In this document: positions 1-64,000 of the stretch, piece after piece
Numbering within the stretch: position 1 is the stretch's first letter
How the letters are laid out: each line of letters begins with the position of its first letter
NCBI GenBank assembly: GCA_017521325.1
Contig: JAFXCV010000061.1
Location: 8,332-72,331, forward strand
Length of the DNA stretch: 64,000 nucleotides
Source: Oscillospiraceae bacterium
Lineage (GTDB): Bacteria; Bacillota; Clostridia; Oscillospirales; Ruminococcaceae
Reading direction: 5' to 3'
Made by a program: the position numbers and the translations under genes
Notes under the pieces: model-generated
What the model was told of the DNA's origin: nothing
What the model saw: the letters and a program-made list of their open reading frames with translations, nothing else
Databases searched by the model: none

Positions 1-2619
1 CTGACCTGCGATAAGCTGTCCGACCATTGCAATGTAATTAACATCATCAGCCGGTGAATAAACTCTTGTTGCATTTCCTGTAGCGTCACTTTCAATATAG
101 TTGATTGGCTTTTTCAGCGTCTGCCCGGATGACAGATAGGTGAATTCAAGGAGAGGTGCTCTGATATTCACAGACAATGCACTTGCACCATCGCTGATTT
201 TCATTTTGGCATTCTCACCTGCAAACAGATAGACATCCGGGAAAATCGGGTCTCCTGACTTTTTAAGATTCCATTCTGATTTCATTGAATTGAAGCCAAA
301 AGCCTGACCACCAGGTCTGGAGAAATTTCCTGTACTGAAATAAGTATCGTTGTACTTGCTTACATTACTGAATCCGGGTGTACCGTAGGCATCGCCTTCG
401 AACTGCTTGATGATATCGGTTGTCAGCATGGAAGCTACTGTCAGAAGATTCAGCTGACCATCCTTATCAATAAAGAAGTTTACTCTGCCACCATTGGATT
501 CATTGATGATAAGGCTGGCACCATTATTAATTGTCACATTGCCTCTGATGATGACATTAACCTGCTTACCATCTGCTTTAATGTAAAGGTTCTGTGCATC
601 ACCATTGGACGGATTGCTCCATGAACCATTACCATGGATGATACAAGATTGGGTAATCACAGCATCTCCGGTCTTGGTCTTCAGATCATTGTAGGATTTG
701 TATTCAGGCAACACATCTGCATTGAAGCCAAACTTTTCTTCAAAAGCATCAAGACTCTGTGGATAACCTTTCTCCACGTCGTTGAATCGTTTCGGATCAT
801 AATTATCTTGAACCTTCAGAATATTTTCACGAATCGTCGCTTTGTCAAAACCTTCGGGATAAATGGGCTGTTTGTAGACTGTGCTGATATCAAAGACATC
901 TTCGACTGTCTGCTGTCCCTCGGTCGCCTTCATTTGCATAAGCTTCATGTAGTTTGAATCATATTGCTCGACAGCTTGCTGCACAGTCGTACATTCAGGT
1001 GTTCCTTGGAACCAGTATGGACCCATCACTCCATTTACTTCCGCAATCTGGACATTCGCAGCAACATTCTTTTCCTTAACCTCCATACCTTCCTTTGTAT
1101 ATTCGGTATAGGAATAGTTATAGGAATAGGGCGGATTTGCGCTGACAGGCTCCAGCACCATGTTTTCAATCCACTTGGTTACCTTTACGCCTGACATTCC
1201 GGCTGTATCGTAGGGAGTGATTTCGCCGGTCTTATTTATTCCCTGTGAAAGCACATTGAACACAATAATTTCTTTATCGCAATCAATTTCGCCATAATTT
1301 GCAAGGTTTGCGGCATAAATTTTGCCATGAACCTTCAGTCTTGCGTTGCTTCCGATCGTCAGCGTATCGCCCACAACCAAATCGCCGTGAACAATCACAT
1401 TTTTTGCACATTCAAGATTCTTTGCAACACGGCAATCACCACCGATTTCCATTGCTGCATGGTTATCGTTTACTTGGAATCTCGCACTACCTGCAGTGTA
1501 AAAGCTACCAAAAGAATACTCTTTTTCCTTGTCTGCACCGGAAAAACTGATGTTTTTGGAAGTCCAATCAAAGAGCTGTGAACGCTTAACAGATGTGATG
1601 ACATTAGTTGCATCTTCATCGAATGCATAAATATCACCTGACATTGACAGACTCTCAAGTCCTTCAAGCTTGAGAGAACCGCAATACAAGTTTACGGGCT
1701 GTGCATTGTCATGCTTTCGATTTTTGGTATCCCATTTTACCTGCTGGCTATTCTGGAATACTCCGCCAACATATACACAAGGAATATCCTCATAAGGAAT
1801 CGGGGATTTATCATCCCATGCAAAAGCGGGGCAAAATTCCCACAACAAGTCATTACCGTATGACAGATTTCCGGTTACTGCCACATGGTTACCTTTTCTC
1901 AGGAAATAAAACGATCCTTTATTGTTGATCTCCAGATTTCCTCTGAAATAGGAATTAGTTTCGATCTTGTATGTGTTCTGAATTTTAAAATTCATTGAAG
2001 TATCATCCGGTGCGTCCAGACCGGCAGCTGTACCACCGGTAATGATACCGCCATCAGGCACGACAGCTGAACCCAATGAAACGAACGAGGCGCCTTTATC
2101 ACCATCATCTGTAGTATTGATAGGCTCATCAATCAGAAGTACACTGTATGTTGTATCTGCCATTGTTTTGCTGTTGATCGCTTCCAGATTATAGACTCTG
2201 CACTCCTTCCAGCCATACGGCTCACCTGTATCGGGATCAATGCTGTCATAATACTTAAATCTGGATTTCATCTGCGTGATTTTTACAGTCTCTTCAATCA
2301 TTTTGTTATCTGCATTAAGATTATCTGATCTTTGAACAGTGACGTCGAGACTTGCGCCCTCACCGGACAAACCAAATACCTTTGATTTAATACCGGTTTC
2401 CGTATTGTCATTATTAATTGCTGTGACAACTGAATCCAGAAGTGCTCTGGCTGTATATTCGGTCTGTTCCTTCTGGTAATTTTGATACGCTCTATTACTT
2501 GCCGTTGCAGCAAGTGCCAGGGTGCCCAACAGAATTACGATGAGCACCATAAGCACGGAAACGACAGTAAACAGGACAGTACCTTTCAGTTTTGTAGAAC
2601 TTACATTAACCTTCATCAT
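1..2619 (-). CDS. Large pilus-associated/secreted protein with a PilX-like N-terminal hydrophobic anchor (partial; C-terminus lies beyond the left edge)
   Basis: Hand translation of the minus strand. ATG at 2619 with AGGTGG RBS (2625-2630). The frame stays open for 873 codons to position 1; it is absent from the ORF track because there is no stop in the window. The N-terminus MMKVNVSSTKLKGTVLFTVVSVLMVLIVILLGTLALAATASNRAYQNY resembles the PilX_N segment of T4P minor/tip proteins. The gene lies directly downstream of the pilO-like gene. Confidence 0.7.
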   Translation of the reverse strand, partial: MMKVNVSSTKLKGTVLFTVVSVLMVLIVILLGTLALAATASNRAYQNYQKEQTEYTARALLDSVVTAINNDNTETGIKSKVFGLSGEGASLDVTVQRSDNLNADNKMIEETVKITQMKSRFKYYDSIDPDTGEPYGWKECRVYNLEAINSKTMADTTYSVLLIDEPINTTDDGDKGASFVSLGSAVVPDGGIITGGTAAGLDAPDDTSMNFKIQNTYKIETNSYFRGNLEINNKGSFYFLRKGNHVAVTGNLSYGNDLLWEFCPAFAWDDKSPIPYEDIPCVYVGGVFQNSQQVKWDTKNRKHDNAQPVNLYCGSLKLEGLESLSMSGDIYAFDEDATNVITSVKRSQLFDWTSKNISFSGADKEKEYSFGSFYTAGSARFQVNDNHAAMEIGGDCRVAKNLECAKNVIVHGDLVVGDTLTIGSNARLKVHGKIYAANLANYGEIDCDKEIIVFNVLSQGINKTGEITPYDTAGMSGVKVTKWIENMVLEPVSANPPYSYNYSYTEYTKEGMEVKEKNVAANVQIAEVNGVMGPYWFQGTPECTTVQQAVEQYDSNYMKLMQMKATEGQQTVEDVFDISTVYKQPIYPEGFDKATIRENILKVQDNYDPKRFNDVEKGYPQSLDAFEEKFGFNADVLPEYKSYNDLKTKTGDAVITQSCIIHGNGSWSNPSNGDAQNLYIKADGKQVNVIIRGNVTINNGASLIINESNGGRVNFFIDKDGQLNLLTVASMLTTDIIKQFEGDAYGTPGFSNVSKYNDTYFSTGNFSRPGGQAFGFNSMKSEWNLKKSGDPIFPDVYLFAGENAKMKISDGASALSVNIRAPLLEFTYLSSGQTLKKPINYIESDATGNATRVYSPADDVNYIAMVGQLIAGQ

Positions 2620-2668
2620 CCTTACCACCTTTCCGATGAAGTTTCTGAATTACCTTCCTCTTTTTTGT

Positions 2669-3460
2669 TTACTTGCCAAGATTGGGCTGGTCAACCTCCT
2701 TAGCGCTGAAGAATCTGATGTTAAGGAGCATAATGGATGTACCTTCTTCAAGATTCTCGCCCGGCATCGGATCGCCGTATTCATCAAGTTCAAGTCCATC
2801 GGTGAACTGATAGTTTTCAACTGCTACTTCATTCACCAGAATTGCGTTCTTGTCAGAGTCGATGCCTTCAAGGAATTTCATCAGGCTCTCCTTTGTTCCG
2901 TTAACAGTCATCTCTACATCAACAGTTTGCAGCTCAGCTGTTTCACGGGTTTCAAGGACAATACCACTCTTGAGGACCTCAGCTACTTCCTTAGCATAAT
3001 TGCCGTTTACGTCAGCAGCTTCGAGCAGAGAATACGTCAGCACATTGGGAATATGATAGTAGTATTCAATTTTCTGGGCGCTTACATCATCCAGCTTCAT
3101 GGATGTGATTTCAACATTGCTTGCATCAACTGCAGGCTGAATGTACTGGTCCAGCTCATATGCGGTATGGTCGTGTGCATAATCTGCATTTGCAGATGTG
3201 AATGCAGTGTTGATAAAGATCTTTGCAGTATCCTTGGATTCGTTATAAATCTCTGTGATCTTGTTCTTATAGGTCGGGATCGCATCAATCTCACGCTTGA
3301 TACCGGTCCATGTTTCCTGTGTCTTTACATAGGCTGCCTTGTTTGCCTTCATATCGTCATACTTCGGCTTGATCAGTGCAAAAAATCCACCAACCAGGAT
3401 GACGATTACACCAACTACAAGCAGCACCATTTTATCTCTATAGCTCATTTCCATTTTCAT
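2669..3460 (-). CDS. pilO: PilO-like type IV pilus assembly protein (263 aa, bitopic)
   Basis: Short N-terminus, one TM (MVLLVVGVIVILVGGFFALI), then a coiled-coil-like segment and a globular domain. It follows the pilMN gene on the same strand. Confidence 0.6.
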   Translation of the reverse strand: MKMEMSYRDKMVLLVVGVIVILVGGFFALIKPKYDDMKANKAAYVKTQETWTGIKREIDAIPTYKNKITEIYNESKDTAKIFINTAFTSANADYAHDHTAYELDQYIQPAVDASNVEITSMKLDDVSAQKIEYYYHIPNVLTYSLLEAADVNGNYAKEVAEVLKSGIVLETRETAELQTVDVEMTVNGTKESLMKFLEGIDSDKNAILVNEVAVENYQFTDGLELDEYGDPMPGENLEEGTSIMLLNIRFFSAKEVDQPNLGK

Positions 3461-3475
3461 ATCTCATCATCCTCC

Positions 3476-5125
3476 TTACTCAGCAGATTCTTCTTTCTTT
3501 ACTTCCAGATTCGGATCCTGGTCACTCTCCAAAGAGAACTGCAGCTCAAATGTTACATAGTTAACTACATCGTCCTCTCCTACGCCCTCAATCACCTTGC
3601 CGTTGGGAGTAAGACGTCTGCCTGCATCATCTGTTTCAGCTTCAGAAACATCATAGCCTTCATACTTTACATATGTAAACATTCCCTGCTCATAAAGATG
3701 CTTTACAAGAGCAGCAGGATACTTCTGAGAGAACTGATCTGCGGTACGGATCTGTACCGGAACAGAGATAATGCCGTTTTCATAAACGAACTGCTCGATC
3801 TCCACATCTGCGGAGTCAACAACCTTACCCATAACATCTTCGATGGACTTGTCAATTACATCGAAGCACTCACGAGTCAGAACGGGCTGGGACTTGTAAG
3901 CCTCACTGGAATTCGTAATCAAAGTGTTGTAGGTAGCAACCTTTTCACGAAGCACCTTGAGATCCTGATACTGCTGACGCAGTGCAGCGGTCTCGGGGCT
4001 GTCGATCTTTGCCTGCAGTGCCTTATTATCTGATACAACCTTTGCATTCATCAGAGAAAGCACACCATAAGTACCGAGAACTGCAACCAGGCTGACAAGA
4101 AGACCTACAATCAGAAGAGCGGTACCGCCGGACTGGCTGTTCTTCTTTCTGATCATCGCACTTACAGAGCCGTCAGCTTCGAGCAGGTTAACGTGCTCAG
4201 TAACCTTGTTACGCTTGAACATTGCACCAACAGCATTGGCATATACAGAGAACTCAAGGTTCTGATAGCCATGGATCTGCGGAGGTACGTTCAGCTGGCT
4301 TACGGAAATATCATTGTTTGCCATCTCGTCAACCAGACGGTTATAGAGATTGGGGGATACAGTGATGTCACCATAGAATACTACGTTGTCGATCGAATCG
4401 CCGCCACGGCTTCTTGCGAACTGCAGCATACGGAAGATGTTCTCGTTGACTGCTTCAAATACATAGTCATCCGGATCGTCATAGTCATCGGGATCGATGG
4501 ATGCGAAACGGGAGAAGGACAGCTGGTTATTCTCATACAGGTTCAAGCTGATGAAGTTGCTGTCGATCTGTACAGCCAGCAGGGGCATCAGGCTCTTTAC
4601 CTTTACGTCAGCCAGCAGAACCTTTGTGATCGCATTACAGCCGATCATGACGGTCTTCAGACTGATACCCATCATGCTGAACACACGCTTGTAGCAGTCT
4701 ACTACATCGTACGGACAAGCAGTTGCCAGAACCTTCTGCATTCTCTCGCCTGTTTCTGTTTCCTCAGGATCACCCACTACGAGGTAACCTACGGAATAGG
4801 AATCGTCGATGTTGATCTGCATCTGCAGTTCATGACGGATATTCTTCATGAACTCGCTCTCCTTTGCTGTAGGAGAAATGAGCAGTTCCTTGAAGACTGT
4901 CTGGTTAGAGGAAATACTTACGATTGCCTCCTTATCAAACATATTATTCTGCTTGAGCACCTGGTTGATCATCATTGCAACACGGTTGATGTCGTTCACA
5001 TGTCCGTTTACAATAATTGCTTCGTCCAGATTCAGAGTAGCGGCTGCACTGATCTTGATCTTGCCGTTGCTCTCTGTACCCTTGATGATTCGTATATTTC
5101 TATCGGTAATATCAAATGAAAGCAT
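3476..5125 (-). CDS. pilM: Type IV pilus assembly protein, PilM (actin-like ATPase fold) fused to a PilN-like TM and periplasmic domain
   Basis: The N-terminus MLSFDITDRNIRIIKG...AIVSISSNQTVFKELLISP fits the PilM pattern. A central TM (ALLIVGLLVSLVAVLGTYGVLSL) is followed by a PilN-like coiled-coil and domain. 549 aa. Confidence 0.85.
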   Translation of the reverse strand: MLSFDITDRNIRIIKGTESNGKIKISAAATLNLDEAIIVNGHVNDINRVAMMINQVLKQNNMFDKEAIVSISSNQTVFKELLISPTAKESEFMKNIRHELQMQINIDDSYSVGYLVVGDPEETETGERMQKVLATACPYDVVDCYKRVFSMMGISLKTVMIGCNAITKVLLADVKVKSLMPLLAVQIDSNFISLNLYENNQLSFSRFASIDPDDYDDPDDYVFEAVNENIFRMLQFARSRGGDSIDNVVFYGDITVSPNLYNRLVDEMANNDISVSQLNVPPQIHGYQNLEFSVYANAVGAMFKRNKVTEHVNLLEADGSVSAMIRKKNSQSGGTALLIVGLLVSLVAVLGTYGVLSLMNAKVVSDNKALQAKIDSPETAALRQQYQDLKVLREKVATYNTLITNSSEAYKSQPVLTRECFDVIDKSIEDVMGKVVDSADVEIEQFVYENGIISVPVQIRTADQFSQKYPAALVKHLYEQGMFTYVKYEGYDVSEAETDDAGRRLTPNGKVIEGVGEDDVVNYVTFELQFSLESDQDPNLEVKKEESAE

Positions 5126-5153
5126 TTACTTTTCCACCTCTCGTTTGTTAAGT

Positions 5154-6350
5154 TTACGCTGCGATAGCGTCGAAGGAGTCATACATCGCAGGAAGAACGG
5201 CTGCAACAACCAGACCTACTGCAATACCCATGATGATGATCATAAGAGGCTCAAGCAGGCTTACCAGACGGCTTACTGCGGAGTCAGCTTCTTCATCATA
5301 GTAGTCGGACGTTTTGGTAAGGATGGTATCAAGTGCACCGGCTTCCTCACCGACATAGATAATGGAGCAGAACATGGAGTCGAAGATCTCTGTTCTCTGA
5401 ATGGAAGCAGAGAGGGTTTCGCCCTGTTTTACTTCATCAACAACATTTACGAAGCACTGGTCAATGTATCTGTTGCCCAGAATTGCAGAGGATCTCTGCA
5501 GGCACTCTACCATCGGAATACCGCTGGAGTACAGAGAGGACAGTGTTCTTGCGAAACGTGCTGTGTAGATCTTGACAACCAGAGGACCAAAGCCAGGTCC
5601 CTTGATGATGAACTTATCCCACTTGAGTCTTGTCTGCGGAATCTTCAGCAGATAAATCGCACCAACAACAACAGCGACAACCACACCGAGATAAACGAAC
5701 CAGTAGTTAACCAGTGAATCACTGAAGCCCATCATGACTCTTGTCAGCGCCGGCATCTGTGATTCATCCTCGAAGAGGTTTGCAAACGTCGGCATGATGA
5801 ATGTAAACATACCGATTACAATCGCAATACAGAGAACCAACAGAATGATCGGGTAGGTCAATGCGCCCTTGATCGTGTTGTTCATCTTGTTTTCCTTTGC
5901 GTAATGGTCGCTCATTCTCTGCATGATGACATCCAGAGAACCACTCGACTCACCTGCCGCTACCATGGAAATCAGAAATTCGGGAAATACGCCCTTGTAC
6001 ATTTCCAGAGAGGACGAGAAGGATTCACCCTTCTGTACGTTCTCGTAAACGCTCTGCCAGATCGCTCTGGATGTTTCGTTGGGCTGTTCCTTACTCAGAA
6101 TGTCCAGAGCCTTTACCAGTGTAAGGCCGGACGTCAGCATCGCTGCCAACTGACGACAGTTAAATGCCAGCTCCTTGGTCTTGAACTTCTTCGTTGTCTT
6201 TTTTGCGCCGATTTCATTTTCCTCGTAACTGATGAGAATATAGCCCTTTTCTCTGAGCTTGGCGTTGAACTCTCTCTCATCTTCTGCGTTGATCGTGCCT
6301 TTCACCTGCTTGTCAGCGGCAGTTTTCGCAACGTAGGAAAAACTCTTCAT
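5154..6350 (-). CDS. pilC: Type IV pilus / type II secretion platform protein (GspF/PilC family)
   Basis: 398 aa with duplicated T2SSF-type architecture and three TM segments. RBS GGAGGTGG lies upstream of the ATG at 6350. Confidence 0.9.
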   Translation of the reverse strand: MKSFSYVAKTAADKQVKGTINAEDEREFNAKLREKGYILISYEENEIGAKKTTKKFKTKELAFNCRQLAAMLTSGLTLVKALDILSKEQPNETSRAIWQSVYENVQKGESFSSSLEMYKGVFPEFLISMVAAGESSGSLDVIMQRMSDHYAKENKMNNTIKGALTYPIILLVLCIAIVIGMFTFIMPTFANLFEDESQMPALTRVMMGFSDSLVNYWFVYLGVVVAVVVGAIYLLKIPQTRLKWDKFIIKGPGFGPLVVKIYTARFARTLSSLYSSGIPMVECLQRSSAILGNRYIDQCFVNVVDEVKQGETLSASIQRTEIFDSMFCSIIYVGEEAGALDTILTKTSDYYDEEADSAVSRLVSLLEPLMIIIMGIAVGLVVAAVLPAMYDSFDAIAA

Positions 6351-6419
6351 TCGACCACCTCCAATGATTTTTGTGTTAGTATTGATGAGTATATTACAGC
6401 ATAATACTCCAGTATCATA

Positions 6420-6448
6420 ATTATACCATTTGCACTTTAAAATTGCAA
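6420..6448 (-). promoter_or_regulatory. Sigma-A-type promoter for the pilC operon (TTGCAA-17-TATAAT with TG extension)
   Basis: -35 at 6443-6448 and -10 at 6420-6425 on the minus strand, with a 17-nt spacer, about 70 nt upstream of the pilC ATG. Confidence 0.45.
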
Positions 6449-6785
6449 CTGTATTTTTTCATAAATCCACCGTTTTTTTTTAGAACTATTCACTAAATCC
6501 ACGCTCTTTATCTACAAATAGTATTTTTGGAAGAAAAAATAAAATAAAATTAAAGCGATTTTATTATTATTGTTAACTCATTTAACTGAAAATGCATGAA
6601 AGACACGTTTTTCTTTGTACATGTTAGACAAAATGAAAATTTAATATTAACAAGTCATTGTATTTTTTTGGCGTATCCATCTGCATAACTTGCCGGCTTT
6701 TTTCATATGGCAGTGGGATATACCTATTATAATATATATAAGCAAATTGGCAGAGCACAAAATTACAGGAACAAACAAAAAATAC

Positions 6786-6814
6786 TGGACAAACAGGAAA
6801 TTTCGTGCTATAAT
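6786..6814 (+). promoter_or_regulatory. Sigma-A-type promoter for the panT-coaX-coaX-coaBC cluster (TGGACA-17-TATAAT, extended -10 TGc)
   Basis: Hexamers at 6786-6791 and 6809-6814 with a 17-nt spacer. Confidence 0.45.
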
Positions 6815-6885
6815 AAAAAAGCAGCATTGTAACGTTTTACAGTTTCAATGTGCTAACACATATAAATATTAAGGGGTTGGTTTTT

Positions 6886-7539
6886 TTGAAAAGCAATGAT
6901 AAAATGAAGGATCTCGTATTAACGGCGATGTTTACGGCAATCATCTTTGTACTGGCATTTGTACCGTATCTCGGCTACATTCCGCTGGGCGTGATCAACG
7001 CTACGACCATTCACATCCCCGTTATCATCGGGGCAATCTTCCTCGGTCCGAAAAAGGGTGCATTCCTTGGTGCAATGTTCGGCGTCACAAGCCTTTTGAA
7101 CAATACCTTTAAGGGCGGTGTTACAGCGTTTGTTTTTTCTCCGTTCTACTCCGCAGGCATGGAGGGCAATCCGTTTCTCTCATCGGTCAAGAGTCTGACG
7201 ATCTGTTTTGTTCCGAGAATTCTCATCGGCGTTGCGGCATACTATGTATTCCTCCTGCTCTATAAGCTCACCAAGGGCAAGAAGGCACCTGCGTATCTTG
7301 CAGGCGGTCTTGCAGGCTCCATGACCAATACCATTCTCGTTATGAACGGAATTTTCCTCCTGTTCGGTCAGTCCTACGCTACCGTAACCGGAAAGGATTA
7401 CAGCACGCTGTATTCCGCAATCATGGGCATCATCGGCATGAACGGTGTTCCCGAGGCAATTGTTGCCTGCCTGATCACGACAGCAATCTGTCCGATTCTG
7501 CGCAAGCTCAAGCCGCTGTACATCGAAAGAAAAGCATAA
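6886..7539 (+). CDS. panT: ECF-transporter substrate-specific (S) component, probably pantothenate-specific (PanT-like)
   Basis: Multi-TM protein (IFVLAFVPYLGYIPLG...TIHIPVIIGAIFLGPKKG) typical of ECF S-components. It lies immediately upstream of the CoA genes. A TTG start at 6886 is favoured by the AAGGGG RBS at 6871-6876; ATG 6904 is the alternative. Confidence 0.7.
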   Translation: MKSNDKMKDLVLTAMFTAIIFVLAFVPYLGYIPLGVINATTIHIPVIIGAIFLGPKKGAFLGAMFGVTSLLNNTFKGGVTAFVFSPFYSAGMEGNPFLSSVKSLTICFVPRILIGVAAYYVFLLLYKLTKGKKAPAYLAGGLAGSMTNTILVMNGIFLLFGQSYATVTGKDYSTLYSAIMGIIGMNGVPEAIVACLITTAICPILRKLKPLYIERKA

Positions 7540-7599
7540 GAAGCAAGGGCTCCTGCCATATGGCGTGAGCCCTTTCCAATCAATGAAAGGATTTTTTCT

Positions 7600-8382
7600 A
7601 TGATACTTGCAATCGACATCGGCAACTCCCATATCGTGCTTGGCTGTTTTGACAACAAGCGGATCGTGTTCACCGAACGTGTGGCAACAGATCTGAAGGA
7701 AACGGAGCTTGAATATGCCATCATTCTCAAGGCAGTGCTGGAACTGCACGGCACTTCTCCGCAGCAGCTGGAGGGGGCGGTTATTTCCTCTGTCGTGCCG
7801 CCGCTGGTTCCGGTTCTTTGTAATGCAATTGAAAAAATCTCTCCAAACATCCGTCCGCTTGTTGTGGATCACAGCATCCGCACGGGGCTTCCCATCCGTC
7901 TTGACCATCCCGAACAGGTCGGCTGCAACCTGATCGTTGACGCTGTCGGGGCATGTGCGGAATACGGCACTCCCGTCATTGTCATTGATTTCGGCACGGC
8001 AACAACGCTTTCTGTGATCGACAAGGAGGGCTGCTATATCGGCGGTGCAATCCTGCCCGGCGTGCAGGTGTCGCTCAATTCCCTTGTTTCGGGAACGGCA
8101 CAGCTGCCCAACATCAGCCTGACAAATCCCTCACATGTACTTGCAAAAAACACCGTAGATTCCATGAAAAGCGGCGTTCTCTACGGAAATGCCGCCGCCA
8201 TTGACGGCATGATCGACCGCATTCAAAGCGAGCTTGGCTGTAACACGGCACTCGTTGCAGCGGGAGATCTGGCAGACAAGGTCATCCCCTGCTGCCGTCA
8301 CGAAATTAACGTTGACGAAACTCTGCCGCTGAAGGGTCTGCGGATCCTGTATGAGATGAACAAAGGGGGGCTTGCGGAATGA
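7600..8382 (+). CDS. Type III pantothenate kinase paralog with degenerate catalytic motifs
   Basis: CoaX fold (MILAIDIGNSHIV..., VIDFGTATT), but GNT is GNS, GxDR is GCNL (catalytic Asp changed to Asn) and the ADENOSINE motif TGG is AGD. Confidence 0.85.
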   Translation: MILAIDIGNSHIVLGCFDNKRIVFTERVATDLKETELEYAIILKAVLELHGTSPQQLEGAVISSVVPPLVPVLCNAIEKISPNIRPLVVDHSIRTGLPIRLDHPEQVGCNLIVDAVGACAEYGTPVIVIDFGTATTLSVIDKEGCYIGGAILPGVQVSLNSLVSGTAQLPNISLTNPSHVLAKNTVDSMKSGVLYGNAAAIDGMIDRIQSELGCNTALVAAGDLADKVIPCCRHEINVDETLPLKGLRILYEMNKGGLAE

Positions 8383-9155
8383 TTTTTGCAATTGACGTGG
8401 GCAACACCAACATTGTTCTCGGCTGCATCCAAAACGGAATAATTCTCTTTACCGAACGCATGGAAACCGACCTGCGCAGGACGGAGCTTGAATATGCCAT
8501 TGCATTCCGCAGTGTCATGGAACTGCATCACATTTCTCCTTCGCAGCTTGAGGGCGGCATCATTTCCTCGGTCGTGCCTCCGCTTGTAAACGTACTCCGA
8601 CAGGCGCTTGCAAAGCTTGCGGATATTGAAATGATGGTGGTCACACACGAACTGGAAACGGGTTTTTCGCTGAAAATGGACAATCCTGCCGCCGTTGGCA
8701 GCGACCTGATCGTGGACGCTGCGGCAGCACTGGAATTATACGGCGCACCTGTGACCGTCATCGACATGGGCACGGCAACCACACTTTCCGTGGTGGACAA
8801 AAGCGGCAGCTATGTAAGTACGATCATCATGCCGGGAGCAAGAATTTCGCTGGATTCTCTGGTTTCCGGAACGGCACAACTCCCGAAAATCGGGCTGAGC
8901 GTGCCGGAGCATGTCATCGGAACCAACACCGTAGACTGTATGCGCAGCGGTGTGCTTTACGGTTCAGCGGCGATGCTCGACGGGATGCTTGACCGCATTT
9001 TCGATGCGCTTGGCTATGAAACAAAGGTTGTGGCAACGGGCGGTCTTGCATATGCGGTGATTCCCCACTGCCGACATAGCATTGTTCTAAATGATGAACT
9101 TCTGCTGCAGGGACTGCAGCTGATCTACGAAAAGAACAGGAGGGAAAGAGCATGA
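8379..9155 (+). CDS. coaX: Type III pantothenate kinase
   Basis: MIFAIDVGNTNIV, VGSDLIVDAAAA, VIDMGTATT and VVATGGLA are all present. The ATGA start overlaps the upstream paralog's stop. Confidence 0.9.
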   Translation: MIFAIDVGNTNIVLGCIQNGIILFTERMETDLRRTELEYAIAFRSVMELHHISPSQLEGGIISSVVPPLVNVLRQALAKLADIEMMVVTHELETGFSLKMDNPAAVGSDLIVDAAAALELYGAPVTVIDMGTATTLSVVDKSGSYVSTIIMPGARISLDSLVSGTAQLPKIGLSVPEHVIGTNTVDCMRSGVLYGSAAMLDGMLDRIFDALGYETKVVATGGLAYAVIPHCRHSIVLNDELLLQGLQLIYEKNRRERA

Positions 9156-10351
9156 ATTTATCCGGAAAATGCGTGGTTCTTGCGGTGACCGGCGGCATTG
9201 CCGCCTACAAGATCGCAGGACTTGCAAGCACACTGAAGAAAACAGGTGCGGATGTGGTGGTGACCATGACGCAGAATGCGACGCAGTTTATAAATCCCAT
9301 CACCTTTGAAACGCTCACGGGCAACAAATGCCTGATCGACACCTTCGACCGCAACTTCCAGTACAGCGTGGAGCATGTAGCAATCGCCAAGCGTGCGGAT
9401 GTGGTGCTGGTCGCACCTGCCACGGCAAATGTCATCGCAAAGGCAGCACACGGCATTGCAGATGATATGCTCACGACAACGCTCCTCGCCTGCCCCTGTC
9501 ATAAAATCATTGCACCTGCGATGAATACAAACATGTACCGCAACCCCATTGTGCAGGATAATCTGAAGAAACTTGCAGATTTCGGCTTCGAGGTGATCCC
9601 CCCCGACTGCGGCTACCTTGCCTGCGGCGACATCGGTGACGGCAAAATGCCGTCGGAATCCGTTCTTCTTTCCTATATTGAAAAGGCGATCGCCTGCGAA
9701 AAGAACATGGCAGGAAAGAAAGTTCTCATCACGGCAGGTCCGACCTGCGAGAGGATTGATCCGGTGCGGTACATTACCAATCATTCCAGCGGAAAAATGG
9801 GCTACGCACTTGCAAAAATGGCGATGCTCCGTGGTGCGGAAGTCACACTTGTGACGGGAAAGACTGCCATTGCACCGCCGCCCTTTGTGAAGGTGGTAAA
9901 CGTTGAAAGTGCAGCGGAGATGTTTGCGGCGGCAACGCAGGAGCACACATCTCAGGATATTTTCATCATGGCGGCGGCAGTTGCGGATTATCGCCCGACA
10001 TCGGTTGCGGACGAAAAGATGAAGAAATCGGATGCCGATCTTTCCATCCCTCTGACACGCACGCAGGACATTCTCGGATGGCTCGGACAGAACCGCAGAG
10101 AAGGGCAATTCCTGTGCGGCTTCTCGATGGAAACGGAGAACATGCTTGAAAATTCGCAGAAAAAACTACACAAGAAGAATGCCGACATGATCTGTGCCAA
10201 TTCCCTGCGGCAGGAGGGTGCGGGCTTCGGGGTGGATACGAACATCCTCACGCTCATCACGAGGGACAATGCCGAGGAGCTTCCATGCATGACCAAGGAG
10301 GAAGCGGCGGACAGAATCCTTCTGAAGATACTTTCCTGCACGGAAAAATAA
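9152..10351 (+). CDS. coaBC: Bifunctional phosphopantothenoylcysteine decarboxylase / phosphopantothenate-cysteine ligase
   Basis: Flavoprotein N-domain (VLAVTGGIAAYK) and C-terminal DFP/CoaB domain; 399 aa. Confidence 0.95.
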   Translation: MNLSGKCVVLAVTGGIAAYKIAGLASTLKKTGADVVVTMTQNATQFINPITFETLTGNKCLIDTFDRNFQYSVEHVAIAKRADVVLVAPATANVIAKAAHGIADDMLTTTLLACPCHKIIAPAMNTNMYRNPIVQDNLKKLADFGFEVIPPDCGYLACGDIGDGKMPSESVLLSYIEKAIACEKNMAGKKVLITAGPTCERIDPVRYITNHSSGKMGYALAKMAMLRGAEVTLVTGKTAIAPPPFVKVVNVESAAEMFAAATQEHTSQDIFIMAAAVADYRPTSVADEKMKKSDADLSIPLTRTQDILGWLGQNRREGQFLCGFSMETENMLENSQKKLHKKNADMICANSLRQEGAGFGVDTNILTLITRDNAEELPCMTKEEAADRILLKILSCTEK

Positions 10352-10517
10352 ATAAAACGGAAGGAATATGTGTACATTTCTTCCGAATTTCAAAAAAATA
10401 TCGTAAAAAGGCTTGCAAAAAAACGTCTTTTATTATATACTAATAATGGACGTTTTTTTGCTGCATCGGATTCCGTTTTGCGGCAGAAAACAAAAACTGC
10501 AATGGAAAGGAAACATC

Positions 10518-11012
10518 ATGGAACAGTTTTTTATCATCCTCGGCGTCATTATCGGCATCCTGCTGCTGATCGTGATTTTCGGAGGCAAAAAGCATAACTG
10601 GCGTAAAATTCTCTATTTCTTTATTGAAGAAACGGATGAAAACGGCGAAAGCCTCGCACCCCGTTCACGCCCCCGTGCGGAACGACCGAAGGCATCGTCC
10701 AGACAGGCAGGCGCAAACCGCAAGAATCCCAACCAGCCCTATACGGAAATGGCGATCCTCATGCAGAAGATCGACGAACGCCGCAGAGTGGTGGATTCCT
10801 CCGGACACTCGACGCTCTACGATGAGTATTTTGAGCTGGTATTTGAAACCCGAAAGGGCGAAACCCTCCACCTGACCGCATCCCGTGCGGCCTTCAAGGA
10901 GGTTCCCTTCAATCAGCAGGGTTCTCTGACGCACAAGAGAGGACAGCTTGTCAAGTTCAAGTATGTCGGCGGACTTGTTTCGGATGAATATGTGCCGGTG
11001 AACAGACCGTAA
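10518..11012 (+). CDS. Membrane-anchored hypothetical protein, DUF2500(YhhM)-like C-terminal domain
   Basis: ATG 10518 with a GGAAAGG RBS. N-terminal TM (FFIILGVIIGILLLIVIF), a basic linker, then FELVFETRKGETLHLTASRAAFKEVPFNQQGSL. Confidence 0.55.
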   Translation: MEQFFIILGVIIGILLLIVIFGGKKHNWRKILYFFIEETDENGESLAPRSRPRAERPKASSRQAGANRKNPNQPYTEMAILMQKIDERRRVVDSSGHSTLYDEYFELVFETRKGETLHLTASRAAFKEVPFNQQGSLTHKRGQLVKFKYVGGLVSDEYVPVNRP

Positions 11013-11042
11013 AAAAATCCCCCTGTAAAGGGGGATTTTTTA
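11013..11042. terminator. Bidirectional intrinsic terminator
   Basis: AAAAAATCCCCC-tgtaaa-GGGGGATTTTTT hairpin between convergent genes. Confidence 0.8.
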
Positions 11043-11081
11043 TTTGTCAAGAAGTATTCTAAAGATAGGCACCCTATCACT

Positions 11082-11176
11082 GCCCCCACCCCAACCCCTC
11101 CCCCAGAGGGGGAGGGATAAAATTTGGAGGGTACTGCGTACCCTCCACCCGCCAAAGGGCACAGCCCTTTAAACCC
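11082..11176. repeat. GC-rich modular palindromic intergenic repeat (copy E1)
   Basis: ctgcccccaccccaacccctcccccagagggggaggga matches the core of the 22040-22518 units at roughly 85%. gccaaagggcacagccctttaaaccca resembles the C module of copies at 13073 and 32866. Confidence 0.7.
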
Positions 11177-11187
11177 AGCATCATTTT

Positions 11188-12600
11188 TTATTTTACAAAT
11201 TCCTCGATCGAATCGGTTCCGCCTGTTGCGGTGTATGCGGCATATTGCAGGATGATCGCAGCGTCGGTTGCATTGAACGCTGCATCGGCATTGACATCGG
11301 CACGGGACATCTGCTCCGCTGTCAGCTTTGTGCTGCCGCCGGCAGCGAGATTTGCAGCCTCCACAAGAATGGTAGATGCATCCAGTGCGTTGATCAGCGT
11401 GTCGCCGTTGACATCGCCCAGCGCAAACGTCCAGTCGTCGATCGCTGTAAAGTGCAGCCCCGTTTCATGAGCATAATAATGTGCGGTGGAATTGATATAG
11501 CCACGGATTGACTGTGTTTTGGGAACACAGCTGTAAACACCGAGCATTTCCGCCACAGAAAGCGCATCCATATCCAGATAATCCATGCTGCCGAACCAGT
11601 CCAGACGGCTGAGCAGAATGGTGTCAAAATAATTGGGATCGCTTTTCAGTATTTCTTCATACTGCTCGTATTTATCTTCCGGAACAACATCCCTGACATA
11701 ACGTTCCGTATCAAACGCCACACCAAAGGCATCCTCACCAAGCTGTGCCTTTTTGTCACTGACAGTGAGTTCCTTCAGCTCCTTGCAGTTGAGGAATGCA
11801 TATGCCCCGATCTTCTTCACGTTTTCGCCAAGCGTGAGCGATTCCAAGCGCAGGCAGTTGAAAAATGCCATGTCGCCGATTTCCGTCACACTGTCGGGAA
11901 TGTTCAAGGAGGTCAGTGCCGGAAGATTTGCAAACGCAAGCTTCTCGATCGTTTCTACAGTTTCGGGAAGCGTAATGGTAAATTTCGCATCCTCAATGTC
12001 CTGCGATTCATCCGATATGAAATCATACGGCAGATTCGAAAGATTTCCGAAGGCATCCTTGCAGATCTTTGTCACGCCCTCCGGCACAACAATATTCATG
12101 GATTCGGAAATATCACAGTACCGCAGCTCCCCGTCAATGATCACGAAGGGATCCTGCTCCATCATGGCAGTGCCGGAAAGGCAGTTCATGTTGAAGTATT
12201 CTACATGCTCGATACCCTGAATTTCACGCAGATTAGGGCAATCCTTAAAAAGCATCGCACTAAAGGTATCAAATCCTTCCGACAACACGACGGTTTCCAG
12301 TGCCGGGTATCCGCTGAACGCCTCCGCATCAGCACCGGTCACACCCTCGCCGAATACGATGGTTTTGATCTTGTCCCGATAACCCCAGTTGGGATAAATG
12401 GCATTGTCCTCATCAGGAAAGCCATGTTGGAAAATCACATCGCCCGAACCGCCAAGCGTCAGGACGCCGTCCGTAATATCCCATTCGATGCCGTTATAAG
12501 TACCGATCGTGTTGACCGATTCCGCCGCTTGTGCTGCAATAGGCATGCTGCAGGCACACAGTGAAAGTGCGGTCAGAAGTGCTGTAATTCTGTGTTTCAT
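11188..12600 (-). CDS. Secreted leucine-rich-repeat (BspA-type LRR) protein with C-terminal dockerin
   Basis: ATG 12600 with a GGGAGG RBS. Signal peptide MKHRITALLTALSLCACSMPIAAQA. LRR_5-like repeats. Dockerin GDVNGDTLINALDASTILV...ADVNADAAFNATDAAIILQYA. Confidence 0.85.
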   Translation of the reverse strand: MKHRITALLTALSLCACSMPIAAQAAESVNTIGTYNGIEWDITDGVLTLGGSGDVIFQHGFPDEDNAIYPNWGYRDKIKTIVFGEGVTGADAEAFSGYPALETVVLSEGFDTFSAMLFKDCPNLREIQGIEHVEYFNMNCLSGTAMMEQDPFVIIDGELRYCDISESMNIVVPEGVTKICKDAFGNLSNLPYDFISDESQDIEDAKFTITLPETVETIEKLAFANLPALTSLNIPDSVTEIGDMAFFNCLRLESLTLGENVKKIGAYAFLNCKELKELTVSDKKAQLGEDAFGVAFDTERYVRDVVPEDKYEQYEEILKSDPNYFDTILLSRLDWFGSMDYLDMDALSVAEMLGVYSCVPKTQSIRGYINSTAHYYAHETGLHFTAIDDWTFALGDVNGDTLINALDASTILVEAANLAAGGSTKLTAEQMSRADVNADAAFNATDAAIILQYAAYTATGGTDSIEEFVK

Positions 12601-12748
12601 AAGTATTACCTCCCTTTGCATTTTGTCTTCAGATATTCTTTCCTTTATTATACAGCAGGCGCAGGTTGATTTTGTTACAAAATTATGAACATTCACCAAA
12701 ACTGTGTTATATGGTTTTTGTTTGGCAAAAAATTTTTTCTTAAAATCA

Positions 12749-12777
12749 TTGACAAAGGGGAGAAAATGTGCTATGAT
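12749..12777 (+). promoter_or_regulatory. thrS promoter (TTGACA-17-TATGAT)
   Basis: Consensus -35 at 12749-12754 and -10 at 12772-12777. Confidence 0.6.
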
Positions 12778-12784
12778 TAGGGTA

Positions 12785-13047
12785 CAAATGAACAAAAACG
12801 CAGATGAGGAAGACAAAGCGAACAGGATTCGTCCCCCATCCTTCAGAGAGCCGTCACCATTGGGCTGAAAATGACGGCAGGATGTGTTTGCTGCGTATAC
12901 CACCTCGGAGTCCGTGCTAATCCACGGCGGCTCACCACCGTTATCGGGTGCAGAATAAGGCGTATCTCTACGCAAATTCGGGTGGAACCACGGTTTTACA
13001 TCGTCCCGAAAGTTATGGCATTGCTATAGCTTTCGGGGCGTTTTTGT
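12785..13047 (+). promoter_or_regulatory. T-box leader (tRNA-Thr-sensing riboswitch), probable ACC specifier, with terminator
   Basis: GA/K-turn motif (AGATGAGGAAGA). AG bay CAGAGAG with distal loop (12843-12880). Candidate specifier ACC followed by A at 12899-12902. T-box sequence AAATTCGGGTGGAACCACGG at 12974-12993. Terminator CCCGAAAG...CTTTCGGGG plus T-run at 13004-13047. It lies upstream of thrS. Confidence 0.8.
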
Positions 13048-13072
13048 TTATGTAGCGGAAAAACTGCTGTAT

Positions 13073-13129
13073 GGGGGACGCCGTCCCCCATACCCCCTGC
13101 CAAAGGGATATTATCCCTTTGGAATCCCA
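13073..13129. repeat. GC-rich modular palindromic repeat (copy E2) inside the thrS 5' leader
   Basis: gggggacgccgtcccccataccccctgccaaagggatattatccctttggaatccca is nearly identical to 32866-32923. Confidence 0.8.
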
Positions 13130-13271
13130 TAGCGTTTTGCCAATGCCCCCAAATGGTGGCAAAGGCAAAACGTTAGAATTGCAAGAATACCATTCTTGAC
13201 AGGTGCATGGAGAACAGTCACCATACAGCATTTTCCGACAAAATCAAAAATCCGAAAAGGAGAGATTTACA

Positions 13272-15218
13272 ATGTTAAAGTTAACACTCAAAGACGGCAG
13301 CATTCGTGAAGTGGAAGAGAATAGTTCCGCTGCGGAAGTTGTCAAGGGCATTGGCATGGGACTGTACAAGTCCGCATGCTGCGTAAAAATCAACGGTGAG
13401 GTGTGCGATCTGCGCACCGTGCTCACAGAGGACTGCACATTTGAAGTGCTGACCTTCGATGATGCAGAGGGCAAGAAGACCTTCTGGCACACCGCATCCC
13501 ACATTCTGGCGCAGGCGGTAAAGCGTCTGTATCCCGAAACAAAGCTTGCTATCGGCCCTGCAATCGACGGCGGCTTCTACTACGATTTTGATGCACCCCA
13601 TCCGTTCAGCCCCGATGAGCTGCTGAAAATCGAAGCAGAGATGAAAAAGATCGTCAAGGAGAATCAGGCGCTCGAAGCCTTCACACTCTCCCCCGAAGAA
13701 GCTATTGCAAAACTCAAGGAAATGGACGAGCCTTACAAGGTAGAGCTTTGCGAGGAGCATGCCGATAAGGGCGAGCCGATTTCCTTCTATCAGCAGGGCG
13801 AATTTGTTGACCTGTGCGCAGGCCCGCATCTGATGAGCACGGGTGCAGTCAAGGCATTCAAACTGCTGTCCTGCACAGGTGCATACTGGAGAGGCTCCGA
13901 AAAGAACAAGATGCTCTCCCGTGTTTATGCAACCGCATTTCCGAAGGCTGCACAGCTTGACGAAGAGCTGCAGCGCCGTGAGGAAGCAAAAATGCGTGAC
14001 CACAACAAGCTCGGCAGAGAGCTGGAGCTGTTCACAACTGTGGACTGCATCGGTCAGGGTCTGCCGATCCTGCTGCCGAAGGGCGCAAGAGTCATTCAGC
14101 TTCTCCAGAGATGGATCGAAGATGAGGAGCAGAAGCGTGGCTATCTGCTGACAAAGACCCCCCTCATGGCAAAATCCGATCTTTACAAGATTTCCGGTCA
14201 CTGGGATCACTACCGTGACGGCATGTTCATTCTGGGCGATGCAGACGACGAGAGCAAGGAATGCTTCGCACTGCGTCCGATGACATGTCCCTTCCAGTAT
14301 CAGGTATTCCTCAACCGTCAGCGTTCCTATCGTGATCTGCCGATGCGTCTGGGCGAAACCTCCACACTGTTCCGCAACGAGGACAGCGGCGAGATGCACG
14401 GTCTGATCCGTGTGCGTCAGTTCACGATTTCCGAAGGTCATCTGATTCTGCGTCCCGAACAGCTCGAAGAGGAATTCAAGGGCTGTCTGGAGCTGGCAAA
14501 ATATGTCCTTGATACCGTTGGCATGCTCGAAGACTGCACCTTCCGTTTCTCCCAGTGGGATCCCGAGAACCCGAAGAACAAGTACGAGGGTACCAAGGAA
14601 CAGTGGGAAGAGGCACAATCCATCATGGGCAAGATTCTCGACAATCTGGGCGTAAATTATGAGATCGGCATCGACGAAGCTGCATTCTATGGTCCGAAGC
14701 TCGACATTCAGTACAAGAATGTATTCGGCAAGGAAGATACCATCGTTACCATCCAGATTGACATGCTGCTGGCTGAAAAGTTCGGCATGGAATATGTGGA
14801 TGTGGACGGCTCAAAGCGCAGACCGTACATCATTCACAGAACCTCTCTGGGCTGCTACGAGAGAACGCTTGCTTATCTCATTGAGAAGTATGCAGGCGCA
14901 CTGCCGCTGTGGCTGGCTCCGGAGCAGGTAAAGATCATCCCGATCGCAGACCGTCATCTCGACTGGGCGGGCGAGGTGCAGGCAAAGCTTGAAGCTGTCG
15001 GCATCCGCTGCTCGATTGACGACAGAGCAGAGAAGATGGGCAAGAAGATCCGTGAGGCAACACTTGCAAAGACCCCCTACATGCTCACCGTGGGCGATCA
15101 GGAAGTGGAGAGCAAGACCGTTTCCGTACGTTCCAGAAAGGGCGACAATCTTGGTGCAATGGATATGGATGCACTGCTTGGCAAGCTCCTGACGGAGGTT
15201 GCGACGAAGGCGAGATAA
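13272..15218 (+). CDS. thrS: Threonine--tRNA ligase
   Basis: TGS domain start (MLKLTLKDGSIREV), editing domain, class II core and anticodon-binding domains. RBS AAAGGAGAG. 648 aa. Confidence 0.97.
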   Translation: MLKLTLKDGSIREVEENSSAAEVVKGIGMGLYKSACCVKINGEVCDLRTVLTEDCTFEVLTFDDAEGKKTFWHTASHILAQAVKRLYPETKLAIGPAIDGGFYYDFDAPHPFSPDELLKIEAEMKKIVKENQALEAFTLSPEEAIAKLKEMDEPYKVELCEEHADKGEPISFYQQGEFVDLCAGPHLMSTGAVKAFKLLSCTGAYWRGSEKNKMLSRVYATAFPKAAQLDEELQRREEAKMRDHNKLGRELELFTTVDCIGQGLPILLPKGARVIQLLQRWIEDEEQKRGYLLTKTPLMAKSDLYKISGHWDHYRDGMFILGDADDESKECFALRPMTCPFQYQVFLNRQRSYRDLPMRLGETSTLFRNEDSGEMHGLIRVRQFTISEGHLILRPEQLEEEFKGCLELAKYVLDTVGMLEDCTFRFSQWDPENPKNKYEGTKEQWEEAQSIMGKILDNLGVNYEIGIDEAAFYGPKLDIQYKNVFGKEDTIVTIQIDMLLAEKFGMEYVDVDGSKRRPYIIHRTSLGCYERTLAYLIEKYAGALPLWLAPEQVKIIPIADRHLDWAGEVQAKLEAVGIRCSIDDRAEKMGKKIREATLAKTPYMLTVGDQEVESKTVSVRSRKGDNLGAMDMDALLGKLLTEVATKAR

Positions 15219-15231
15219 ATAGAAATATCAT

Positions 15232-15264
15232 AAAAATCCCCCATGCATATGCATGGGGGATTTT
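15232..15264 (+). terminator. Intrinsic terminator of thrS
   Basis: AAAAATCCCCCATGCATATGCATGGGGGATTTT. Confidence 0.85.
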
Positions 15265-15280
15265 AGAAAAGGATGGATTT

Positions 15281-16753
15281 ATGAAGAAAAAGATTACCGC
15301 ACTGCTTTCGGCCGGTATGATGCTGCTGCAATCTGCACCGTTCACCGCATTGGCAGGTCTGATTGAAGTTGCACCGGGGAATATGGTGTTTCTGGATGTA
15401 CAGTATCCCGACGGCAGTTCCGCTGACGGTGTCAAGGTCACGCTGCACAATGCAGCCGGTACGGAGATCGGCGGAATTATCAATGATGAGAGCTTTTTTG
15501 AACGCAATGATTCCGGCATTGACGGCACAGAGCTGGGAGATGACCGATACTGCTACTTTGTGCCGTGGAGCACCTTCACCCCCTATGTCGCACCGCAGAC
15601 ACTGCACAGTGTCAGAACCTGCCGCACGGACTGGGAGGTTGAAGCCTATGCAATCTATGAGAATGAGCCGGTCCACATCAACGGTGGTCTTCCTTACAAG
15701 GTGCAGCTGTACAGCTATGATGCCTCACAGGCGACCGCACTGACTGTACCGGCAAACCAATTCGGCGTTTATGTCGATCCGAAATGGGCGAACCGTACAG
15801 CTGTCGGATTTGTATCCACACCCATGCTGACATACTATTTCAATAAAAAAGGAGCCACGGGGGTACTGGATGCAATGACCACCATCCCCGTAGGGGAGAC
15901 CAGACTGTATGATGCGTTCAATTCAGCTTATGAGGCAAAGATTGGTCTGGAATTGGATGGCGGCAGCAGCGGTGTTTCTGCGCATAGTGTCACGATCAGC
16001 AGTACCGCCGCACAATATGTCTTCTGCCGAATGCCGCTTTACAAGCTGTGTCCCTATTTCCGGGAAGACGGGAATTTTGAGAAAGATAATCTGCTTTACG
16101 ATCTGCGGCAGGATACCCAATATACCAGTGCCATGCTCACCATTCAGAGCGGTTCGATCATTAATGCCGTCATCCCAGACAGCAGCGGCTATGTGGAATT
16201 CTATCTGGACAAAGCATCCAGAGAGTATACGTTGGATTTCTGCTACTATTTCAGCAATGTTCCGAGCGACCATGGTACTCACATAAGCGGCGGCAGCGGT
16301 TTCGGCTATAGCGGCGTAGCCGCCAATATTACGGAACATTTCCTTGAGGCGCTGCAGCCTCCCACGGATGAAATTGTTCTGACGCAGGTGCCCGCCGGAA
16401 CGTATACCCTGACCTATGAGGAGGTTCCGGAGGGCTTCGCCGCCCCGAAAACCACCGCAATCACAGTGGCAAACAGTAAGGAAATACAGTATGTCCGACT
16501 TGCACTTGAAACTGCGCCTCTGCCGGGCGATGTCAATTTTGACAGGCTGATCAACGCCGCCGATGCTGCAATTCTGCTCAGTGCAGCAGCTGCTGCCGGT
16601 GCAGGCGGCGACAGCGATCTGCACGAAGAACAACTCAAAGTCGCAGACCTCAACGCCGACAGCAGTGTAAATGCACTCGATGCAGCCATCATCCTGCAGT
16701 ATGCAGGCGCAGGCGGCGAAAACTCCATCGAAGATTTCATCAAATCTCTGTAA
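15281..16753 (+). CDS. Secreted dockerin-bearing protein of unknown function (a prealbumin/Cna-B-like module precedes the dockerin)
   Basis: Signal peptide MKKKITALLSAGMMLLQSAPFTALA. C-terminal dockerin GDVNFDRLINAADAAILL...ADLNADSSVNALDAAIILQYA. Confidence 0.85.
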   Translation: MKKKITALLSAGMMLLQSAPFTALAGLIEVAPGNMVFLDVQYPDGSSADGVKVTLHNAAGTEIGGIINDESFFERNDSGIDGTELGDDRYCYFVPWSTFTPYVAPQTLHSVRTCRTDWEVEAYAIYENEPVHINGGLPYKVQLYSYDASQATALTVPANQFGVYVDPKWANRTAVGFVSTPMLTYYFNKKGATGVLDAMTTIPVGETRLYDAFNSAYEAKIGLELDGGSSGVSAHSVTISSTAAQYVFCRMPLYKLCPYFREDGNFEKDNLLYDLRQDTQYTSAMLTIQSGSIINAVIPDSSGYVEFYLDKASREYTLDFCYYFSNVPSDHGTHISGGSGFGYSGVAANITEHFLEALQPPTDEIVLTQVPAGTYTLTYEEVPEGFAAPKTTAITVANSKEIQYVRLALETAPLPGDVNFDRLINAADAAILLSAAAAAGAGGDSDLHEEQLKVADLNADSSVNALDAAIILQYAGAGGENSIEDFIKSL

Positions 16754-16762
16754 GCAACAGTA

Positions 16763-16800
16763 AAACGGGCTTCTCCGAATGGAGAAGCCCGTTTCTGTTT
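16763..16800 (+). terminator. Intrinsic terminator
   Basis: AAACGGGCTTCTCC-gaat-GGAGAAGCCCGTTT plus a T-rich tail. Confidence 0.8.
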
Positions 16801-16943
16801 CTCATATTTTTCAACGGCAATATTTGTGCTATCCCACAAAAACAACAGCGTCATGCGGAAATACCCTTGTGTTTTCTTCAGCATGGTACTATAATAAAAT
16901 TATACACATCCGCATCAATACAACAACGAAAAGAGGTACCACA

Positions 16944-18431
16944 ATGAAAACATGGAAAAGAACATCGGCAGGACTGATGGCATTTGCAATGCTGCTGACA
17001 GCCTGCCCCGCCATTACTGCCAATGCGGAAAACGAAACGGAAATGAAATTCGGCGCACTGACCTATGAGCTTGACGAGGATGGCTTGATTGCCATCACAG
17101 GCTTTGACAAATCCGTCACAGAGGTCGTGATTCCTGCGGAAATCGACGGCAAGCCTGTTATCATGATTGATGACAGCGTTTTCGAAAACTGCACGGAGCT
17201 GACATCTGTAACCATCACGGAGGGCGTCATGTCCATCGGTTCGGGTGCATTTGCAAACTGCACGGGACTGACCGAAATCACCATTCCCGGCAGTGTGTTC
17301 GGCATCGGCGGCTCCGCATTTGCTGACTGCACGGGACTGAAAACAGTGAAGCTGGAGGAAGGTGTCCAGATTCTCGAAGATAACGCTTTCATGGGCTGCA
17401 CAAGTCTTGCGGAAATCGACTTCCCCGACACGCTCATTACGGTGGCATCCGATGCATTTTCCGACACGCCCCTGCTGGAGAGTCAGACAGGCACGATCCG
17501 CTATATTTCAGACTGGCTGATCGACTGCGAGGAAACGGCAACAGATTTTACCATCAAGGACGGCACAAGGGGCATTGCCGCCTGTGCCTTCGAGAATTGC
17601 GAAAATCTCGTGGAAATCTCCATCCCCGACAGTGTATATTCCGTCTGCGACGACGCATTTCTCAACACACCCCTGTATGATACGCAGGAAGGTGTCATTT
17701 ATGCGGACAACTGGGTGATCGGATATGATGAAACCGTTCCTGTTGATTTGCGGGAAGGAACAAGGGGCATTGTTGAGGGCGTATTCATGTTTACGGATGT
17801 GTCAGAGCTGAAGCTTCCCGAATCTCTCCGTACGATCGGAATGACATGTTTCGCCTTTACACCGCTGGAAACCCTGACGCTTCCTGCCGACGTGAAAATT
17901 CTCGGCCCCATGCCCTTTGCACTTTGCACGGTTCTGGAAGAGGTCACGATTGGCAGCGGCGTAGAAAACATCCCGATTATGGCATTTATGGGCTGTGCAG
18001 TGAAAACCGTCCACATTTCCAAGAGTGTAAAGCAGATCAGCTTTGCAGCATTTATGGAATGCCCCAACCTTACGGACATCTACTACGACGGTACGGAGGC
18101 AGAGTGGAACGCCATCAAGAAGGAAGCGTTCAACACTGCACTTGACGGGGCAGTCATTCATTTCGCTGATGTCGCAGAACCGACCTGTTCTCTCGGCGAC
18201 CTTGACGCCGACGGTTCCGTCAACGCAACCGATGCAGCCATGCTGCTTTGTGCAGCAGCAGCATCCGGCGCAGGCGGTGACAGCGGTCTGAATGAGATGC
18301 AGATTGCCGCTGCCGACTTAAACTCCGACAATACCTACGACGCACTTGACGCCGCCATCATCCTGCAATACGCAGCGTACGCAGGCGCAGGCGGCAAGGA
18401 TTCGATTGAGGATTTCGTAAATTCATTATAA
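16944..18431 (+). CDS. Secreted BspA-type LRR protein with C-terminal dockerin
   Basis: ATG 16944 (RBS AAGAGG). Signal peptide MKTWKRTSAGLMAFAMLLTACPAITANA. Repeated ...FENCTELTSVTI... LRR_5 units. Dockerin GDLDADGSVNATDAAMLL...ADLNSDNTYDALDAAIILQYA. Confidence 0.85.
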   Translation: MKTWKRTSAGLMAFAMLLTACPAITANAENETEMKFGALTYELDEDGLIAITGFDKSVTEVVIPAEIDGKPVIMIDDSVFENCTELTSVTITEGVMSIGSGAFANCTGLTEITIPGSVFGIGGSAFADCTGLKTVKLEEGVQILEDNAFMGCTSLAEIDFPDTLITVASDAFSDTPLLESQTGTIRYISDWLIDCEETATDFTIKDGTRGIAACAFENCENLVEISIPDSVYSVCDDAFLNTPLYDTQEGVIYADNWVIGYDETVPVDLREGTRGIVEGVFMFTDVSELKLPESLRTIGMTCFAFTPLETLTLPADVKILGPMPFALCTVLEEVTIGSGVENIPIMAFMGCAVKTVHISKSVKQISFAAFMECPNLTDIYYDGTEAEWNAIKKEAFNTALDGAVIHFADVAEPTCSLGDLDADGSVNATDAAMLLCAAAASGAGGDSGLNEMQIAAADLNSDNTYDALDAAIILQYAAYAGAGGKDSIEDFVNSL

Positions 18432-18435
18432 GCGA

Positions 18436-18468
18436 AAAATGCCCCACCTTTTGGTGGGGCACATTTTT
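18436..18468. terminator. Bidirectional intrinsic terminator
   Basis: AAAAATGCCCCACC-tttt-GGTGGGGCACATTTTT between convergent genes. Confidence 0.85.
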
Positions 18469-18474
18469 ATGAAA

Positions 18475-18858
18475 TTAGTCTTCCTTCTCAGGCTCGATGA
18501 TCGGTGCATCTGCAGCGTTCTTGCGTACGCTCTCGATACCGTTCTGGCAGCCAGCCTTTGCCTTGTAGCCTTCGCTTGCGGCAATCACTTCGCCGTTTCT
18601 TGCCTTCAGACGGAAACGGAACTCGCCTGCCTTATCCAGATAAATTTCAAACTTCGGGTGCTTTTCGCTTACATAGCCCTCAACAGTCTGATCCTCCAGA
18701 TTTGCAACCGGTGCATTCTTTGCTACGCTCTCGCAGCCGTTCTTGCAGCTTGCCAGAGAAGAATATACCTCGCCGCCGATGGCAATTGTTTCGCCGTTGC
18801 CAGCCTTCAGTGCAAATGTATAGCCTGTCTTTGTCTGCTTAATTACGAACTTTCCCAT
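18475..18858 (-). CDS. YegP-family protein (tandem DUF1508 domains)
   Basis: Two repeats of the F.L.A.NGE.IA.SE.Y.S...C.NGI.SV..NA pattern; 127 aa. Confidence 0.85.
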   Translation of the reverse strand: MGKFVIKQTKTGYTFALKAGNGETIAIGGEVYSSLASCKNGCESVAKNAPVANLEDQTVEGYVSEKHPKFEIYLDKAGEFRFRLKARNGEVIAASEGYKAKAGCQNGIESVRKNAADAPIIEPEKED

Positions 18859-18980
18859 ATGTATTCATCCTTTCTGAATATAAATGCCGTATCGGCTACT
18901 TGTATTATACCTCATTTTTTGTAAAATGTCAATAGTTTTCCAAAAACTCAACGCTGAAAACTGTACAGAAGAACAAAGCG

Positions 18981-19850
18981 TTATGTTCCCTGCCACATTT
19001 TACGGAATTCACCGGGGGAAGTTCCCTCAACCTTGCGGAACACTCTGGAGAAATAATTGGCGTCGCTCATGCCGCATTCCTGGCTGATGGTTTCAATCGG
19101 CACGTCCGTGAATCGCAGCATGCGCTTTGCGTGGGTGATGCGCACCTGCGTCAGATAATTCACGATGGAAATTCCGTACTGCTTCTTGAAAATGCGTGTC
19201 ATGTAGAATTTGTTCACATAGAATTTGTCCGCCAGCAGATCCAGTGAGATCTTCTCCTGATAATTCTGGTCAAGATACTGCTTGATGGACAGCATGTCAC
19301 GAATGCCACGCTCAAAGCCGATGCCCTCGTCCTGCTCCCTGCTCTCCTGCGAAAGCAGAACCAGCAGCGAAACAAGCTTCTGATACAGCAGCATGTCATT
19401 CAGACCGCTGTCATCCTGCGCCAGATTGTAAAGCTCCGTCAGAATATCCGCAAGCATCTGGTAGTTTCTTGTGTGGAAACAGGGCTTGCCGCCGTTGTGA
19501 ACGTAGTTGTCGTAGATCTCACGCACATTGCCGCCCGTAAAGTGCGCCCACTTGAATAGCCACCTCTCCCCAAGCGGCGTGTGACTGTATTCGTTCGTGC
19601 AGTCAAGGAAAATACAGTCGCCCGCATGCACCGTGTACTGCTTGCCTTTGTAAGACACCTTTCCGGCACCGTCCATGACCACGATTACCAGATAAGAACG
19701 CAGATAATCTCTCTGGCTCATGTGCGCACTGTTTGCACAAAGCTCCCCTGCCTCCTGAAGATAGATCAGATTCTTTTTTGCAAAGGGTGTGGGCGTGTAC
19801 AAAATTCGTTTGTCCTGTTCCAATCCCGTATATCCTCGTAAAAATTCCAT
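18981..19850 (-). CDS. AraC-family transcriptional regulator (cupin sensor plus HTH_18)
   Basis: ATG 19850 with a GGGAGGG RBS. N-terminal cupin-like region. C-terminal KFYMTRIFKKQYGISIVNYLTQVRITHAKRML...ANYFSRVFRKVEGTSPGEFR. Confidence 0.85.
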   Translation of the reverse strand: MEFLRGYTGLEQDKRILYTPTPFAKKNLIYLQEAGELCANSAHMSQRDYLRSYLVIVVMDGAGKVSYKGKQYTVHAGDCIFLDCTNEYSHTPLGERWLFKWAHFTGGNVREIYDNYVHNGGKPCFHTRNYQMLADILTELYNLAQDDSGLNDMLLYQKLVSLLVLLSQESREQDEGIGFERGIRDMLSIKQYLDQNYQEKISLDLLADKFYVNKFYMTRIFKKQYGISIVNYLTQVRITHAKRMLRFTDVPIETISQECGMSDANYFSRVFRKVEGTSPGEFRKMWQGT

Positions 19851-19942
19851 GGAATCCCTCCCTATTCTGTATTTATTTACTATATTATACCACATTCATT
19901 TTATAAAGTCAATATAATCCAGATTTTTTTCAAGATTGCCAC

Positions 19943-19971
19943 TTGAAAGATGCTGGAATATTTGGTACAAT
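19943..19971 (+). promoter_or_regulatory. Near-consensus promoter (TTGAAA-17-TACAAT, TG-extended) about 560 nt upstream of the serpin gene
   Basis: Hexamers at 19943-19948 and 19966-19971. Confidence 0.35.
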
Positions 19972-20534
19972 GAATATGTCATTTGGAGCAACTGCAAACT
20001 CAAACGTTTTCGGTGTGATGCGGATTTAAAAGCGCCGGAAACGTTCGGGAGAGCAGAAGGCAACAAATACGGTGAGTTTGCCGACAATTTTCGGTATTAC
20101 TTCATTTCTGATATCCCCCAAAAAGGACGGAACGCTGACTCCTCCGTCCTCCATTCTACCATAGACAGTACGAACAATTTTCTTGTATTGCACGGTGCAA
20201 GAGAATGCTAATGTTTGTGCTGTCTTTTCCTTTCTGTACGCAATTGACGGACAATCCCCCGTTTCAACCTGTACGCACAAGCTATTTCAGGGGATTTTTA
20301 TCGAATAGAATTTTTCCATTTTTAGTTTTTAACTTAAATGCTTCATACAGAAACAGCCCGATAATCCTGCAAAAATGTGCTAAACAACATCACCAAAAAG
20401 CATCACTTCAATTTGGTGAAAAGGTAGAATCACACCATCCTTTTCCAATATTTTTCCTGCTGTATTGTTATAATAGTGAGATCGTTCATCTCATACATGT
20501 ACATATATCTGAATGTGACGAAAGGAGTGTTGTT

Positions 20535-22016
20535 ATGACAACTATGAAAAAAAGAATCCTCAGCTGTATGCTCGCAGCAGGAATGCTCATTCCCACGACT
20601 GCCTCTGCATGGTATGGTCAGGGGGACATGAACGCCGATGACTGCCTCAACGCATTCGACCTTGCGATCATGAAGCGGAAACTCAATGAGGAAAAGGAAT
20701 ATTTCGATTACGACGAATACCCGATGGAAGCGGATCTCAACGAAAATGACGCTTTCACGGCGTATGACGTAAAGCTCATGCAGAGCTACGTGCTTGGCAA
20801 AATCGGGAGCTTCTCCGATGTACCGCTGATCTCCAGCAAGGCACTTGCTTCGGGGACCGAACGTACTGAAAACGGTAAGATGGCAAGTACGGCATTCAAA
20901 CAATCGCAGATGGATTTTGCCGCAAACCTCTTCAAGCAGACCGCACAGAACCAGGAAAATACCCTGATCTCACCCATTTCCGTATCTATTGCGCTTTCCA
21001 TGACAGCGAACGGTGCGGACAAGCAGACACGCACGGAGATGGAAAACGTCCTCGGCTTGAGCGTTGAGGACATCAACGAATACATGGCGTACTACCTCAC
21101 GCACATTGGAAACAGTTCGGATGCCCGTGTCAATATTGCAAATTCCGTCTGGTTCCGTGATGATGAAGAACTGACTGTTGAGGAGGATTTCCTCGACGCA
21201 AACAGCAATTATTACGATGCGGAACTCTATGCATCGCCCTTTGATGCAGGAACCGTGAAGGATGTCAACAGCTGGGTGGAGGGCAAAACCGACGGCATGA
21301 TTCCGGAGCTTATCGGGGAGATTAGTCCGGATACTATGCTGATGCTCATCAACGCCATTGCATTCGACGCAAAATGGTCGAATCCTTACGAAGACTATCA
21401 GGTGAAGGACGGCACCTTCACTGCCGCTGACGGCACGGAGCAGGATGTGCAGATGCTGCACTGCGACGGCGATGATTACTATGAATTTGAAAACGCCGTG
21501 GGCTTCTCGAAGGCATATGAGGGTTATGATTACCGCTTTGTGGCAATTCTTCCCGATGAAGGCATGACCGTTTCCGAATGGATCGCACAGATGGACAGCG
21601 AAGCGGTACTCACTGAGCTTTCCGAGCCGGAAAGGGATTACATTGTCATCACGCAAACGCCGAAATTCAAATACGAAACAGATCTTAAGCTCAAGGATGT
21701 GCTCTCCGCTATGGGCATGCCGACGGCGTTTGACCGAACAGAGGCGGATTTCTATAAGATGGGAAAGCGTACCGTGGACGGCATTGATTATCCCCTGTAT
21801 ATCGGCGAAGTCCTGCATAAGACCTGCATTGACCTCAACGAATCCGGTACCCGTGCGGCGGCTGTGACGGCTGTTATCATGAATGCCGCCGGTGCTGAAC
21901 CGAGTGAGGAAGAACCCATCATCAAGTACATCACGCTTGACAGACCGTTTATCTACATGATCGTGGATAACAACAACATTCCCCTGTTCATGGGAACGGT
22001 TCAGAGTGTGGAATAA
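20535..22016 (+). CDS. Serpin-family protease inhibitor with N-terminal signal peptide and dockerin
   Basis: Signal peptide MTTMKKRILSCMLAAGMLIPTTASA. Dockerin GDMNADDCLNAFDLAIMKRKL...ADLNENDAFTAYDVKLMQSYV. Serpin body (ISPISVSIALSMTANGA) with hinge and RCL ESGTRAAAVTAVIMNAAGAEP. Confidence 0.9.
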   Translation: MTTMKKRILSCMLAAGMLIPTTASAWYGQGDMNADDCLNAFDLAIMKRKLNEEKEYFDYDEYPMEADLNENDAFTAYDVKLMQSYVLGKIGSFSDVPLISSKALASGTERTENGKMASTAFKQSQMDFAANLFKQTAQNQENTLISPISVSIALSMTANGADKQTRTEMENVLGLSVEDINEYMAYYLTHIGNSSDARVNIANSVWFRDDEELTVEEDFLDANSNYYDAELYASPFDAGTVKDVNSWVEGKTDGMIPELIGEISPDTMLMLINAIAFDAKWSNPYEDYQVKDGTFTAADGTEQDVQMLHCDGDDYYEFENAVGFSKAYEGYDYRFVAILPDEGMTVSEWIAQMDSEAVLTELSEPERDYIVITQTPKFKYETDLKLKDVLSAMGMPTAFDRTEADFYKMGKRTVDGIDYPLYIGEVLHKTCIDLNESGTRAAAVTAVIMNAAGAEPSEEEPIIKYITLDRPFIYMIVDNNNIPLFMGTVQSVE

Positions 22017-22039
22017 TATCTTTTATTATCGCTATGAGA

Positions 22040-22518
22040 GGATGCAGCCCTTCGGGGCGCATCCTCGTCTTTTTTCAGGGTGCATTGTACGGCTGCCCCC
22101 ACCCCTGCCCTCCCCCTGAGGGGGAGGGAGAATAAATCGGGGGCTTCGCCCCCGTACCCCCTTGTGGGGATGCCACCCCACGTCCCATTTAAGGATGCAG
22201 CCCTTCGGGGCGCATCCTCGTCTTTTTTCGGGCTGCATTGTTCGGCTGCCCCCACCCCTGCCCTCCCCCAAGGGGAGGGAGAATAAGTCGGGGGCTTCGC
22301 CCCCGTACCCCCCTTGTGGGGATGCCGCCCCACGTCCCATTTAAGGATGCAGCCCTTCGGGGTGCATCCTCGTCTTTTTTCGGGGTACATTGTACGGCTG
22401 CCCCCACCCCTGCCCTCCTCCAAGGGGAGGGAGAATAAGTCGGGGGCTTCGCCCCCGTACCCCCTTGTGGGGATGCCGCCCCACGTCCCATTTAAGGGCT
22501 GCCCTTCGGGGCGCATCC
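22040..22518. repeat. Tandem array: three full units (153, 152 and 151 bp) plus a 23-bp partial unit of a GC-rich multi-hairpin element; each unit starts with a terminator-like hairpin
   Basis: Units at 22040-22192, 22193-22344 and 22345-22495, with the partial at 22496-22518. Each unit starts with GGATGC-A-GCCC-TTCG-GGGC-GCATCC plus TCGTCTTTTTT. This is followed by the hairpins CCCTCCCC..GGGGAGGG, CGGGGGCTTCGCCCCCG and GTGGGG..CCCCAC. Confidence 0.9.
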
Positions 22519-22594
22519 TTATTTGTTTATTGCATTCCCCCGAATCTTATGATATAATAGTAGCAGCAACAAAATCAATAAATAGGAGGAAGCC

Positions 22595-24199
22595 ATGGAA
22601 CCTACGATCCGCCAATTCAGCCTGCTCTCACCCAATGACAGCAATGCTTATTTTCAGCTCAGCGACAGCACAGCCAATGATCTGTCCATTGATTTTCTTG
22701 CCGCCCATCTATCCCACGAAAAGGAAGAACAGCCGAAGCTTCGCCGTCTCCTCATGCAGATGCCCGTGGATCCTGCCATCATCTCCTATCGTCAGGCAAT
22801 TTACAAGGATCTGAAATCTGCACCTGAAATCTGCGAAAAGATGTAGGAAATCTTTGATGTCATGCAGTTCTACACCATGGATGTCAGCCGCAGCATCTAC
22901 GAAAAATCGAGCATCTGGGAGCTTGTCACTCGCCTGCGTTCACTGCAGAACTACGTCAGCTCCATATCGCAGCTGCAAACGCTCTTAAAGGGAAGCAAAT
23001 TTGAGTCCGAGGGAATGCGGACACTTGTGCAGCACATCGAAACGATCAGCACGGAAAGCGGATTTGCGGAACTTGCAAAGGATCTTGAAATGCTCGGCGA
23101 TGACATTGACGGAATCCGCAGCATGACGCTCGGTGTCAATTTTGACAGCGAATTTTATCCGCATGAGGTGGGAATCATTTCACTCAATCCGTATGCATTC
23201 GGAGAAAAGGGCGTACTGGAACGATTCCTGCAATTTCACCGTCAGCAAAAGCCCTCCGATGCGGATCTGACTCCTTTTACGATGCTCACGCATGAAAAAA
23301 AGCCATCCGCTGCGGAAAGTCCTCTGATGAACAACCTCACACAGATCGTGGAACGGATGCTGCCGACTGCCACGAAAAAGCTGCACAGGCTTCTGAAGAA
23401 ATACACCGACGTCAGCGGCATGGCACTTGCAAGACTCGGCGACGAGCTGATGTTCTATCTGCGTTTTATCGAGCTGGAAAGAAAGCTTGATGCCGCAGAT
23501 CTTCCCACCTGTATTCCCGAATGTTCCGAAGATGACACGATCTTTTCGGAGCTTTACAATGTAAAGCTTGCCATCTGCCATCTGGAGGACACGGTGGAGA
23601 ACCGTATCATCTGCAATGATATGGAGTTCACAAAATCCCGTAACATTCTGATTCTGACAGGTCCCAACCATGGCGGAAAGACAATCCTGACGCAGGCTTT
23701 GGGGCTTGCCGTCCTGCTGTTCCAGCAGGGGGTTTGTGTACCGTGCAGCGGCGGCAGGATCGCCCTGTGCGACGGAATCCACACACATTTCCCTGCCGAT
23801 GAAAACCAGACCGTTGCACTCGGCAGACTCGGCGAAGAATCCGAACGCTTCCGCATCATCTGCCGCAGTGCTACCGCAAAGAGCCTTTTGCTGTTCAACG
23901 AATCCTTTGCCACCACAAGTCACACGGAATCACTGTACATTGCACAGGATGTGCTGAAATACCTGTGCTGTCTTGGCGCAAGGACATGCTTTAACACACA
24001 TATGCATGAGCTTGCCGAGCATGCGGAACAGCTTCGCTGTGCGCAATCCGTCTGCGGTGCGGCAAGCGTTGTCATGGGGCAGCGTGAGGGCGAGGATGCC
24101 TATCGAATCCGCTACGAAAAGCCCGACGGGAAGAGCTACGCCCACGACATTGCTCTGCAGTACGGCATCACCTTCGAACAGCTTCTGGGGAATTTGTGA
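22595..24199 (+). pseudogene. MutS-related ATPase (MutS domain V family) interrupted by a single in-frame TAG at 22844-22846
   Basis: ORFs 22595-22846 and 22862-24199 are in the same frame (...PEICEKM*EIFDVMQFYTMD...). Walker A GPNHGGKT and the MutS_V signature LLLFNESFATTS are in the downstream part. The upstream 83 aa look like the family's normal N-terminus. Confidence 0.6.
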
Positions 24200-24337
24200 T
24201 TCTCCCTCATGTTCTCGGACATTTTTGCGGAAACTTCCCAAAATCCGATTGACTTTTTATGGCGGATATGGTAAAATGAAACTACAAATGACATTTTGCG
24301 GATGCCATCGGCGATGGATTCCGCACGGAGGTATTCT

Positions 24338-26692
24338 ATGAAATTTTCAGACGGACTGTGGCTCAACCGCAAGGGCTATCAGGTTCACTATGCCGCACAG
24401 GCATATGAGATCACACACACAAGCAATTCTGTCACCGTATTTGCAACATCCCAGGCGATTTTCAACCGTGGCATGACGCTCGGGGGCGTAACATTTGAGA
24501 TCAGCTATACCGCAGTGGCTGATGATGTGATCAAGGTATCCATTGTGCATCATAAGGGAACACTGCACAACGAGCCGAAATTTGAACTTAACGAGCCTTC
24601 TGATTACACCGCAGTGATCACACAGGGCGACGATTTTGTAGAGATGACCGCAGGTAAAACCAGCGTGCGCATCCGCAAGGCTTTTGACTGGAATGTAGAA
24701 TTTTCCTACAACGGCAAACGTCTTACAGGCGGCGCATGGCGCAGCACTTCCTATATTGAGGAAAGTAAATTCCTCACCAAGAACCGCCTTGACGGCATGG
24801 CGGATGACCAGTTCTTCAACTACCCTGCCGATCCTCGTTCCACCTTCATCCGTGAGCAGCTTTCGCTGGATGTGGGCGAGTGCATCTACGGCTTCGGCGA
24901 AAAGTTCACAACCTTTGTCAAGAACGGACAGAACGTCGAAACATGGAATTCCGACGGCGGCACCTGCTCCGAGCAGAGCTACAAGAGCATTCCGTTCTAT
25001 ATCTCCTCCAAGGGCTACGGCGTGCTGGTCAACAGCGCCGACAAGGTTTCCTACGAGGTAGCGTCCGACACCGTTTCCAAGGTGTCCATGACGATTCCGG
25101 GCGAGGAGCTGGAGTACTACTTCTTCGGCGGCAAAAACCTGCAGGCGGTTCTGAAAAATTACACCGACCTGACAGGCAAGCCCGCACTTCCACCTGCAAA
25201 CACCTTCGGTCTGTGGCTTTCCACATCCTTTACGACTGATTATAATGAGGAAACTGTTAATTCCTTTATTGACGGCATGCTTGAGCGTGATATTCCGCTG
25301 CAGATGTTCCATTTTGACTGCTTCTGGATGAAGGGCTTTGAGTGGACAAACTTCGAGTGGGATACCACACAGTTCCCCGAACCCGAGGCAATGCTCTGCC
25401 GTCTGCATGACAAGGGACTGGGCGTTTGCTGCTGGATCAATCCCTATATTGCACAGCGTTCCAAGCTGTTCGATGAGGGTATGGAGAACGGCTATTTCAT
25501 TAAGAATCCCGACGGCAGCGTGTTCCAGTGCGATCTGTGGCAGCCAGGTATGGCAATCGTGGATTTCACAAATCCCGACGCCTACCGCTGGTTCGGCGAC
25601 TGCGTGCGCAAGCTCTGCCGCATGGGCGTGGATGCCATCAAGACGGACTTCGGCGAGAGAATTCCGACCAATGTGAAATATTTCGACGGCAGCGCACCCA
25701 TTGCAATGCACAACTATTATACTTATCTGTACAACAAGTGTGTATTTGAGGCGATTGAGGATGTACACGGCAAGGGCAAGGCGTGCCTGTTTGCACGTTC
25801 CGGGGCCGTGGGCGGTCAGAAATTCCCCGTACACTGGGGCGGCGACTGCTCTGCGGAATTCACCTCCATTGCCGAAACACTCAGAGGCGGTCTGTCCCTG
25901 TGTGCATCGGGCTTTGGCTATTTCAGCCACGATATCGGCGGCTTTGAGCAGACAGCTTCCCCCGATGTCTACAAGCGCTGGTGTGCATTCGGTCTGATGT
26001 CCAGCCACAGCCGTCTGCACGGCTCGACCTCCTACAGAGTGCCGTGGGCATATGAGGAGGATACGCCGGACAATCCCGAAAACGCATGCGCAGTACTGCG
26101 TTTCTTCACAAAGCTCAAGGGAAGACTGATGCCCTATCTGTACGCACAGGCTGTAAAGACCTCCACGATCGGCGTGCCGATGATGCGTGCAATGGTCATT
26201 GATTATGCGGATGATCCTGCATGCCTGTATCTCGACAAGCAGTACATGCTCGGCGATGATCTGCTCTGCGCTCCCATCATGAACAGCGAGGGTACCGCTG
26301 ATGTCTATCTGCCCGAAGGCACATGGACGGACATCATCACGGGCGAAACCTACGAGGGCGGCAGATACGTCAGAAGAACCTGCAATTTCCTGCAGATGCC
26401 GATTCTGGCAAGACCGAATTCCATCATTACTTACGGTCAGTTTGAAAAGGACGTTGTCTATGACTATGCGCAGGATGCAAATGCTGTGATCTATGGTCTG
26501 GAGGACGGAAAAACTGCCGCAACCACCATCTGGGACAGCAACGGAAAGCCCGTCGTTTCCATTCGTGCGAAGCGCTGCGGTGATACCATCCGTCTGGCTG
26601 CATCGGAAACCGACAAGACCTTCACCGTATCCCTCGCAGGCACGAACAGAAGTGCGGCGATGGGCGGCGGCATCACGGAGGCTTTGCTGTAA
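24338..26692 (+). CDS. Glycoside hydrolase family 31 (YicI-like alpha-xylosidase/alpha-glucosidase)
   Basis: KTDFGERIP (nucleophile Asp) and HWGGDC (acid/base region) are present. 784 aa from ATG 24338 (RBS GGAGG). No signal peptide. Confidence 0.88.
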   Translation: MKFSDGLWLNRKGYQVHYAAQAYEITHTSNSVTVFATSQAIFNRGMTLGGVTFEISYTAVADDVIKVSIVHHKGTLHNEPKFELNEPSDYTAVITQGDDFVEMTAGKTSVRIRKAFDWNVEFSYNGKRLTGGAWRSTSYIEESKFLTKNRLDGMADDQFFNYPADPRSTFIREQLSLDVGECIYGFGEKFTTFVKNGQNVETWNSDGGTCSEQSYKSIPFYISSKGYGVLVNSADKVSYEVASDTVSKVSMTIPGEELEYYFFGGKNLQAVLKNYTDLTGKPALPPANTFGLWLSTSFTTDYNEETVNSFIDGMLERDIPLQMFHFDCFWMKGFEWTNFEWDTTQFPEPEAMLCRLHDKGLGVCCWINPYIAQRSKLFDEGMENGYFIKNPDGSVFQCDLWQPGMAIVDFTNPDAYRWFGDCVRKLCRMGVDAIKTDFGERIPTNVKYFDGSAPIAMHNYYTYLYNKCVFEAIEDVHGKGKACLFARSGAVGGQKFPVHWGGDCSAEFTSIAETLRGGLSLCASGFGYFSHDIGGFEQTASPDVYKRWCAFGLMSSHSRLHGSTSYRVPWAYEEDTPDNPENACAVLRFFTKLKGRLMPYLYAQAVKTSTIGVPMMRAMVIDYADDPACLYLDKQYMLGDDLLCAPIMNSEGTADVYLPEGTWTDIITGETYEGGRYVRRTCNFLQMPILARPNSIITYGQFEKDVVYDYAQDANAVIYGLEDGKTAATTIWDSNGKPVVSIRAKRCGDTIRLAASETDKTFTVSLAGTNRSAAMGGGITEALL

Positions 26693-26732
26693 ATACCGAA
26701 AAATCTAAAAATATCAGAAAGGAGCCACAATT

Positions 26733-27122
26733 ATGGCAAACAATGAGATCAAGGACTGTGTATGGACGGATAAGAAACGCACCATTTTTGGGTTGCCGAT
26801 TTCTTTTACCCGCTATTTCCTGACACCTACAAAGTTCATTCGCCGTACAGGTCTGCTTAACCTGAAAGAAGAAGAGGTTGATCTGTACAAGATTACGGAT
26901 AAGAAGCTTACTTTGCCGATTTTCCAGCGTATGTTCGGATGCGGTACAGTCACAATCTACAGCCGTGATACCGATGAGCCGGAGCAGGATGTGGTAAGCA
27001 TTAAGAATCCCCGTGAATTCTCTGAGCTGCTTGACCAGTACATCGACGAGCATCGTGACCGCTACGGAATCCGTGGCCGTGATATGATGTACGGCGACTG
27101 CGACTGCGATCACGATATGTAA
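26733..27122 (+). CDS. Bacterial PH-domain (bPH_2/DUF304-like) protein with a Cys/His/Asp-rich tail
   Basis: LLNLKEEEVDLYKITDKKLTLPIFQRMFGCGTVTIYSRD is typical of bPH_2. The tail is YGDCDCDHDM. Confidence 0.65.
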   Translation: MANNEIKDCVWTDKKRTIFGLPISFTRYFLTPTKFIRRTGLLNLKEEEVDLYKITDKKLTLPIFQRMFGCGTVTIYSRDTDEPEQDVVSIKNPREFSELLDQYIDEHRDRYGIRGRDMMYGDCDCDHDM

Positions 27123-27148
27123 CAATCTATTTTAGTAAGAAAGGAGCC

Positions 27149-28267
27149 TTGCTCATGAATGTCACTGCACTCCCCCCCAAGGGGGCAGGTCTGGAAAGCC
27201 TGATCACTGAGAAAAAATCCTGCTGGGAACGGCTGAAAGCTGAAAAACGGCCCATCTTCATCTATGGTATGGGTGACGGCGCACTGAAAATCATGGCGGT
27301 ATTCCGCAAATATGGCATTGCCGTTGCAGGCGTTTTTGCAAGTGATGAATTTGTCAGAGGACATTCCTTTGCCGGCTACCGTGTCCACAAGCTCTCCGAG
27401 GTCGAGGAAATGGTGGATGACTTTGTCATCGTCCTTGCATTTGCCGCAGGCTATCCGGAGCTGGTGGATTATATCCGCACGCTTTCCAGAAAGCACACGC
27501 TTTATGTTCCCGATGTTCCGGTCATCGGCACAGGACTGTTCACCTACGAATATTGTCTGGAACACCTCAACGAGCTCAATGAGGTCTACAGAAGCCTTGC
27601 GGATGATGAATCCCGCCGTGTATATCTGAATATCATTCAGTTCAAGATCAGCGGCAATATCCGTTATCTGGACGCTGTGACGGAGGATCCGGAAAACCTG
27701 TACCGTCAGATTCTCAAGCCCACTCGAAATGAAACCTTTGTGGATCTGGGTGCTTACAACGGTGACACCATCCGTGAACTGCTTGACCACACCAACGGCA
27801 AGTATTTTGCCATTCATGCGGTGGAGCCGGACAAGAAAAATTTCAAGAAACTGCTTGCCTATATCGAAGAATCCGGCATGAAGCATTGCAGCGCCTATGA
27901 ATGCGCTGCATGGTCGGTTGATACGGAACTGCCGTTCAGTTCGAAAACGGGACGTAATTCCGTACTTTCCCCCGACGGCAATCTCATGCCTGCACGCAGC
28001 GTGGACAGCATTCTGCAAAAGCAGCCTGCAACACTCCTGAAAATGGATGTTGAGGGCTTTGAGCGTGAAGCTTTGTGGGGCGCCTCCCACACGATTATAC
28101 GCCATGCCCCCAAGCTTGTGGTGGCGATTTATCATCGTAACGAGGACATTTTTGAACTTCCGCTGCTCGTGAAACGGCTCAACCCCAATTATCAGCTCTA
28201 CATCCGTCACAGACTGTATATTCCCGCATGGGAAACCAATCTCTATGCCGTTGCAGAGCAGAACTGA
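27149..28267 (+). CDS. FkbM-family methyltransferase
   Basis: FVDLGAYNGDTIREL (SAM motif I-like) and LLKMDVEGFEREAL are characteristic of FkbM. Confidence 0.8.
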   Translation: MLMNVTALPPKGAGLESLITEKKSCWERLKAEKRPIFIYGMGDGALKIMAVFRKYGIAVAGVFASDEFVRGHSFAGYRVHKLSEVEEMVDDFVIVLAFAAGYPELVDYIRTLSRKHTLYVPDVPVIGTGLFTYEYCLEHLNELNEVYRSLADDESRRVYLNIIQFKISGNIRYLDAVTEDPENLYRQILKPTRNETFVDLGAYNGDTIRELLDHTNGKYFAIHAVEPDKKNFKKLLAYIEESGMKHCSAYECAAWSVDTELPFSSKTGRNSVLSPDGNLMPARSVDSILQKQPATLLKMDVEGFEREALWGASHTIIRHAPKLVVAIYHRNEDIFELPLLVKRLNPNYQLYIRHRLYIPAWETNLYAVAEQN

Positions 28268-28274
28268 AATTTCG

Positions 28275-28307
28275 CAGCCTCGTCTATTTGATGAGGCTGT
28301 TATTTTA
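28275..28307 (+). terminator. Intrinsic terminator
   Basis: CAGCCTC...GAGGCTG hairpin followed by TTATTTT. Confidence 0.7.
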
Positions 28308-28413
28308 TGCAATACCCTTGATTTTTATGAAGATATGTGATATAATAAGTAAAATTATCTTACGCCGCTTCAGAATACTCTGAAGCCTGTTTCTGAAAAT
28401 AGGAGAATACACC

Positions 28414-29646
28414 ATGAACTATAACGAAGCAAAAGAAAAACTGGCTGCATGCGGACAGACCCATCTGCTGCGCTGGTACGATACACTGACCGAGCGTGAA
28501 CAGGAATCCCTCCTGCAGCAGATCGAAGAACTGGACACAGAGCTTTTGCAGGTATTTGCAGATTACCGCAAAAGCAGCGAGCAGGCAAGAGGAAAGCTTG
28601 CCCCCCTCGGCGCACTGACGCTGGAGGAAATTGCGCAGAACCGTGACAGGTTTGAAGCTGCCGGACTTGATGCCATCCGTCAGGGCAAGGTCGGTGCCGT
28701 CCTCCTTGCAGGCGGAATGGGTACCCGTCTGGGCTTTGACAAGCCCAAGGGCATGTTCAACATCGGCGTCACCAGGGAACTGTACATTTTTGAATGCCTC
28801 ATCCGAAACCTCATGGAAGTCGTGGATAAGGCAGGTACATTTGTGCCTCTGTTTGTGATGACCAGCGAAAAGAATGACGAGGATACCCGTGCCTTTTTCA
28901 AGGAAATGAAGTATTTCGGCTATAATGCGGAATATGTGCATTTCTTTGTGCAGGAAATGGCACCTGCGGTGGATATGGAAGGCAGAATCCTTCTGGAGGA
29001 AAAGGGCAGAATTGCAGCTTCTCCCAACGGAAACGGCGGCTGGTTCAGCTCCATGCAGCGTGCAGGGCTGATGAATCTGCTCCATCGTGAGGGCATCGAG
29101 TGGCTCAACGTCTTTGCGGTAGACAATGTTCTCCAGCGCATTGCCGATCCCGTATTCATCGGCGCAGCCCTTCTGTCGGGCGCAGACATGGGCAGCAAGG
29201 TTGTCAGCAAGGCGGATCCCGAAGAACGTGTGGGCGTGCTTTGTCTGGAGGATGGTACGCCTTCCATCGTGGAATACTACGAAATGACGAAAGAAATGAT
29301 TACAAGCCGTGAACCCGACGGCAGGCTCTCCTACAATTACGGGGTGATCCTCAATTATCTGTTCCGCACGGATTCTCTCGAAAGCGGCGCAGATAAGCGC
29401 ATGCCGATCCATGTGGTGGAAAAGAAGGTTCCCTATATCGACGAAAACGGCATGCTGATCGAGCCTGCATCCCCCAACGGCTGCAAGTTTGAAACGCTTG
29501 TACTGGACATGGTGCATATGCAGGAAAACTGTCTTTCCTTTGAGGTGGACAGAAGCCGTGAATTTGCCCCTGTCAAAAACAAAACCGGCGTGGATTCCGT
29601 GGATTCCGCAAGGGAACTGCTGCACCGGAACGGCGTTTCACTGTAA
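28414..29646 (+). CDS. UDPGP-family UDP-sugar (UDP-N-acetylhexosamine-type) pyrophosphorylase
   Basis: LLAGGMGTRLGFDKPKGMF nucleotide-binding loop with eukaryotic UAP-like architecture; 410 aa. Confidence 0.85.
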   Translation: MNYNEAKEKLAACGQTHLLRWYDTLTEREQESLLQQIEELDTELLQVFADYRKSSEQARGKLAPLGALTLEEIAQNRDRFEAAGLDAIRQGKVGAVLLAGGMGTRLGFDKPKGMFNIGVTRELYIFECLIRNLMEVVDKAGTFVPLFVMTSEKNDEDTRAFFKEMKYFGYNAEYVHFFVQEMAPAVDMEGRILLEEKGRIAASPNGNGGWFSSMQRAGLMNLLHREGIEWLNVFAVDNVLQRIADPVFIGAALLSGADMGSKVVSKADPEERVGVLCLEDGTPSIVEYYEMTKEMITSREPDGRLSYNYGVILNYLFRTDSLESGADKRMPIHVVEKKVPYIDENGMLIEPASPNGCKFETLVLDMVHMQENCLSFEVDRSREFAPVKNKTGVDSVDSARELLHRNGVSL

Positions 29647-29658
29647 TCTCACAACCCC

Positions 29659-29694
29659 CTCCCCGAACGTGATGGTTCGGGGAGATTTTGTTTT
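29659..29694 (+). terminator. Intrinsic terminator
   Basis: CTCCCCGAAC-gtgatg-GTTCGGGGAG plus ATTTTGTTTT. Confidence 0.85.
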
Positions 29695-29893
29695 CCAAAA
29701 CGACCGAAAAGCACTCATTCCCCATTGACTTTTGAAATAAAAAAAGGTATAATGAAAGAGGATAGAAATGCCATTCAAAAAACGAAAAATAATACTTTAA
29801 CGGGCACCGCAGCTGTTCACGGCAGACAGCTGCTGTGAAATCATAGATCATCATAAAACAGGGAGGGGTGGCACGCTGCCGTAGTGTAAGTCT

Positions 29894-32161
29894 ATGAAAA
29901 AAAATATGATTCTTCTCATCGAATTTTTATTTGCGCTGCTGTCCATCTGGGTGCTGACTGCAACGCACCAAAGACCCGAAAGTGCCTTGATTACACTGCG
30001 TATTTATGTGCTTGTCATGATTGGTGTGACAGGTACACTTGTCCTGATGTTCCGACACTACCTGACGCACCACAGCACCATTGACATCACCCGTATCTGC
30101 GAAACGGTACGAAATCTTGATGTGCCTGCGTTTATCTGGACAAATGACCTCAACACCATTTACACCAATGAGGCAATGGATGATATTCTGGGTATCACCG
30201 AAAGTGAGGACCCCGGTGACAGCGCAAAGCTTCTCAGCACACTGTTTCACAGCATGGGCATCAGCCCCACTTCTGCTGCACAGGAGCTTAATGGCATCAT
30301 CTATCGCTCCACACTCCTTGACTTTGACCGCAACAAACGCTACATCAGCTGGAACACTTCCCTGCTCAAGGAAAATCACAATGCCTCGCTCTATTTCACC
30401 ATCGGCTTTGAAACAACCGAGCTTGTCATGGCAAAACATTCGCTGACTGCCTACGCCAAGAACCTTGCCGCTTCCCAGAGCCGTTATGCGCTTTCCATGC
30501 GCCTTGCCGGCATCGGTATCCTGCTGTGCGAAAGTGTACATGATGTATTCTATGTATCCGATGAAGCCAAAGAATTTCTTGGCATTGACCATAACGAGAT
30601 CACCTTCCAGGAATTCCGGCAGCGACTCCATCCGGAGGATCGTTTCCTGTTTGACGAATACCTCGAGAAGATGCGCTCGGTAAAGAAGGATACGACACGG
30701 AATAAACCGCAGACACTGGAATTCCGTATCCGTCCCGCAGTAGGAAAACCCTACGTCTGGTATTCCTACCACTATCAGGAAAATCTGACCAATGCAACGG
30801 GTGGTCCCATCATCGGCGGTGCGTTGATTGATATCACGGGCGAAAAGAATAAGGATGCAACCATCGAACGCCTGGCATTCATGGATGATATCACAGAAAT
30901 CGCCAACCGCAACAAGCTCATTCAGGACGGCGAACAGACCTATCAGCTCTGCAAGAAAACAGGTTCCACCTACTGGATCATCGTGCTGGATATTGACCGC
31001 TTCCACATCATCAACGACAGTCTCGGTTATGAAAAGGGCGACAAGTATCTGCGTGATTTCGCCCATCTTCTTTGTAAACACACCGCATCCGGCGGTATGG
31101 TCGCACGTCTGAGTGCGGATAATTTTGCAATGCTCGTACAGGACTATGGCGATGAGGAACTTCCGATGCGTATAGTCGAACAGATCCGCATTGACATGGC
31201 AGAGCTTTCCACGGGTGATTCCTCCACAACGGCACTGAGCTGCTCTGCGGCATTTGCACGCATCCCGAATGACGGCAATTCCTTCAAGGAAGCCATGGAG
31301 CATGCGGAATTTACGCTTGCCATAGGACGTGGACAGCTCTCCTATCTGATGGGATACAACGCTGCCATGCACCGTGAAGAGGCAAGCCGAAGCGAGCTGG
31401 AAAAGGAGCTTGCACACGCCATCGCCTCCAAGCAGCTGCAGCTGTACTATCAGCCGAAGGTCGATCTTCGCACCGGCAGAACCATGGGCGCTGAGGCACT
31501 CATCCGCTGGGTGAAGCCCGACGGCACGATGGTTTCTCCGAATATCTTTATCCCCATTGCGGAGCGCACGGGACTGATTTCCGAAATCAGCCACTTTGTT
31601 CTGCATGAGGCATGCGCACAGAATGCGCTCTGGCAGAAAATCCAGTTCAACCCCATTGTCATTTCCATCAATTTCACATCCGAGGATTTCTTCCAGAAGG
31701 ATGTGTGCGAAATGATTCAGGATGTTCTCATCCGCACGGGACTCAAGCCCAAATGGCTGGAGCTGGAGCTGACGGAACGTCTTGCGCTCGGCGATGTCAA
31801 CTACACCATCCAGCAGATGAATATGCTTCGTGAGCTGGGCGTGCTGCTGGCAATGGATGACTTCGGCACGGGATATTCCTCTCTGAGCTATATCCAGCTG
31901 CTGCCGCTGACGCTCCTCAAGCTTGACCGTTCCTTCATTTCCAAGATCGAAACCGACATGGTCGCACGTGAAATCGTTTCTGCCATTATCAAAATTGCCA
32001 AATCCATGGGCATCGAAACCATCGCCGAGGGCGTGGAGTCCGAAGGACAGGTTGCCATCCTCAAGGCGTTTGGCTGCGATTATGTACAGGGATATCTGTA
32101 CGGTAAGCCCATGACAGCACTGCAGTTCCAGAAGCGGCTGGAAGAAGAATCCAACCACTGA
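29894..32161 (+). CDS. Membrane PAS / degenerate-GGDEF / EAL protein (predicted c-di-GMP phosphodiesterase)
   Basis: Two N-terminal TMs and PAS-like regions. The GGDEF signature is replaced by SADNF (ARLSADNFAML). EAL motifs are intact (GAEALIRW, ELTE, DDFGTGYSSL, EGVE, QGYLYGKP). Confidence 0.9.
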   Translation: MKKNMILLIEFLFALLSIWVLTATHQRPESALITLRIYVLVMIGVTGTLVLMFRHYLTHHSTIDITRICETVRNLDVPAFIWTNDLNTIYTNEAMDDILGITESEDPGDSAKLLSTLFHSMGISPTSAAQELNGIIYRSTLLDFDRNKRYISWNTSLLKENHNASLYFTIGFETTELVMAKHSLTAYAKNLAASQSRYALSMRLAGIGILLCESVHDVFYVSDEAKEFLGIDHNEITFQEFRQRLHPEDRFLFDEYLEKMRSVKKDTTRNKPQTLEFRIRPAVGKPYVWYSYHYQENLTNATGGPIIGGALIDITGEKNKDATIERLAFMDDITEIANRNKLIQDGEQTYQLCKKTGSTYWIIVLDIDRFHIINDSLGYEKGDKYLRDFAHLLCKHTASGGMVARLSADNFAMLVQDYGDEELPMRIVEQIRIDMAELSTGDSSTTALSCSAAFARIPNDGNSFKEAMEHAEFTLAIGRGQLSYLMGYNAAMHREEASRSELEKELAHAIASKQLQLYYQPKVDLRTGRTMGAEALIRWVKPDGTMVSPNIFIPIAERTGLISEISHFVLHEACAQNALWQKIQFNPIVISINFTSEDFFQKDVCEMIQDVLIRTGLKPKWLELELTERLALGDVNYTIQQMNMLRELGVLLAMDDFGTGYSSLSYIQLLPLTLLKLDRSFISKIETDMVAREIVSAIIKIAKSMGIETIAEGVESEGQVAILKAFGCDYVQGYLYGKPMTALQFQKRLEEESNH

Positions 32162-32183
32162 TCCCACACAGGAGGTCATTCCA

Positions 32184-32849
32184 ATGAGCAAACAAACCAA
32201 ACCGCAGAAAACCAAGCGTGCCTACACACTGGGTGAGGAAATCTTCAATTCCGTGACACACGGCGTCGGTGCGCTGCTCTCCGTTGCAGGATGCGTCATT
32301 CTCATCGTGTTCTGCGCCATCAACGGCGGCGCTATGGAGGTCGTTTCCGCTTCGATTTTCGGTGCATCCCTCATCATCCTCTACACCATGTCCACACTCT
32401 ACCACGCACTTGTACCTCCGCTTGCCAAAAAGGTATTTCAGATCCTCGATCACAACACCATTTTCCTGCTGATTGCAGGCACCTACACGCCCTTCACCCT
32501 CTGCTGCATCAAGCCCCTGTGGCTTGGCTGGACGATCTTCGGCTGCATCTGGGGTGCGGCAGTGTTCGGTATCGTGATGTCCTCGATCAATCTGGAAAAA
32601 TTCCGCAAAATTTCTACTTTCTGCTATATTCTCATGGGCTGGGGCATCATTCTTGCCGTCAAGCCCCTCTATCAGGGCATACCCACGTTCAGTCTGGTTA
32701 CACTGATTATAGGCGGCGTGCTGTATTCCCTGGGCGTGATTTTCTATGTAAAAAAGAAGATCCATTACATGCACTCCATCTGGCATATCTTTGTGGTCGG
32801 CGGCAGTGTACTGCATTGGTTTTCCGTATTATATGCCATCGGTTTTTGA
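32184..32849 (+). CDS. Hemolysin-III / PAQR family membrane protein
   Basis: Seven TMs with NSVTHGVG, LYHAL and LDHNTIFLLIAGTYTPF motifs. Confidence 0.9.
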   Translation: MSKQTKPQKTKRAYTLGEEIFNSVTHGVGALLSVAGCVILIVFCAINGGAMEVVSASIFGASLIILYTMSTLYHALVPPLAKKVFQILDHNTIFLLIAGTYTPFTLCCIKPLWLGWTIFGCIWGAAVFGIVMSSINLEKFRKISTFCYILMGWGIILAVKPLYQGIPTFSLVTLIIGGVLYSLGVIFYVKKKIHYMHSIWHIFVVGGSVLHWFSVLYAIGF

Positions 32850-32865
32850 GAACTGCACTTTCACA

Positions 32866-32923
32866 GGGGGACGCCGTCCCCCTGTACCCCCTGCCAAAGG
32901 GATGTACATCCCTTTGGAATCCC
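32866..32923. repeat. GC-rich modular palindromic repeat (copy E4)
   Basis: gggggacgccgtccccctgtaccccctgccaaagggatgtacatccctttggaatccca is nearly identical to 13073-13129. Confidence 0.8.
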
Positions 32924-33068
32924 ACGCCACTTTTCATTTATCCCACAAGGGGATAAATGAAAAATGCAAGTTCCAAACAAACACATTCTTGGACAGGAAA
33001 TGCAGGAGATCGGAATCCACTGCAATACTGCATTTCTTAATATCCAATTACAATAAGGAGGAGAACTT

Positions 33069-34145
33069 ATGAAAAAACGTATCGGTATCCTGACCAGCGG
33101 CGGCGATTGTCCGGGACTGAATGCCACGATCCGTGGTGTTGCAAAGGCATGCTTTGAGCGCATGGGTGAGGAAAATGTGGAGATCGTCGGCATTTCCAAC
33201 GGCTACTACGGTCTGATTCACGGGCTGACAAAGGTGATGCAGCCCTCCGACTTTTCCGGCATTCTCACACAGGGCGGCACGATCCTCGGCACAAAGCGTC
33301 AGCCGTTCAAGATGATGACGGTCATCGGCGATGACAACGTGGACAAGGTCAAGAACATGAAGGAAACCTACCGCAAGGAAAAGCTCGACTGCCTGCTGAC
33401 ACTCGGCGGCAACGGCACGCACAAGACCTCCAAGCTTCTGGCGGATGAGGGACTCAATGTCATTGGTCTTCCCAAGACCATCGACAACGACATCTACGGC
33501 ACGGACGTGACCTTCGGATTCCACACGGCTGTGGATATTGCAACCGATGCCATCGACAGACTGCATACGACTGCTGCAAGCCATTCCCGTATTATGGTTT
33601 GCGAGATCATGGGCAACAGAGCCGGCTGGCTGACGCTGTATGCAGGCGTTGCAGGCGGTGCGGATATCATTCTCCTGCCGGAGATTCCGTATGACATCGA
33701 AAAGGTGTGCGATGCAGTTGTAAAGCGCAGCGTGAAGGGCAAAACCTTCTCGATTCTGGCAGTTGCTGAGGGCGTGTATGATGTGCAGGAGGCTGCGCTC
33801 AAGAAGAAGGAACGTGAAAAGCTTCGTGCAGAAAACGGCAATGCGACAAACCGCATCGCCAAGGAAATCGAGGAGCGTACCGGCATTGAAGCCCGTGTAT
33901 GCGTTCCCGGCCACATGCTGCGTGGCGGTTCTCCCTCTGCGTATGACAGAATGCTCGCTACCCAGTTCGGCGTGCATGCTGCTAAACTCATTGCCGAGGA
34001 GAAATTCGGCAGAACCGTAGCTCTCGTGGACGGCAAGATCACCTCCAACAAGCTCTCTGATATTGCAGGCAAGAAAAAGCTTGTGGATCCCAAGTGTCAG
34101 GAGGTTCTGGCAGCAAGAGATCTGGGCATTTCGTTTGGTGATTAA
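33069..34145 (+). CDS. pfkA: 6-phosphofructokinase
   Basis: GILTSGGDCPGLNA, LGGNGTH and PKTIDNDI motifs; 358 aa. Confidence 0.95.
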   Translation: MKKRIGILTSGGDCPGLNATIRGVAKACFERMGEENVEIVGISNGYYGLIHGLTKVMQPSDFSGILTQGGTILGTKRQPFKMMTVIGDDNVDKVKNMKETYRKEKLDCLLTLGGNGTHKTSKLLADEGLNVIGLPKTIDNDIYGTDVTFGFHTAVDIATDAIDRLHTTAASHSRIMVCEIMGNRAGWLTLYAGVAGGADIILLPEIPYDIEKVCDAVVKRSVKGKTFSILAVAEGVYDVQEAALKKKEREKLRAENGNATNRIAKEIEERTGIEARVCVPGHMLRGGSPSAYDRMLATQFGVHAAKLIAEEKFGRTVALVDGKITSNKLSDIAGKKKLVDPKCQEVLAARDLGISFGD

Positions 34146-34163
34146 GCGTAACAATCGTAATAT

Positions 34164-34194
34164 CGCCCATCCCCTGTTTTGGGGATGGGCGTTT
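34164..34194. terminator. Bidirectional intrinsic terminator after pfkA
   Basis: CGCCCATCCCC-tgtttt-GGGGATGGGCG plus TTTG. Confidence 0.75.
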
Positions 34195-34211
34195 GATGTA
34201 TGCTCTTCCGT

Positions 34212-34502
34212 TTACCCGAACCATTTCATACATGCGACAATTGCAATGAATATCGCCACTGCAATGGAAAGGACCGCAGTAGTTTTGCTGTGATTCCACT
34301 CACGGATGCCCTGTGTGAGCATGAGAACCCCCAACAAGGGCATGAAGATGTTATCCGCATTTTCCATCACACCGGTCAGTCCAAGAATCACAAATACGAT
34401 TCCACCAATGCTGGCAATCATGCCGATGATCATTGTAATTTTCACATACAGCGGGCGTTCCCTCCATGTACGGATGATGCGTTCCTTTGTTTCCTGTTTC
34501 AT
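34212..34502 (-). CDS. Small integral membrane protein (96 aa, three predicted TMs), unknown function
   Basis: ATG 34502 with a GGAGGT RBS. Sequence MKQETKERIIRTWRERPLYVKITMIIGMIASIGGIVFVILGL... Confidence 0.55.
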   Translation of the reverse strand: MKQETKERIIRTWRERPLYVKITMIIGMIASIGGIVFVILGLTGVMENADNIFMPLLGVLMLTQGIREWNHSKTTAVLSIAVAIFIAIVACMKWFG

Positions 34503-34605
34503 AAAATGTACCTCCATTGATTGGAATAGCAAGCTGACAATAGTATTATAGCACATTGTTATGAAAACGTCAATATCGGATACTTGTCATCGCAATTTCT
34601 GCCGC

Positions 34606-34740
34606 TTGTGAAAAACAGTTTTTCACAATTTCTTTGTGAAATTCTTGACAAAGGGGCGATTTTGTAGTAAAATAGAAAGTATAGTGGAAAGTTATATCAT
34701 TTTGAAAGGACTGATTACAATGGGTTTGACATTAACAGAG
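34606..34740 (+). repeat. Diverged duplicate (about 90% identity) of the acn upstream dyad, Rex-box, promoter, RBS and first 7 codons
   Basis: Aligns base-for-base with 36611-36745 (14 mismatches in 135). Copy promoter TTGACA 34645-34650 / TAAAAT 34668-34673. The mini-ORF ATG 34720...TAG 34741-34743 encodes MGLTLTE. Confidence 0.9.
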
Positions 34741-34860
34741 TAGACGGCAAGATCACTTCCAACAAGCTCTCTGATATTGCAGGCAAGAAAAAACTTGTGG
34801 GTCCTAAGTGTCAGGAGGTTCTGGCAGCAAGAGATCTGGGCATTTCGTTTGGTGACTAAG
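34741..34860 (+). repeat. Diverged duplicate (about 96% identity) of the 3' end of pfkA, including the stop codon
   Basis: Aligns with 34027-34146. There are five mismatches, four of them synonymous in the pfkA frame. Confidence 0.9.
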
Positions 34861-34878
34861 CAGCGCATCACAGCAATT

Positions 34879-35986
34879 GAACAACAACAATACCCCCAAT
34901 GCCTATGATCGATAGTTATATAGAAGTATTACAAAGCCACATTTGATGTTTATGTCAAAAGTGGCTTTGCGTTGCTTACGGCATTGACTGATTATAGTAT
35001 ATTTGCTATAATCAGTGTATGAAATAATAATTCTCTTAAATCTTATGGCTAAAATGCTGACAAGACATAATTGTCTAGTGGAAAACACGTCATTTCTCAC
35101 TTTATGACGTGGATTTCTAATGATATTCTTAGTATAATGGACAGTGAAAGGAGGAACGAAATGATAGACCAGATTAAAATTGGTGGTTTTCTAAAAGAAT
35201 TACGTAAAGAAAAGGAACTAACACAAGAACAGTTGGCAGAAAACTTTGGTGTATCTTCTCGAAGTGTATCTCGTTGGGAAAATGGCAATACTATGCCAGA
35301 ATTGGGCATTTTAGTCGAGTTGGCAGATTTCTATGAGATTGACATCAAAGAAATCATTGATGGTGAAAGGAAAAGTGAGATTGTGGAAAAGGAAGAGAAA
35401 GAAACTTTACTGAAAGTTGCCGAATATGCTGATAAGCAGAAAAGGCAGGCAATATTGAAAGCTGTAATTATTTTTTCATTGGAAATGATCTGCTGTGGTT
35501 ATACGATTGCCATGGCGTTCATGGTACTCATGGGTGATGGTCAAATCAGTGCGGGATATGCTGTTATACCGTCACTGATTACATTTGTCTTTTCTGTTAT
35601 TCTGGCAATAAACGCAAAGGATTTTGTGACAAATAAACAGAAGTGAGCATCAATTTGAAAGTTGCTTAAAACAACAACTCACAATTTGTAGGACTCGTGA
35701 AAATTTCAGTTTGACAGAGCGACAAATTCCAATAGGATTAACACATCCAATCGATAAACCGTCGAGCGCCTCTTATTGTATGCTTCGCCCTTATGGTGAA
35801 ATTGTATAATCACCGTACAGCATCGACCACACCGAACAAGCATTAAGCTCTGATTGAGCGTATCAAGTCATTCGATGAAGATGTCAAAGTTGTGCTTGAA
35901 GCTAAAATAACCCGTGAAGAATTTCTTCACGGGTTATACTTCTTTATTAGTACGCTGCCTAGGCATTGGGGGTATTACTATTGTTC
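34879..35986. mobile_element. 1.1-kb AT-rich segment bounded by 26-bp imperfect inverted repeats, carrying an XRE-TM gene (candidate non-autonomous mobile or invertible element)
   Basis: Left repeat gaacaacaacaatacccccaatgcct (34879-34904) matches the reverse complement of the right repeat aggcattgggggtattactattgttc (35961-35986) at 23 of 26 positions. The interior is visibly lower in GC than the flanks. No transposase or recombinase ORF is present. Confidence 0.35.
35161..35646 (+). CDS. Membrane-anchored XRE-family (HTH_3) transcriptional regulator
   Basis: ATG 35161 with an AAAGGAGG RBS. HTH segment LKELRKEKELTQEQLAENFGVSSRSVSRWENGNTMPEL. Two C-terminal TMs. An upstream promoter TTGACT-17-TATAAT (34984-35012) is embedded in an 11-bp perfect dyad ACTGATTATAG/CTATAATCAGT (34987-35016). 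Confidence 0.85.
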   Translation: MIDQIKIGGFLKELRKEKELTQEQLAENFGVSSRSVSRWENGNTMPELGILVELADFYEIDIKEIIDGERKSEIVEKEEKETLLKVAEYADKQKRQAILKAVIIFSLEMICCGYTIAMAFMVLMGDGQISAGYAVIPSLITFVFSVILAINAKDFVTNKQK

Positions 35987-36004
35987 ATCAAAAACGCAAT
36001 TCCC

Positions 36005-36541
36005 TCATCTTCTCTTGAAGCGACGATGCTTGTTCGACCGATAATACTGCTGTGCAGTTCTTTTCGGTTCCTGATTCTGGTTGTACAGCTTCAGCAAGTA
36101 CGTCAGCCCGAACAACGGGATCGGAATCAGGATCAGCACCGTATCCGAAAAGTCCTTAAAATTTGTGATTTTCAGGCTAAAGAATGCAGCAATCGCAAGG
36201 ATGATCACATATCCAAGAATGCAGATCGTGCATTCTCCCGACGAAACCTCCGATGTCCTGCGGATGCCGATCAGCCGCAGAAGATGGTAGCCGATTCCGC
36301 TGAGCGCCAGAACGATCGTAAAGCAAAGCATAACGTCAAGAAAATCCTTGGACTGCGCAGCACCTTCCGATGTGAGCAGAACGGCTAAAGAGGAAAAATC
36401 AATCACCCCGACAAAAGGAAGCTTCAGATTGGAAAGCCCCTCGGGAGAATGCAGCATTTTCACCAGCGAATATGCACCGTAGCCGAGCGTTGCGGTCAGC
36501 AGATTATAGGTCAGAACTCTGAGAAATTCTTTAAATGTCAT
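36005..36541 (-). CDS. Integral membrane protein (178 aa), unknown function
   Basis: Four to five hydrophobic segments and a basic C-terminal tail (KHRRFKRR). It occupies the same position relative to the acn promoter as the 96-aa ORF does relative to the promoter copy. Confidence 0.55.
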   Translation of the reverse strand: MTFKEFLRVLTYNLLTATLGYGAYSLVKMLHSPEGLSNLKLPFVGVIDFSSLAVLLTSEGAAQSKDFLDVMLCFTIVLALSGIGYHLLRLIGIRRTSEVSSGECTICILGYVIILAIAAFFSLKITNFKDFSDTVLILIPIPLFGLTYLLKLYNQNQEPKRTAQQYYRSNKHRRFKRR

Positions 36542-36610
36542 GATATACCCCTTTTCTGTGGTAATTTATGTTATATTATACCATATTACCGCAAAAAAGT
36601 CAACATTTCA

Positions 36611-36633
36611 TTGCGATAAACAGTTTTTCGCAA
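36611..36633. promoter_or_regulatory. 23-bp dyad TTGCGATAAAC-A-GTTTTTCGCAA upstream of the acn promoter (candidate operator)
   Basis: 10 of 11 arm positions are complementary. The paralogous copy at 34606-34628 reads TTGTGAAAAAC-A-GTTTTTCACAA, with changes on both arms that preserve the symmetry. Confidence 0.4.
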
Positions 36634-36638
36634 AATCC

Positions 36639-36656
36639 TTGTGAAATTCTTGACAA
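36639..36656. promoter_or_regulatory. Candidate Rex operator overlapping the -35 of the acn promoter
   Basis: TTGTGAAATTCTTGACAA matches 17 of 18 positions of the published Rex-box consensus TTGTGAAnnnnTTCACAA. An identical sequence lies in the duplicate at 34634-34651. The rex gene is encoded downstream of icd. Confidence 0.5.
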
Positions 36657-36678
36657 AGAAGCGATTTTGTAGTAAAAT
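36650..36678 (+). promoter_or_regulatory. acn promoter (TTGACA-17-TAAAAT)
   Basis: Hexamers at 36650-36655 and 36673-36678, about 45 nt upstream of the acn ATG. Confidence 0.6.
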
Positions 36679-36724
36679 AGTAAGTATAGTGGAAAGCTAT
36701 ATCATTTTGAAAGGATTGATTACA

Positions 36725-38662
36725 ATGGGTTTGACTTTAACGGAAAAGATCCTGCGTGCGCACCTCGTTGACGGTGAGCCGGTCAAGGGTCAGGAAATCG
36801 GTATCCGCATCGACCAGACACTGACGCAGGATGCGACAGGTACCATGGCGTACCTCGAATTTGAGGCAATGGGTGTGCCGAGAGTGCGTACAGAGCGCAG
36901 TGTGGCATACATTGACCATAATACTCTGCAAAATGGCTTTGAGAATGCCGACGACCACCGTTTCATCGGTTCTGTAGCCAAGAAGCACGGCATTCACTTC
37001 TCCCGTCCCGGCAATGGCATCTGCCATCAGGTACATCTGGAACGCTACGGCATTCCGGGCAAGACCCTCATCGGCTCTGACAGCCACACTCCCACAGGCG
37101 GCGGTATCGGTATGATCGCCATCGGTGCAGGCGGTCTGGACGTTGCAGTTGCAATGGGCGGCGGCGCATATTATATCACCTATCCGCAGGTTGTTAAGGT
37201 AAACCTGACAGGCAAGCTCTCTCCGTGGGTTGCAGCAAAGGATGTCATCCTCGAAGTGCTGCGCAGACTGTCCGTTAAGGGCGGCGTTGGCAAGGTCATC
37301 GAATACTGCGGCGAAGGTGTCAAGACACTCTCCGTTCCGGAACGTGCAACCATCACCAACATGGGCGCAGAGCTGGGTGCAACGACTTCCATCTTCCCGT
37401 CCGATGAAATTACAAAGCAGTTCCTCGAAGCACAGGGCAGAGGCGAGGTATGGAGCGAACAGTCCGCAGATCCCGATGCTGTATACGATGAAGTGGTTGA
37501 CATTAACCTCTCCGAGCTGGTTCCCCTGGCTGCATGTCCGCACTCCCCTGACAATGTCAAGAGCTGCGAGGAAATCGGCAAGCTGAAGATTGATCAGGTC
37601 TGCATTGGTTCCTGCACCAACTCTTCTCTGCTCGATATGATGAAGGTTGCGCACATTCTCAAGGGCAAGACCGTACATCCCGACGTTTCCCTGTCCATCG
37701 CTCCCGGCTCCAAGCAGGTGCTGAATATGATGGCTGACATGGGTCTTTTGTCCATTATGATCGCAGCAGGCGCAAGAATTCTCGAATCCGCCTGCGGTCC
37801 GTGCATCGGTATGGGTCAGTCCCCGAATTCCGGCGGTATCTCTCTGCGTACCTTCAACAGAAACTTCCTCGGCAGAAGCGGAACCAAGGATGGTCAGATT
37901 TATCTGGTATCCCCGGAGCTTGCTGCAATTTCCGCAGTTACAGGCTATCTGACAGACCCCAGAGAAATCGGTGAAATGCCCGAATTCGTACTGCCTGAGA
38001 AGTTCACAGTGAATGACAATATGATCGCACTTCCTGCATCCGAGGAGGAGGCAGCAGACGTGGAGATCCTGCGTGGCCCGAACATCAAGCCCTATCCGGA
38101 GACTGCTCCGCTGGAGGCTTCCATCGAGGCACCTGTTTCCCTCAAGGTTGAGGACAACATCACAACAGACCACATCATGCCCGCAGGCGCAAAGATCCTT
38201 CCCCTGCGTTCCAACATTCCTGCAATTTCCCAGCACTGCTTCACAGTTTGTGATGAAGCTTTCCCGACTCGTGCAAAGAAACTGGGCAAGAGCATCATCG
38301 TGGGCGGCTCCAACTATGGTCAGGGCAGCTCCCGTGAGCATGCGGCTCTCGCACCGCTGTATCTGGGCATCAAGGCAGTTCTCGTGAAGTCCTTCGCAAG
38401 AATCCACCGTGCAAACCTTGTCAATGCAGGTATCCTGCCGCTGACATTTGTCAACGAAGCGGATTACGATGCAATTTCTCAGGGCGATGTTCTGGAGCTT
38501 GCTGACATCCGTGCTAAGGTAGAAGCAGGCGAAACACAGCTGACAGTCCTCAACAAGACCACCGGAAAGGAAATTCCGGTACTGTGCGAGCTGACAGGCA
38601 GAACCAAGGATATCATGCTCGCAGGCGGTCTGCTTGACTACACAAGAGAGAATCTGAAGTAA
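36725..38662 (+). CDS. acn: Aconitate hydratase (about 645-aa type)
   Basis: MGLTLTEKILRAHLV... start. Fe-S ligand Cys motifs (IGSCTNS, ACGPCIGMG). C-terminal swivel domain. ATG 36725 follows an AAAGGA RBS. Confidence 0.95.
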   Translation: MGLTLTEKILRAHLVDGEPVKGQEIGIRIDQTLTQDATGTMAYLEFEAMGVPRVRTERSVAYIDHNTLQNGFENADDHRFIGSVAKKHGIHFSRPGNGICHQVHLERYGIPGKTLIGSDSHTPTGGGIGMIAIGAGGLDVAVAMGGGAYYITYPQVVKVNLTGKLSPWVAAKDVILEVLRRLSVKGGVGKVIEYCGEGVKTLSVPERATITNMGAELGATTSIFPSDEITKQFLEAQGRGEVWSEQSADPDAVYDEVVDINLSELVPLAACPHSPDNVKSCEEIGKLKIDQVCIGSCTNSSLLDMMKVAHILKGKTVHPDVSLSIAPGSKQVLNMMADMGLLSIMIAAGARILESACGPCIGMGQSPNSGGISLRTFNRNFLGRSGTKDGQIYLVSPELAAISAVTGYLTDPREIGEMPEFVLPEKFTVNDNMIALPASEEEAADVEILRGPNIKPYPETAPLEASIEAPVSLKVEDNITTDHIMPAGAKILPLRSNIPAISQHCFTVCDEAFPTRAKKLGKSIIVGGSNYGQGSSREHAALAPLYLGIKAVLVKSFARIHRANLVNAGILPLTFVNEADYDAISQGDVLELADIRAKVEAGETQLTVLNKTTGKEIPVLCELTGRTKDIMLAGGLLDYTRENLK

Positions 38663-38696
38663 GCAAGCCTTTTCCATGATATAAAAGGTAAAGCAA

Positions 38697-38915
38697 ATGA
38701 TGTTAAGTATGTATGAATCCATGGCACGGCGCATCAGAATTCGTTCCGCTTCCGATGTCGGACTTCTGATCGTTCTGCTGGCAATCGTGATTGCTGCACA
38801 GTATTTCTTACCCAAGTATTTCACGGGCATCTCTGAAACAAAACTGAAAGTGATTATTTATGCAATTACAATCCCCATTGCTGTGGTCTGGTTCTTTTTG
38901 GTAGACTCACAGTAA
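38697..38915 (+). CDS. Small membrane protein (72 aa, two TMs), paralog A
   Basis: MMLSMYESMARRIRIRSASDVGLLIVLLAIVIAAQYF... RBS AAAAGGTAAAG. It has a paralog at 38984. Confidence 0.5.
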   Translation: MMLSMYESMARRIRIRSASDVGLLIVLLAIVIAAQYFLPKYFTGISETKLKVIIYAITIPIAVVWFFLVDSQ

Positions 38916-38948
38916 CAATCAATTTCTAAAATTACAGAGGTAATTCCC

Positions 38949-38984
38949 ATGGCTGATAAAATCACAGGAGAGAATCTGAAGTAA
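38949..38984 (+). other. Hybrid mini-ORF MADKITGENLK: icd RBS and codons 1-5 fused in frame to the last 6 codons and stop of acn; its stop overlaps the next ATG (TAATG)
   Basis: agaggtaattcccATGGCTGATAAAATC matches the icd start (39233-39260). ACAGGAGAGAATCTGAAGTAA matches the acn 3' end (38642-38662). Confidence 0.6.
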
Positions 38985-39220
38985 TGATGCATACGATCGA
39001 CTTTCTCATGCGGCGGTACAGTAGAAGCCGCATAGATTCGCCGGAAGAACTTGGCTGCCTGATTGTGAGTCTTGCAGTGGTATTTGCGGCGCAGTATTTC
39101 ATTAAAAAATTCTATCCGGATGTATCGGAAGCACTGCTGAAAGCGATCTCCTACGGCATCATCTTCGTGATCGTCATCATCTGGGTTTTTGTCGTTCCGC
39201 AAGGGACAAGCAATTCATAA
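38984..39220 (+). CDS. Small membrane protein (78 aa, two TMs), paralog B
   Basis: [39 protein letters not shown]... shares the AAQYF core and topology with the 72-aa ORF. It has no RBS of its own; the start is coupled to the mini-ORF stop. Confidence 0.5.
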
Positions 39221-39245
39221 ATTCAATCAACAGGAGGTAATTCCC

Positions 39246-40460
39246 ATGGCAGATAAAATCAAAATGACCACTCCCCTCGTCGAAATGGATGGCGACGAGA
39301 TGACCAGAATTCTCTGGCAGTGGATTAAGGACATCCTCATCACTCCTTATGTGGAGCTGAATACAGAGTACTATGACCTGGGTCTGGAATATCGTGAAAA
39401 GACCAAGGATCAGGTAACCTTCGACAGCGCAGAGGCTACCAAGAAGTACGGCGTTGCAGTAAAGTGCGCAACCATCACACCCAACGCTGCAAGAATGCCC
39501 GAATACAACCTCTCCCAGATGTGGAAGTCCCCGAACGGCACGATCCGTGCAATTCTGGACGGTACCGTATTCCGTACACCCATTCTCGTAAAGGGTATCA
39601 CGCCCTACATTCCCACATGGACACAGCCGATCACCATCGCTCGTCATGCATACGGCGATGTTTATAAGAACACCGAGATGCAGGTAAAGGGCGGCGGCAA
39701 GGCGGAACTCGTTTTCACCGACAAGGACGGCAACGAAACACGCCAGCTCATCCATGAATTCACAGGCGACGGCATCATTCAGGGTCTGCACAACATTGAC
39801 AATTCCATCGCAGGCTTTGCAAGAGCATGCTTCAACTACGGTCTGGATCTGAAGCAGGATGTATGGTTTGCAACAAAGGATACCATTTCCAAGCAGTATG
39901 ACCACCGCTTCAAGGACATTTTCCAGGAAGTATTCGACGCAGAGTACAAGGAAAAGTTTGAGGCTGCAGGTATTGAATATTTCTACACACTGATCGACGA
40001 CGCAGTGGCTCGTGTCATCCGTTCCAACGGCGGCTACATCTGGGCTTGCAAGAACTATGACGGCGACGTTATGTCCGACATGGTTTCCACCGCTTACGGC
40101 TCTCTGGCAATGATGACTTCCGTTCTGGTATCTCCCGACGGCATCTATGAGTACGAGGCTGCACACGGCACGGTGCAGCGTCACTACTACAAGCACCTCA
40201 AGGGTGAGGAAACCTCCACAAACTCCGTAGCTACCATCTTTGCATGGAGCGGCGCACTGCGCAAGCGTGGTGAGCTGGACAATATTCCGGCACTATGCGA
40301 TTATGCGGACAAGCTGGAGAAGGCAACAATTCAGACCATTGAAGACGGCGTGATGACGGGTGACCTGTACCTGCTGTCCTCTCTGGAGAACAAGAAGAAG
40401 GTAAATTCCAAGGAATTCCTGGAAGAAATCAACGTTCGCCTCGCCGCTTTGATGCAGTAA
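39246..40460 (+). CDS. icd: NADP-dependent isocitrate dehydrogenase (IDH1-like subfamily II)
   Basis: [22 protein letters not shown]... and CATITPN motifs; 404 aa. RBS AGGAGG. Confidence 0.95.
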
Positions 40461-40470
40461 GGAGCATATC

Positions 40471-41124
40471 ATGGCCAAACAGGCAATTTCAACGCCGGTA
40501 ATCCGTCGTTTGCCACGTTATTACCGCTTTCTGGGTGAGCTGGAGCAGGAGGATATGGAACGCATTTCCTCCAAGGAGCTGGCACGCCGCATGGGGCTTT
40601 CTGCTTCCCAGATCCGTCAGGATTTCAACTGCTTCGGCGGTTTCGGGCAGCAGGGTTACGGCTATAATATCAGTGAGCTGCGTGAGAAAATCGGCATGAT
40701 CCTCGGTGTGAACGAACGCACGGGCGTGATTCTCATCGGTGCCGGCAATCTCGGCAAGGCGATTGCAACGCATCTTGATTTTCAGAAGCGTGGCTGTGAG
40801 CTGATTGGAATTTTCGACAGTAATCCCGACCTGCACGGCGTCAACACCGCAGGACTTCCCATCCTCCCGATGGAGGAACTGTCCGCTTTCTGCCGGAAAC
40901 ACAAACCGCAGGTTGCAGTACTGACCATCCCCAAGGGTGCTGCGCAGGAGCTGGCTGACCAACTGATTTCACTTGGAATCTGCGGATTCTGGAATTTCAG
41001 TCACTTTGATCTGCGTATCAACAATCCGCAGATCATTGTGGAAAACGTCCATCTCGGTGACAGTCTAATGACGCTTGCATACTGCATGCACCGTGGCGAA
41101 GGCTGCGATACTTCCGACGAATAA
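40471..41124 (+). CDS. rex: Redox-sensing transcriptional repressor Rex
   Basis: IRRLPRYYRFL, SSKELA...SQIRQDF..FG..GYGY and the Rossmann motif GAGNLGKA. Confidence 0.95.
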   Translation: MAKQAISTPVIRRLPRYYRFLGELEQEDMERISSKELARRMGLSASQIRQDFNCFGGFGQQGYGYNISELREKIGMILGVNERTGVILIGAGNLGKAIATHLDFQKRGCELIGIFDSNPDLHGVNTAGLPILPMEELSAFCRKHKPQVAVLTIPKGAAQELADQLISLGICGFWNFSHFDLRINNPQIIVENVHLGDSLMTLAYCMHRGEGCDTSDE

Positions 41125-41128
41125 CATT

Positions 41129-41158
41129 AAGCCCATTCCAATCGGAATGGGCTTTTCT
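41129..41158 (+). terminator. Intrinsic terminator after rex
   Basis: AAGCCCATTCC-aatc-GGAATGGGCTT plus TTCTC. Confidence 0.75.
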
Positions 41159-41252
41159 CATGCCTTCTATCTTTCGATATATAAAAGTAATCCCCCTGCT
41201 TTCGCAGGGGGAATTTTTACTTTTTAGGGCTTTCGTCCTTTAGGAGAGGGAA

Positions 41253-42086
41253 TTAGTCTTCCTTCTTCTTAGCAACGATAGCAACGCCACCCAGGATAGC
41301 TGCTGCAGCTGCTACTCCTACGATCGGCAGAACGTCAGTTGTGCCTGTTGCAGGAGAACCAGTGCCAGGAGTTGTGGATGTAGCTGTGCCTGTGCCTGTT
41401 GTTGTAGTTGTTGTAGTTGTCTCAGAAGACTCAGTTGTTGTAGTTGTCTCAGACTCAGTTGTAGTTGTCTCAGACTCAGTTGTAGTTGTCTCAGACTCAG
41501 TTGTTGTAGTGGTTTCCTCAGTTGTTGTTGTAGCCTCTGTTGTCGGAACACCAGTAATCTTGATCCAGCCATCTACAGCATCAGCAGAGCCAGCAGCAAC
41601 ATAGTCAGCCTTAGTGGTTGTATCGCCCCAGATGTGCTTCTTGCCTTCCTGGTCCTGAGCTGCGTATGTGATGTCGAACTGATCGCCAACAGCAGCTGTC
41701 TCCGGAACCTTTACAACGATACCGCAGATGATCATGTCGGACTTCTTGTATGTTCTTGCGTTAGCGCCGTTTACCCAAGCGAACTCAGCGTCGCTGCTCT
41801 TAGCAGCTTCAACAGCCATCATAACTTCCTGAACATCCATATCAACTGTGAAAGAGCAGCCTTCTTCAACGCCTACGCCAAATGCGAATGCATTGATACC
41901 AGCGTTCTCTGTCAGAACGATGTTGATCGGTACTTCATAGTTCATAGCCTTCAGTTCGTCCAGATCAATCTCAACCTGATCGATCTCAACTGTTGCGCCT
42001 TCTGCGGATGCGGAAGCAGGAATAGCTGCTGCGCATGCAACCAGAGACATTGCAGCAACTGCTGCCATAATCTTCTTAAAATTCAT
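41253..42086 (-). CDS. Cell-wall-anchored single-cohesin protein (ScaE-like anchoring scaffoldin)
   Basis: ATG 42086 (RBS AAAGGA). Signal peptide MNFKKIMAAVAAMSLVACAAAIPASA. A cohesin-like module of about 150 aa. A (TESETTT)n Thr-rich linker. A sorting-signal-like C-terminus: SPATG, then a hydrophobic stretch, then KKKED. Confidence 0.75.
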   Translation of the reverse strand: MNFKKIMAAVAAMSLVACAAAIPASASAEGATVEIDQVEIDLDELKAMNYEVPINIVLTENAGINAFAFGVGVEEGCSFTVDMDVQEVMMAVEAAKSSDAEFAWVNGANARTYKKSDMIICGIVVKVPETAAVGDQFDITYAAQDQEGKKHIWGDTTTKADYVAAGSADAVDGWIKITGVPTTEATTTTEETTTTTESETTTTESETTTTESETTTTTESSETTTTTTTTGTGTATSTTPGTGSPATGTTDVLPIVGVAAAAAILGGVAIVAKKKED

Positions 42087-42163
42087 GATTGTATTTTCCT
42101 TTCGATTAATTTTTATCTGCATGTGCCGTGTCAAGTGCACGGCACATTACATTCGGTTAGTGA

Positions 42164-44059
42164 TTATTCCTCTGTGGAACCCATTACTTCGCCCCAGATT
42201 GTTGCATCGGACTTGCCGGGGTTTGCACCCTTTTCTGCTGCAAACTGGAGGATACCTGCTGCATCAAGTGCATTCAGGTCAGAACCATCCTCGCCGCAAT
42301 CTCTGGACTCGCCAAATACGTCAGCCAGGAAGTATGCCAGTGTTTCGAGGCCTGCATTCTCATCGGAGTACAGGGAAACATCTTCGCCTGCACCTCTTGC
42401 AGCTGCATAAACGAGAACCTTAGCAGCGTCGATTGCATTTGCTTCGCTGTCGAGGTCTGCGTCACCCTTCACGCCTACGAAGATTGCTACATCAGCCTCT
42501 TCTACCAGCTCAGGCTCATGACCTACGGGTGTGTAGTATACATACAGAGATGTTGCTACATATGCAGTGCCTGTTTCCTCAAAGATCATTGCAGGTGTCA
42601 GGCCTTCAATCGGACCATTTTCATCCAGACCAAAGGAGATCTGAGACATTACATCATACTCATTCTCGTCAACAACGAGCTTTGCAGACTCTACCAGCTC
42701 TTCAGCTGCCAGAGGTGTTTCATCGTGAGAGAAGAAGTAGTTCACACCATCAGAAACTACTACAACGTCCAGACCGGGCTCATCCGTGGGAGGCTGTGTA
42801 GGATCAGTCTCAGTGGGATCAGTCTCAGTGGGATCTGTCTCTGTAGGATCTGTCTCAGTGGGATCTGTCTCTGTAGGATCAGTCTCAGTGGGATCTGTCT
42901 CTGTAGGATCAGTCTCAGTGGGATCTGTCTCAGTAGGATCTGTCTCAGTGGGATCTGTCTCAGTAGGATCTGTCTCAGTGGGATCTGTCTCTGTCGGCTC
43001 TTCTTCCTTAACAGTGTAAGTGATCACTCTCTTGATGTCAAGCTTGCCGGAACCGGAGAAGGTGTTGATGTCGCCCTTTGCGCTTGCATCAATTACCTTT
43101 ACAACGCTGAACTCTACGATCTCATAATCGTTAGCAGCTTCCTTCTCTTCGAAGTAAGCTCTCAGTTCTTCAACGTTAGCCTCGTCAGCCAGTGTGCCGC
43201 TTGCTGTAGCTGTGCCTGCACCGCCTGCAACGGAAGCATCTACTGCGATCTCAATGATATCATCAGCAACTGCTGCCAGATCGTCAGTTGTAACATCAAC
43301 ATTGATCTTGCCATCAGTTGTGTCAGCAACCAGAGTGATTGCCTTTGCCAGAACCTTGGCAACAACTGCCTTGTCCAGCACTTCAGCTACTGTACCGGGA
43401 ACCTTATCAACGTACTTGTTGTCTGCAAATTCTTCCTTGAACTGAGCAAGGATCTCATCGCAGGTGCCGGAATAAGCAACGGACTTTTCTACTTCCTTAG
43501 CCTTTTCAATTGCCTTCAGAGCCTTTTCAGGAAGCTCTGTGTCAATCAGCTCTACCTGGAACGGAACCTCTGTAGAAGCTGCCAGATCGCCTGTCTTAGC
43601 AGTGATCTTTACTGTGCCTGCTGTTGCAGGAATCTTGCCGTTCTCAGAACCTGCATAGTCGCCCTTAATGGTAACTACGACTGCATCTGCACTGATTTCT
43701 GCCTCTGCAGAACCAGAAAGAATCAGCTCTCTTACAAGCTTTGCATAGTCAGAATCGCCCTTTACGGACTCTGCCAGTGCGTTTACGTCAAGTGCAATTG
43801 TCTTGCCAGCCAGGGAGTTTACAGCGTTGTACATTGTAACATTCCACAGGGATGTCTGCTCCCAAACTCGTGTGGTTCCGTCATCGGACACGAGCTTTGC
43901 ATAATCTCCATCAGTAGGAACGTTCATGAATGTATCAACTGTCAGTGTTGTAGAAGCCTGTGCATCTTCAGCAAAAGCCACAGCAAACACTGTTTGTGTC
44001 AGAGCAACCGGTACTGCAATTGCAGCAGCCATCGCTCTTTTCAGGAATGACTTCTTCAT
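42164..44059 (-). CDS. Secreted surface protein with (PTETD)n linker and C-terminal X-module plus atypical dockerin (XDoc; CttA/ScaB-like)
   Basis: Signal peptide MKKSFLKRAMAAAIAVPVALTQTVFAVAFA. 13-14 PTETD repeats. The dockerin has an insert: GDADLDSEANAIDAAKVLVYAA...CGEDGSDLNALDAAGILQFAA. Confidence 0.8.
   Translation of the reverse strand: MKKSFLKRAMAAAIAVPVALTQTVFAVAFAEDAQASTTLTVDTFMNVPTDGDYAKLVSDDGTTRVWEQTSLWNVTMYNAVNSLAGKTIALDVNALAESVKGDSDYAKLVRELILSGSAEAEISADAVVVTIKGDYAGSENGKIPATAGTVKITAKTGDLAASTEVPFQVELIDTELPEKALKAIEKAKEVEKSVAYSGTCDEILAQFKEEFADNKYVDKVPGTVAEVLDKAVVAKVLAKAITLVADTTDGKINVDVTTDDLAAVADDIIEIAVDASVAGGAGTATASGTLADEANVEELRAYFEEKEAANDYEIVEFSVVKVIDASAKGDINTFSGSGKLDIKRVITYTVKEEEPTETDPTETDPTETDPTETDPTETDPTETDPTETDPTETDPTETDPTETDPTETDPTETDPTETDPTQPPTDEPGLDVVVVSDGVNYFFSHDETPLAAEELVESAKLVVDENEYDVMSQISFGLDENGPIEGLTPAMIFEETGTAYVATSLYVYYTPVGHEPELVEEADVAIFVGVKGDADLDSEANAIDAAKVLVYAAARGAGEDVSLYSDENAGLETLAYFLADVFGESRDCGEDGSDLNALDAAGILQFAAEKGANPGKSDATIWGEVMGSTEE
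42798..42992 (-). repeat. 13 tandem 15-bp coding repeats (PTETD linker)
   Basis: gt[ag]ggatc[at]gtctc[at] iterated 13 times, in frame within the XDoc gene. Confidence 0.95.
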
Positions 44060-44365
44060 GTTCGATTACCTCTCTCTACATTTAATGTATTATTTTTTTA
44101 CGCCGGAACCGCTCGCTTTCGCTCATACAAACTGCCTTATATGTAATTGCAATTCCTTTGTTTCCTAAACATTTCAGCGGCAAAAAGGCGCTAAAACGTT
44201 TTATATCATATATTTTATCACATTATTTCCGGATTGTCAAGACGACTTTCCCTTTTTCTTTTAAAATATTGCATGAACATTCTTCCACTTTTTATGTGAT
44301 TTGCACAAAGAAGATAGAATTTTTACCCAATCAGAGGCGTACGTTGCCTATTATGCACAATCTTT

Positions 44366-44410
44366 TTCGCAAAAACAATGCGGACAGGCTTGTTTTTTCT
44401 GTCCGCATCA
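44366..44410 (-). terminator. Intrinsic terminator of htrA
   Basis: On the minus strand, ATGCGGACAG...CTGTCCGCAT followed by TGTTTTTGCG. Confidence 0.75.
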
Positions 44411-44451
44411 TTATACTGTCGGGATATTTTTCGTCAAATGTTACAAAGGCA

Positions 44452-45888
44452 TCATTTCTGCACCTTGACCTCCTGAAGAATGAGGTCAATTTTCAGTTCC
44501 TCGCCTGCTCTGTAAATCTTGAGGGTAATGGTATCGCCTGCATTGTACTCTTCCTTGACCTTGTTCAGTTCATCCGTCGTTGTGACTGCGACGCCCTGAA
44601 TCTCGGTGATGATATCGCCCTGACGCAGTCCTGCAAGCTCGGCTGCACTGCCGGGGGTGACGGAAACGACATACACGCCCTCAGGCCAGCCGAAACGCTG
44701 TGCAGCTTCTGCTCCGACGTCGGAACTCATGATGCCAAGCTGGGGTCTGCCTGCCACATAGCCGTAGTTGATGAGGTCGTCAATGATCTTGGTTGCGTCG
44801 GTGATCGGAATTGCAAACGCCAGACCTTCAACGGACGCTGCGGAAGAGGAGTAATTGGAGGAAATCTTTGCGGAATTGATACCGATCACCTGACCGTAGC
44901 AATTGAGCAGAGGACCGCCGGAGTTGCCGCTGTTGATGGAGGTGTCGGTCTGGATGAGTGTCATATCCTGCTCGTTGATTGTCACCTCACGGTTGAGGGC
45001 GGACACGATGCCGCAGGTAGTAGTGCCGAACAGCTCAAAGCCGAGGGGATTGCCGATGGCAACCACAAGCTCGCCCACACGCAGCTTATCACTGTCGCCG
45101 AATTCTGCAGGAACGAGGTTTTCTGCATCAATTTTCAGCACGGCAAGATCGGTTTCGAGGTCGTAGCCGACGATCTCCGCTTCGTATTCCGTAGAATCTT
45201 CATCGCCCATCACAACGCTGACCTTGACAGCCTTGCCGCTGCCGCTTTGCGCATCACTGTCATAAATACAGTGGGCGTTGGTGATAATAAAGCCATCCTC
45301 ATTCAGAACAATGCCCGTACCCGTACCGGGAATCTGCTGGGTGGGACCTTCGTACTGATAGAAGCCCCAGCTGTATTTCTCGGTACGCTCAAAAATCGCA
45401 CTGATACCGACAACGGAGGGCAGCGCCTTATCCACGATATCGGGGATGCTCAGTGCATCCTCGGCTGCCGCCATGCTGATCCAGCTTGCACCGGAATTTC
45501 CGGAGGGCTTTGCCTGTTCAGAATCATCGCCCTTCTGTTCTTCCGCATCATCCTTTTTCTGCTCCGTCACAGAAGTATTGGCAGCGCTGCTTTTATTGCC
45601 GTCCAAATCTGTCTTGGTTCCGAAAAGCTTGTACAGCTCAATGGAAGAAACAGACACAATGGCAAGTGCCGCAAGACCTGCGACAATTTTCAGGAAGATT
45701 TTTCCGCCGCCGCTTTTTTTCGGCTGCTCGTTGGGGTCGGAATAATAATTGACATAGCTTGCAGTGCTGTTCTGGTTCGGGAAGCCTGTGTTGGCATTAT
45801 TTTCCGGATTCTGCTCACTCTGGTAATACGCACCGTAGTTCACGGGATTGGTATCAGGATTCTGTCTGTTTTCGTTCTGATCAAACAT
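44452..45888 (-). CDS. htrA: HtrA/DegP-family serine protease (S1C) with N-terminal Q/N-rich region, TM and C-terminal PDZ
   Basis: Catalytic triad context ITNAHCI / DLAVLKID / GNSGGPLLN. PDZ domain (GVYVVSVTPGSAAELAGLRQGDIITEI). Confidence 0.9.
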   Translation of the reverse strand: MFDQNENRQNPDTNPVNYGAYYQSEQNPENNANTGFPNQNSTASYVNYYSDPNEQPKKSGGGKIFLKIVAGLAALAIVSVSSIELYKLFGTKTDLDGNKSSAANTSVTEQKKDDAEEQKGDDSEQAKPSGNSGASWISMAAAEDALSIPDIVDKALPSVVGISAIFERTEKYSWGFYQYEGPTQQIPGTGTGIVLNEDGFIITNAHCIYDSDAQSGSGKAVKVSVVMGDEDSTEYEAEIVGYDLETDLAVLKIDAENLVPAEFGDSDKLRVGELVVAIGNPLGFELFGTTTCGIVSALNREVTINEQDMTLIQTDTSINSGNSGGPLLNCYGQVIGINSAKISSNYSSSAASVEGLAFAIPITDATKIIDDLINYGYVAGRPQLGIMSSDVGAEAAQRFGWPEGVYVVSVTPGSAAELAGLRQGDIITEIQGVAVTTTDELNKVKEEYNAGDTITLKIYRAGEELKIDLILQEVKVQK

Positions 45889-46099
45889 ATTCTTTCATCC
45901 TTTCTTGTATTGCATGCGGCGTGGGATGCATTCTGCATGAATGCCGCTGATTTCTTTCGACATTATTTATTATACTCACAATTGTGATAATTTCATGATA
46001 ACATGTAGAAAAGATACAGGAACGCAGGAGGATGATTCTGTGATACGGTAAAATTTTAACAAAAAAGCTTTCTCTCCTTGCAGAGAGAAAGCTTCTATA

Positions 46100-47080
46100 C
46101 TATTTATAATGTATTTCATCCCGCAGGTAGGTTTCGACATGATATCTCGGTCTGCGTTTGGTTTCAAGATAGATTTTTCCGATGTACTCACCCACGATGC
46201 CGATGCTCAGCAGCTGCAGTCCGCCGATGCCCCACATGGACACGGCAAGGAAGGTCCAGCCGACAACAGTATAGCCCAGAAAATGGCGGATCAGCACATA
46301 GACGAGCATTGCAAGGCTCACCAGAAAAATGCTGACACCCAGAAATGTGATCATGCGGATGGGCTTGATTGAGAAGGATGTCACACCCTCAAAGGCAAAG
46401 GCAAGCATCTTGCGCAGGGGGTATTTCGACTCACCCTGCATGCGGGGCGCACGGGAGTAGTACACCTCTGCCGTACGCAGTCCCAGCATCGGCACGATGC
46501 CACGGAGAAAGACATTCACTTCCTCATAGCCCGAAAGCTCCTCCAGCGCACGGCTGCTCATCAGGCGGTAATCGGCATGGTCATAAACCAGCTCCACACC
46601 CATGGCACGCATCATTTTATAATAGGTCTGCGCCGTACCTCTTTTGAATGCAGTATCGCTCGTTCTGTCACGGCGTACGCCGTAGACGATCTCGCAGCCC
46701 TCACGGAATTTTTCCACCATCTCATCAATGGCGTTGATATCATCCTGCAGGTCGGCATCAAGGGAAATTGCCGCATCACAGCGGCTGCGCACTGTCATCA
46801 GACCTGCCAGCAGCGCACGCTGATGTCCGCAGTTCCTTGAAAGCCTGATGCCTTGAAAAACGGAATGTTCCTCATGCAGCGCCGCAATACTGCGCCACGT
46901 TTCATCCTTTGAGCCGTCATCGACAAACACGATACGGCTGTCGGGAGAAATTTTCTCCTCGTGCATCAGCTGCGACAGCTTTTCGTGCAGCTTCTCCGCC
47001 GTTACAGGAAGCGCAGCTTCTTCGTTATAGCACGGCACCACCAGATAGATCACGGGGGATGTCATTTTCATCTCCTGCAT
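46100..47080 (-). CDS. GT2 glycosyltransferase, GtrB-like (polyprenyl-phosphate glycosyltransferase) with two C-terminal TMs
   Basis: VVPCYNEE, VDDGSKDET and DADLQDD motifs; 326 aa. Confidence 0.88.
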   Translation of the reverse strand: MQEMKMTSPVIYLVVPCYNEEAALPVTAEKLHEKLSQLMHEEKISPDSRIVFVDDGSKDETWRSIAALHEEHSVFQGIRLSRNCGHQRALLAGLMTVRSRCDAAISLDADLQDDINAIDEMVEKFREGCEIVYGVRRDRTSDTAFKRGTAQTYYKMMRAMGVELVYDHADYRLMSSRALEELSGYEEVNVFLRGIVPMLGLRTAEVYYSRAPRMQGESKYPLRKMLAFAFEGVTSFSIKPIRMITFLGVSIFLVSLAMLVYVLIRHFLGYTVVGWTFLAVSMWGIGGLQLLSIGIVGEYIGKIYLETKRRPRYHVETYLRDEIHYK

Positions 47081-48147
47081 TAGTCCCAGCTCGGATTTCC
47101 GCCGGCACTCAGCTGCGCAGCATACGCAAGAATCTTTGCAGCATCCGCAGCATTCACGCCGTCCACGCCGTCAACATCGCCTGCCTGTAATGCAGCTTCG
47201 TTCAGGCCGCCCTCAAGACCTGCACCGATTTCACTGGCATAGACCAGAACAGCTGCGGCATCCTGTGCGTTGATTTCGCCGTCGCCTGTTACATCGCCGA
47301 GTTTTCTTACCACCATATCTGTCAGCACCTCCGCAATGACAGCATGTCCCTGTGCTGTGGGGTTGACATCCAGTTCATTCAGATGCACATAACGGTAAGC
47401 ATTGCCCAGAAATGGGGTCTGCACGTCCGCAATCTCATAGCCGTAGGTTTCGGAAAGTTCGCCCACCGCCGCATTGACAGAATCATTCAATGCAGTATTG
47501 ACAATGTGGCAGATGGAGGTATACGCCATTTTTCGTTTATCCGACAATTTTTCCAGATTCTCAATGGTATCTATGGGATTGTACACATTCTGGAAAATGA
47601 TCTGCGCATCGTTGTATGCCGAAAGGCGTTCGCCGATCTCCAGCATATTCGCCTTGGCAGTTTCACGGTTGGACTTGACCGCAGTTGTCAGATCTGCCGC
47701 ATAATACTGAAGATCCGTTTCTGTCAGACCATGCTCGCTCAGGGACGCAAAGAACACATCCTCAAACTTTTCAAAGCCCCATTTATCCATGTATCCCTGT
47801 GCCTTTTCCATGAAAGGATCCATGATATCATGGATGCCGACGCTCACGATAATGACATCCGCACTGTCCAGATAGGATTGCATCTGTCGGTCATTCATAT
47901 AATGCAGCATATTCTCCGTTGTCATGTGATCATAGGAGAAGTTCAGAACCTCGGTATCCGGCAGTTCACCGAGAAGCTCCACATAGGATTTCTCCCCTTC
48001 TTCAAGTCCCGAGCCGAAAGAAAGGCTGTCGCCAAGTACGACAATGTGTGTTTCGTCTTCTGCATGTACGTCAAAAGAACCTGCCGCACCCACGGACAGA
48101 ACGCCCGCAAGCATCGCAGCGGCAAGTTTCATCAGATTCTGTTTCAT
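47080..48147 (-). CDS. Secreted SGNH/GDSL hydrolase with C-terminal dockerin
   Basis: ATG 48147 (RBS GGAGGTG). Signal peptide. Block I VVLGDSLSFG. Dockerin GDVTGDGEINAQDAAAVLVYA...GDVDGVDGVNAADAAKILAYA. The stop overlaps the GT2 start by 1 nt. Confidence 0.85.
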   Translation of the reverse strand: MKQNLMKLAAAMLAGVLSVGAAGSFDVHAEDETHIVVLGDSLSFGSGLEEGEKSYVELLGELPDTEVLNFSYDHMTTENMLHYMNDRQMQSYLDSADVIIVSVGIHDIMDPFMEKAQGYMDKWGFEKFEDVFFASLSEHGLTETDLQYYAADLTTAVKSNRETAKANMLEIGERLSAYNDAQIIFQNVYNPIDTIENLEKLSDKRKMAYTSICHIVNTALNDSVNAAVGELSETYGYEIADVQTPFLGNAYRYVHLNELDVNPTAQGHAVIAEVLTDMVVRKLGDVTGDGEINAQDAAAVLVYASEIGAGLEGGLNEAALQAGDVDGVDGVNAADAAKILAYAAQLSAGGNPSWD

Positions 48148-48276
48148 ATATCCGCACCTCCATATTTTTTTGCCTGAACAGCTCTGCATATCTCTCAGCA
48201 CAGGCTGCTCCGTTCTTTCTATTGTATCTGCCCGCCGCCCTTTTGTCAAGAGAAAAGGGCATGGTAATTGCAGGAA

Positions 48277-49203
48277 TCAGAATTTCTTGTGCTTGAGCAT
48301 CAGGAATGCCACGACCGCCGTCGCTGCAATCGACAGCACCGTCGGGAACCATGTGTACGGCAGCGGAAGTCCTGCCGTATTCATGCCGTAGAAGCTGAAG
48401 ATCATCGTGGGGATCGCCATGATGATGGTCGCAACCGTCAGACGCCACATTACGATATTCAGGTTATTGGAGATGACGGAAGCGAATGCCTCCACCATAC
48501 TCGACAAAATGCCCGAATAGATATTGCTCATTTCGATCGCCTGCCGCACCTCGATGAGGACATCCTCCAGAAGCTCCTGATCTTCTTCATAAAGCTTGAT
48601 GGTTCTGCCTCGCAGCAGCTTTTCAATGGTCACCTCATTTGCCTTGAGGGAGGTCGAGAAGTATACGAGGGACTTCTCAAGCTCCAGCATCTGCACAAGC
48701 TCCTTGTTCTTCATTGCACCGCTCAGCCTCTGCTCCATGGTGTACGAGGTCTTGTCGATCTGCTTGAGGTACATCAGGTAGAACGCTGTAATACGCAGCA
48801 GAAGCTGCATGACAAAGCGTGTTTTCATACGGGTCTGCACGCCACGCACCGTGCCGTTTGCCAGATCGTGCAGCACACGGTTATCCTTGAGCGTGATGGT
48901 AAACACATATTCTTCGGTAATGATAATGCCCAAAGGCATGGTAAAAAAGAGGATAGTTTCCTCCGTCTGGATCTCGGACATTGCGGTATCGACAATGATA
49001 AGCGTCTGGTCATCCTCACGCTCAATACGGGAGGATTCCTCTTCGTCAAGGGACGAACGCACAAAGCCGCTGTCAAGACCATAGGTTTCGATCAGCTGCT
49101 GGATCTCCTGCGCCGTCGGATCTACAACAGAGATCCAACAGCCGGGGGACGGTACAGCAACTTCACGCACGCAGTTCTCCTGCGTCTGGAAAAACTGAAT
49201 CAT
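48277..49203 (-). CDS. corA: CorA-family Mg2+/Co2+ transporter
   Basis: YGMN signature (FSFYGMNTAGLPL) and two C-terminal TMs. A start at 49203 (MIQFFQTQEN) is preferred; the in-frame ATG at 49269 is an alternative. Confidence 0.85.
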   Translation of the reverse strand: MIQFFQTQENCVREVAVPSPGCWISVVDPTAQEIQQLIETYGLDSGFVRSSLDEEESSRIEREDDQTLIIVDTAMSEIQTEETILFFTMPLGIIITEEYVFTITLKDNRVLHDLANGTVRGVQTRMKTRFVMQLLLRITAFYLMYLKQIDKTSYTMEQRLSGAMKNKELVQMLELEKSLVYFSTSLKANEVTIEKLLRGRTIKLYEEDQELLEDVLIEVRQAIEMSNIYSGILSSMVEAFASVISNNLNIVMWRLTVATIIMAIPTMIFSFYGMNTAGLPLPYTWFPTVLSIAATAVVAFLMLKHKKF

Positions 49204-49520
49204 GATTCTCGCCGCCTTTCTATGCTGACGGCACACGGACGCCGTCAGTTTTGGAATTCGCTCGCCCATACGGGTCCGTACTCATGATGCCACCTCCGGT
49301 AATTCAGAATTGCAGTGCATCCGTTTTCGGAAACACTTATTTATATTATAGCAGATAATACGACGTTTGGCAAGCTTTTTGAAAAAACTTTTTAAATCCA
49401 CTTTCCACCGTCCCCCTCTACAAAATTCAAAAGCGAATTTTGTAGAATCCGTCAATAGACAATAAATGCAGAAAGAGTATATAATAAAGATACATTTTGA
49501 TTTTTAGGAGGAAAACAGAA

Positions 49521-50279
49521 ATGAAACACAAAATGATTTCAGCAATGATCGCAGCAGCAATGGCACTTTCCGCAGCAGCTGTACCTGCCGCTGCAGAGGG
49601 TGAAGAGTATATCGAATGGATCATCGGTGAAGCAGAAGCACAGCCGGGTGAGGATGTCGCAATCTCCGTAACAGTAAAGAATGATGTGGGAGGCATCAAC
49701 AGCTTTATTCTGGATATGGGGTTTGAAGATGCCGAGTGTGGAATCACCGCAGTTTCCGCAGAAAACGGCACAGCATACGAAGCTCTTTCAATGACTTCCA
49801 ATCTGGAATCCCTGATTTTTGCGGGCACCAACTATTCCGTTGCAGACAATATCAAAGCATCGGCAGATGGTGCAGCAGTATTTAATGTAATCTTCCATAT
49901 TCCCGAAGATACAAAACCGGGCAATTACAACTTGATTTTTGAAGGACTTGATATTTATGATATGGATATGAAGTCTGTAGTATATACACATACCACCGGC
50001 GGCATCACTGTGCTTGGTTCAACTTCCAAAGGCAATCTCGGTGACGTGGATGAGGACGGCGACGTGGACGCAGCGGATGCTGCGAATATTCTCGTTGCAG
50101 CGGCAGCAGTCGGCGCAGGCGGCGAGAGTGGTCTGACCGAGCAGCAGCAGAAGAATGCCGATGTCAACGGCAACGGCGGCTTTGATTCCACGGACGCAGC
50201 CTATGTTCTGCAGTACGCAGCAGCGGCAGGTGCGGGCTACTCCGGCACAATCAATGATTTTATGGCTTCTCTTGAATAA
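49521..50279 (+). CDS. Small adaptor scaffoldin: signal peptide, one cohesin, one dockerin (ScaC-like)
   Basis: ATG 49521 (RBS AGGAGG). Cohesin-like module (GEDVAISVTVKNDVGGINSFILDMGF...). Dockerin GDVDEDGDVDAADAANILV...ADVNGNGGFDSTDAAYVLQYA. Confidence 0.78.
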   Translation: MKHKMISAMIAAAMALSAAAVPAAAEGEEYIEWIIGEAEAQPGEDVAISVTVKNDVGGINSFILDMGFEDAECGITAVSAENGTAYEALSMTSNLESLIFAGTNYSVADNIKASADGAAVFNVIFHIPEDTKPGNYNLIFEGLDIYDMDMKSVVYTHTTGGITVLGSTSKGNLGDVDEDGDVDAADAANILVAAAAVGAGGESGLTEQQQKNADVNGNGGFDSTDAAYVLQYAAAAGAGYSGTINDFMASLE

Positions 50280-50283
50280 CTGC

Positions 50284-50317
50284 AAAGCACCTTCCTGTAT
50301 AGGAAGGTGCTTTTTTT
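50284..50317 (+). terminator. Intrinsic terminator
   Basis: AAAGCACCTTCC-tgtat-AGGAAGGTGCTTTTTTT. Confidence 0.85.
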
Positions 50318-50552
50318 CTTCCGGAAGCAATTATACCCTTCGTTATTTTTCAACAAAATACACAAAACTTCACGGAATTTAAAACGGTTTAAAGAGCAAA
50401 TTAAACAATTTTCGCCCTGTTTTTTTGTGCAGTTGCCAAAAAATAGAGATTCATCCTATAAAAGTCTTGTGTTTTTTCATATTTCTGGTATAATTAAATT
50501 ATGAGTTTTATGCCCGGTCGAGGGGGACACGGGCTTTGAAAGGAAGGATATT

Positions 50553-52526
50553 ATGAAAATCAGACACAGAATTACCGCACTGCTTTCCTGCGCAGCAGTG
50601 CTGTTTGTCAGCAGTGCAGGGCTGCCAGGAAATGCGGCATTGTTCACATCCGAACCTGTCGGCACAGCACAGCTTGCCGGTGCAACATACGGCAGTATGA
50701 CATACACATCGCAGGGCGGCTATATTGAGATTACAGACTGCAACACTTCCGTAACTTCGATTGAAATTCCGTCACAGATCGGCGGCGTGCCCGTTAAATC
50801 CATCGGTGAAGGCGCTTTCCGCTACTGCGAAAAGCTGATGAGCGTGATGATCCCAGATACCGTCACATCCATTGGAAAGCAGGCATTCTACAGCTGCACT
50901 AATCTTAAAACAGTTACCATTCCCGACAGTGTGACCTCTATTGGCGATGAAGCCTTTAGCAGCTGCAATGCTATGACATCCGTCAGGATGCCTGTAAGAG
51001 TCGCAAGCTTCGGCGACGCCGTATTCCAGTACTGCACTTCATTGACCGATGTAAAGCTTCCGCTGGGGCTGAGCCAGGTCAACACCTGCACGTTCTACCA
51101 TTGTACATCACTACAGACGGTTGCCATCCCTGCAACGGTAAAATCCATCGGAAACTGGGCTTTCAACAACTGCAAGAGTCTGAGAACCGTTGAATTTGGC
51201 GGCACGCAGGCAGCGTGGAATTCCATCTCTTTCGGCACGCTCAACAGTTCGGTGACTTCGGCAAATATCCAGTTTGAATCCGGCTATTCCGGAAATGATA
51301 CTCCCCAGCAGACAACACCGACGACAACTACAACCACGACCACAACCACGACCACGACCACGACCACAACACAGCCGACTACAGAAACCACAACCACGAC
51401 CATGTGGGTTCCGCCGTTTACAACAACGACGCAGGAGCTCAATTCCCTGTATGTCAACATCAATCCCAATCCGCTGAAAGTCGGCGAAGACGCCATTGTG
51501 TATATCCGCACTTATTACGGTCAGGTGGACAGCTACAGAATTGAAAACGAGAACATTGCTCGTATTACACAGCACGATAACGATTCTGTCACGCTTGATC
51601 TTGTGATCCAAGGTATTTCCGAAGGAACCACAAATCTCATCGTGGTACGCAGCGACGGGGAACACCGTTATCCCATCACTGTACTCCCCGGCGAAACAAC
51701 CACAACTACAACCACAACATGGACGCAGCCGACGACGACGACAACAACGACCTCCTGGACATACCCGACAACCTCGACCACAACAACCATTTGGACATAT
51801 CCGACAACTACAACAACGACCACTTGGATGATTCCGACAACCACGACAACGGCAACAACACCCTACGTCCCCAACCACTCGACCTTCAACCCCGAAGCCC
51901 TGTTTGTATACATCAACCCAAATACGTTAAAGCAGGGTGAATACGGATATGTTCAGATTACAGATAATGCCGCAAAACTGCTTGCATGCAGAATTGAGAA
52001 CGAAAACATCGCAAAGATCACAAACACTTACAATCTGAATTCTTACACTGCAAATCTGCAGATTCAGGGCATTTCCGAAGGTGTAACAAAGCTCATTGTT
52101 GTCAGAAACAACAATGAGGAGTTCAGCTATGATATCACTGTATTAAGCAATTCCTCCACAACCGCAGCTTTCACAACAACCTCAACGACAACAACTACCA
52201 CAGTCTGGACTGCCACCACGGTTTCCACGCCTACCGAGCCTTCCGAAACACATACAACGCCCGTTACCCCTGCTGTGGATTATCTGGGCGACATCGACAG
52301 AAATACAGAAGTGAATGCGCTTGACGCCGCTATGATCCTGCAGGCATCCGCAGCAAAGGGTGCAGGCAATGCGTCGGGACTGACTGCCGAGCAGGAGCGT
52401 GATGCCGATGTCAACGGAAGCGGCGATTTCGACTCACAGGACGCATCGGTGATCCTCTATTACGGCGCATCCGCCGCAGTCAGCTACAAGGGTTCTCTCA
52501 GAGAATTTGTACAGCAGTATTTTTAA
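50553..52526 (+). CDS. Secreted LRR (BspA-type) protein with Thr-rich linkers, two Ig-like (Big_2-like) modules and a C-terminal dockerin
   Basis: Signal peptide. LRR_5 units (FRYCEKLMSVMIPDTVTSIG...). Two homologous modules of about 85 aa (RIENENIA[RK]IT...IQGISEG[TV]T[NK]LIVVR). Dockerin GDIDRNTEVNALDAAMILQ...ADVNGSGDFDSQDASVILYY. Confidence 0.85.
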   Translation: MKIRHRITALLSCAAVLFVSSAGLPGNAALFTSEPVGTAQLAGATYGSMTYTSQGGYIEITDCNTSVTSIEIPSQIGGVPVKSIGEGAFRYCEKLMSVMIPDTVTSIGKQAFYSCTNLKTVTIPDSVTSIGDEAFSSCNAMTSVRMPVRVASFGDAVFQYCTSLTDVKLPLGLSQVNTCTFYHCTSLQTVAIPATVKSIGNWAFNNCKSLRTVEFGGTQAAWNSISFGTLNSSVTSANIQFESGYSGNDTPQQTTPTTTTTTTTTTTTTTTTTQPTTETTTTTMWVPPFTTTTQELNSLYVNINPNPLKVGEDAIVYIRTYYGQVDSYRIENENIARITQHDNDSVTLDLVIQGISEGTTNLIVVRSDGEHRYPITVLPGETTTTTTTTWTQPTTTTTTTSWTYPTTSTTTTIWTYPTTTTTTTWMIPTTTTTATTPYVPNHSTFNPEALFVYINPNTLKQGEYGYVQITDNAAKLLACRIENENIAKITNTYNLNSYTANLQIQGISEGVTKLIVVRNNNEEFSYDITVLSNSSTTAAFTTTSTTTTTTVWTATTVSTPTEPSETHTTPVTPAVDYLGDIDRNTEVNALDAAMILQASAAKGAGNASGLTAEQERDADVNGSGDFDSQDASVILYYGASAAVSYKGSLREFVQQYF

Positions 52527-52537
52527 AAATTGAAACG

Positions 52538-52566
52538 ACAGCCCCCGAATAGGGGGCTGTTTTTTG
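52538..52566 (+). terminator. Intrinsic terminator
   Basis: ACAGCCCCC-gaat-AGGGGGCTGT plus TTTTTG. Confidence 0.85.
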
Positions 52567-52630
52567 TCACCTCTCCCCTCGCTCCATCATACTCTGTAAA
52601 AGAGCAGAATGCTCAAAAAGGAGCGATGAT

Positions 52631-53509
52631 ATGAAACAGAATACAAAGACGATTCTCGTAGCAGGCGGTGACCTGCGTTATGTATATACCGCCGGCATGC
52701 TCGCAGAGCATTTTTCCGTTTATGCTGTCGGCTTCTCACGGGCGGTCATGCCGTTTGAAAACGTCACCCTGCTCGAATCCGCAGGCGACGAGCTTCCGCA
52801 ATGCGATATCCTCGTGCTGCCCATGCCCGTTTCGGATGACGGCGTATTTGTCAACGCCCCCTTCGGGCGGCAGAATCTTTCACTGCGTGGACTGCTTGGC
52901 GCAATCAAGCCCGGCGGCATTGCCCTCGGCGGAAAATTCGGCAAGACGGAAAAGCTCTTCCACGAATCGGGTATCCCTACGGTGGACTACTTAGAGCGTG
53001 AGGAACTTGCACTGCTCAACGCCGTTCCGACTGCCGAGGGCGCACTGCAGATCCTTCTGGAGGAACTGGCATACACGATCTGCGGCACACGCATTCTGCT
53101 GCTGGGATTCGGCAGAATCGGCAAACGCTTTGCCTCCATCCTCCATGCGCTCGGTGCAAAGGTCACTGTCGCATCACAGGATGTCGCAGAGCTTGCCTGT
53201 GCGGAAATGTGTGGCTGCAGGGCGGTTCCGCTTCGGGAACTTTCAGAACATGCCGGAGAATTTCCCGTCATCTGCAATACCATTCCTGCGCAGATCCTGA
53301 CAGCGTCCGTACTGGAACGCATCCGATCGGATGCACTCATCCTCGACCTTGCCTCAAAACCCGGCGGCGTGGATCTTGCCGCCGCCCAGAGCTGCAGCTG
53401 CCGTGTGGTCTGGGCATTGTCACTTCCCGGAAAAACCGCACCGATCACCGCAGGGGAGATCATCGCCCGTACCATATTCCACATCCTCGAAGAAAGGGGA
53501 GTTTCCTGA
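52631..53509 (+). CDS. dpaA: Dipicolinate synthase subunit A
   Basis: 2-hydroxyacid-dehydrogenase-like Rossmann motif (ILLLGFGRIGKRF). Paired with dpaB through a TGATG overlap. Confidence 0.8.
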   Translation: MKQNTKTILVAGGDLRYVYTAGMLAEHFSVYAVGFSRAVMPFENVTLLESAGDELPQCDILVLPMPVSDDGVFVNAPFGRQNLSLRGLLGAIKPGGIALGGKFGKTEKLFHESGIPTVDYLEREELALLNAVPTAEGALQILLEELAYTICGTRILLLGFGRIGKRFASILHALGAKVTVASQDVAELACAEMCGCRAVPLRELSEHAGEFPVICNTIPAQILTASVLERIRSDALILDLASKPGGVDLAAAQSCSCRVVWALSLPGKTAPITAGEIIARTIFHILEERGVS

Positions 53510-54105
53510 TGATTGATTTACAAGGCGTCAGGGTGGGCTTTGCCATGACCGGTTCCTTCTGCACCTTTCGGAATGCACTCGAACAGGCACAGCTGCTTGT
53601 TTCCTGCGGTGCGGTGCTTGTCCCCGTCATGTCCTACCATGCCGCACAGATTTCCACTCGCTTCGGTGAAGCGAAATACCACCGTGAGCAGCTGGAAGAA
53701 ATTGCGGGCAGAAAGGTCATCTGCACCATTGAGGACGCAGAACCGATTGGCCCGATGCAGCTGACAGATGTCATGGCAGTCGTTCCCTGCACCTCCAATA
53801 CCGCTTCCAAGCTTGCGCTGAGCATCACCGACACGCCCGTGACCATGGCGGTCAAATCCCATTTGCGCAGCGGGAAACCCGTTGTTCTGGCACTTGCCTC
53901 GAACGATGCACTTGCGGGCAGTGCAAAGCACCTCGGAATGCTTGCAAACCTCAAGCATTATTACTTTGTTCCGCTGCGGCAGGATGATGCCAAAAGCAAA
54001 CCCACCTCCCTTGTAGCGGACTTTGACCGCACGGCGGATACCATTGCTGCCGCACTCGAATGCCGTCAGCTCCAGCCTGCCCTTGATAAGGCAGTGCTGC
54101 CATAA
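53509..54105 (+). CDS. dpaB: Dipicolinate synthase subunit B (flavoprotein)
   Basis: VGFAMTGSFCTF...VPCTSNTASKLA is typical of SpoVFB; 198 aa. Confidence 0.85.
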   Translation: MIDLQGVRVGFAMTGSFCTFRNALEQAQLLVSCGAVLVPVMSYHAAQISTRFGEAKYHREQLEEIAGRKVICTIEDAEPIGPMQLTDVMAVVPCTSNTASKLALSITDTPVTMAVKSHLRSGKPVVLALASNDALAGSAKHLGMLANLKHYYFVPLRQDDAKSKPTSLVADFDRTADTIAAALECRQLQPALDKAVLP

Positions 54106-54112
54106 AACGAAA

Positions 54113-54150
54113 AACAGCCGCTTCTTCGCAGAGAAGCGGCTGTTCTGCTT
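54113..54150. terminator. Bidirectional intrinsic terminator
   Basis: AACAGCCGCTTCT-tcgca-GAGAAGCGGCTGTT between convergent genes. Confidence 0.8.
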
Positions 54151-54378
54151 TCAGCCTTCATCAAAGTTTTCTATATCAAAATCGGGCGGTGCGTCAATTT
54201 CTTCGGAAACATATTTTCCACTTTTCTTCCACTGCTTGACGCATTCTGTCAGCAAATACTCGATCTGTCCGTTCACGGAACGGAAATCACTTTCCGCCCA
54301 GCGTGCCAGATCATTGTAGAGCCTGCCCGAAAGCCGCAGCGGAACCTGCTTTTTGGTGTTCTTTTCCTGCAATACCAA
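54151..54378 (-). CDS. Arc/HicB-like ribbon-helix-helix DNA-binding protein
   Basis: VPLRLSGRLYNDLARWAESDFRSVNGQIEYLLTECV fits the RHH (Arc/MetJ) pattern; 75 aa. Confidence 0.6.
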   Translation of the reverse strand: MVLQEKNTKKQVPLRLSGRLYNDLARWAESDFRSVNGQIEYLLTECVKQWKKSGKYVSEEIDAPPDFDIENFDEG

Positions 54379-54414
54379 ACGCCCTCCTTTCTTCGCTGTT
54401 ACGCCGTTTCAGCA

Positions 54415-55449
54415 TCAATACAGGCTGCCGGAATTGACAACGGGCTGTGCATCACGGTTTCCGCAGAGTACGACCAGAAGATTGGAAACCATTGCTGCCT
54501 TGCGCTCCTCGTCAAGCTCCACGACCTGACGTTCATTCAGGCGGTCAAGTGCCATTTCTACCATGCCGACTGCACCATCTACGATCATCTTACGTGCGTC
54601 TACAATGGCAGATGCCTGCTGACGCTGCAGCATCACAGCAGCGATCTCCGGTGCATAGGCAAGATAAGTAATGCGTGCTTCCAGTACCTCAATGCCTGCA
54701 TCGCTCACCTTCTGCTGGATCTCATCACGGATGCGTGCTGCCACGATCTCGCTTGAACCACGCAGACTGCCGTCATCGGCAACGCCATCACCCGTTGTAT
54801 CCACGTTCGGTGCCACATCATAGGGATACAGGCGTACCACGTTGCGCAGCGCACTGTCGCACTGCAGGGAGAGATATTCCTTGTAGTTATCCACGTTGAA
54901 GGCAGCCTTTGCAGTATCTGTTACACGCCACATGACCGCAATGCCGATCTCCACGGGGTTGCCCAGACAATCGTTGATCTTCTGGCGGTTGTTGTTCAGC
55001 GTCATGATCTTCAGAGAGATGCGCTTATCTACGGCAGTCGCAACCTCTGCTTTTCCTGCACCTTCCATGGCAATGGCAAAGCCGGAGCCGCCTCCTGCAA
55101 CATCACCGCTCTGACGGAGCTTTGTGGCAGCGGCAGGGTTGACCGCACTGCAGAAAGGATTGACATAATAGTATCCCTCCTCCTTGAGTGTACCGATGTA
55201 TTTTCCGAACAGCGTCAGAACCAGCGCTTCCTGGGGTCTCAGAATCTTTAAGCCGCACAGCGGGATCCATCCCACGCACAGCCAGATGCCGCCTGCAATG
55301 AGCAGAATCATGTTCCACACAGCCGCACCCGTTTCCTCTACGGAAATTCCGGCATAAATGGTCAGCGCCGCTGCCGCAAGGTAGAGCAGAATGATCAGAC
55401 ACAGAGCAGCAAGCCCGTTCTTTTTGTTTTTTAATACGATTTCTTTCAT
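54415..55449 (-). CDS. SPFH/band-7 domain membrane protein
   Basis: ATG 55449 (RBS GAAAGGA). Two N-terminal TMs. SPFH core with an Ala-rich coiled coil (ITYLAYAPEIAAVMLQRQQASAIVDARK). Confidence 0.85.
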   Translation of the reverse strand: MKEIVLKNKKNGLAALCLIILLYLAAAALTIYAGISVEETGAAVWNMILLIAGGIWLCVGWIPLCGLKILRPQEALVLTLFGKYIGTLKEEGYYYVNPFCSAVNPAAATKLRQSGDVAGGGSGFAIAMEGAGKAEVATAVDKRISLKIMTLNNNRQKINDCLGNPVEIGIAVMWRVTDTAKAAFNVDNYKEYLSLQCDSALRNVVRLYPYDVAPNVDTTGDGVADDGSLRGSSEIVAARIRDEIQQKVSDAGIEVLEARITYLAYAPEIAAVMLQRQQASAIVDARKMIVDGAVGMVEMALDRLNERQVVELDEERKAAMVSNLLVVLCGNRDAQPVVNSGSLY

Positions 55450-55769
55450 GATAAATTCCTTTCCGTCCGGTGGACTGTTGTGATTTTCAGATTCGCAATC
55501 CATCTGATATCAATATGATATCACAACAATGTACTTTTGTCAAGAGCCGGGAAGAAAAAACTTTTCAAGTCCTTTGCATTTGTTTGTTTCGTATATCAAA
55601 CGCATAATTTCACCTCTCTTCACTGTGCATTTCTCCGAATATTACAAATTTCACTTTTCTCCCCTTGCTTTTTCATTTCAAACGTGGTACAATAAATACA
55701 ACAAAACGCTTTAATGCTTAAAAGCTTAAAAGCTTTAAATCGCAAAAACAAAGAAAGAAGGAATTTTCC

Positions 55770-56747
55770 ATGGAACGTAAGGGTAATCTGATGACCTACA
55801 GACCTGATATCAAGGTCTTTGACGCAACCATCCGTGACGGCGGGCTGGTGAATAACTTCCGTTTTTCGGATGAATTTATCAAGGCGCTGTATCTGACAAA
55901 CCTCAGAGCCGGTGTTGACTATATGGAATTCGGTTACAAGTCCTCCAAGGATCTTTTTAAGGTGGAGGATTTCGGCGACTGGAAATTCTGCGATGAAGAG
56001 GCACTCCGCCGCATTGTCGGCAACAATGAAACGGATATGAAGATCGCTGTTATGGCGGATGTCGGACGCTGCGATCTGAAGCGTGATCTGCTGCCAAAGG
56101 AAGAGAGCGTCATCGACATGGTACGCATTGCAACCTACATCCATACAATGCCTGCGGCAATTGAGATGATTGAATACTGTCATTCTCTCGGCTACGAAAC
56201 CACCTGCAATATCATGGCAGTATCGAAGGCAAACACAGCGGATATTGAAATCGGTCTGGAAATGCTGTGCAATTCCCCCGTTGATGTCATTTATCTGGTG
56301 GACAGCTACGGTTCACTGTTCCCCGAACAGATCCAGCGGCTGACCAAGCAGTATCTGGAATTCGCAGAGGAGCGTGGCAAGAAGATTGGCATTCATGCGC
56401 ACAACAATCAGCAGCTTGCCTTTGCAAACACGATCGAGGCATGCTCGATGGGCGCAAGCTTCCTCGATGCGACCATCGGCAGCATGGGCAGAGGTGCAGG
56501 CAACTGTGCAATGGAACTGCTGCTGGGATTTCTGAAGAATCCGAAATACAACATCACCCCTGTGCTGAAGTTCTACGAGAATCACATTCTCAAGCTGCGT
56601 GAGCAGGGCATTACATGGGGCTACGATATCCAGTACCTTTTGACGGGTAAAATGAATCTGCACCCGTCCTCTGCGATCACCTTCACCAAGGAAAAGCGTA
56701 CCGATTACGCAGAATTCTACCACTGCATTTTTGATATGGAAGCATAA
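55770..56747 (+). CDS. HMGL-like (DRE-TIM) aldolase / pyruvate carboxyltransferase family protein
   Basis: VFDATIRDGG motif with later His-x-His (GIHAHNN); 325 aa. Confidence 0.75.
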   Translation: MERKGNLMTYRPDIKVFDATIRDGGLVNNFRFSDEFIKALYLTNLRAGVDYMEFGYKSSKDLFKVEDFGDWKFCDEEALRRIVGNNETDMKIAVMADVGRCDLKRDLLPKEESVIDMVRIATYIHTMPAAIEMIEYCHSLGYETTCNIMAVSKANTADIEIGLEMLCNSPVDVIYLVDSYGSLFPEQIQRLTKQYLEFAEERGKKIGIHAHNNQQLAFANTIEACSMGASFLDATIGSMGRGAGNCAMELLLGFLKNPKYNITPVLKFYENHILKLREQGITWGYDIQYLLTGKMNLHPSSAITFTKEKRTDYAEFYHCIFDMEA

Positions 56748-56756
56748 GTATATAAG

Positions 56757-56790
56757 AGCGCCCCACCTGCACGGTGGGACGCTTTTTTTA
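56757..56790 (+). terminator. Intrinsic terminator
   Basis: AGCGCCCCACC-tgcac-GGTGGGACGCT plus TTTTTTT. Confidence 0.85.
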
Positions 56791-56795
56791 TACAA

Positions 56796-56955
56796 ATCCC
56801 CTTAACTCGAATAGACAAAAAGTCTATTCGAGTTTAGCCGCCGGAGGCGGCGTAGGGGATTGCATGAGACGAGATTTGAACGTTTTGCGTTCAAATCAGC
56901 GGATGACGTAGTCAGCCGCCCCACCCCCCAATTGTCTATTGGGGGGTGGGGATTA
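56796..56955. repeat. GC-rich multi-hairpin intergenic element (copy E5)
   Basis: Consecutive hairpins: CTCGAATAGAC..GTCTATTCGAG, GCCGCC..GGCGGC, GATTTGAACG..CGTTCAAATC and CCCCACCCCCC..GGGGGGTGGGG. It shares the gccccacccc motif with the other copies. Confidence 0.6.
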
Positions 56956-56958
56956 GTA

Positions 56959-57684
56959 TTACAGCGTATAGCCCTTTGCCCTGAGATTGTCAATCAGCTC
57001 ACCCAGAATCTGCGCATTGGTGGAGGACACCGAATGCAGCAGCAGAATCTCACCGCCATGGGCGGCATCCGTCAGCTTCTGCAAAGACTGCGCAGGATCG
57101 GGCTGTTTGTTCGTCAGCCAGTCCACATGCGCACAGCTCCAGAACAGCGTTTTGTAGCCGAGTGACTGTGCAATCTTCAGCGTATCCTCCGAAAACTCAC
57201 CGCAGGGGCAGCGGAAATACTGCATCGTATAGCCATATTTCTGAATGACAAACTCATGCAGCGAGGAGATTTCCTCCCTTGCTGCCGCCTCGTCAAGCGT
57301 CGGCAGCGACGCATGCGTCATGCCGTGATTGCCGATCATATGCCCCTCTTTGATCATCCGTTCCACAAGGGCGGTTTCTTTTTTGGCATAATCCCCCGTG
57401 AGAAAGAAAATCGCTGTCACGTTCTTTTCTGCCAGCACATCCAGAATATCATCCGTGTAGCCGTTTTCATAGCCCTGATCGAACGTCAGGATAATCCGTG
57501 TTTCATCCGGTGCGATCGCATACGCATTATACTTTCCGAACTGCGCATTGAATTCCAGCGCACCCGTCGGGCGGTTGTCTGCGTCCACCTGTGTTCCCTG
57601 TCCGTAGCCCATGCCGCCGGATGCAGAAACGGGCATTCCCGTCATCATGATGCATCCGAGCAGCAATGCTGTGATCCATTTCAT
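56959..57684 (-). CDS. pdaA: Polysaccharide deacetylase (CE4), PdaA-like delta-lactam-biosynthetic de-N-acetylase
   Basis: LTFDQGYENGYTDDILDVL...FFLTGDY...GHMIGNHGMTH parallels B. subtilis PdaA. Signal peptide MKWITALLLGCIMMTGMPVSA. RBS GAGGGA. Confidence 0.8.
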   Translation of the reverse strand: MKWITALLLGCIMMTGMPVSASGGMGYGQGTQVDADNRPTGALEFNAQFGKYNAYAIAPDETRIILTFDQGYENGYTDDILDVLAEKNVTAIFFLTGDYAKKETALVERMIKEGHMIGNHGMTHASLPTLDEAAAREEISSLHEFVIQKYGYTMQYFRCPCGEFSEDTLKIAQSLGYKTLFWSCAHVDWLTNKQPDPAQSLQKLTDAAHGGEILLLHSVSSTNAQILGELIDNLRAKGYTL

Positions 57685-57769
57685 ACGATCCCTCATTTCT
57701 GCGGCAGCTGCCGCAGAAATAGTATGCGTTCGGGCGGACATCCTATGCGTGGGAGTTCTTTCTGCATAT

Positions 57770-57801
57770 GCAAAATGCCCGTATCTCACCGATACGGGCA
57801 T
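57770..57801 (-). terminator. Intrinsic terminator after the ireB-like gene
   Basis: On the minus strand, ATGCCCGTATC-ggtga-GATACGGGCAT plus TTTT. Confidence 0.75.
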
Positions 57802-57813
57802 CCATGTCGAAAA

Positions 57814-58059
57814 TCAATGGTTCAGGTAATTCTTCACCAGCACCTGCAGCAGTTCATCTCTGTCGATGTGACGGATGAGATTGCGTGCGTTGTTGTGCGT
57901 GGTTATGTATGTCGGATCTTCGGACAAAATATAACCAACAATCTGATTGATCGGATTATAGCCTTTTTGCACAAGAGCATCATAAATGATGGTAAGGCTG
58001 CGCTTGAGCTCAATTTCACGTTCCTCATTCACCGAAAATTTCATTGTTTTATCAAACAT
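57814..58059 (-). CDS. IreB-family regulatory phosphoprotein (UPF0297)
   Basis: IYDALVQKGYNPINQIVGYILSEDPTYITTHNNARNLIRHIDRDELL is the family hallmark; 81 aa. Confidence 0.85.
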   Translation of the reverse strand: MFDKTMKFSVNEEREIELKRSLTIIYDALVQKGYNPINQIVGYILSEDPTYITTHNNARNLIRHIDRDELLQVLVKNYLNH

Positions 58060-58233
58060 GATGCTTCCCCCTTCTCAGAAAAAATTAACCACTTATATTA
58101 TACCTTATTTTTGCTCATATCTCAATAGTTTATGACGGATTTCTATTTGGTTTCTACGTTTTGCAGGATTTTTTACGCATTTTTTGTGCATTTTGCTCAA
58201 TGCCGCAGGGGCGCTGCCCCTGCGGCTTCGCAC

Positions 58234-58425
58234 TTAACCGCAGTTAGAGCAGCTTCTCTTGACAAAGGAGTCACACTCGGTACATTCCGGCACTGTCGGA
58301 TTTGCCTCGTGTGTGCCGACCTTGATGCTGTCAAGGCTGCAGTAGTCCTCGGTCTCCATGTTGAACTTGCACTGGGAAACGGTGCAGTGGATGTTGGAAT
58401 TCTTCTTCATCTGGTTCATCATCAT
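58234..58425 (-). CDS. DUF1540-domain small Cys-rich protein
   Basis: IHCTVSQCKFNMETEDYCSLDSIKVG...CTECDSF pattern; 63 aa from ATG 58425. Confidence 0.7.
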   Translation of the reverse strand: MMMNQMKKNSNIHCTVSQCKFNMETEDYCSLDSIKVGTHEANPTVPECTECDSFVKRSCSNCG

Positions 58426-58557
58426 GAATCCTTCTTTCTGTGAAATTCTGCCCTGTCGGACAATGCTATTATGTACTCCGATCACAGAAATATTCACAGC
58501 CGCCGCAAAAAGGCAGCATATCCCCAAAGGAGATATGCTGTCAGAAAATGTCAAATT

Positions 58558-58785
58558 TTACTTTTTGCCGAACAGACCGCCCAGACCGCTGAGTGCGTCG
58601 CCGATATTGTCCAGCTTGATCTTTGCCTTGATGCCATCCACGATACCTTCAATCTGGTCGTTGGGCAGATCCACGCCGAGCAGGGATTCCACCGCTGCAA
58701 CAGGATCACTCTGGAACTTTGCCTGCAGATCCTTATCACTCTTGATCTTTTCGGTCAGCTCTTCGATTTTTGCTTTAATATCCAT
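58558..58785 (-). CDS. Small hypothetical protein (75 aa), helical, Gly-rich C-terminus
   Basis: MDIKAKIEELTEKIKSDKDLQAKFQSDP...LSGLGGLFGKK with a GGAAGGA RBS upstream. Confidence 0.5.
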   Translation of the reverse strand: MDIKAKIEELTEKIKSDKDLQAKFQSDPVAAVESLLGVDLPNDQIEGIVDGIKAKIKLDNIGDALSGLGGLFGKK

Positions 58786-58878
58786 GTTTAACACCTGTCC
58801 TTCCTGATTTTGGGGAGAATCCCCCTTTCCTTCAGTATACCATAAAACTTCTGAAATTGCAATAGATTCCGCAGAAAA

Positions 58879-59337
58879 TCATCCGTCAGCCCGATCCTCA
58901 AACCCATAGGCGGAAAGCTCATACAGACAGTGCGCCAGAATGCTTGCAGGAGAATAATCACGCAGGACGTAAGGCGCAACGCCAAGCCCCAGAAACTCCC
59001 CATAGGTGGCGGATGCGATGGAATATACGGTTTCCTCATCGGGATTATAGGCGCTGACATCGAACATCAGCTCGCTGTCGTCCTCGTCGAATTCCTCCGC
59101 ACGGACATCCTCCTCCTCGTCCTCCATGAATGCATTGATCTGCACGAACATGGTTTTTTCGGAAATTTCCGGCGTTGCTGCACCAAGCGCTTCATAAAGC
59201 CTGCGGTATTTGTCAAGCTCCCTTGCGCCGTAGTGAATGCGGATTTTCTGCTCCACGTCAGCGAATGTACACTTCTGCACAAGATCGGAAAGTCTTGTCA
59301 CGGCATTGGTGTTGACGGACTGTGTGATTTCGGGCAT
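58879..59337 (-). CDS. Hypothetical acidic cytoplasmic protein (152 aa)
   Basis: ATG 59337 with a GGGAGGAAG RBS. I recognise no motif. Confidence 0.55.
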   Translation of the reverse strand: MPEITQSVNTNAVTRLSDLVQKCTFADVEQKIRIHYGARELDKYRRLYEALGAATPEISEKTMFVQINAFMEDEEEDVRAEEFDEDDSELMFDVSAYNPDEETVYSIASATYGEFLGLGVAPYVLRDYSPASILAHCLYELSAYGFEDRADG

Positions 59338-59564
59338 AATACTTCCTCCCAAACTTGATTTTACACTGATTATAGCACATATTTGTGTATTTTGTCAATT
59401 GTAAACATGCAGCAAAAAAACTTTTTTCCATGTGTTCTAAAATTCGAAAAAGCTATTGAAAAAGCTGTGGGTTTGTGATATGATAATATATATTAAAAAT
59501 ATCTCGTCAGAGCGACGGCATTTCGCCGCACGCTGATGCGTATTCATCTGGAGGAGAGTGTAAT

Positions 59565-60563
59565 ATGACAAATGTAAGACCGGAATCCATGGCAAGAATC
59601 ACCACCCCTGAGCTTGCACAGGCATTCATTGCAGAGCAGATTGCAGAGGTTCGTGCACAGGTTGGCGACAAGAAGGTACTGCTGGCACTGTCCGGCGGCG
59701 TAGACAGTTCCGTTGTGGCTGCACTTCTGATCAAGGCAATCGGCAAGCAGCTGGTATGCGTGCATGTCAATCATGGTCTGATGCGCAAGGGCGAGAGCGA
59801 ACAGGTTATTGAAGTATTCCAGAATCAGCTGGATGCAAACCTGATCTATGTTGACGCTACCGATCGTTTCCTTGATCTTCTGGCAGGTGTCGCAGATCCC
59901 GAAGAAAAGCGCAAGATCATCGGCGGCGAATTTATCAAGGTATTTGACGAGGAGGCTGCAAAGCTTGAGGGCATTTCCTTCCTTGCACAGGGTACGATTT
60001 ATCCCGACATTCTGGAATCCATCAAGGCAAAGGAAAGCGGAAAGCCCGTGAAATCTCATCACAATGTTGGCGGACTTCCCGAGGATATGACGTTTGAGCT
60101 GGTTGAGCCCGTCAAGTTCCTCTTTAAGGATGAGGTTCGTGTAGTCGGTAAGGAACTGGGTCTGCCGTCCTCGATGGTGGATCGTCAGCCGTTCCCCGGC
60201 CCCGGTCTTGGCGTACGCTGTCTGGGTGCAATCACCCGTGACCGTCTGCATGCGCTGCGTGAGGCAGATGCAATCCTGCGTGAGGAATTCGTCAATGCAG
60301 GTCTGAACAAAACCGTATGGCAGTATTTCATTGCAATTCCGGATATCAAGAGCGTTGGTGTCAGAAATGAACTGCGTTACATGGGCTGGCCTGCAATCAT
60401 CCGTGCAGTGAATACCACTGACGCAATGAGCGCAACGATCGAGGAGATCCCGTATGCAGTTCTGAACAAGATCACAGCTCGTATTACCGCAGAGGTGGAA
60501 GGCATCAACAGAGTGCTGTACGATCTGACTCCCAAGCCTGTGGGAACAATTGAGTGGGAATAA
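59565..60563 (+). CDS. guaA: GMP synthase ATP-pyrophosphatase/dimerisation subunit only (no glutamine amidotransferase domain)
   Basis: PP-loop LALSGGVDSSV, DPEEKRKIIGGEFI and the C-terminal ...GTIEWE ending typical of GuaA. 332 aa, with its own promoter (TTGAAA-17-TATGAT, 59456-59484) and RBS GGAGGAG. Confidence 0.88.
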   Translation: MTNVRPESMARITTPELAQAFIAEQIAEVRAQVGDKKVLLALSGGVDSSVVAALLIKAIGKQLVCVHVNHGLMRKGESEQVIEVFQNQLDANLIYVDATDRFLDLLAGVADPEEKRKIIGGEFIKVFDEEAAKLEGISFLAQGTIYPDILESIKAKESGKPVKSHHNVGGLPEDMTFELVEPVKFLFKDEVRVVGKELGLPSSMVDRQPFPGPGLGVRCLGAITRDRLHALREADAILREEFVNAGLNKTVWQYFIAIPDIKSVGVRNELRYMGWPAIIRAVNTTDAMSATIEEIPYAVLNKITARITAEVEGINRVLYDLTPKPVGTIEWE

Positions 60564-60619
60564 TCCCTTTGCTGATTCGTTTACTCTAAATTTTATATAT
60601 ACGAAAGGAAGTTATCACT

Positions 60620-61303
60620 ATGGAAAAGATTTACACCGGTAAGACAAAGGACGTTTACAAGCTGGAGAACGGCAATGTAATGCTCAAGTTCAAGGACGAC
60701 TGCACCGGCAAGGACGGCGTATTTGATCCGGGCGAGAACTCCGTTGGTCTGACAATCGACGGCATCGGCAAGGCAAATCTCCAGACATCCGTTTACTATT
60801 TTGAAAAACTCAAGGAAGCAGGCATCAAGACTCACTATGTAGGTGCTGATATTGAGAATGCAACCATGGAGGTTCTCCCGGCAACCGTATTTGGTCACGG
60901 TCTGGAAGTTATCTGCCGTCTGGTAGCAACAGGCAGCTTCATCAGAAGATACGGCGAATACATGGCTGACGGCACAGTGATCGAGGGCGGCTATGTAGAA
61001 TGCACCTTCAAGAACGACGAGAAGGGCGATCCGCTGGTAACAAGCGAGGGTCTGGCAGTTCTGGGCGTTATGAGCCAGGAAATGTTCAACAGCATGAAGG
61101 AGCAGACACTGAAGATCACAAAGATCGTTGCTGACGATCTCAAGACTCTGGGTCTGGATCTCTGGGATATCAAGTTCGAGTTCGGCTACAACAACGGCGA
61201 GGTAATCCTCATTGATGAGATCGCTTCCGGCAACATGCGTGTTTACAAGGACGGCGTGATCGTAGATCCCGTTGAGCTGACAAAGATGATCAACAACAGA
61301 TAA
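60620..61303 (+). CDS. purC: Phosphoribosylaminoimidazole-succinocarboxamide (SAICAR) synthase
   Basis: [13 protein letters not shown]... and LIDEI..GNMRV are typical of short PurC; 227 aa. Confidence 0.93.
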
Positions 61304-61460
61304 GCGAGCCCCAAAATAACGCTGCTGCAGCAGTGTTTAAGTCTGTCGAAAAACTATGATTTTTCTTGCGTTTTTCTCCCACCGCAGGTGGGGGAAAAGC
61401 GCATAAATATGTTATTCCAGCCCGCCTGCGGCGGGCTGGAATAACATGAAACGCACTTTA

Positions 61461-61491
61461 AAGAACGCTGCTGCGGCAGCGTTCTTTTTTT
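61461..61491. terminator. Bidirectional intrinsic terminator
   Basis: AAGAACGCTGC-tgcg-GCAGCGTTCTT plus TTTTTT between convergent genes. Confidence 0.85.
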
Positions 61492-61495
61492 GCAA

Positions 61496-62479
61496 TTATC
61501 CGAGAAATTCCAACAGTGTCTTCATAAATACCTCCGGCTGGTCAAAGAAGCAGCTATGCCCTGCCTGCGGAATGACTGCAATCTGTTTCCTCGGTGCGGA
61601 AATTTCATCAAAACACGCCTGTACCAATTCCGACGGGCAGACAGATTCTTCCTCACCGAATACGAACAGCAGCGGCACTCCGAAATTCAGATCTTCCCGA
61701 AAATCATACGCCAGCATGGTCACAAACGCCTGCTTCTGCATTGCTGGATTTCCCACCAGGGAAGCGTACTTTTCTTTCAGATTCAGAAACGGGGATTTCA
61801 GAATTTTGCCAAGCGGTACACGTTTCACATGCTTCATGATATATTTTGCCGAAAGCGGCATAAAATGCCGCATACATTGCGTCAGTTCCTTGTTCCAGAC
61901 GGGATGCTCAGGAAAATCCGCCATCAGCTTTTCGATTTTCGCTGCATCTGCACTCCCCTGCGGCATCAGCCGAAGCAGCTTTTCACAGGTGCAGAAAACG
62001 CCGTCCCGATAATTGACAAGCTGCCCGATGCCGATATAGCACAGCAGATTTTCGGGATGCCGCTTTGCATATTCCGCACCAATGGCACTGCCCCACGAAA
62101 ATCCCATCAGGATAAGCTTATCAAAGTCCAGAACCGTGTGCAGATAGGCGATGACCTCATGAATATCCTGCACAAAATCATCCATTGTCCCCGTTTTTGC
62201 GATCTCCTTTGCCCGTGCCTTGTTTGCAAGATAAGTCTTACAGGCATTTCTCTGATCCCAGTGGACAACCGTGAAATGCTCCTCCCAGCCTGTCTGCAGG
62301 ATATGGCAGAAGCCTGCAAGCGAACCGCCCGGACCTCCGTGCAGAAACAGCAGCAGCGGATTGCGCTTGTCCGTCCCCCGAATCTGGATGTACTGGCGGA
62401 TACCCCCGATCATCGGAGTTTCATAATGATAAATGCCGTTCGGATTGTCAGGATATACGATTTTACTTTTCCTGTTCAT
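61496..62479 (-). CDS. Alpha/beta hydrolase (proline-iminopeptidase-like)
   Basis: ATG 62479 (RBS AAAGGAGA). HGGPGG oxyanion motif and GFSWGS nucleophile elbow. Confidence 0.8.
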   Translation of the reverse strand: MNRKSKIVYPDNPNGIYHYETPMIGGIRQYIQIRGTDKRNPLLLFLHGGPGGSLAGFCHILQTGWEEHFTVVHWDQRNACKTYLANKARAKEIAKTGTMDDFVQDIHEVIAYLHTVLDFDKLILMGFSWGSAIGAEYAKRHPENLLCYIGIGQLVNYRDGVFCTCEKLLRLMPQGSADAAKIEKLMADFPEHPVWNKELTQCMRHFMPLSAKYIMKHVKRVPLGKILKSPFLNLKEKYASLVGNPAMQKQAFVTMLAYDFREDLNFGVPLLFVFGEEESVCPSELVQACFDEISAPRKQIAVIPQAGHSCFFDQPEVFMKTLLEFLG

Positions 62480-62993
62480 TGGTTTCTCCTTTCGGTGCGG
62501 ACAGCAAAAACAGATTCCGCAGCTTTGCGCCCTCTTTTCCTTGTGCCGTCTGATAGCTTTCTGTGATGGCAGAGATTTTGCGGAGCATCTCCGAAAAATC
62601 CTCATCGGTAAGACAGATGCTGTAATTGCTCAGAAACAGTCTGTCACGGTTGACATCCACATCATCGCCTGCAAAATAATCCTCATACAGCCCCATGATC
62701 CGCAGCAGAGTGTGCATCACGAGTTCCCGGCATTCCTCTTCCGTTCCGGGATCGGAAATCCACATGCGCCTTACTTCATACACATGCTCCGTCTGTCCAC
62801 GCACCTTGCGGCTTTCGGCAATGCCGATCGCCCCTGCTTCCAGCATTTTTTCAAGCCTGCGGTAGACCGTCGCACGGGAAAGCTGCGGATTTTCCGCAAG
62901 AATCTGCGCCGTTGTCATCTTTTTACGCACTCGCAGTGTCTGTAATATCTTGTTCGATATAGGATCCGTCAACACCTTGAGCAGCTGTTCCAT
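62463..62993 (-). CDS. ArsR-like winged-helix transcriptional regulator
   Basis: ATG 62993 (RBS GAGGTGG). ISNKILQTLRVRKKMTTAQILAENPQLSRATVYRRLEKMLEAG. It overlaps the downstream hydrolase start by 17 nt. Confidence 0.75.
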   Translation of the reverse strand: MEQLLKVLTDPISNKILQTLRVRKKMTTAQILAENPQLSRATVYRRLEKMLEAGAIGIAESRKVRGQTEHVYEVRRMWISDPGTEEECRELVMHTLLRIMGLYEDYFAGDDVDVNRDRLFLSNYSICLTDEDFSEMLRKISAITESYQTAQGKEGAKLRNLFLLSAPKGETNEQEK

Positions 62994-63075
62994 ATCACAC
63001 CACCTCACTAATCTCAATTTGTGATATTAGTATACCATAGAACTCCGTGAATGTCAAGGGGCTATGCAGCTTCCC

Positions 63076-63104
63076 TTGACAAAAAATGACACACATGCTA
63101 TAAT
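63076..63104 (+). promoter_or_regulatory. Consensus promoter (TTGACA-17-TATAAT, TGc extended -10)
   Basis: Hexamers at 63076-63081 and 63099-63104. Confidence 0.6.
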
Positions 63105-63139
63105 TATTACAGTAATTTTTTAACGAAAGCAGGGATAAA

Positions 63140-64000
63140 ATGGAAGTTTTTGAAAATCTTGTAGCGTCGGTCAGCGACGTGCTTTACAGCAAAATTCTGC
63201 TCATCATTCTGGTCGCAGCAGGCTTGTATTTTTCCATCCGCACGGGCTTTGCGCAGTTTCGTCTGTTTGGAGCGCAGCTGCGTGCCGTGATGGAAAAACC
63301 GCAGGACGGCAAGGGCGTATCCTCGTTTCAGGCGCTGATGGTATCGACCGCATCCCGTGTGGGAACAGGAAACATCGTGGGCGTATCGACTGCCCTGTGC
63401 CTCGGAGGCTTCGGCTCGGTGTTCTGGATGTGGGTGATTGCCCTTATTGGCAGCGCATCGGCATTTGTCGAAAGTACCCTTGCGCAGATCTACAAAAAGC
63501 GTGGCCCTAACGGCAGCTACGGCGGCCCTGCCTACTACATTGAATCGGCACTGCGCTGCCGCCCGCTTGCAATCGTATTCTCCGTATTTCTGATTCTGAC
63601 TTACGGCTTCGGCTTCAATATGCTGGCGTCCTATAACCTGCAGTCCACATTTTCCGCTTACAGCTTCTACGATGAAAAAACTTCGCCGTGGATCATCGGT
63701 CTGATTCTTGCAGTTATCGTTGCCTACTGTCTGCTCGGCGGCGGTTCCCGTATCATCAAGACTACAAGCTTCCTTGTGCCGATCATGGGACTTGCCTATA
63801 TTCTGGTGGCACTTCTGATCGTGATTCTGAACATTACAAGCCTGCCCTCCGTATTTGCGGCGATTTTCAGTCAGGCTTTTGATTTCGAGGCGATTTTCGG
63901 CGGATTCAGCGGCTCCTGCGTGATGTACGGCATCAAGCGTGGTCTGTTCAGCAACGAAGCAGGCGTCGGCTCTGCGCCGAATGCGTCCGCATCCGCAGAA
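63140..64000 (+). CDS. Alanine/glycine:cation symporter (AGCS family), partial; continues beyond the right edge
   Basis: Hand translation gives MEVFENLVASVSDVLYSKILLIILVAAGLYFSIRTGFAQFRLF...SSFQALMVSTASRVGTGNIVGV. The frame is open to position 64000. Confidence 0.9.
   Translation, partial: MEVFENLVASVSDVLYSKILLIILVAAGLYFSIRTGFAQFRLFGAQLRAVMEKPQDGKGVSSFQALMVSTASRVGTGNIVGVSTALCLGGFGSVFWMWVIALIGSASAFVESTLAQIYKKRGPNGSYGGPAYYIESALRCRPLAIVFSVFLILTYGFGFNMLASYNLQSTFSAYSFYDEKTSPWIIGLILAVIVAYCLLGGGSRIIKTTSFLVPIMGLAYILVALLIVILNITSLPSVFAAIFSQAFDFEAIFGGFSGSCVMYGIKRGLFSNEAGVGSAPNASASAE

Follow-up and report, generated by a model that had tools for sequence, protein, structure and literature searches.

The window analysed here is a 64,000-nt stretch of the draft genome (designated G000) of a rumen Ruminococcus-like bacterium, a 2.48-Mb assembly of 75 contigs that is 96% complete. 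It contains a gene for a dockerin-bearing serpin, a tandem array that begins 22 nt past the 3' end of that gene, and a MutS-like gene read as two ORFs (Table 1). The second of these ORFs (22862-24199) matches Pfam MutS_V with an E-value of 2.1e-20, and the first (22595-22846) has no Pfam match. The motif TTGCAT-17 nt-TGaTATAAT is, as read from the letters, likely the promoter of the MutS-like gene; it was unlisted by the promoter scan because its -35 hexamer fits at 3 of 6 positions only.

Tandem Repeats Finder (TRF) places the array at 22039-22519 with a period of 152 bp, 3.2 copies in this one draft assembly, 94% matches and a score of 851. Its three units are 94.2%, 94.1% and 96.1% identical in pairwise comparison and differ mutually at 6-9 positions, so that the tandem array of a multi-hairpin unit proposed in the preliminary description is real, with the borders given there (22040, 22193, 22345 and 22496) lying within 1 nt of the TRF register. 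Each unit consists of a 27-nt locus-specific hairpin (H) and a 125-nt GC-rich element (E), and all units are in direct, head-to-tail orientation in the order H-E-H-E-H-E-H, which leaves every element with a 25-27-nt hairpin on either side. The whole 152-nt unit occurs at a single locus in the genome, and the inner 125 nt alone belong to a dispersed family. ORFs over the array are low-complexity on both strands, in line with the lack of credible coding content noted before.

Table 1 Features of the array, its flanks and related repeats (window coordinates)
Feature	Position	Strand	Basis
Dockerin-bearing serpin, upstream gene	20205..22016	+	Pfam Serpin 1.2e-84, Dockerin_1 9.7e-8; ORF list
H1, 27-nt locus-specific hairpin AGGATGCAGCCCTTCGGGGCGCATCCT	22039..22065	+	sequence, fold; unique to this locus in genome
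E1, 126-nt family element without inverted repeats	22066..22191	+	nhmmer, alignment to family copies
H2, second hairpin copy	22192..22218	+	sequence, TRF, fold
E2, second element copy	22219..22343	+	alignment
H3, third hairpin copy	22344..22370	+	sequence; C-to-T change, pairing kept as G-U
E3, third element copy	22371..22494	+	nhmmer match C2:30706-30777, E = 5e-4
H4, terminal diverged hairpin copy AGGGCTGCCCTTCGGGGCGCATCCT	22495..22519	+	sequence, TRF
Putative promoter of MutS-like gene	22530..22558	+	read from sequence
MutS-like gene (MutS domain V), downstream	22595..24199	+	ORF list, Pfam
Full member of array family, between convergent genes	11044..11186	+	nhmmer C2:19375-19517, 92.7 bits
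Shorter two-hairpin repeat, thrS leader	13073..13129	+	blastn
Second window copy of shorter two-hairpin repeat	32866..32923	+	blastn
Member of third, separate repeat family	56796..56955	+	blastn

Folding and terminator-like character of the array

All hairpins named in the preliminary description fold as stated: GGAUGC-A-GCCC UUCG GGGC GCAUCC, CCCUCCCC/GGGGAGGG, CGGGGGC UUC GCCCCCG and GUGGGG/CCCCAC all form in the predicted fold, which has a minimum free energy of -73.2 kcal/mol (z = -3.1 relative to dinucleotide-shuffled sequence). The array's opposite strand likewise folds better than its shuffles (z = -3.3). In every unit the hairpin is followed by UCGUCUUUUUU, the U-run beginning 5 nt past the stem in the main fold, and the array sequence thereby presents the GC-rich stem-loop and U-tract of an intrinsic terminator. 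A scan of the array region returned 9 terminator-like sites where 1.2 were expected; on the + strand there are three hairpin/U-tract sites, one a unit, plus the terminal hairpin H4 with the T-rich tail of the locus itself (TTATTTGTTTATT). The UUCG-capped hairpin does open each unit, as described earlier, but it is specific to this locus and not a module of the repeat family.

A host-selected RNA or regulatory device, acting as serial terminators, as stabilisers of the serpin mRNA 3'-UTR or as a source of small RNAs, with any mobile origin secondary, would fit the hairpin and U-rich run in each unit, the excess of terminator-like sites, the folding of both strands and the terminator-stem substitution in H3 that retains pairing. 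Against such a device, an Rfam 15 scan of 21500-23000 with permissive E-values reached no family threshold, the best matches (at most 24 bits, E of at least 0.8) being at chance level, and no orthologous array of the unit, itself unique to the locus, was found in 40 relatives.

Hairpin duplications in a dispersed family

Membership of the array in a dispersed, modular family of intergenic repeats, suggested beforehand, was confirmed on a much larger scale, with an nhmmer profile recovering about 106 loci in this genome; the family is also present in many genomes of the same genus. Its members are 110-230 nt long, have no coding capacity, and in canonical copies carry terminal inverted repeats of 15-16 nt (CAGnyTGTCrAAAAAG) at both ends. 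They lie at gene 3' ends, in 27 convergent contexts versus 6 divergent ones. Compensatory changes are seen in family hairpins 2 and 3, and at least 10 copies have a nested insert of about 62 nt in the loop of hairpin 2. E1 matches the family profile (C2:30401-30474, E = 2.5e-5) and contains a T-run, a C-rich core (CTGCCCCCACCCC..CCCTCCCC/GGGGAGGG) and the hairpins CGGGGGC/GCCCCCG and GTGGGG/CCCCAC, while the nearest relative of E2 elsewhere in the genome, C74:53605-53672, is 88-90% identical over 61-68 nt. Alignment to family copies found neither terminal inverted repeat in any of the three array elements; within this sub-type they are present at C34:68693-68846 and at locus L011 in genome G018.

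Within the window, the module sharing reported at 11082-11176 turned out to reflect a full family member. The other proposed dispersed copies did not hold: the repeats at 13073-13129 and 32866-32923 come from a family of their own, with about 15 members, each of them a 60-nt double hairpin similar to the 3' modules of the array family. The repeat at 56796-56955, thought to be a distant copy, is from a third family that is unrelated and has about 7 members.

Further tandem arrays of repeat plus element lie at C34:32545-32873, C10:14-289, C17:3-260 and G005:C10, the first of these having two hairpin loops inverted between both its units. Contigs C10, C17, C58 and C59 begin or end within family arrays, a sign that the assembly struggled with these repeats, and with 75 contigs in the draft one might ask whether the assembler expanded a single H-E-H locus or chained strain variants behind the serpin gene. 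We regard this as very improbable, since the units, which sit within an 81-kb contig, are distinguished from one another by 6-9 positions, strain variants yield graph bubbles and not tandem copies, the element-hairpin-element junctions need at least two tandem units, and collapse with undercounting is the more usual error.

Canonical family copies lie between direct repeats that are usually a complete terminator palindrome and measure 16-74 nt (median 28 nt). Scores of at least 26 were reached at 35 of 73 independent loci, each with a different local terminator hairpin duplicated, compared with 6 of 400 control intergenic sites, and scores of at least 36 at 27 of the 73 compared with 1 of the 400. 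A hairpin of -6 kcal/mol or stronger lies inside 28 of 34 flanking repeats, and the repeats abut the inverted repeats exactly (e.g., C6:24263, C20:19296 and C66:5394). At G000:C3:17225 the MITE sits between two copies of the hairpin AAATCCCCGTTAC..GTAACGGGGAT, where relatives G003 and G002 have a single copy; the single hairpin at the same site in relatives identifies the hairpin pair as a target duplication. The multi-locus search for empty sites covered four loci. L083 lacks the element present at C65:8718, and G005:C28 is empty at the C20 locus, with no recognisable orthologous hairpin. The same hairpin-duplication footprint occurs in other species (L009, L011, L012 and L144).

From this we conclude that the UUCG hairpin of the array is a local terminator that was duplicated at insertion. 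On this reading H1 is the duplicated target, and the hairpin that opens each unit is the footprint of a transposon that reads the shape of DNA, rather than something designed into a regulatory repeat. Genome-wide, the two copies of duplicated hairpins differ at 4.2% of positions in stems compared with 17.8% in loops (p = 7e-9), which, with the compensatory changes in family hairpins 2 and 3, could again be taken as selection for a regulatory structure; such stem conservation is also expected from palindrome-templated repair. The family, moreover, has no fixed orientation to flanking transcription, with 20 copies opposite to and 12 in the same direction as the genes in tandem contexts. A host-selected device is therefore, in our judgement, an unlikely account of the array.

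At the serpin locus itself, relatives G016 and G003 have another, single terminator behind the serpin gene and then a convergent neighbour, and none of the relatives searched yielded an orthologous site that was empty or had a single unit. A metagenome scan for the locus returned a sole relative at 52% identity, and a search for contigs encoding either array-flanking protein returned no record.

Relation to IS1182 and other repeat systems

The inverted repeats tie the family to insertion sequences of the IS1182 family. Locus L020 (G014:C6:5678-7209) is a 1.53-kb IS with the ends CAGCCTGTCGAAAAAG...CTTTTTTGACAGGCTG, lying between perfect 31-nt hairpin repeats; over two ORFs it matches the NCBIfam model IS1182 (NF033551) with 201 and 183 bits, and it carries Pfam DUF772 and DDE_Tnp_1_6. 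A second copy, L023 (G056:C171), has a 33-nt hairpin repeat. The inverted repeats of both (CAGCCTGTCrAAAAAG) are identical to those of canonical family copies, and the similarity between IS and family at the left end runs past the inverted repeat (AAAAAGTCC...TTTTTC). The two kinds of element differ in that the IS is 1.5 kb long, encodes its transposase as two frameshifted ORFs in both copies and does not contain the C-run/G-run hairpin modules occupying the gene-less MITE. L018 (G065), the first IS1182-like locus inspected, was rejected as a partner because its ends differ.

The IS represented by L020 and L023 is not present in the genome of the window, in which (at 96% completeness) no PF13751 or PF01609 match to an IS1182 transposase was found and pairing of inverted repeats at 0.7-6 kb yielded no convincing autonomous IS. 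Of 50 genomes in the genus, 14 contain PF13751. The family thus shows the IS1182-matching inverted repeats, small gene-less elements, stem-loop duplication and presence/absence polymorphism of MITEs, and lacks a cognate transposase in the same genome.

IS1272, of the IS1182 family, targets stem-loops, and the model of its authors predicts that the entire stem-loop is duplicated (Wan et al. 2017, PMC5678879). Such duplication is pathway (b) of that model only, the IS1272 insertions observed in S. aureus having replaced the stem-loop with no duplication (PMC5678879). The IS copies of the genus share with IS1272 and TnSha1 the transposase family NF033551 and the targeting of inverted-repeat or terminator stem-loops immediately downstream of genes, the choice depending on shape rather than sequence (PMC5678879; Furi et al. 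2016, PMC4923244). In contrast to IS1272, the array family duplicates the whole hairpin, and the element in the window, 125 nt long, is a derivative that has neither genes nor inverted repeats and has been tandemly amplified. Like the bacterial MITEs Correia/CREE, RUP, MITEAba12 and Nezha, the family is gene-less, 100-250 nt long, bounded by inverted repeats, intergenic, present in many copies and IS-derived or cross-mobilised (PMC10969869). The duplications of those MITEs are fixed at 2-9 bp, whereas here they span 16-74 nt and are sized by the local palindrome. We know of no described head-to-tail amplification of element plus duplication in Correia/CREE, RUP, MITEAba12 or Nezha, and a literature search on MITEs that duplicate terminators did not turn up the array family.

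The REP/BIME-like organisation first proposed for the array does not stand up to these findings. The family does resemble proteobacterial REP/BIME in being abundant, with GC-rich extragenic palindromes near gene 3' ends and mosaic clusters of modules, and BIME copy number also changes by slippage. However, its canonical copies are bounded by IS1182-type inverted repeats and lie between long target duplications, the array units are direct and not alternating, and neither a 5' GTAG nor a GTRG tetranucleotide is found at module starts. The RAYT sought in the genome (PF01797, Y1_Tnp) is likewise missing: the sole match is an 85-aa IS200-like TnpA C-terminal remnant (C63:2173-2316) with no flanking motif nearby. 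Spread of a REP/BIME-type element by a RAYT is thus largely refuted and scarcely credible here.

The family has a conserved core, a C-run hairpin plus two more C-runs (CCCCCACCCCAACCCCTCCCC-loop-GGGGAGGGG), whose opposite strand is a four-tract G-quadruplex motif. For this core (GGGGAGGGGTTGGGGTGGGGG, four G-tracts) the ViennaRNA G4 model favours the quadruplex at -51.6 versus -28.8 kcal/mol. The G-rich REP of Cardiobacterium hominis likewise combines a G-rich palindrome arm with G-tracts that form a hairpin or tetraplex (Charnavets et al. 2015, PMC4690160). It differs in its sequence (GTAGGGTGGGGCTTGCCCCACC) and its linkage to a RAYT, and the quadruplex of the family core is a prediction. More than 120 contigs of other phyla contain an exact 21-mer of the core, which is also found in Chloroflexota, Caulobacterales, Cardiobacterium and CPR genomes; the reversed-motif control for the core pattern differs from the motif at just two positions. 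The exact 20-mer GGGGAGGGGTTGGGGTGGGG is present at about 20-55 copies per Sphingomonadales genome, with the hairpin and G-tract module often in inverted doublets about 64 nt apart, an arrangement reminiscent of REP/BIME, although three sphingomonads rich in the motif contained no RAYT (PF01797). In the present genus the same internal modules lie between two different sets of inverted repeats. The core motif was not found in the literature searched. We entertain, as a doubtful possibility, that the core is a hairpin/G4 module in its own right, about 45 nt long, which different phyla share or have acquired repeatedly, and not accidental IS1182 cargo. If so, it would be a small, undescribed, structure-based mobile or recruited element, and arrays of this sort would be by-products of its hairpin formation in vivo.

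Origin and meaning of the array

We consider it probable that the array arose when one old insertion of a non-autonomous transposon (a MITE), from a family tied to IS1182-family insertion sequences, was amplified locally. Family elements with the inverted repeats CAGnyTGTCrAAAAAG stand directly at the foot of intrinsic-terminator palindromes, with the whole palindrome on either side, both for the full IS in genomes of the genus and for the MITE copies here. On this model, a single insertion behind the serpin gene would have produced hairpin-element-hairpin. Since the three array elements have neither inverted repeat, we infer this insertion by analogy with other loci. The two hairpin copies of 25-27 nt, 125 nt apart, would then have provided the substrate on which unequal recombination or replication slippage acted, each added hairpin-plus-element unit extending the locus towards H-E-H-E-H-E-H, and such recombination or slippage between hairpin copies is the most likely route to the array. 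The internal hairpins are all of the H type, the last copy alone being different. Had simple unequal crossing-over operated between H and the diverged H', the 5' part of H' would be expected internally, which is not so, and later mutation or gene conversion is therefore invoked.

Alternatively, each copy might have hopped from its neighbour into the duplicated hairpin, one element and one hairpin being gained per event. The IS/MITE family targets hairpins and each insertion makes a new adjacent one, arrays and clusters exist at several loci, and the nested insert in family hairpin 2 is consistent with insertion of this kind. Units without both inverted repeats should not be substrates, however, the genome has no transposase, and all arrays are strictly head-to-tail, where insertions into palindromes would be expected in both orientations. 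Serial self-targeted transposition thus appears distinctly improbable, and we retain amplification of one insertion through its hairpin copies. Because the array elements lack inverted repeats and the genome lacks an IS1182 transposase, the array is now immobile DNA. The array, though real, represents selfish DNA of a familiar type that has been amplified.

That IS1182-type elements duplicate whole stem-loops was formerly just a branch of the IS1272 model; it is documented here by complete IS copies, a MITE family of many members, empty sites and duplication sizes that track the palindrome. The long duplications are themselves substrates for recombination, and one insertion can lead to a short satellite-like array. 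Such loci affect annotation through false ORFs and broken short-read assemblies. As a GC hairpin adjoins the element's T-run in each unit, the array is predicted to hold several weak-to-moderate terminators, and the MutS-like gene behind it, with a promoter-like site of its own, should be insulated. More generally, the multiplication of terminator-like hairpins behind genes may alter read-through into their neighbours.

Composition of the tandem array

The array between the serpin gene and the gene for a MutS domain V protein has a period of 152 bp and 3.2 copies with 94% matches (TRF), and its three full units share pairwise identities of 94.2%, 94.1% and 96.1%. One unit is predicted to fold as RNA at -73.2 kcal/mol (z = -3.1), and the fold contains the hairpins of the preliminary description, given in the table. 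The opposite strand of the unit also folds (z = -3.3), a simple terminator scan found a hairpin with a T-run in each unit on the plus strand, and no Rfam family matched the array region. The neighbouring MutS-like gene reads as two ORFs of 83 and 445 aa with 15 nt between them, only the second matching Pfam MutS_V; the gene may be frameshifted or split, or a distinct small gene may account for the first ORF.

The window spans C2:8332-72331 of a 2.48-Mb draft assembly of 75 contigs with 49% G+C. The complete 152-nt unit occupies a single locus in this assembly, whereas the stretch inside the unit that begins at CTGCCCCCACCCC and takes in the GC hairpins is widespread. No other occurrence in the genome was found for the unit's first 27 nt, the "UUCG-capped terminator". 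Each unit thus combines a locus-specific hairpin, H (AGGATGCAGCCCTTCGGGGCGCATCCT), with a 125-nt family element, E, and the order along the array is H-E-H-E-H-E-H. Membership in a dispersed family, previously ascribed to the whole unit, holds for E and fails for H. A profile search built from nine canonical copies gave about 106 family loci, to be read, like array lengths, as a lower bound since the family disrupts short-read assembly, with contigs starting inside copies. The final H of the array has diverged (AGGGCTGCCC...); after it comes a T-rich tail that belongs to the locus itself.

Anatomy of the family and its core module

Canonical copies are 145-165 nt long and comprise six parts, in which the pairing of hairpins 2 and 3 is preserved by two-sided changes. 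Elements lie at gene 3' ends (27 convergent, 32 tandem and 6 divergent contexts by crude gene calls), in variable orientation to transcription (20 opposite, 12 same). In other copies the same internal hairpin modules lie between different ends, ATTACTCCGGCAAATAAAT..CAGGTAC and GAATCCATTATCGACCTTTCATTGCCGGATTAAT, which are unrelated to the first pair, and the family is therefore a mosaic on at least two inverted-repeat sets. In at least 10 copies, the loop of hairpin 2 holds about 62 nt of conserved inserted sequence (CGCTGAACAGCCCGTCCCCTCTGTCTCACTTTGCTCGACATCTCCCCACCCCGTGGGGAGTC), which contains a TTCGACA motif resembling the right inverted repeat and may be a nested hairpin-targeted insertion. 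The window also has members of two other dispersed families. One is a double hairpin of 60 nt with about 15 copies, of which one stands after the thrS T-box terminator and ahead of the start codon; the other is an element of 160 nt with about 7 copies.

The exact core 21-mer was also observed in more than 120 contigs of other phyla (loci L029-L148), mostly Sphingomonadales, together with Chloroflexota, Caulobacterales, Cardiobacterium and CPR genomes. In those phyla the core stands alone as a hairpin module some 45 nt long, frequently as inverted doublets, and the exact 20-mer GGGGAGGGGTTGGGGTGGGG occurs about 20-55 times per sphingomonad genome. Selection bias accounts for part of this pattern; G-tract spacers vary among neighbouring copies. 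The G-rich strand of the core (the opposite strand) matches the canonical quadruplex motif with four G-tracts, for which the ViennaRNA G4 model predicts a quadruplex in preference to the hairpin. A hairpin/tetraplex equilibrium has been shown for a REP of different sequence that is linked to a RAYT (PMC4690160). A search of three sphingomonads with many core copies detected no RAYT. Horizontal spread, convergence or recruitment as cargo may explain the distribution of the core.

Features of the array and its family (C, contigs of the window's genome, G000; L, loci from other genomes)
Feature	Location	Detail
Tandem array	window 22039-22519	
Upstream flanking gene		dockerin-bearing serpin
Downstream flanking gene	window 22595-24199	MutS domain V protein
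Promoter-like sequence	window 22530-22558	TTGCAT-17-TGaTATAAT
Array-unit hairpin 1 (RNA fold)		GGAUGC-A-GCCC UUCG GGGC GCAUCC
Array-unit hairpin 2 (RNA fold)		CCCUCCCC/GGGGAGGG
Array-unit hairpin 3 (RNA fold)		CGGGGGC UUC GCCCCCG
Array-unit hairpin 4 (RNA fold)		GUGGGG/CCCCAC
Canonical part 1, left inverted repeat		CAGyTTGTCrAAAAAG
Canonical part 2, small hairpin		variable
Canonical part 3, invariant core		CTGCCCCCACCCCAACCCCTCCCC-loop-GGGGAGGGG
Canonical part 4, second hairpin		variants include GAGGGTAC-TGC-GTACCCTC, GTGGGTAC..GTACCCAC, CGGGGAC-TTC-GTCCCCG
Canonical part 5, third hairpin		CCAAAGGAC-TTCG-GTCCTTTGG or variant
Canonical part 6, right inverted repeat		GGTTTTTCGACAGACTG
Core	window 22094-22126, 11100-11135; also genome-wide	CCCCCACCCCAACCCCTCCCC-loop-GGGGAGGGG
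Copies with second termini	C17:47965-48089, C65:8718-8837, C23:55604-55733, C70:37608-37729, C22:7251-7395	C22, right end only
Copies with ~62-nt insert	C6:11390-11599, C15:21671-21740, C17:93051-93127, C21:6876-6950, C28:12518-12617, C41:4609-4827, C55:11222-11312, C65:43817-43890, C65:18357-18562	
Variant of ~62-nt insert	C58:13439-13647, C74:92792-92879	
60-nt double-hairpin family	window 13073-13129, 32866-32923	
160-nt element family	window 56796-56955	
Other head-to-tail arrays	C34:32545-32873, C10:14-289, C17:3-260	also in the genome G005
Contigs starting within copies or arrays	C10:1-290, C17:1-260, C58:1-146, C59:1-95, C42:1-86, C36:1-46	
IS copy L020 (G014)		1.53 kb; ends CAGCCTGTCGAAAAAG and CTTTTTTGACAGGCTG
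IS copy L023 (G056)		second IS copy; 33-nt hairpin repeat
IS derivative L025		735 bp, internal deletion
Two-frame transposase	L020 528-1932; L023 ~207-1489	overlapping frames
Compared cross-species copies	L144 5613-5783 and C6:24260-24431; L182 369-584 and C53:2-217	

Duplicated hairpins and an IS1182-family relationship

A direct repeat brackets the element at 35 of 73 independent loci when a score of 26 or more is required, and at 27 of 73 when the threshold is 36; the corresponding counts among 400 control intergenic sites are 6 and 1. These repeats are 16-74 nt long (median 28), differ in sequence at each locus and adjoin the inverted repeats without a gap. A strong hairpin lies inside 28 of 34 of them, usually a complete A-tract/stem-loop/T-tract terminator palindrome. 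Divergence between the two hairpin copies is 4.2% in stems, 17.8% in loops and 11.9% in flanks; since the stems vary least, both copies remain hairpins, which could be due to selection or to repair in which the palindrome served as its own template.

No DDE_Tnp_1_6 or DDE_Tnp_1 transposase was found in the window's genome. DDE_Tnp_1_6 is present in 14 of 50 genomes of the genus, and the family's inverted-repeat pattern occurs at six of these transposase loci. In the insertion sequence at L020, two overlapping ORFs with Pfam DUF772 and DDE_Tnp_1_6 jointly span the NCBIfam IS1182 model (scores of 201 and 183 bits); the element has an identical 31-nt repeat, the palindrome AAGGAAGTGAGTTATTGTAACTCACTTCCTT, on either side. 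The transposase lies in two overlapping frames in both IS1182-family copies, which could represent decay or a programmed frameshift. Similarity between the insertion sequence and the MITEs (gene-less family members with inverted repeats) extends beyond the inverted repeat (AAAAAGTCC...TTTTTC). IS1272, of the IS1182 family, inserts at stem-loops behind genes, and one branch of its model duplicates the whole stem-loop, the observed outcome being replacement (PMC5678879); in contrast, the IS and MITE copies described here carry the whole hairpin in duplicate.

The family belongs to the IS1182 sphere and is not REP/BIME, the organisation first proposed for it: the genome has no RAYT, the GTAG motif is missing and the array units are direct. 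The sole Y1 transposase trace in the genome is an IS200-type TnpA remnant (85 aa, C-terminal; C63:2173-2316, minus strand).

Empty sites were identified for individual copies. At G000:C3:17225 a MITE lies between two copies of GAAATCCCCGTTAC..GTAACGGGGATTTC, and two relatives (G002 and G003) have a single hairpin of this type, share the downstream flank and lack the element. Likewise, the element at C65:8718 is absent from an Oscillospiraceae MAG (L083). Hairpin-repeat-flanked MITE copies were found in four other species (L009, L011, L012 and L144). One copy is 94.8% identical between species, with flanks at 85-87%, and another 97%; overall, MITE identity between species is 95-97% and that of flanking genes of the same species 78-87%. 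As the copies are closer than the flanking genes, this points to recent interspecies spread or very recent common activity, and the sequence comparison fits recent spread between species.

Origin and role of the array

We consider it most likely that the array arose from a single insertion followed by recombination or slippage between hairpins. One insertion behind the serpin gene would have generated H-E-H', where H' is the other hairpin copy, a duplication that is inferred for this locus and shown for the family; misalignment of the two 25-27-nt hairpin copies, during recombination or by slippage, would then have added complete [H+E] units. In support of such amplification, the terminal partial unit is exactly H, and the three elements are 94-96% alike, compared with at most 90% over 61-68 nt for any other copy. 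Comparable head-to-tail arrays occur elsewhere. The two-unit array on C34 has canonical copies with inverted repeats and three hairpin copies; its units have reverse-complemented loops in hairpin 1 (TTT versus AAA) and hairpin 3 (TTC versus GAA), which suggests that hairpins flip, or that the template is switched, in vivo.

Two observations are difficult for the single-insertion origin. The array elements lack both inverted repeats: they begin exactly at GTCTTTTTTC and finish at CATTTAAGG, whereas copies of the same sub-type with repeats continue leftward into CAG..GTCAGGCAAG and rightward into ACTTTTCGACAGACTG. In addition, simple unequal crossing-over would be expected to leave the 5' part of H' in the internal hairpins, which is not seen. 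With the left inverted repeat gone, no more than 5 nt separate the hairpin from the element's T-run, which recreates a terminator-like site in each unit. The alternative that the array is an assembly artefact is unlikely because its units, which lie within an 81-kb contig, differ from one another at 6-9 positions. A search of flanking-protein records and a metagenome scan found no strain-level sequence of the array locus.

Relative to the published literature searched, documentation of whole-hairpin duplication for both IS and MITE copies, the scaling of duplication size with palindrome length and the secondary tandem amplification are new. The array itself is most likely selfish, now immobile DNA and nothing more. 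Plausible side effects would be repeated termination behind the serpin gene and an insulating effect on the MutS-like gene, which is preceded by a promoter-like sequence.

Follow-up and report, generated by a model that had tools for sequence, protein, structure and literature searches.

The pfkA-acn spacer of a rumen Ruminococcus-like bacterium (Oscillospiraceae) contains two alternative spacer versions in series, connected by one illegitimate junction, and the resulting stack is a real, inherited structural variant that stems from ordinary recombination and represents no new type of system. In the rumen Ruminococcus-like species complex this spacer is hypervariable, with a conserved gene on each side and many alternative cassettes. 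The core of the sequence-only reading of this DNA, namely that two diverged alleles lie head-to-tail across a new acn-5'|pfkA-3' junction, is supported by the analysis. The explanation that we consider best, with a probability of about 75%, is one illegitimate join combined with homologous exchange with the DNA of a diverged relative. All positions refer to the window, i.e., the whole stretch of 64,000 nucleotides that was analyzed.

Gene order and repeated blocks

The region opens with an intact pfkA on the forward strand (33069-34145; ATP-dependent 6-phosphofructokinase, 358 aa; Pfam PFK 344 bits, NCBIfam NF002872), the exact protein product of which is present on 14 public contigs. A terminator hairpin with an 11-bp stem (34164-34191, forward strand, found by terminator scan) is common to pfkA and orf96 and marks the start of the first unit's own spacer sequence; the same hairpin is reiterated three times in a related locus (L122). 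The gene of cassette A, orf96 (34212-34502, reverse strand, with the start taken as the 96-aa version given by gene callers), encodes a DUF3953-family small membrane protein with two hydrophobic segments by hydropathy. Its Pfam DUF3953 score of 20.4 bits falls under the 22-bit cut-off, and its homologues carry the NCBI name DUF3953. A predicted promoter (TTGACG-17-TATAAT, 34573-34545) orients it divergently from the acn promoter copy that follows. The gene of cassette B, orf178 (36005-36541, reverse strand), encodes a multi-pass membrane protein by hydropathy that has no match in Pfam, NCBIfam or PADLOC. Six homologues were found, all within the clade, and pfkA and acn flank each one whose context was read. 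It is divergent from acn, with a predicted promoter at 36603-36575. The intact acn (36725-38662, forward strand; aconitate hydratase, 645 aa; NCBIfam NF005558, 994 bits) is followed by icd and rex (Iso_dh and Rex domains). The order previously proposed from the sequence, pfkA, cassette A, acn', pfkA', cassette B, acn, is correct.

A repeat search returned two pairs of direct repeats, 34026-34147 with 34740-34861 (95% identity) and 34606-34744 with 36611-36749 (89%). Chance is excluded as their source: the best off-diagonal self-match of 32000-38500 reaches 194 bits, while the maximum over 100 dinucleotide-preserving shuffles is 31.9 bits. In base-by-base alignment the first copy of the pfkA block (34026-34147, forward strand) comprises codons 320-358 with their stop and 2 further nt, and the second, pfkA' (34740-34861, forward strand), is a promoterless, truncated 3' fragment with codons 320-358 and the stop. 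The block covers the last 40 codons of pfkA, with homology running from codon 320 to 2-3 nt past the stop codon, and 116 of its 122 positions are identical, the longest identical runs being 50 and 35 nt. Five mismatches had been counted here originally, four of them synonymous; the synonymous bias stands, and the count becomes six over 34027-34146, five of them silent at third codon positions (34028, 34043, 34079, 34091, 34142) and one a non-synonymous change private to pfkA' (34087, D340G). By our calculation, third codon positions would take five of six differences with P ~0.018 under uniform placement. The mismatch that had been overlooked, at 34742, adjoins the junction and creates a TAG stop.

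The acn block pairs the functional upstream region and first seven codons of acn (36611-36745, forward strand; dyad 36611-36633, Rex box 36639-36656, promoter 36650-36678, RBS) with acn' (34606-34740, forward strand), which consists of a 23-nt dyad (34606-34628), Rex box (34634-34651), promoter (34645-34673), RBS and codons 1-7 (34720-34740) and runs into the TAG at 34741-34743. Base-by-base comparison agrees with the 14 mismatches in 135 nt reported earlier (121/135 identical, longest identical run 20 nt), including three coding differences that are all synonymous (ACA/ACT, ACA/ACG, GAG/GAA). Both upstream copies keep TTGACA-17-TAAAAT and the identical 18-mer TTGTGAAATTCTTGACAA, which has one mismatch to the Rex operator TTGTGAAW4TTCACAA (PMC2883068). 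The motifs of what had been described as an intact-looking second acn promoter and Rex box are thereby retained, and the duplicate promoter is predicted to be active.

Within the second spacer version, a low-GC unit of 1.05 kb (34906-35959, forward strand) interrupts the pfkA terminator palindrome at its centre, with a TA dinucleotide on either side. The left half of the palindrome (34878-34905, ...AATACCCCCAATGCC-TA) and the right half (35960-35987, TA-GGCATTGGGGGTATT...) form an inverted repeat with an exact 17-mer in both arms, and the homologous place in L120 has an intact hairpin. The strong outer inverted repeat that had been taken to bound an XRE element is this split palindrome and not a terminal repeat of the element. 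The unit carries an XRE promoter (34984-35012), an XRE-HTH gene with two TM segments (35161-35646; Pfam HTH_3 56.7 bits), what is left, in decayed form, of the N-terminal part of an IS110-family (DEDD) transposase gene (~35776-35905), and, at 35907-35937, a hairpin, with a GC content of 0.33-0.39 vs. 0.54-0.56 in pfkA. It is 93-97% identical to L142:5477-6795, a copy with a DEDD_Tnp_IS110 match of 38.5 bits that lies in an unrelated genomic context, again at the centre of a palindrome. IS110-family insertion sequences target palindromes or REP sequences (PMC1525189; PMC11208160; PMC11187229), and the XRE unit (this unit only) resembles them in having the N-terminal part of a DEDD transposase gene, no strong terminal inverted repeats of its own, the same dinucleotide on both sides, and an exact palindrome-centre position in two unrelated loci. 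It differs from them in that its transposase is cut to at most 92 codons and decayed in the window, and in that it has a passenger XRE gene. These two insertion sites suggest that the unit may be mobile.

Recurrence of the junction and the separate alleles

At the junction (34740|34741) acn codon 7 meets pfkA codon 320, and the microhomology amounts to 0-1 nt. Every stacked locus has the identical join, ...ACAGAG|T(G/A)GACGG..., in which G is the ancestral base and A, which yields the TAG, is found in the window, L003 and L017. It is present in seven assemblies (ERZ28018977, ERZ28653715, ERZ28653793, ERZ28594401, ERZ28653969, GCA_017501075.1, and GCA_017520925.1) that come from several submissions and different assemblers (of MEGAHIT and SPAdes type) and include two NCBI MAGs; all of this evidence is at the assembly level, from metagenome assemblies or MAGs, and several samples belong to a single study (XIEF21-1) and may have strains in common. 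The strains that bear the junction are 97-100% identical, with genomes differing elsewhere by 1-3%, and in a comparison of stacked strains L105/L106 with the window (98.5% identity over ~10 kb) the SNP density of the stack equals that of its flanks. Derived forms are also present: a stack whose second slot has a lipoprotein gene in place of the XRE unit, and an eighth assembly (ERZ25021427, L005) in which 34702-35840 is deleted at a CATT microhomology, taking out the junction itself. The stack is a lineage-level variant, neither recent nor private, that is common to strains 1.5-3% apart and has been modified since it formed.

These observations bear directly on whether the assembler created the structure, as a chimera or by stringing two collapsed strain haplotypes one after the other, as might be suspected for a metagenomic window at a polymorphic locus near which short Logan contigs break. 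Such an artifact is effectively refuted, as the junction requires k-mers that are absent from both alleles, and it recurs base for base in genomes that differ elsewhere and that have derivatives specific to particular lineages (TAG variant, CATT deletion and lipoprotein slot). Its repetition in independent assemblies removes the objection, which the sequence-only reading had itself named as its possible refutation.

The two cassettes do occur as separate alleles when the pfkA-acn interval is compared across related genomes, a check that had been proposed with the original claim. An unstacked pfkA-orf178-acn type is seen on a 37-kb contig (L119, pfkA-hairpin-orf173-acn) and a pfkA-lipoprotein-orf178-acn type in L120 and L121 (pfkA-lipoprotein-orf179-acn). 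The unstacked B allele of the same species is represented by two 1.5-kb Logan contigs (L008, L009), in which an intact pfkA leads directly to the start of cassette B. An orf96 homologue lies 5' of acn without a stack in L020, L123, and L132, and immediately upstream in the first two; L006 reads pfkA-orf96-LRR, with the contig ending before acn, and no same-species contig holds a continuous unstacked A allele from pfkA through acn. A sister species (L021) has an empty spacer of 255 bp.

The differences between the repeated flanks are polymorphisms that segregate in the intact pfkA and acn of other strains. Of the five synonymous variants in pfkA', four are carried by intact pfkA genes elsewhere and jointly constitute the L009 haplotype: pfkA' matches the intact pfkA 3' end of L009 at 34043, 34079, 34091, and 34142, and cassette B comes next in L009. 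Similarly, the acn' codons ACA TTA ACA GAG are those of the real acn start of L120, and the promoter variants of acn' are partly common to the acn promoter of L020, which lies after an orf96 homologue. The matches to intact L009 pfkA and L120 acn bear out the proposal that the extra flanks diverged inside functional genes.

Origin of the stack

We infer the recombination mechanism and the direction of transfer from these patterns. An A allele (pfkA, hairpin, orf96, P_acn, acn) and a B allele (pfkA, hairpin, orf178, P_acn, acn) would have been joined serially by an illegitimate join of acn codon 7 to pfkA codon 320, essentially without microhomology, together with one homologous exchange with the DNA of a diverged relative in a conserved flank. 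Neither repeat block resembles a reciprocal chimera, so the homologous crossover probably lay outside the blocks and is apparently absent within them. The geometry of the product fits the Campbell-type topology first put forward, i.e., insertion of a circularized pfkA3'..acn5' fragment, and it would be the same if a linear fragment were integrated ends-out through homology-facilitated illegitimate recombination (HFIR); duplication with allele replacement also fits the sequence. The product would keep pfkA and acn intact, with a dead 3' piece of pfkA as one leftover and a spare Rex-box/acn promoter plus seven codons as the other. The stack would then have been passed on and edited, by the G-to-A change that gives the TAG stop at the junction, by exchange of the second slot for, or from, a lipoprotein allele, and in one strain by the CATT-microhomology deletion. 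The short, diverged flanks may have stabilized the product: the units share only 122 nt (95%) and 135 nt (89%), so RecA-mediated collapse should be rare.

Tandem duplication in place gives an identical topology, and transformation-triggered tandem duplications are documented (PMC3784515). In such a route, illegitimate sister-chromatid exchange would first double pfkA(codon 320)..acn(codon 7) as identical units, after which homologous recombination with other strains' DNA would replace one unit and convert its flanks. The second unit has evidently been exchanged via a crossover inside the 120-nt pfkA', as the window type and the L001 type have the same junction but different pfkA' haplotypes and cassettes, and with this fragment as a homology arm the two-step route is mechanistically possible in the population. 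We nevertheless regard it as unlikely, since two or more rare events are required, including a crossover within 135 nt of homology or less, an identical duplication of 0.7-2 kb should collapse fast by homologous recombination, and no homo-allelic stack is seen among ~40 related loci.

A second, independent hetero-allelic stack with a different junction, at the pfkA-acn spacer of a related species, also argues against duplication first and for direct import of a foreign allele. Four loci (L122, L125, L129, L131) equal L123 plus an 803-bp insertion that includes unique DNA and an orf96 allele 4.5% diverged; on either side of the insertion lies a copy of a 154-nt direct repeat from the acn promoter region. 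In their flanks L122 and L123 share 99.97% identity, a pattern that in-place duplication followed by divergence cannot give.

The same locus weighs on the suggestion of a small integrative element, site-specific for the pfkA 3' end, that brings a replacement 3' end and leaves the pfkA duplicate as attL/attR. A duplicated target-gene 3' end around inserted DNA is the classic signature of such elements; yet the L122 stack has a different junction without a pfkA fragment, the other boundary in the window is an unrelated second host repeat (acn 5'), and the supposed element of 714 bp would consist of one orf96 gene plus the promoter and first codons of the host acn. Neither unit contains or adjoins an integrase or recombinase gene, and the sole transposase trace, of IS110 type, is in the XRE unit, which has boundaries of its own and lies 160 nt away. 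An origin of this kind is very improbable.

Comparison with known systems

The preferred reading, a single illegitimate join with homologous exchange, has its closest parallels in the orphan-module arrays of Rhs, CDI, and T6SS effector-immunity loci, which form by displacement and for which HFIR has been proposed (Kirchberger et al., 2017, PMC5361080; for displacement of Rhs C-termini, Jackson et al., 2009, as cited there). In both cases an arriving allele joins the resident one without replacing it, the displaced unit retains a fragment of a conserved neighbour gene, alternative alleles accumulate at one locus, whole arrays later move between strains by homologous recombination, and the process recurs in separate lineages. 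The present locus differs in that its anchors are the housekeeping metabolic genes pfkA and acn rather than a toxin gene, both flanks are doubled (the 3' end of one gene, and the promoter plus 5' end of another), and its cassettes encode small membrane proteins, a lipoprotein and an XRE regulator, with no toxin-immunity logic shown.

One-sided homology with an illegitimate join is an established route (PMC3240628), and HFIR in transformation or conjugation is attributed to de Vries and Wackernagel (2002), Prudhomme et al. (2002), and Meier and Wackernagel (2003), as cited in PMC5361080. The stack shares with HFIR a single homologous anchor, a join with little or no microhomology, and foreign DNA that is trapped next to a conserved gene. 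The experimental demonstrations are in other species, whereas the mechanism here is an inferred one, and the join here would fall within the donor-homologous region, giving duplicated flanks and not a simple insertion-deletion.

As in Campbell insertion-duplication and merodiploids, the homology region is repeated head-to-tail around inserted DNA with a new join point. The transformation-induced merodiploids and tandem duplications of pneumococcus span 100-900 kb (Johnston et al., 2013, PMC3784515), compared with units of 0.7 and 2.0 kb here; unlike Campbell products and these merodiploids our units are hetero-allelic, and unlike the latter the join does not coincide with a pre-existing repeat (an IS, for example). 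Finally, the stack is like integron cassette arrays in having gene cassettes in series at one promoter-adjoining locus, and unlike them in that it is without integrase, attI or attC and that its junction site varies, from acn codon 7|pfkA codon 320 in this lineage to ~+10 of the acn promoter in the other.

Repeat blocks and the junction between them

The interval between pfkA (33069-34145) and acn (36725-38662, followed by icd and rex) carries two direct repeats, which a repeat search of 32000-38500 places at 34026-34147 versus 34740-34861 (95% identical) and at 34606-34744 versus 36611-36749 (89% identical). As the sequence-only reading had proposed, the two duplicated blocks abut at 34740/34741, where codon 7 of a partial acn copy (acn', 34606-34740) is joined straight to codon 320 of a promoterless pfkA 3' fragment (pfkA', 34740-34861). 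The top off-diagonal self-match reaches 194 bits, whereas none of 100 dinucleotide-preserving shuffles exceeded 31.9 bits, so the repeats lie far beyond chance. Base-by-base comparison gives 121/135 identities in the acn upstream block, in agreement with the 14 mismatches counted earlier, and the 3 differences within acn codons 1-7 are, as was also claimed, all synonymous. The pfkA block is 116/122 identical, and the earlier count of 5 mismatches has to be raised to 6, the one missed being the G-to-A change at 34742 that places a TAG stop behind the 7 acn' codons; five of the six are synonymous third-position changes and the remaining one is D340G. Homology to pfkA runs from codon 320 to 2-3 nt past the stop codon, and homology to the acn region has its left edge at a 23-nt dyad that precedes the Rex box.

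The annotations of pfkA, of the HlyIII gene before it (32184-32849), of acn, icd and rex, and of the genes in the spacer are confirmed. The first unit of the stack (the A allele) holds orf96 (34212-34502, minus strand), which encodes a DUF3953-like protein with two TM segments, and the second (the B allele) holds an XRE unit, with a gene for an XRE-HTH protein with two C-terminal TM segments at 35161-35646, together with orf178 (36005-36541, minus strand), which encodes a multi-pass membrane protein of no family. Both end blocks are thus repeated in direct order around a novel join, as in a tandem duplication, but the units are not homo-allelic, with orf96 in one and the XRE unit and orf178 in the other. 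Beyond the 122-nt and 135-nt end blocks they are unrelated, and blastp detected no similarity between orf96 and orf178.

Contigs encoding the exact window PfkA, orf96, orf178, XRE, HlyIII and Rex proteins were looked up for their architecture, with assemblies as the evidence base throughout. Independent assemblies with the window architecture were recovered in this way: ERZ28018977 (a MEGAHIT-style contig) and ERZ28653715 (a scaffold) match the window at 100% identity over 32800-37200, GCA_017501075.1 is stacked and 99% identical, ERZ28594401 and ERZ28653793 also carry the stack, and GCA_017520925.1 and ERZ28653969 are 98.5% identical over ~10 kb and colinear through the junction to 34857. Relative to the natural acn and pfkA sequences, the junction (ACAGAG joined to TGGACGG) leaves a possible overlap of 0-1 nt, and its string, ATGGGTTTGACATTAACAGAG followed across the join by T(G/A)GACGGCAAGATCAC, is the same in every stacked assembly, with G in the related contigs L001, L004, L101, L105 and L106 and A, giving the TAG stop, in the window, L003 and L017. 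In the G strains (window 34720-34905) the acn' codons continue out of frame for ~60 codons into pfkA', a chimeric ORF that would sit behind an apparently intact promoter and RBS and that the window's G-to-A change cuts to 7 codons.

The stack is not an assembly or strain-collapse artefact, since assemblers cannot make up junction k-mers and the identical junction occurs in genomes differing elsewhere by 1-3%; the chimera considered in the sequence-only reading is not supported when the junction recurs base for base in independent assemblies. The SNP density in the stack is that of its flanks, which means that the junction is either as old as the 1.5-3% divergence of these strains or was passed between them by recombination. 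The tandem arrangement at this hypervariable spacer is genuine, heritable and hetero-allelic.

Separate alleles and the origin of the stack

In a species-representative scan with PfkA, pfkA adjoins acn in 2 of the 80 loci listed (L020 and L021), which confines the comparison to a narrow clade, and the window's own species has no representative among these 80. The farther relative L021 (pfkA 79% nt, PfkA 88% aa) has an empty spacer of 255 bp between pfkA and acn, and the closer relative L020 (about 80-89% nt) is arranged pfkA-lipoprotein-lipoprotein-orf100-P_acn-acn, its orf100 sharing 69% identity with orf96 and aligning colinearly with 34219-34739 of the window. The other arrangements seen are pfkA-Fic/Phd-orf96-acn (L123 type), pfkA-lipoprotein-orf96-LRR-acn (L132 type), pfkA-orf96-LRR in L006 from the window's species, pfkA-hairpin-orf173-acn on the 37-kb contig L119, and pfkA-lipoprotein-orf179-acn in L120 and L121; on the Logan contigs L008 and L009 an intact pfkA runs into the start of cassette B. 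Related genomes therefore carry A-like (L020, L123) and B-like (L119-L121) forms as alternative alleles without the stack, and the earlier structural interpretation of alleles stacked through a novel junction is supported by both the recurrent junction and the separate alleles. Exact searches with HlyIII, Rex, Acn and orf96 found no same-species unstacked A allele reaching acn (L006 ends before acn).

The repeated flanks can themselves be traced to intact genes. At the sites 34043, 34079, 34091 and 34142 the window's pfkA' has T, A, T and C, matching the intact pfkA of L009 at its 3' end; the fragment has no private changes other than D340G and the one next to the junction. In L120 the real acn start has the acn' codons ACA TTA ACA GAG, and the acn' promoter has variants in common with the L020 promoter following the orf96 homologue. 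The presence of these diagnostic sites in intact genes elsewhere supports the earlier inference that the extra flanks diverged within working genes.

One illegitimate join with 0-1 nt of microhomology plus one homologous exchange would produce the stack. Campbell insertion of a circularised fragment, as first proposed, would give the observed product, and homology-facilitated illegitimate recombination (HFIR) of a linear fragment would give the same one. The illegitimate end in HFIR typically has 0-10 nt of microhomology. In HFIR homology anchors one end, while the other undergoes an illegitimate join (PMC3240628), and HFIR is the mechanism proposed both for the orphan immunity arrays of V. 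cholerae T6SS clusters and for Rhs C-terminal displacement (PMC5361080). Here one end is joined with little or no homology (0-1 nt), and the DNA appears to have been imported from a different strain or species, with the flank variants segregating in other strains' intact genes. The pfkA' and acn upstream copies resemble whole natural haplotypes and neither block looks like a reciprocal chimera, which mildly favours a homologous crossover beyond the short repeat blocks, in pfkA or acn proper.

In the pfkA block the longest identical runs are 50 and 35 nt, and in the acn block the longest is 20 nt. Given the substrate requirements of RecA, short diverged homology should recombine rarely, while identical duplications would soon be lost. 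With the shared homology this short and diverged, homologous collapse should be rare, so divergence-limited collapse plausibly explains the persistence of the stack.

Derived forms of the stack are also found. In GCA_017520925.1 and ERZ28653969 a 941-bp insert coding for a 287-aa lipoprotein takes the place of window 34858-36001, with its left end directly after the pfkA' stop codon, where a hairpin follows directly 3' of pfkA', and its right end at the orf178 stop codon. These two assemblies also depart from the window in their pfkA' haplotype from ~34793 on, which indicates that the second slot was swapped by homologous recombination with the pfkA' fragment as left arm. ERZ25021427 (L005) lacks 34702-35840, with CATT at both breakpoints, a deletion that left neither the acn' RBS and codons nor pfkA', and little of the XRE unit. 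Spacer lipoproteins encoded at L001 7845-8708, L020 7132-8842, L120 1050-1913 and L132 5305-6156 have a common signal/lipobox N-terminus (…LLTGCNRYGTD…) and are otherwise 35-58% identical across strains and species, and are thus predicted to form a hypervariable surface-protein family.

The second-slot exchange bears on a two-step route, in which a tandem duplication may have come first and allele replacement later. Short-arm recombination evidently occurs in the population and transformation-induced merodiploidy is documented (PMC3784515), but this route requires more events, and no homo-allelic stack was seen among the loci compared.

A second, independent stack is present in a related species. 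The loci L123, L124, L127 and L130 are arranged pfkA-Fic/Phd-orf96a-P_acn-acn, and L122, L125, L129 and L131 have the same arrangement plus an extra 803 bp composed of 44 nt of unique DNA, a terminator hairpin copy, a second orf96 allele (95.5% nt, 10 amino-acid differences), a 250-nt GC-rich segment and a promoter region. A direct repeat of 154 nt from the acn promoter region (99.4% identical) lies on either side of the insertion, and the join falls near +10 in the acn transcript. Since L122 and L123 share 99.97% identity in their flanks, a copy divergence of 4.5% in a background differing by 0.03% is incompatible with duplication and divergence in place and requires a foreign allele that was imported and added in series, so this case also counts for foreign origin. 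It indicates that the locus is prone to hetero-allelic stacking and that the junctions are not site-specific. The pfkA/orf96 terminator hairpin (CGCCCATCCCCTGTTTTGGGGATGGGCG plus flanks, 41 nt; window 34164-34191) has three copies in L122 (3907-3947, 4950-4990 and 5544-5584 in reverse-complement coordinates), which bracket the Fic/Phd toxin-antitoxin cassette and each orf96 copy; each spacer cassette apparently moves together with a boundary hairpin copy of its own.

These observations do not agree with a site-specific integrative element forming an att-flanked island, as the related-species stack has other end points and unit contents swap independently of the junction. The ORFs in 34146-36610 are orf96, the XRE gene, orf178 and a decayed IS110 fragment that belongs to a separately bounded unit, and no recombinase gene is carried or adjoining. 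An integron would be expected to show an IntI integrase, an attI site and cassettes bounded by attC, but no integrase was found and the cassette edges are gene stop codons, terminator hairpins and a promoter, with no attC-like site in common. The stack is instead the product of known recombination processes.

The XRE unit, the spare promoter and neighbouring spacers

The XRE unit (34906-35959) is 93-97% identical to L142:5477-6795 (GCA_052837865.1), where it lies in an unrelated context between an MscS channel gene and DUF2812 genes. Over the two copies it measures 1.05-1.3 kb and contains the XRE-TM gene, the N-terminal 55-60 codons of an IS110-family DEDD transposase and a hairpin, with a GC content of 0.33-0.39 versus about 0.55 in pfkA. 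In L142 a 92-codon ORF matches PF01548 with 38.5 bits (cut-off 29 bits) over profile positions 1-55/155 only, the homologous stretch of the window is broken by stops, and an intact transposase is absent from both copies. Each copy lies in the exact middle of a palindrome and is flanked by TA at either end (CCCCCAATGCC-TA-GGCATTGGGGG in the window, CATTTCT-TA-ATAAATG in L142). IS110-family elements insert sequence-specifically, often into palindromes or REP targets, and have no strong terminal repeats (PMC1525189, PMC11187229, PMC11208160), and the XRE unit is like them in its insertion into palindromes and in missing strong terminal repeats. Sequence-specific palindromic insertion without long terminal inverted repeats is seen at two sites; with two sites only and no intact transposase, family membership is not established, and the unit, with its passenger gene, is probably a decayed IS110-family derivative of the palindrome-targeting kind.

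The sequence-only reading had described the XRE element as bounded by inverted repeats. A 55-nt inverted repeat does exist, but in each arm the outer 26-28 nt belong to the host, as halves of the pfkA/orf178 terminator palindrome, as judged from the palindrome-centre position, the edges of homology to L142, and L120, which has an intact hairpin at the homologous place and whose left-arm sequence aligns with the window to 34901. A transposon with terminal inverted repeats is therefore rejected.

The duplicate acn promoter and Rex box had been called apparently intact, and in sequence this is borne out: TTGACA-17-TAAAAT is kept in both acn upstream copies, and the 18-mer TTGTGAAATTCTTGACAA is identical in both (34634-34651 and 36639-36656). 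The 18-mer overlaps the -35 element and has 1 mismatch to the Rex operator, an 18-bp inverted repeat, TTGTGAAW4TTCACAA, found in promoter regions (PMC2883068), and is thus a candidate operator. Matches to the operator with <=2 mismatches number 3 in the 64-kb window versus 0.43 expected, and the rex gene is encoded 3.7 kb downstream. The predicted spare promoter and Rex box face the XRE unit across acn' and pfkA', and a terminator scan predicted no terminator downstream of the spare promoter and ahead of the XRE gene.

Pfam, NCBIfam and PADLOC gave no assignable function for the cassette proteins, and a defence-system reading was rejected, as the PADLOC matches are generic HTH and Fic only. 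An Rfam scan of 30000-42000 returned nothing meaningful, with a single sub-threshold snoRNA match.

Upstream of each Rex box lies the perfect or near-perfect 23-nt dyad (34606-34628 and 36611-36633), with the sequence TTGTGAAAAAC-A-GTTTTTCACAA in one case and TTGCGATAAAC-A-GTTTTTCGCAA in the second. What separates the two is a compensated pair, T/A to C/G (TTGTG...CACAA versus TTGCG...CGCAA), but the L122 version is mixed and non-compensated, so covariation is not established; the dyad could be an operator for divergent membrane-protein promoters.

Variation extends to adjoining spacers. The HlyIII-pfkA spacer (~32860-32970) has a perfect 24-nt palindrome at 32894-32917 and an imperfect one at 32928-32966, and three Logan contigs (L109-L111) stop ~65 nt past HlyIII, which suggests that this spacer is also polymorphic among strains. 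The acn-icd spacer carries tandem paralogous small membrane ORFs at 38697-38915 (72 aa) and 38984-39220 (78 aa); L005 (4667-4924) is without ~300 bp of it, the 72-aa copy included, and related species have a PARG-like gene and 69-71-aa ORFs at this position instead, which makes this spacer a second place where cassettes vary. In L114 a gene encoding cohesin and dockerin domains (18030-18654) lies downstream of the window's rex region and fits a cellulosome-bearing, Ruminococcus-like organism of the ruminant gut.

Meaning of the stack and comparison with known systems

A joint reading of these results is that the spacer is an integrase-free accretion hotspot whose cassettes are selected like orphan immunity genes and whose Rex-box promoter puts the XRE gene under redox control. 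Alleles would repeatedly be added in series and not swapped, at least twice independently, each bringing or receiving a copy of the Rex-controlled acn promoter. The cassettes (the DUF3953 and orf178 membrane proteins, hypervariable lipoproteins, the LRR protein and Fic/Phd) would protect against phage or bacteriocins, by analogy with the orphan immunity genes of polymorphic-toxin loci. We consider this combination unlikely, at roughly one chance in eight.

The stack itself is a natural case, beyond toxin-immunity loci, in which a bacterial genome has fixed two alleles of a single locus one after the other, and it is well resolved, with a preserved junction, identifiable separate alleles, derived forms and a second independent occurrence in the same spacer. 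It illustrates illegitimate-plus-homologous recombination at work in uncultured rumen Firmicutes and how a duplication can gain stability from the divergence of its alleles. A promoter copy can also be put to new use, the predicted Rex-box promoter now facing a horizontally acquired XRE regulator. For annotators and binning pipelines it is a caution that such structures can be genuine and not strain-collapse artefacts. The stack reveals no new molecular machine, and its interest is moderate, as a well-resolved natural case of an already known type of recombination, for which the closest parallel is provided by the orphan-module arrays of polymorphic toxin loci.

Follow-up and report, generated by a model that had tools for sequence, protein, structure and literature searches.

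Homology-facilitated illegitimate recombination (HFIR) is described for transformation in Acinetobacter, Streptococcus pneumoniae and Pseudomonas stutzeri and for conjugation in E. coli (PMC3240628; refs 41, 42 and 47 in PMC5361080). The exchange has conserved homology at one side and a very short microhomology at the other, and it places foreign DNA beside the resident sequence, with small duplicated parts of the neighbouring genes left behind. Tandem alleles also occur in the orphan arrays of "C-terminal displacement" at rhs/CDI loci and in Vibrio cholerae T6SS effector-immunity clusters (PMC5361080 and its refs 44–46). In these arrays, diverged small downstream alleles stand in tandem and are alternative in other strains, and a 3' remnant of the upstream gene precedes the displaced unit. 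Ordinary sister-chromosome tandem duplication, an illegitimate event, likewise yields a head-to-tail contiguous repeat with one microhomology junction.

The acn-icd spacer analysed here resembles each of these systems in part. It lies in a window (the whole 64,000-nt stretch of DNA that was analysed) from a gut Oscillospiraceae bacterium (GCA_017521325.1, contig JAFXCV010000061.1, positions 8,332–72,331, forward strand), whose relevant features are collected in Table 1. The aconitase gene ends with the codons TAC ACA AGA GAG AAT CTG AAG TAA, and no plus-strand terminator was found between acn and icd. The first-pass annotation had described two units in this spacer, each composed of the acn 3' end, a small ORF and the icd start. 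Its feature positions were all recovered on re-reading the sequence, and the two units (38641–38962 and 38963–39260) aligned end to end as a head-to-tail repeat with one novel junction at 38963/38964. Two allele types, A and B, can be distinguished; the acn 5' end adjoins a B-type spacer and its 3' end adjoins the A-type s1 unit.

Table 1. Features of the pfkA-acn-icd region, in window coordinates (SD, Shine-Dalgarno sequence; TM, transmembrane)
Feature	Positions	Strand	Basis or remark
pfkA, 358 aa	33069–34145	+	ORF; Pfam PFK; last 122 nt (34026–34147) are the parent of a repeat
A-type cargo, small membrane protein	34212–34556	−	Longest ORF 114 aa; 96-aa version in other assemblies, 34212–34502, GGAGG SD
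Orphan A-type acn promoter, 5'UTR and first 7 codons	34606–34744	+	89% identical to 36611–36749
Orphan ORF MGLTLTE (stop) in A-type acn start copy	34720–34743	+	Translation
Orphan pfkA last 122 nt, left end of B unit	34740–34861	+	95% identical to 34026–34147
Strain-variable insert in B spacer	34878–35987		Low GC; 55-nt imperfect inverted repeats flank XRE-HTH membrane-protein gene, 35161–35646 (+)
B-type cargo, 178-aa membrane protein	36005–36541	−	ORF; homologue P0040 (73% identity) is sole cargo in L115
Functional B-type acn promoter, 5'UTR and start	36611–36749	+	Parent of 34606–34744 repeat; promoter scan
acn, aconitase, 645 aa	36725–38662	+	ORF/translation; Pfam Aconitase on identical gene in L001 and L007
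Parent copy of acn 3' end, last 7 codons (first partial) and stop	38641–38662	+	Repeat
s1, 72 aa, predicted 2-TM, A-type allele	38697–38915	+	Own SD AAGGT; start 34 nt past acn stop
Orphan icd SD and first 5 codons, right end of A unit	38937–38964	+	Repeat of 39234–39261
Hybrid mini-ORF MADKITGENLK (stop)	38949–38984	+	Translation; 5 icd codons, 6 acn codons and acn stop
Orphan acn 3' end, left end of B unit	38963–38984	+	Repeat of 38641–38662
s2, 78 aa, predicted 2-TM, B-type allele	38984–39220	+	ATG overlaps preceding TAA (TAATG)
Genuine icd SD (from 39234) and icd (39246–40460), 404 aa	39234–40460	+	ORF/translation

At the novel junction, the orphan icd fragment matches its parent at 27 of 28 nt and the orphan acn fragment at 21 of 22 nt, with the two copies overlapping by the 2 nt CA at 38963–38964. 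Both repeats gave 0 chance matches in 100 shuffles with up to 3 mismatches allowed. The identity of the junction fragments to their parents, put at about 90% before, was measured as 95–96%. The claimed in-frame fusion of icd and acn codons was reproduced by translation, and its stop codon (38982–38984) does overlap the s2 start codon (38984–38986).

It had been predicted that relatives would carry one small ORF or the other, and both single states were observed. L095 contains an s1-like gene alone, in the order HlyIII-pfkA-96aa-acn-s1like-icd-rex with each flank in single copy, and is A-only at both spacers. L115 contains an s2-like gene alone, in the order HlyIII-pfkA-173aa-acn-TAATG-s2like-icd-rex, and is B-only at both spacers; donor and recipient states each exist in these relatives as sole occupant of both loci. 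The real acn end of L115 aligns straight into window position 38963, and its s2-like gene, the only s2 from a B-type single state, carries a nonsense codon. The relatives L116 and L117 are B-only at the pfkA-acn spacer. The MAG that contains L117 also includes contig L011, which holds the s1 and s2 stack, and so represents an observed intermediate. In the species complex of the window itself, no A-only genome was found and all six long-enough contigs with the exact 96-aa protein were stacked; the A-type parent is thus known only from a sister species. The dS between the window and L095 or L115 was 0.5–0.9.

The spacer between pfkA and acn holds a companion stack, with a 95% copy of the pfkA end and an 89% copy of the acn start, which confirms the earlier observation of an event of the same topology. 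In the window lineage, the A and B states stand one after the other at each side of acn. The acn/pfkA join shows 0–2 nt of microhomology, and the 96-aa and 178-aa cargos are unrelated proteins. The promoter scan placed the orphan A-type acn promoter at 34645–34673 (TTGACA-17-TAAAAT), and this copy has A-type signature bases in common with L095. The B-type acn promoter is closest to the B-only relatives (6 of 134 differences to L116 and 10 of 134 to L115), each promoter copy carrying the signature bases of the allele lineage that adjoins it. The insert in the B spacer is replaced by a 287-aa ORF in L108–L111 and L116 and is missing from L115.

The s1 and s2 proteins belong to an uncharacterised family of 69–78-aa 2-TM proteins. 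In the Ruminococcus/Porcipelethomonas clade, members of this family consistently occupy the acn-icd spacer and are highly divergent even among close relatives. Neither protein gave a match above cut-off in Pfam or NCBIfam, and the structure model of s2 contains helices at residues 3–14, 20–43 and 49–70. Both contain the AAQYF core and cluster with each other among the family members. Their lengths were as first annotated; their identity, estimated earlier at 35–40%, amounted to 44% overall (32/72) and 51% over a 45-aa core. At the nucleotide level the two genes are 52% identical with a saturated pS of 0.81, and s2 lies at an equal distance (42–46%) from every protein of the s1 group, also from those that belong to other species, falling outside that group as a whole. 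The dN/dS values were 0–0.3 for s1 and 0.09–0.38 for s2 (0–0.38 within the lineage, 0.10 and 0.30 between species), and both genes are under purifying selection.

These data favour, with a probability of roughly 0.75, a reading of the acn-icd spacer as a heteroallelic tandem stack that arose by recombination between A-type and B-type DNA with one homologous and one illegitimate end. The earlier option that recombination had acted twice on diverged alleles gains support from the single-state relatives and from the age of the alleles, which are far older than the join: s1 and s2 have reached saturation at synonymous sites, yet the junction fragments of every haplotype differ from their parents at only 1–4 of 50 nt. 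The small 2-TM gene exists in the clade as deeply diverged alleles: the A-type order is acn, a 34-nt spacer, s1 and icd, and in the B-type order the acn stop shares a TAATG with the start of s2, ahead of icd. Chromosome segments of the two types would have recombined in the lineage of the window, one end of the exchange being homologous inside a conserved gene and the other illegitimate, with icd codon 5 joined to the 22nd-from-last base of acn through the CA microhomology. The outcome would keep both alleles, as acn, s1, the icd SD with 5 codons fused to the last 22 nt of acn, s2 and icd. An event of the same type would have stacked the A spacer (96-aa gene) and the B spacer (178-aa gene) between pfkA and acn. 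The mechanism given here is the most likely one, and it is inferred together with its polarity.

Sliding identity along acn favoured L115 (0.90–0.97) over L095 (0.86–0.91) in the first ~225 nt and neither of these distant references beyond that point, and a B-to-A crossover within acn is weakly hinted at. Direct-repeat recombination in a stacked ancestor would also give clean single states, which counts against proving the direction. A more far-reaching scenario, which we consider improbable, holds that s1 and s2 together with the linked 96-aa and 178-aa cargos form a long-lived trans-species allelic system around acn in gut Oscillospiraceae, that the window lineage keeps both as advantageous in the manner of orphan immunity genes, that the scar was co-opted as a coupler for s2, and that both stacks came from one episode with a single donor.

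In comparison with the described systems, the acn-icd join appears to be of the product type made by HFIR, with the CA dinucleotide as its short side, and the stack is a tidy case of an already known kind of event. It differs from the HFIR cases in that the mechanism is read from the product alone, the inserted DNA represents another allele of the intergenic cassette already present rather than unrelated sequence, and two events of the same topology flank one gene. The orphan acn end before s2 and the orphan pfkA end before the B spacer correspond to the upstream-gene remnants of the orphan module arrays. Unlike in those arrays, the flanking genes pfkA, acn and icd are housekeeping genes and not polymorphic toxins, s1 and s2 have no known toxin or immunity function, the stack is two units deep, and the 5' end of the downstream gene is part of the scar as well. 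The pairing of a polymorphic toxin of variable C-terminus with a downstream immunity protein does not hold here, the upstream gene being an aconitase by Pfam and the small proteins lacking Pfam or NCBIfam matches above cut-off. The locus offers an unusually clean natural case in which illegitimate and homologous recombination add an allele rather than replace it, in a housekeeping operon and not a toxin locus, with both parental states and one intermediate still visible in public assemblies. Intergenic gene-end fragments of 20–140 nt can mark such recombination events.

Every dataset used is a metagenome assembly, and an assembler might have concatenated the alleles of two co-occurring strains; the contig of the GTDB representative MAG indeed breaks inside icd codon 23, and gene-end fragments of this kind can break MAG assemblies. 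However, the icd/acn junction was recovered in 22 sequences representing 7 haplotypes. Besides NCBI MAGs, these come from assemblies of different samples whose contig names are of the MEGAHIT (k141), SPAdes (NODE/scaffold) and Logan types. The same adjacency with its 2 nt of shared sequence in independent assemblies shows that the junction is not an artefact, and strain-specific substitutions occur within the junction itself. In a de Bruijn graph, such a join should need spanning reads. This explanation, whose remaining likelihood is negligible, is effectively already refuted. An ancient in-situ duplication of the segment from the acn 3' end to the icd 5' end deserves more weight and is still unlikely. 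It would have occurred in a common ancestor, its copies would have diverged into s1 and s2, each sister species would have lost one by direct-repeat recombination, and gene conversion or selection would have kept the fragments alike. The end-to-end alignment of the two units and the common core and grouping of s1 and s2 fit this history, direct-repeat deletion would leave scar-free single states, and a GCN codon shows the same A/T polymorphism in the junction copy and in genuine icd of different strains, which may be a sign that the copies exchange sequence. It is difficult to reconcile with s1 and s2 at a pS of 0.81 next to presumably unconstrained junction fragments that are only 2–8% from their parents. 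Uniform divergence along the unit, which in-situ duplication would be expected to leave, is contradicted by ends of 95–96% identity around an ORF interior of 52% and by the position of s2 outside the s1 group. The repeats are just 22–28 nt, a length short for RecA-dependent conversion. The junction changes freely between strains, the window and L107 differing at 4–5 of 53 nt and the SD being struck repeatedly, and selection is therefore not what holds it parent-like. Divergence after duplication cannot explain the pfkA-acn stack, since its cargos are unrelated, and the lineage signatures of the promoter copies also speak against it. Unlike the products of ordinary tandem duplication, the units are not mutual copies, with interiors 52% identical (acn-icd) or unrelated (pfkA-acn) and ends at 89–96%.

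For the heteroallelic stack, the hybrid mini-ORF raises the question of how s2 is translated. Termination-reinitiation at an overlapping stop and start codon (TAATG, ATGA) occurs in many bacterial operons, for example in gene pairs of the trp operon. The arrangement at s2 resembles these cases in the overlap of the upstream stop with the s2 ATG and perhaps in the lack of a well-placed SD for s2, and the same TAATG joins the real acn to the s2-like ORF in L115 and acn to a family member in Porcipelethomonas L016. It differs in that the upstream ORF is an accidental 11-codon hybrid of gene fragments, on which the dependence of s2 is putative. The TAATG coupling is native to the acn-s2 pair and was carried in with the last 22 nt of acn, not invented by the mini-ORF, which would be a by-product of the join. 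Because s2 came with a natively coupled acn tail, ribosomes from the orphan icd SD would stop at the same TAATG and may re-initiate on s2, replacing the acn-derived supply of B-type genomes. An accidental mini-ORF can inherit a pre-existing stop/start coupling, and the present one plausibly keeps s2 translated. The purifying selection on s2 implies that it is presumably translated by some route. The statement that s2 has no RBS of its own held for the usual spacing, with no SD at 5–10 nt, but AGGAGAG is present at −18 to −12, its GGAG core 13 nt from the ATG.

That the mini-ORF is instead an adaptive coupler held by selection, with s2 needing ribosomes from an upstream ORF that ends on TAATG, was the other option of the first-pass annotation and seems doubtful, though less so than the in-situ duplication. 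All seven haplotypes preserve its start, frame and stop, s2 remains under purifying selection after stacking despite lacking a normally spaced SD, and family members commonly overlap whichever ORF is upstream; in L097–L099, the small ORF overlaps a PARG-like ORF by 4 nt. However, for an ORF of 36 nt and a strain dS of at most ~0.24, such intactness is expected by chance. The orphan icd SD reads GAGG, GAGT, GAGC or GGAGG among strains. Two haplotypes have T or C in place of its core G and two others an altered spacer, but no variation was seen at the genuine icd SD across the haplotypes, L115, L097 and L103. The AGGAGAG motif could allow weak independent initiation, and the RNA fold around the mini-ORF (z = −0.36) contained no occluding structure that would enforce coupling. 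The conserved RNA structure or known RNA family expected of a leader peptide or attenuator uORF was not seen either, given the same z value and no Rfam family anywhere in the window. An in-frame fusion is a 1-in-3 outcome and is not special here, since ribosomes would reach s2 in either of the remaining frames as well, one of which stops 5 nt before the s2 ATG (TGA at 38977–38979) and the other of which reads into s2.

Two small predicted two-transmembrane proteins, s1 and s2, are encoded between acn and icd in the window. In the reading of 38400-39500, acn ends at 38662 with ...GAC TAC ACA AGA GAG AAT CTG AAG TAA, and s1 is followed by ACAGAGGTAATTCCC ATG GCT GAT AAA ATC ACA GGA GAG AAT CTG AAG TAA TG, where the first five codons of icd are fused to the last six codons and stop of acn to form a mini-ORF. 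A repeat finder matched 38937-38964 to 39234-39261 at 27 of 28 positions and 38963-38984 to 38641-38662 at 21 of 22, with the two repeat copies sharing the dinucleotide CA at the join; neither repeat occurred by chance in 100 shuffles, even with three mismatches allowed. Sequence reading and the repeat finder thus showed the junction anatomy described in the first-pass annotation to be correct. The homology that it proposed for s1 and s2 was also borne out (BLASTP E = 3e-14), with its estimate of 35-40% identity replaced by 44% overall and 51% in a 45-aa core.

Features of the two stacked loci and of other repeats in the window
Feature	Position	Description
tandem repeat	22039-22519	152-nt unit, 3.2 copies, 94% identity
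duplicated acn promoter	34645-34673, within 34606-34744	TTGACA-17-TAAAAT
orphan ORF	34720-34743	7 codons, MGLTLTE*; stop created at join
low-GC segment	34878-35987	about 1.1 kb, 33-40% GC; ends are 55-nt imperfect inverted repeats, 76% complementary
XRE-type HTH protein gene	35161-35646	inside the low-GC segment; C-terminal hydrophobic tail
acn-s1 spacer	34 nt after 38662	contains AAGGT SD
s1	38697-38915	72-aa ORF
mini-ORF	ATG at 38949 to TAA at 38982-38984	11 codons, MADKITGENLK*
s2	38984-39220	78-aa ORF; ATG 38984-38986 overlaps mini-ORF TAA
genuine icd SD and start	39234-39248	downstream of s2
short-period coding repeats	41410-41520 and 42749-43031	21-nt and 15-nt; two minus-strand ORFs downstream of rex

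Contigs from many samples were retrieved by exact matching to s1, s2 and close variants; they included MEGAHIT-style (k141), SPAdes-style (NODE/scaffold) and Logan assemblies as well as NCBI MAGs, and every contig extending to the site had the same icd-acn join. The 22 sequences sort into seven haplotypes at the junction, which itself carries substitutions. An assembly artefact is ruled out by this presence in independent assemblies with strain-specific variants, because a de Bruijn assembler cannot make a join with a 2-nt overlap without spanning reads. The source organism is an uncultured Oscillospiraceae species whose Icd is 98% identical to that of MAG JAZQAA01 and 88-91% identical to those of Porcipelethomonas and Ruminococcus flavefaciens. 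The GTDB representative MAG contig JAZQAA010000352.1 starts inside icd at residue 23, and its assembly therefore breaks directly beside the stacked junction.

Neither s1 nor s2 matched a Pfam or NCBIfam family above cut-off, and an Rfam search gave no match; hits to AgrB, DUF7859 and MSC_0882 were below threshold and were set aside as probably reflecting transmembrane composition. An AlphaFold model of s2 built from the family alignment, of moderate confidence (pLDDT 68.6), predicts a hairpin of two helices preceded by a short, basic helix at the N-terminus. A JGI metagenome scan with s2 gave no relatives. A word-based homologue search with s2 alone returned two close variants only, so that a family profile search, built on s1, s2 and two locus-derived homologues, was needed; it recovered a family of 69-78-aa proteins whose genomic contexts were decisive.

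Relatives with one small ORF or the other, as the first-pass annotation expected of true alleles, were found among these contexts. The 43.6-kb contig L095 (gut metagenome ERR695595) is arranged HlyIII-pfkA-96aa(-)-acn-34 nt-s1like-icd-rex, with each flank in single copy. The 37-kb contig L115 (ERZ15610164), located through a homologue of the 178-aa protein, reads HlyIII-pfkA-173aa-acn-TAATG-s2like-icd-rex; its overlap of acn stop and s2 start is identical to that at the window junction, and in BLAST its acn end continues straight into window position 38963. At the pfkA-acn locus, where the window stacks a 96-aa gene (cargo A) and a 178-aa gene (cargo B), L116 and L117 are B-only (pfkA-287aa-179aa-acn), and L011, from the same MAG as L117, carries the s1+s2 stack. 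In the notation pfkA-acn state/acn-icd state, the relatives thus display A/A, B/B and B/AB, next to AB/AB in the window. No A-only strain of the window's own lineage turned up when the exact 96-aa protein was looked up.

The small-protein family is linked to the acn-icd spacer in several genera. In the R. flavefaciens/Porcipelethomonas clade this spacer is a hot spot for variable cargo, ranging from about 95 nt to about 1.8 kb (L016-L025, L042, L043, L097-L105) and holding TraX-like membrane proteins of 234-265 aa, PARG-like proteins of 229-247 aa and various small transmembrane ORFs; acn and icd are almost adjacent in more distant relatives. The small-ORF alleles can be mosaic: in P0027 (L106 541-756), residues 1-17 are s1-type (MMLSIYESMARRIRIRS), the remainder is similar to the 'LQKFCPN' type found in Porcipelethomonas-like genomes, and the acn and icd on either side share 87-90% identity with the window. 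The icd SD spacer (TTCCC versus TCCCA) was discarded as an allele-specific signature, TTCCC being present also in A-type L097 and L103.

The alleles are far older than the join. Synonymous divergence of s1 from s2 has reached saturation (pS 0.81; nucleotide identity 52%), 18 of the 32 amino-acid-identical codons differ in the codon used, and s2 is only 42-46% identical to every s1-group protein, other species included, against 73-83% within the s1 group. The junction fragments, by comparison, differ from their parent genes at 1-4 of 50 nt per haplotype. For pfkA, acn, icd and the small ORFs, dS between the window and L095 or L115 is 0.5-0.9. L107 differs from the window at 4-5 of 53 junction positions, close to the neutral expectation for these two strains (dS 0.17-0.24); judged by these substitutions, the junction appears not to be conserved by selection. 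The join is therefore about the same age as the diversification within this species complex and far younger than the s1/s2 split. Together with the single-state relatives, the contrast in age supports the earlier reading of the spacer as stacked alleles.

The stack has one form at both loci: X, cargo A and the first 5-7 codons of Y are joined, with 0-2 nt of microhomology, to the last 22-122 nt of X, cargo B and Y. This is the expected product of homology-facilitated illegitimate recombination, in which DNA of a related genome would pair homologously at one side and join illegitimately at the other. Experiments on transformation and conjugation have documented the process (PMC3240628), which has also been proposed to explain orphan immunity arrays behind gene-end remnants at Vibrio T6SS and rhs loci (PMC5361080). 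The stack is a well-documented further case of an already known recombination product, with its housekeeping setting as the unusual aspect. With observed states only, a stepwise path would lead from B/B (L115-like) through B/AB (L117 with L011) to AB/AB; the polarity may also have been the opposite. A single event, in which one 4.2-kb fragment (34740-38964) replaced the resident acn interior by double-illegitimate joining, may instead have created both junctions at once; it requires A/B and B/A parental types, none of which was observed, whereas the stepwise path does not, and it was not adopted. Comparison of pfkA, acn and icd with L095 and L115 by sliding identity produced a signal only within the first ~225 nt of acn, where it is weak and gives just a slight indication of a B-to-A switch.

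In-situ duplication followed by divergence of the units is disfavoured by the saturated dS inside the units versus their near-identical ends. At pfkA-acn it cannot explain the stack, because the cargos are unrelated proteins and the acn promoter copies each bear signature bases of the adjoining allele lineage: the copy after the 96-aa gene has GGGGCG and ACATTAACAGA in common with L095, and L116 and L115 are the nearest matches to the acn-proximal copy. A stacked ancestor, from which the single states later formed by deletion between the repeats, is a minority alternative, weakened mainly by the orphan fragments: had the event preceded the species splits, they should resemble their parents less.

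The first-pass annotation offered the mini-ORF as a possible coupling device for s2. The TAATG overlap is not newly invented, as it occurs with the real acn stop for s2 in L115 and for a family member in Porcipelethomonas (L016), indicating that s2 arrived with a natively coupled 22-nt acn tail; in L097-L099 a small ORF has a 4-nt overlap with the upstream PARG-like ORF. The join set this tail in frame downstream of the orphan icd SD (GAGG, 8 nt from ATG, spaced as at the genuine icd), and ribosomes from there would reasonably terminate at TAATG and re-initiate on s2. Since purifying selection on s2 was kept after stacking (dN/dS 0.09-0.38 within the lineage, 0.10 versus L115), s2 is presumably translated. 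The four genes acn, s1, s2 and icd are probably co-transcribed, as no plus-strand terminator separates them.

Selection on the mini-ORF itself is unsupported. It spans only 36 nt, and divergence among the strains is limited; two haplotypes have T or C in place of its SD core G and two others an altered spacer, whereas the genuine icd SD is invariant, across species too. An in-frame fusion has a prior of 1/3; of the other two frames, one would end at a TGA (38977-38979) located 5 nt ahead of the s2 ATG and one would run on into s2. RNA structure around the s2 start was not significant in the fold (z = -0.36). The statement that s2 lacks its own RBS holds for a well-placed SD, but AGGAGAG at -18..-12 from its ATG may allow weak independent initiation. 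The coupling device is thereby scaled back to a plausible, unselected by-product of an inherited stop/start overlap.

Several minor observations accompany these loci. The sole B-type single-state s2 orthologue found, at L115 4640-4880 (minus strand), is interrupted at codon 41 by an in-frame TAA (AAA to TAA), after which the frame is kept. Either the gene became a pseudogene recently or the TAA is a sequencing error. An Ala-codon third-position A/T polymorphism (GCA/GCT) occurs in both the genuine icd start and the orphan copy (window 39251 and 38954, with equivalents in L107, L013 and L014) in combinations that differ by strain; the change may have arisen in parallel, or the 28-nt repeats may now and then exchange sequence. 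The duplicated acn promoter is left with just the 7-codon orphan ORF to drive, and transcripts starting there would continue through the pfkA 3' fragment into the B spacer, where they would be antisense to the 178-aa gene. Within that spacer, the low-GC segment has the appearance of a small cassette that can move or be exchanged; its position is taken by a 287-aa minus-strand ORF in L108-L111 and L116/L117, and L115 has neither. The 152-nt repeat units contain GC-rich hairpins followed by T runs and gave no tRNA and no Rfam match. The repeat-bearing ORFs downstream of rex vary among strains from 256 to 282 aa and from 587 to 631 aa, the longer having a weak Extensin_1 match.
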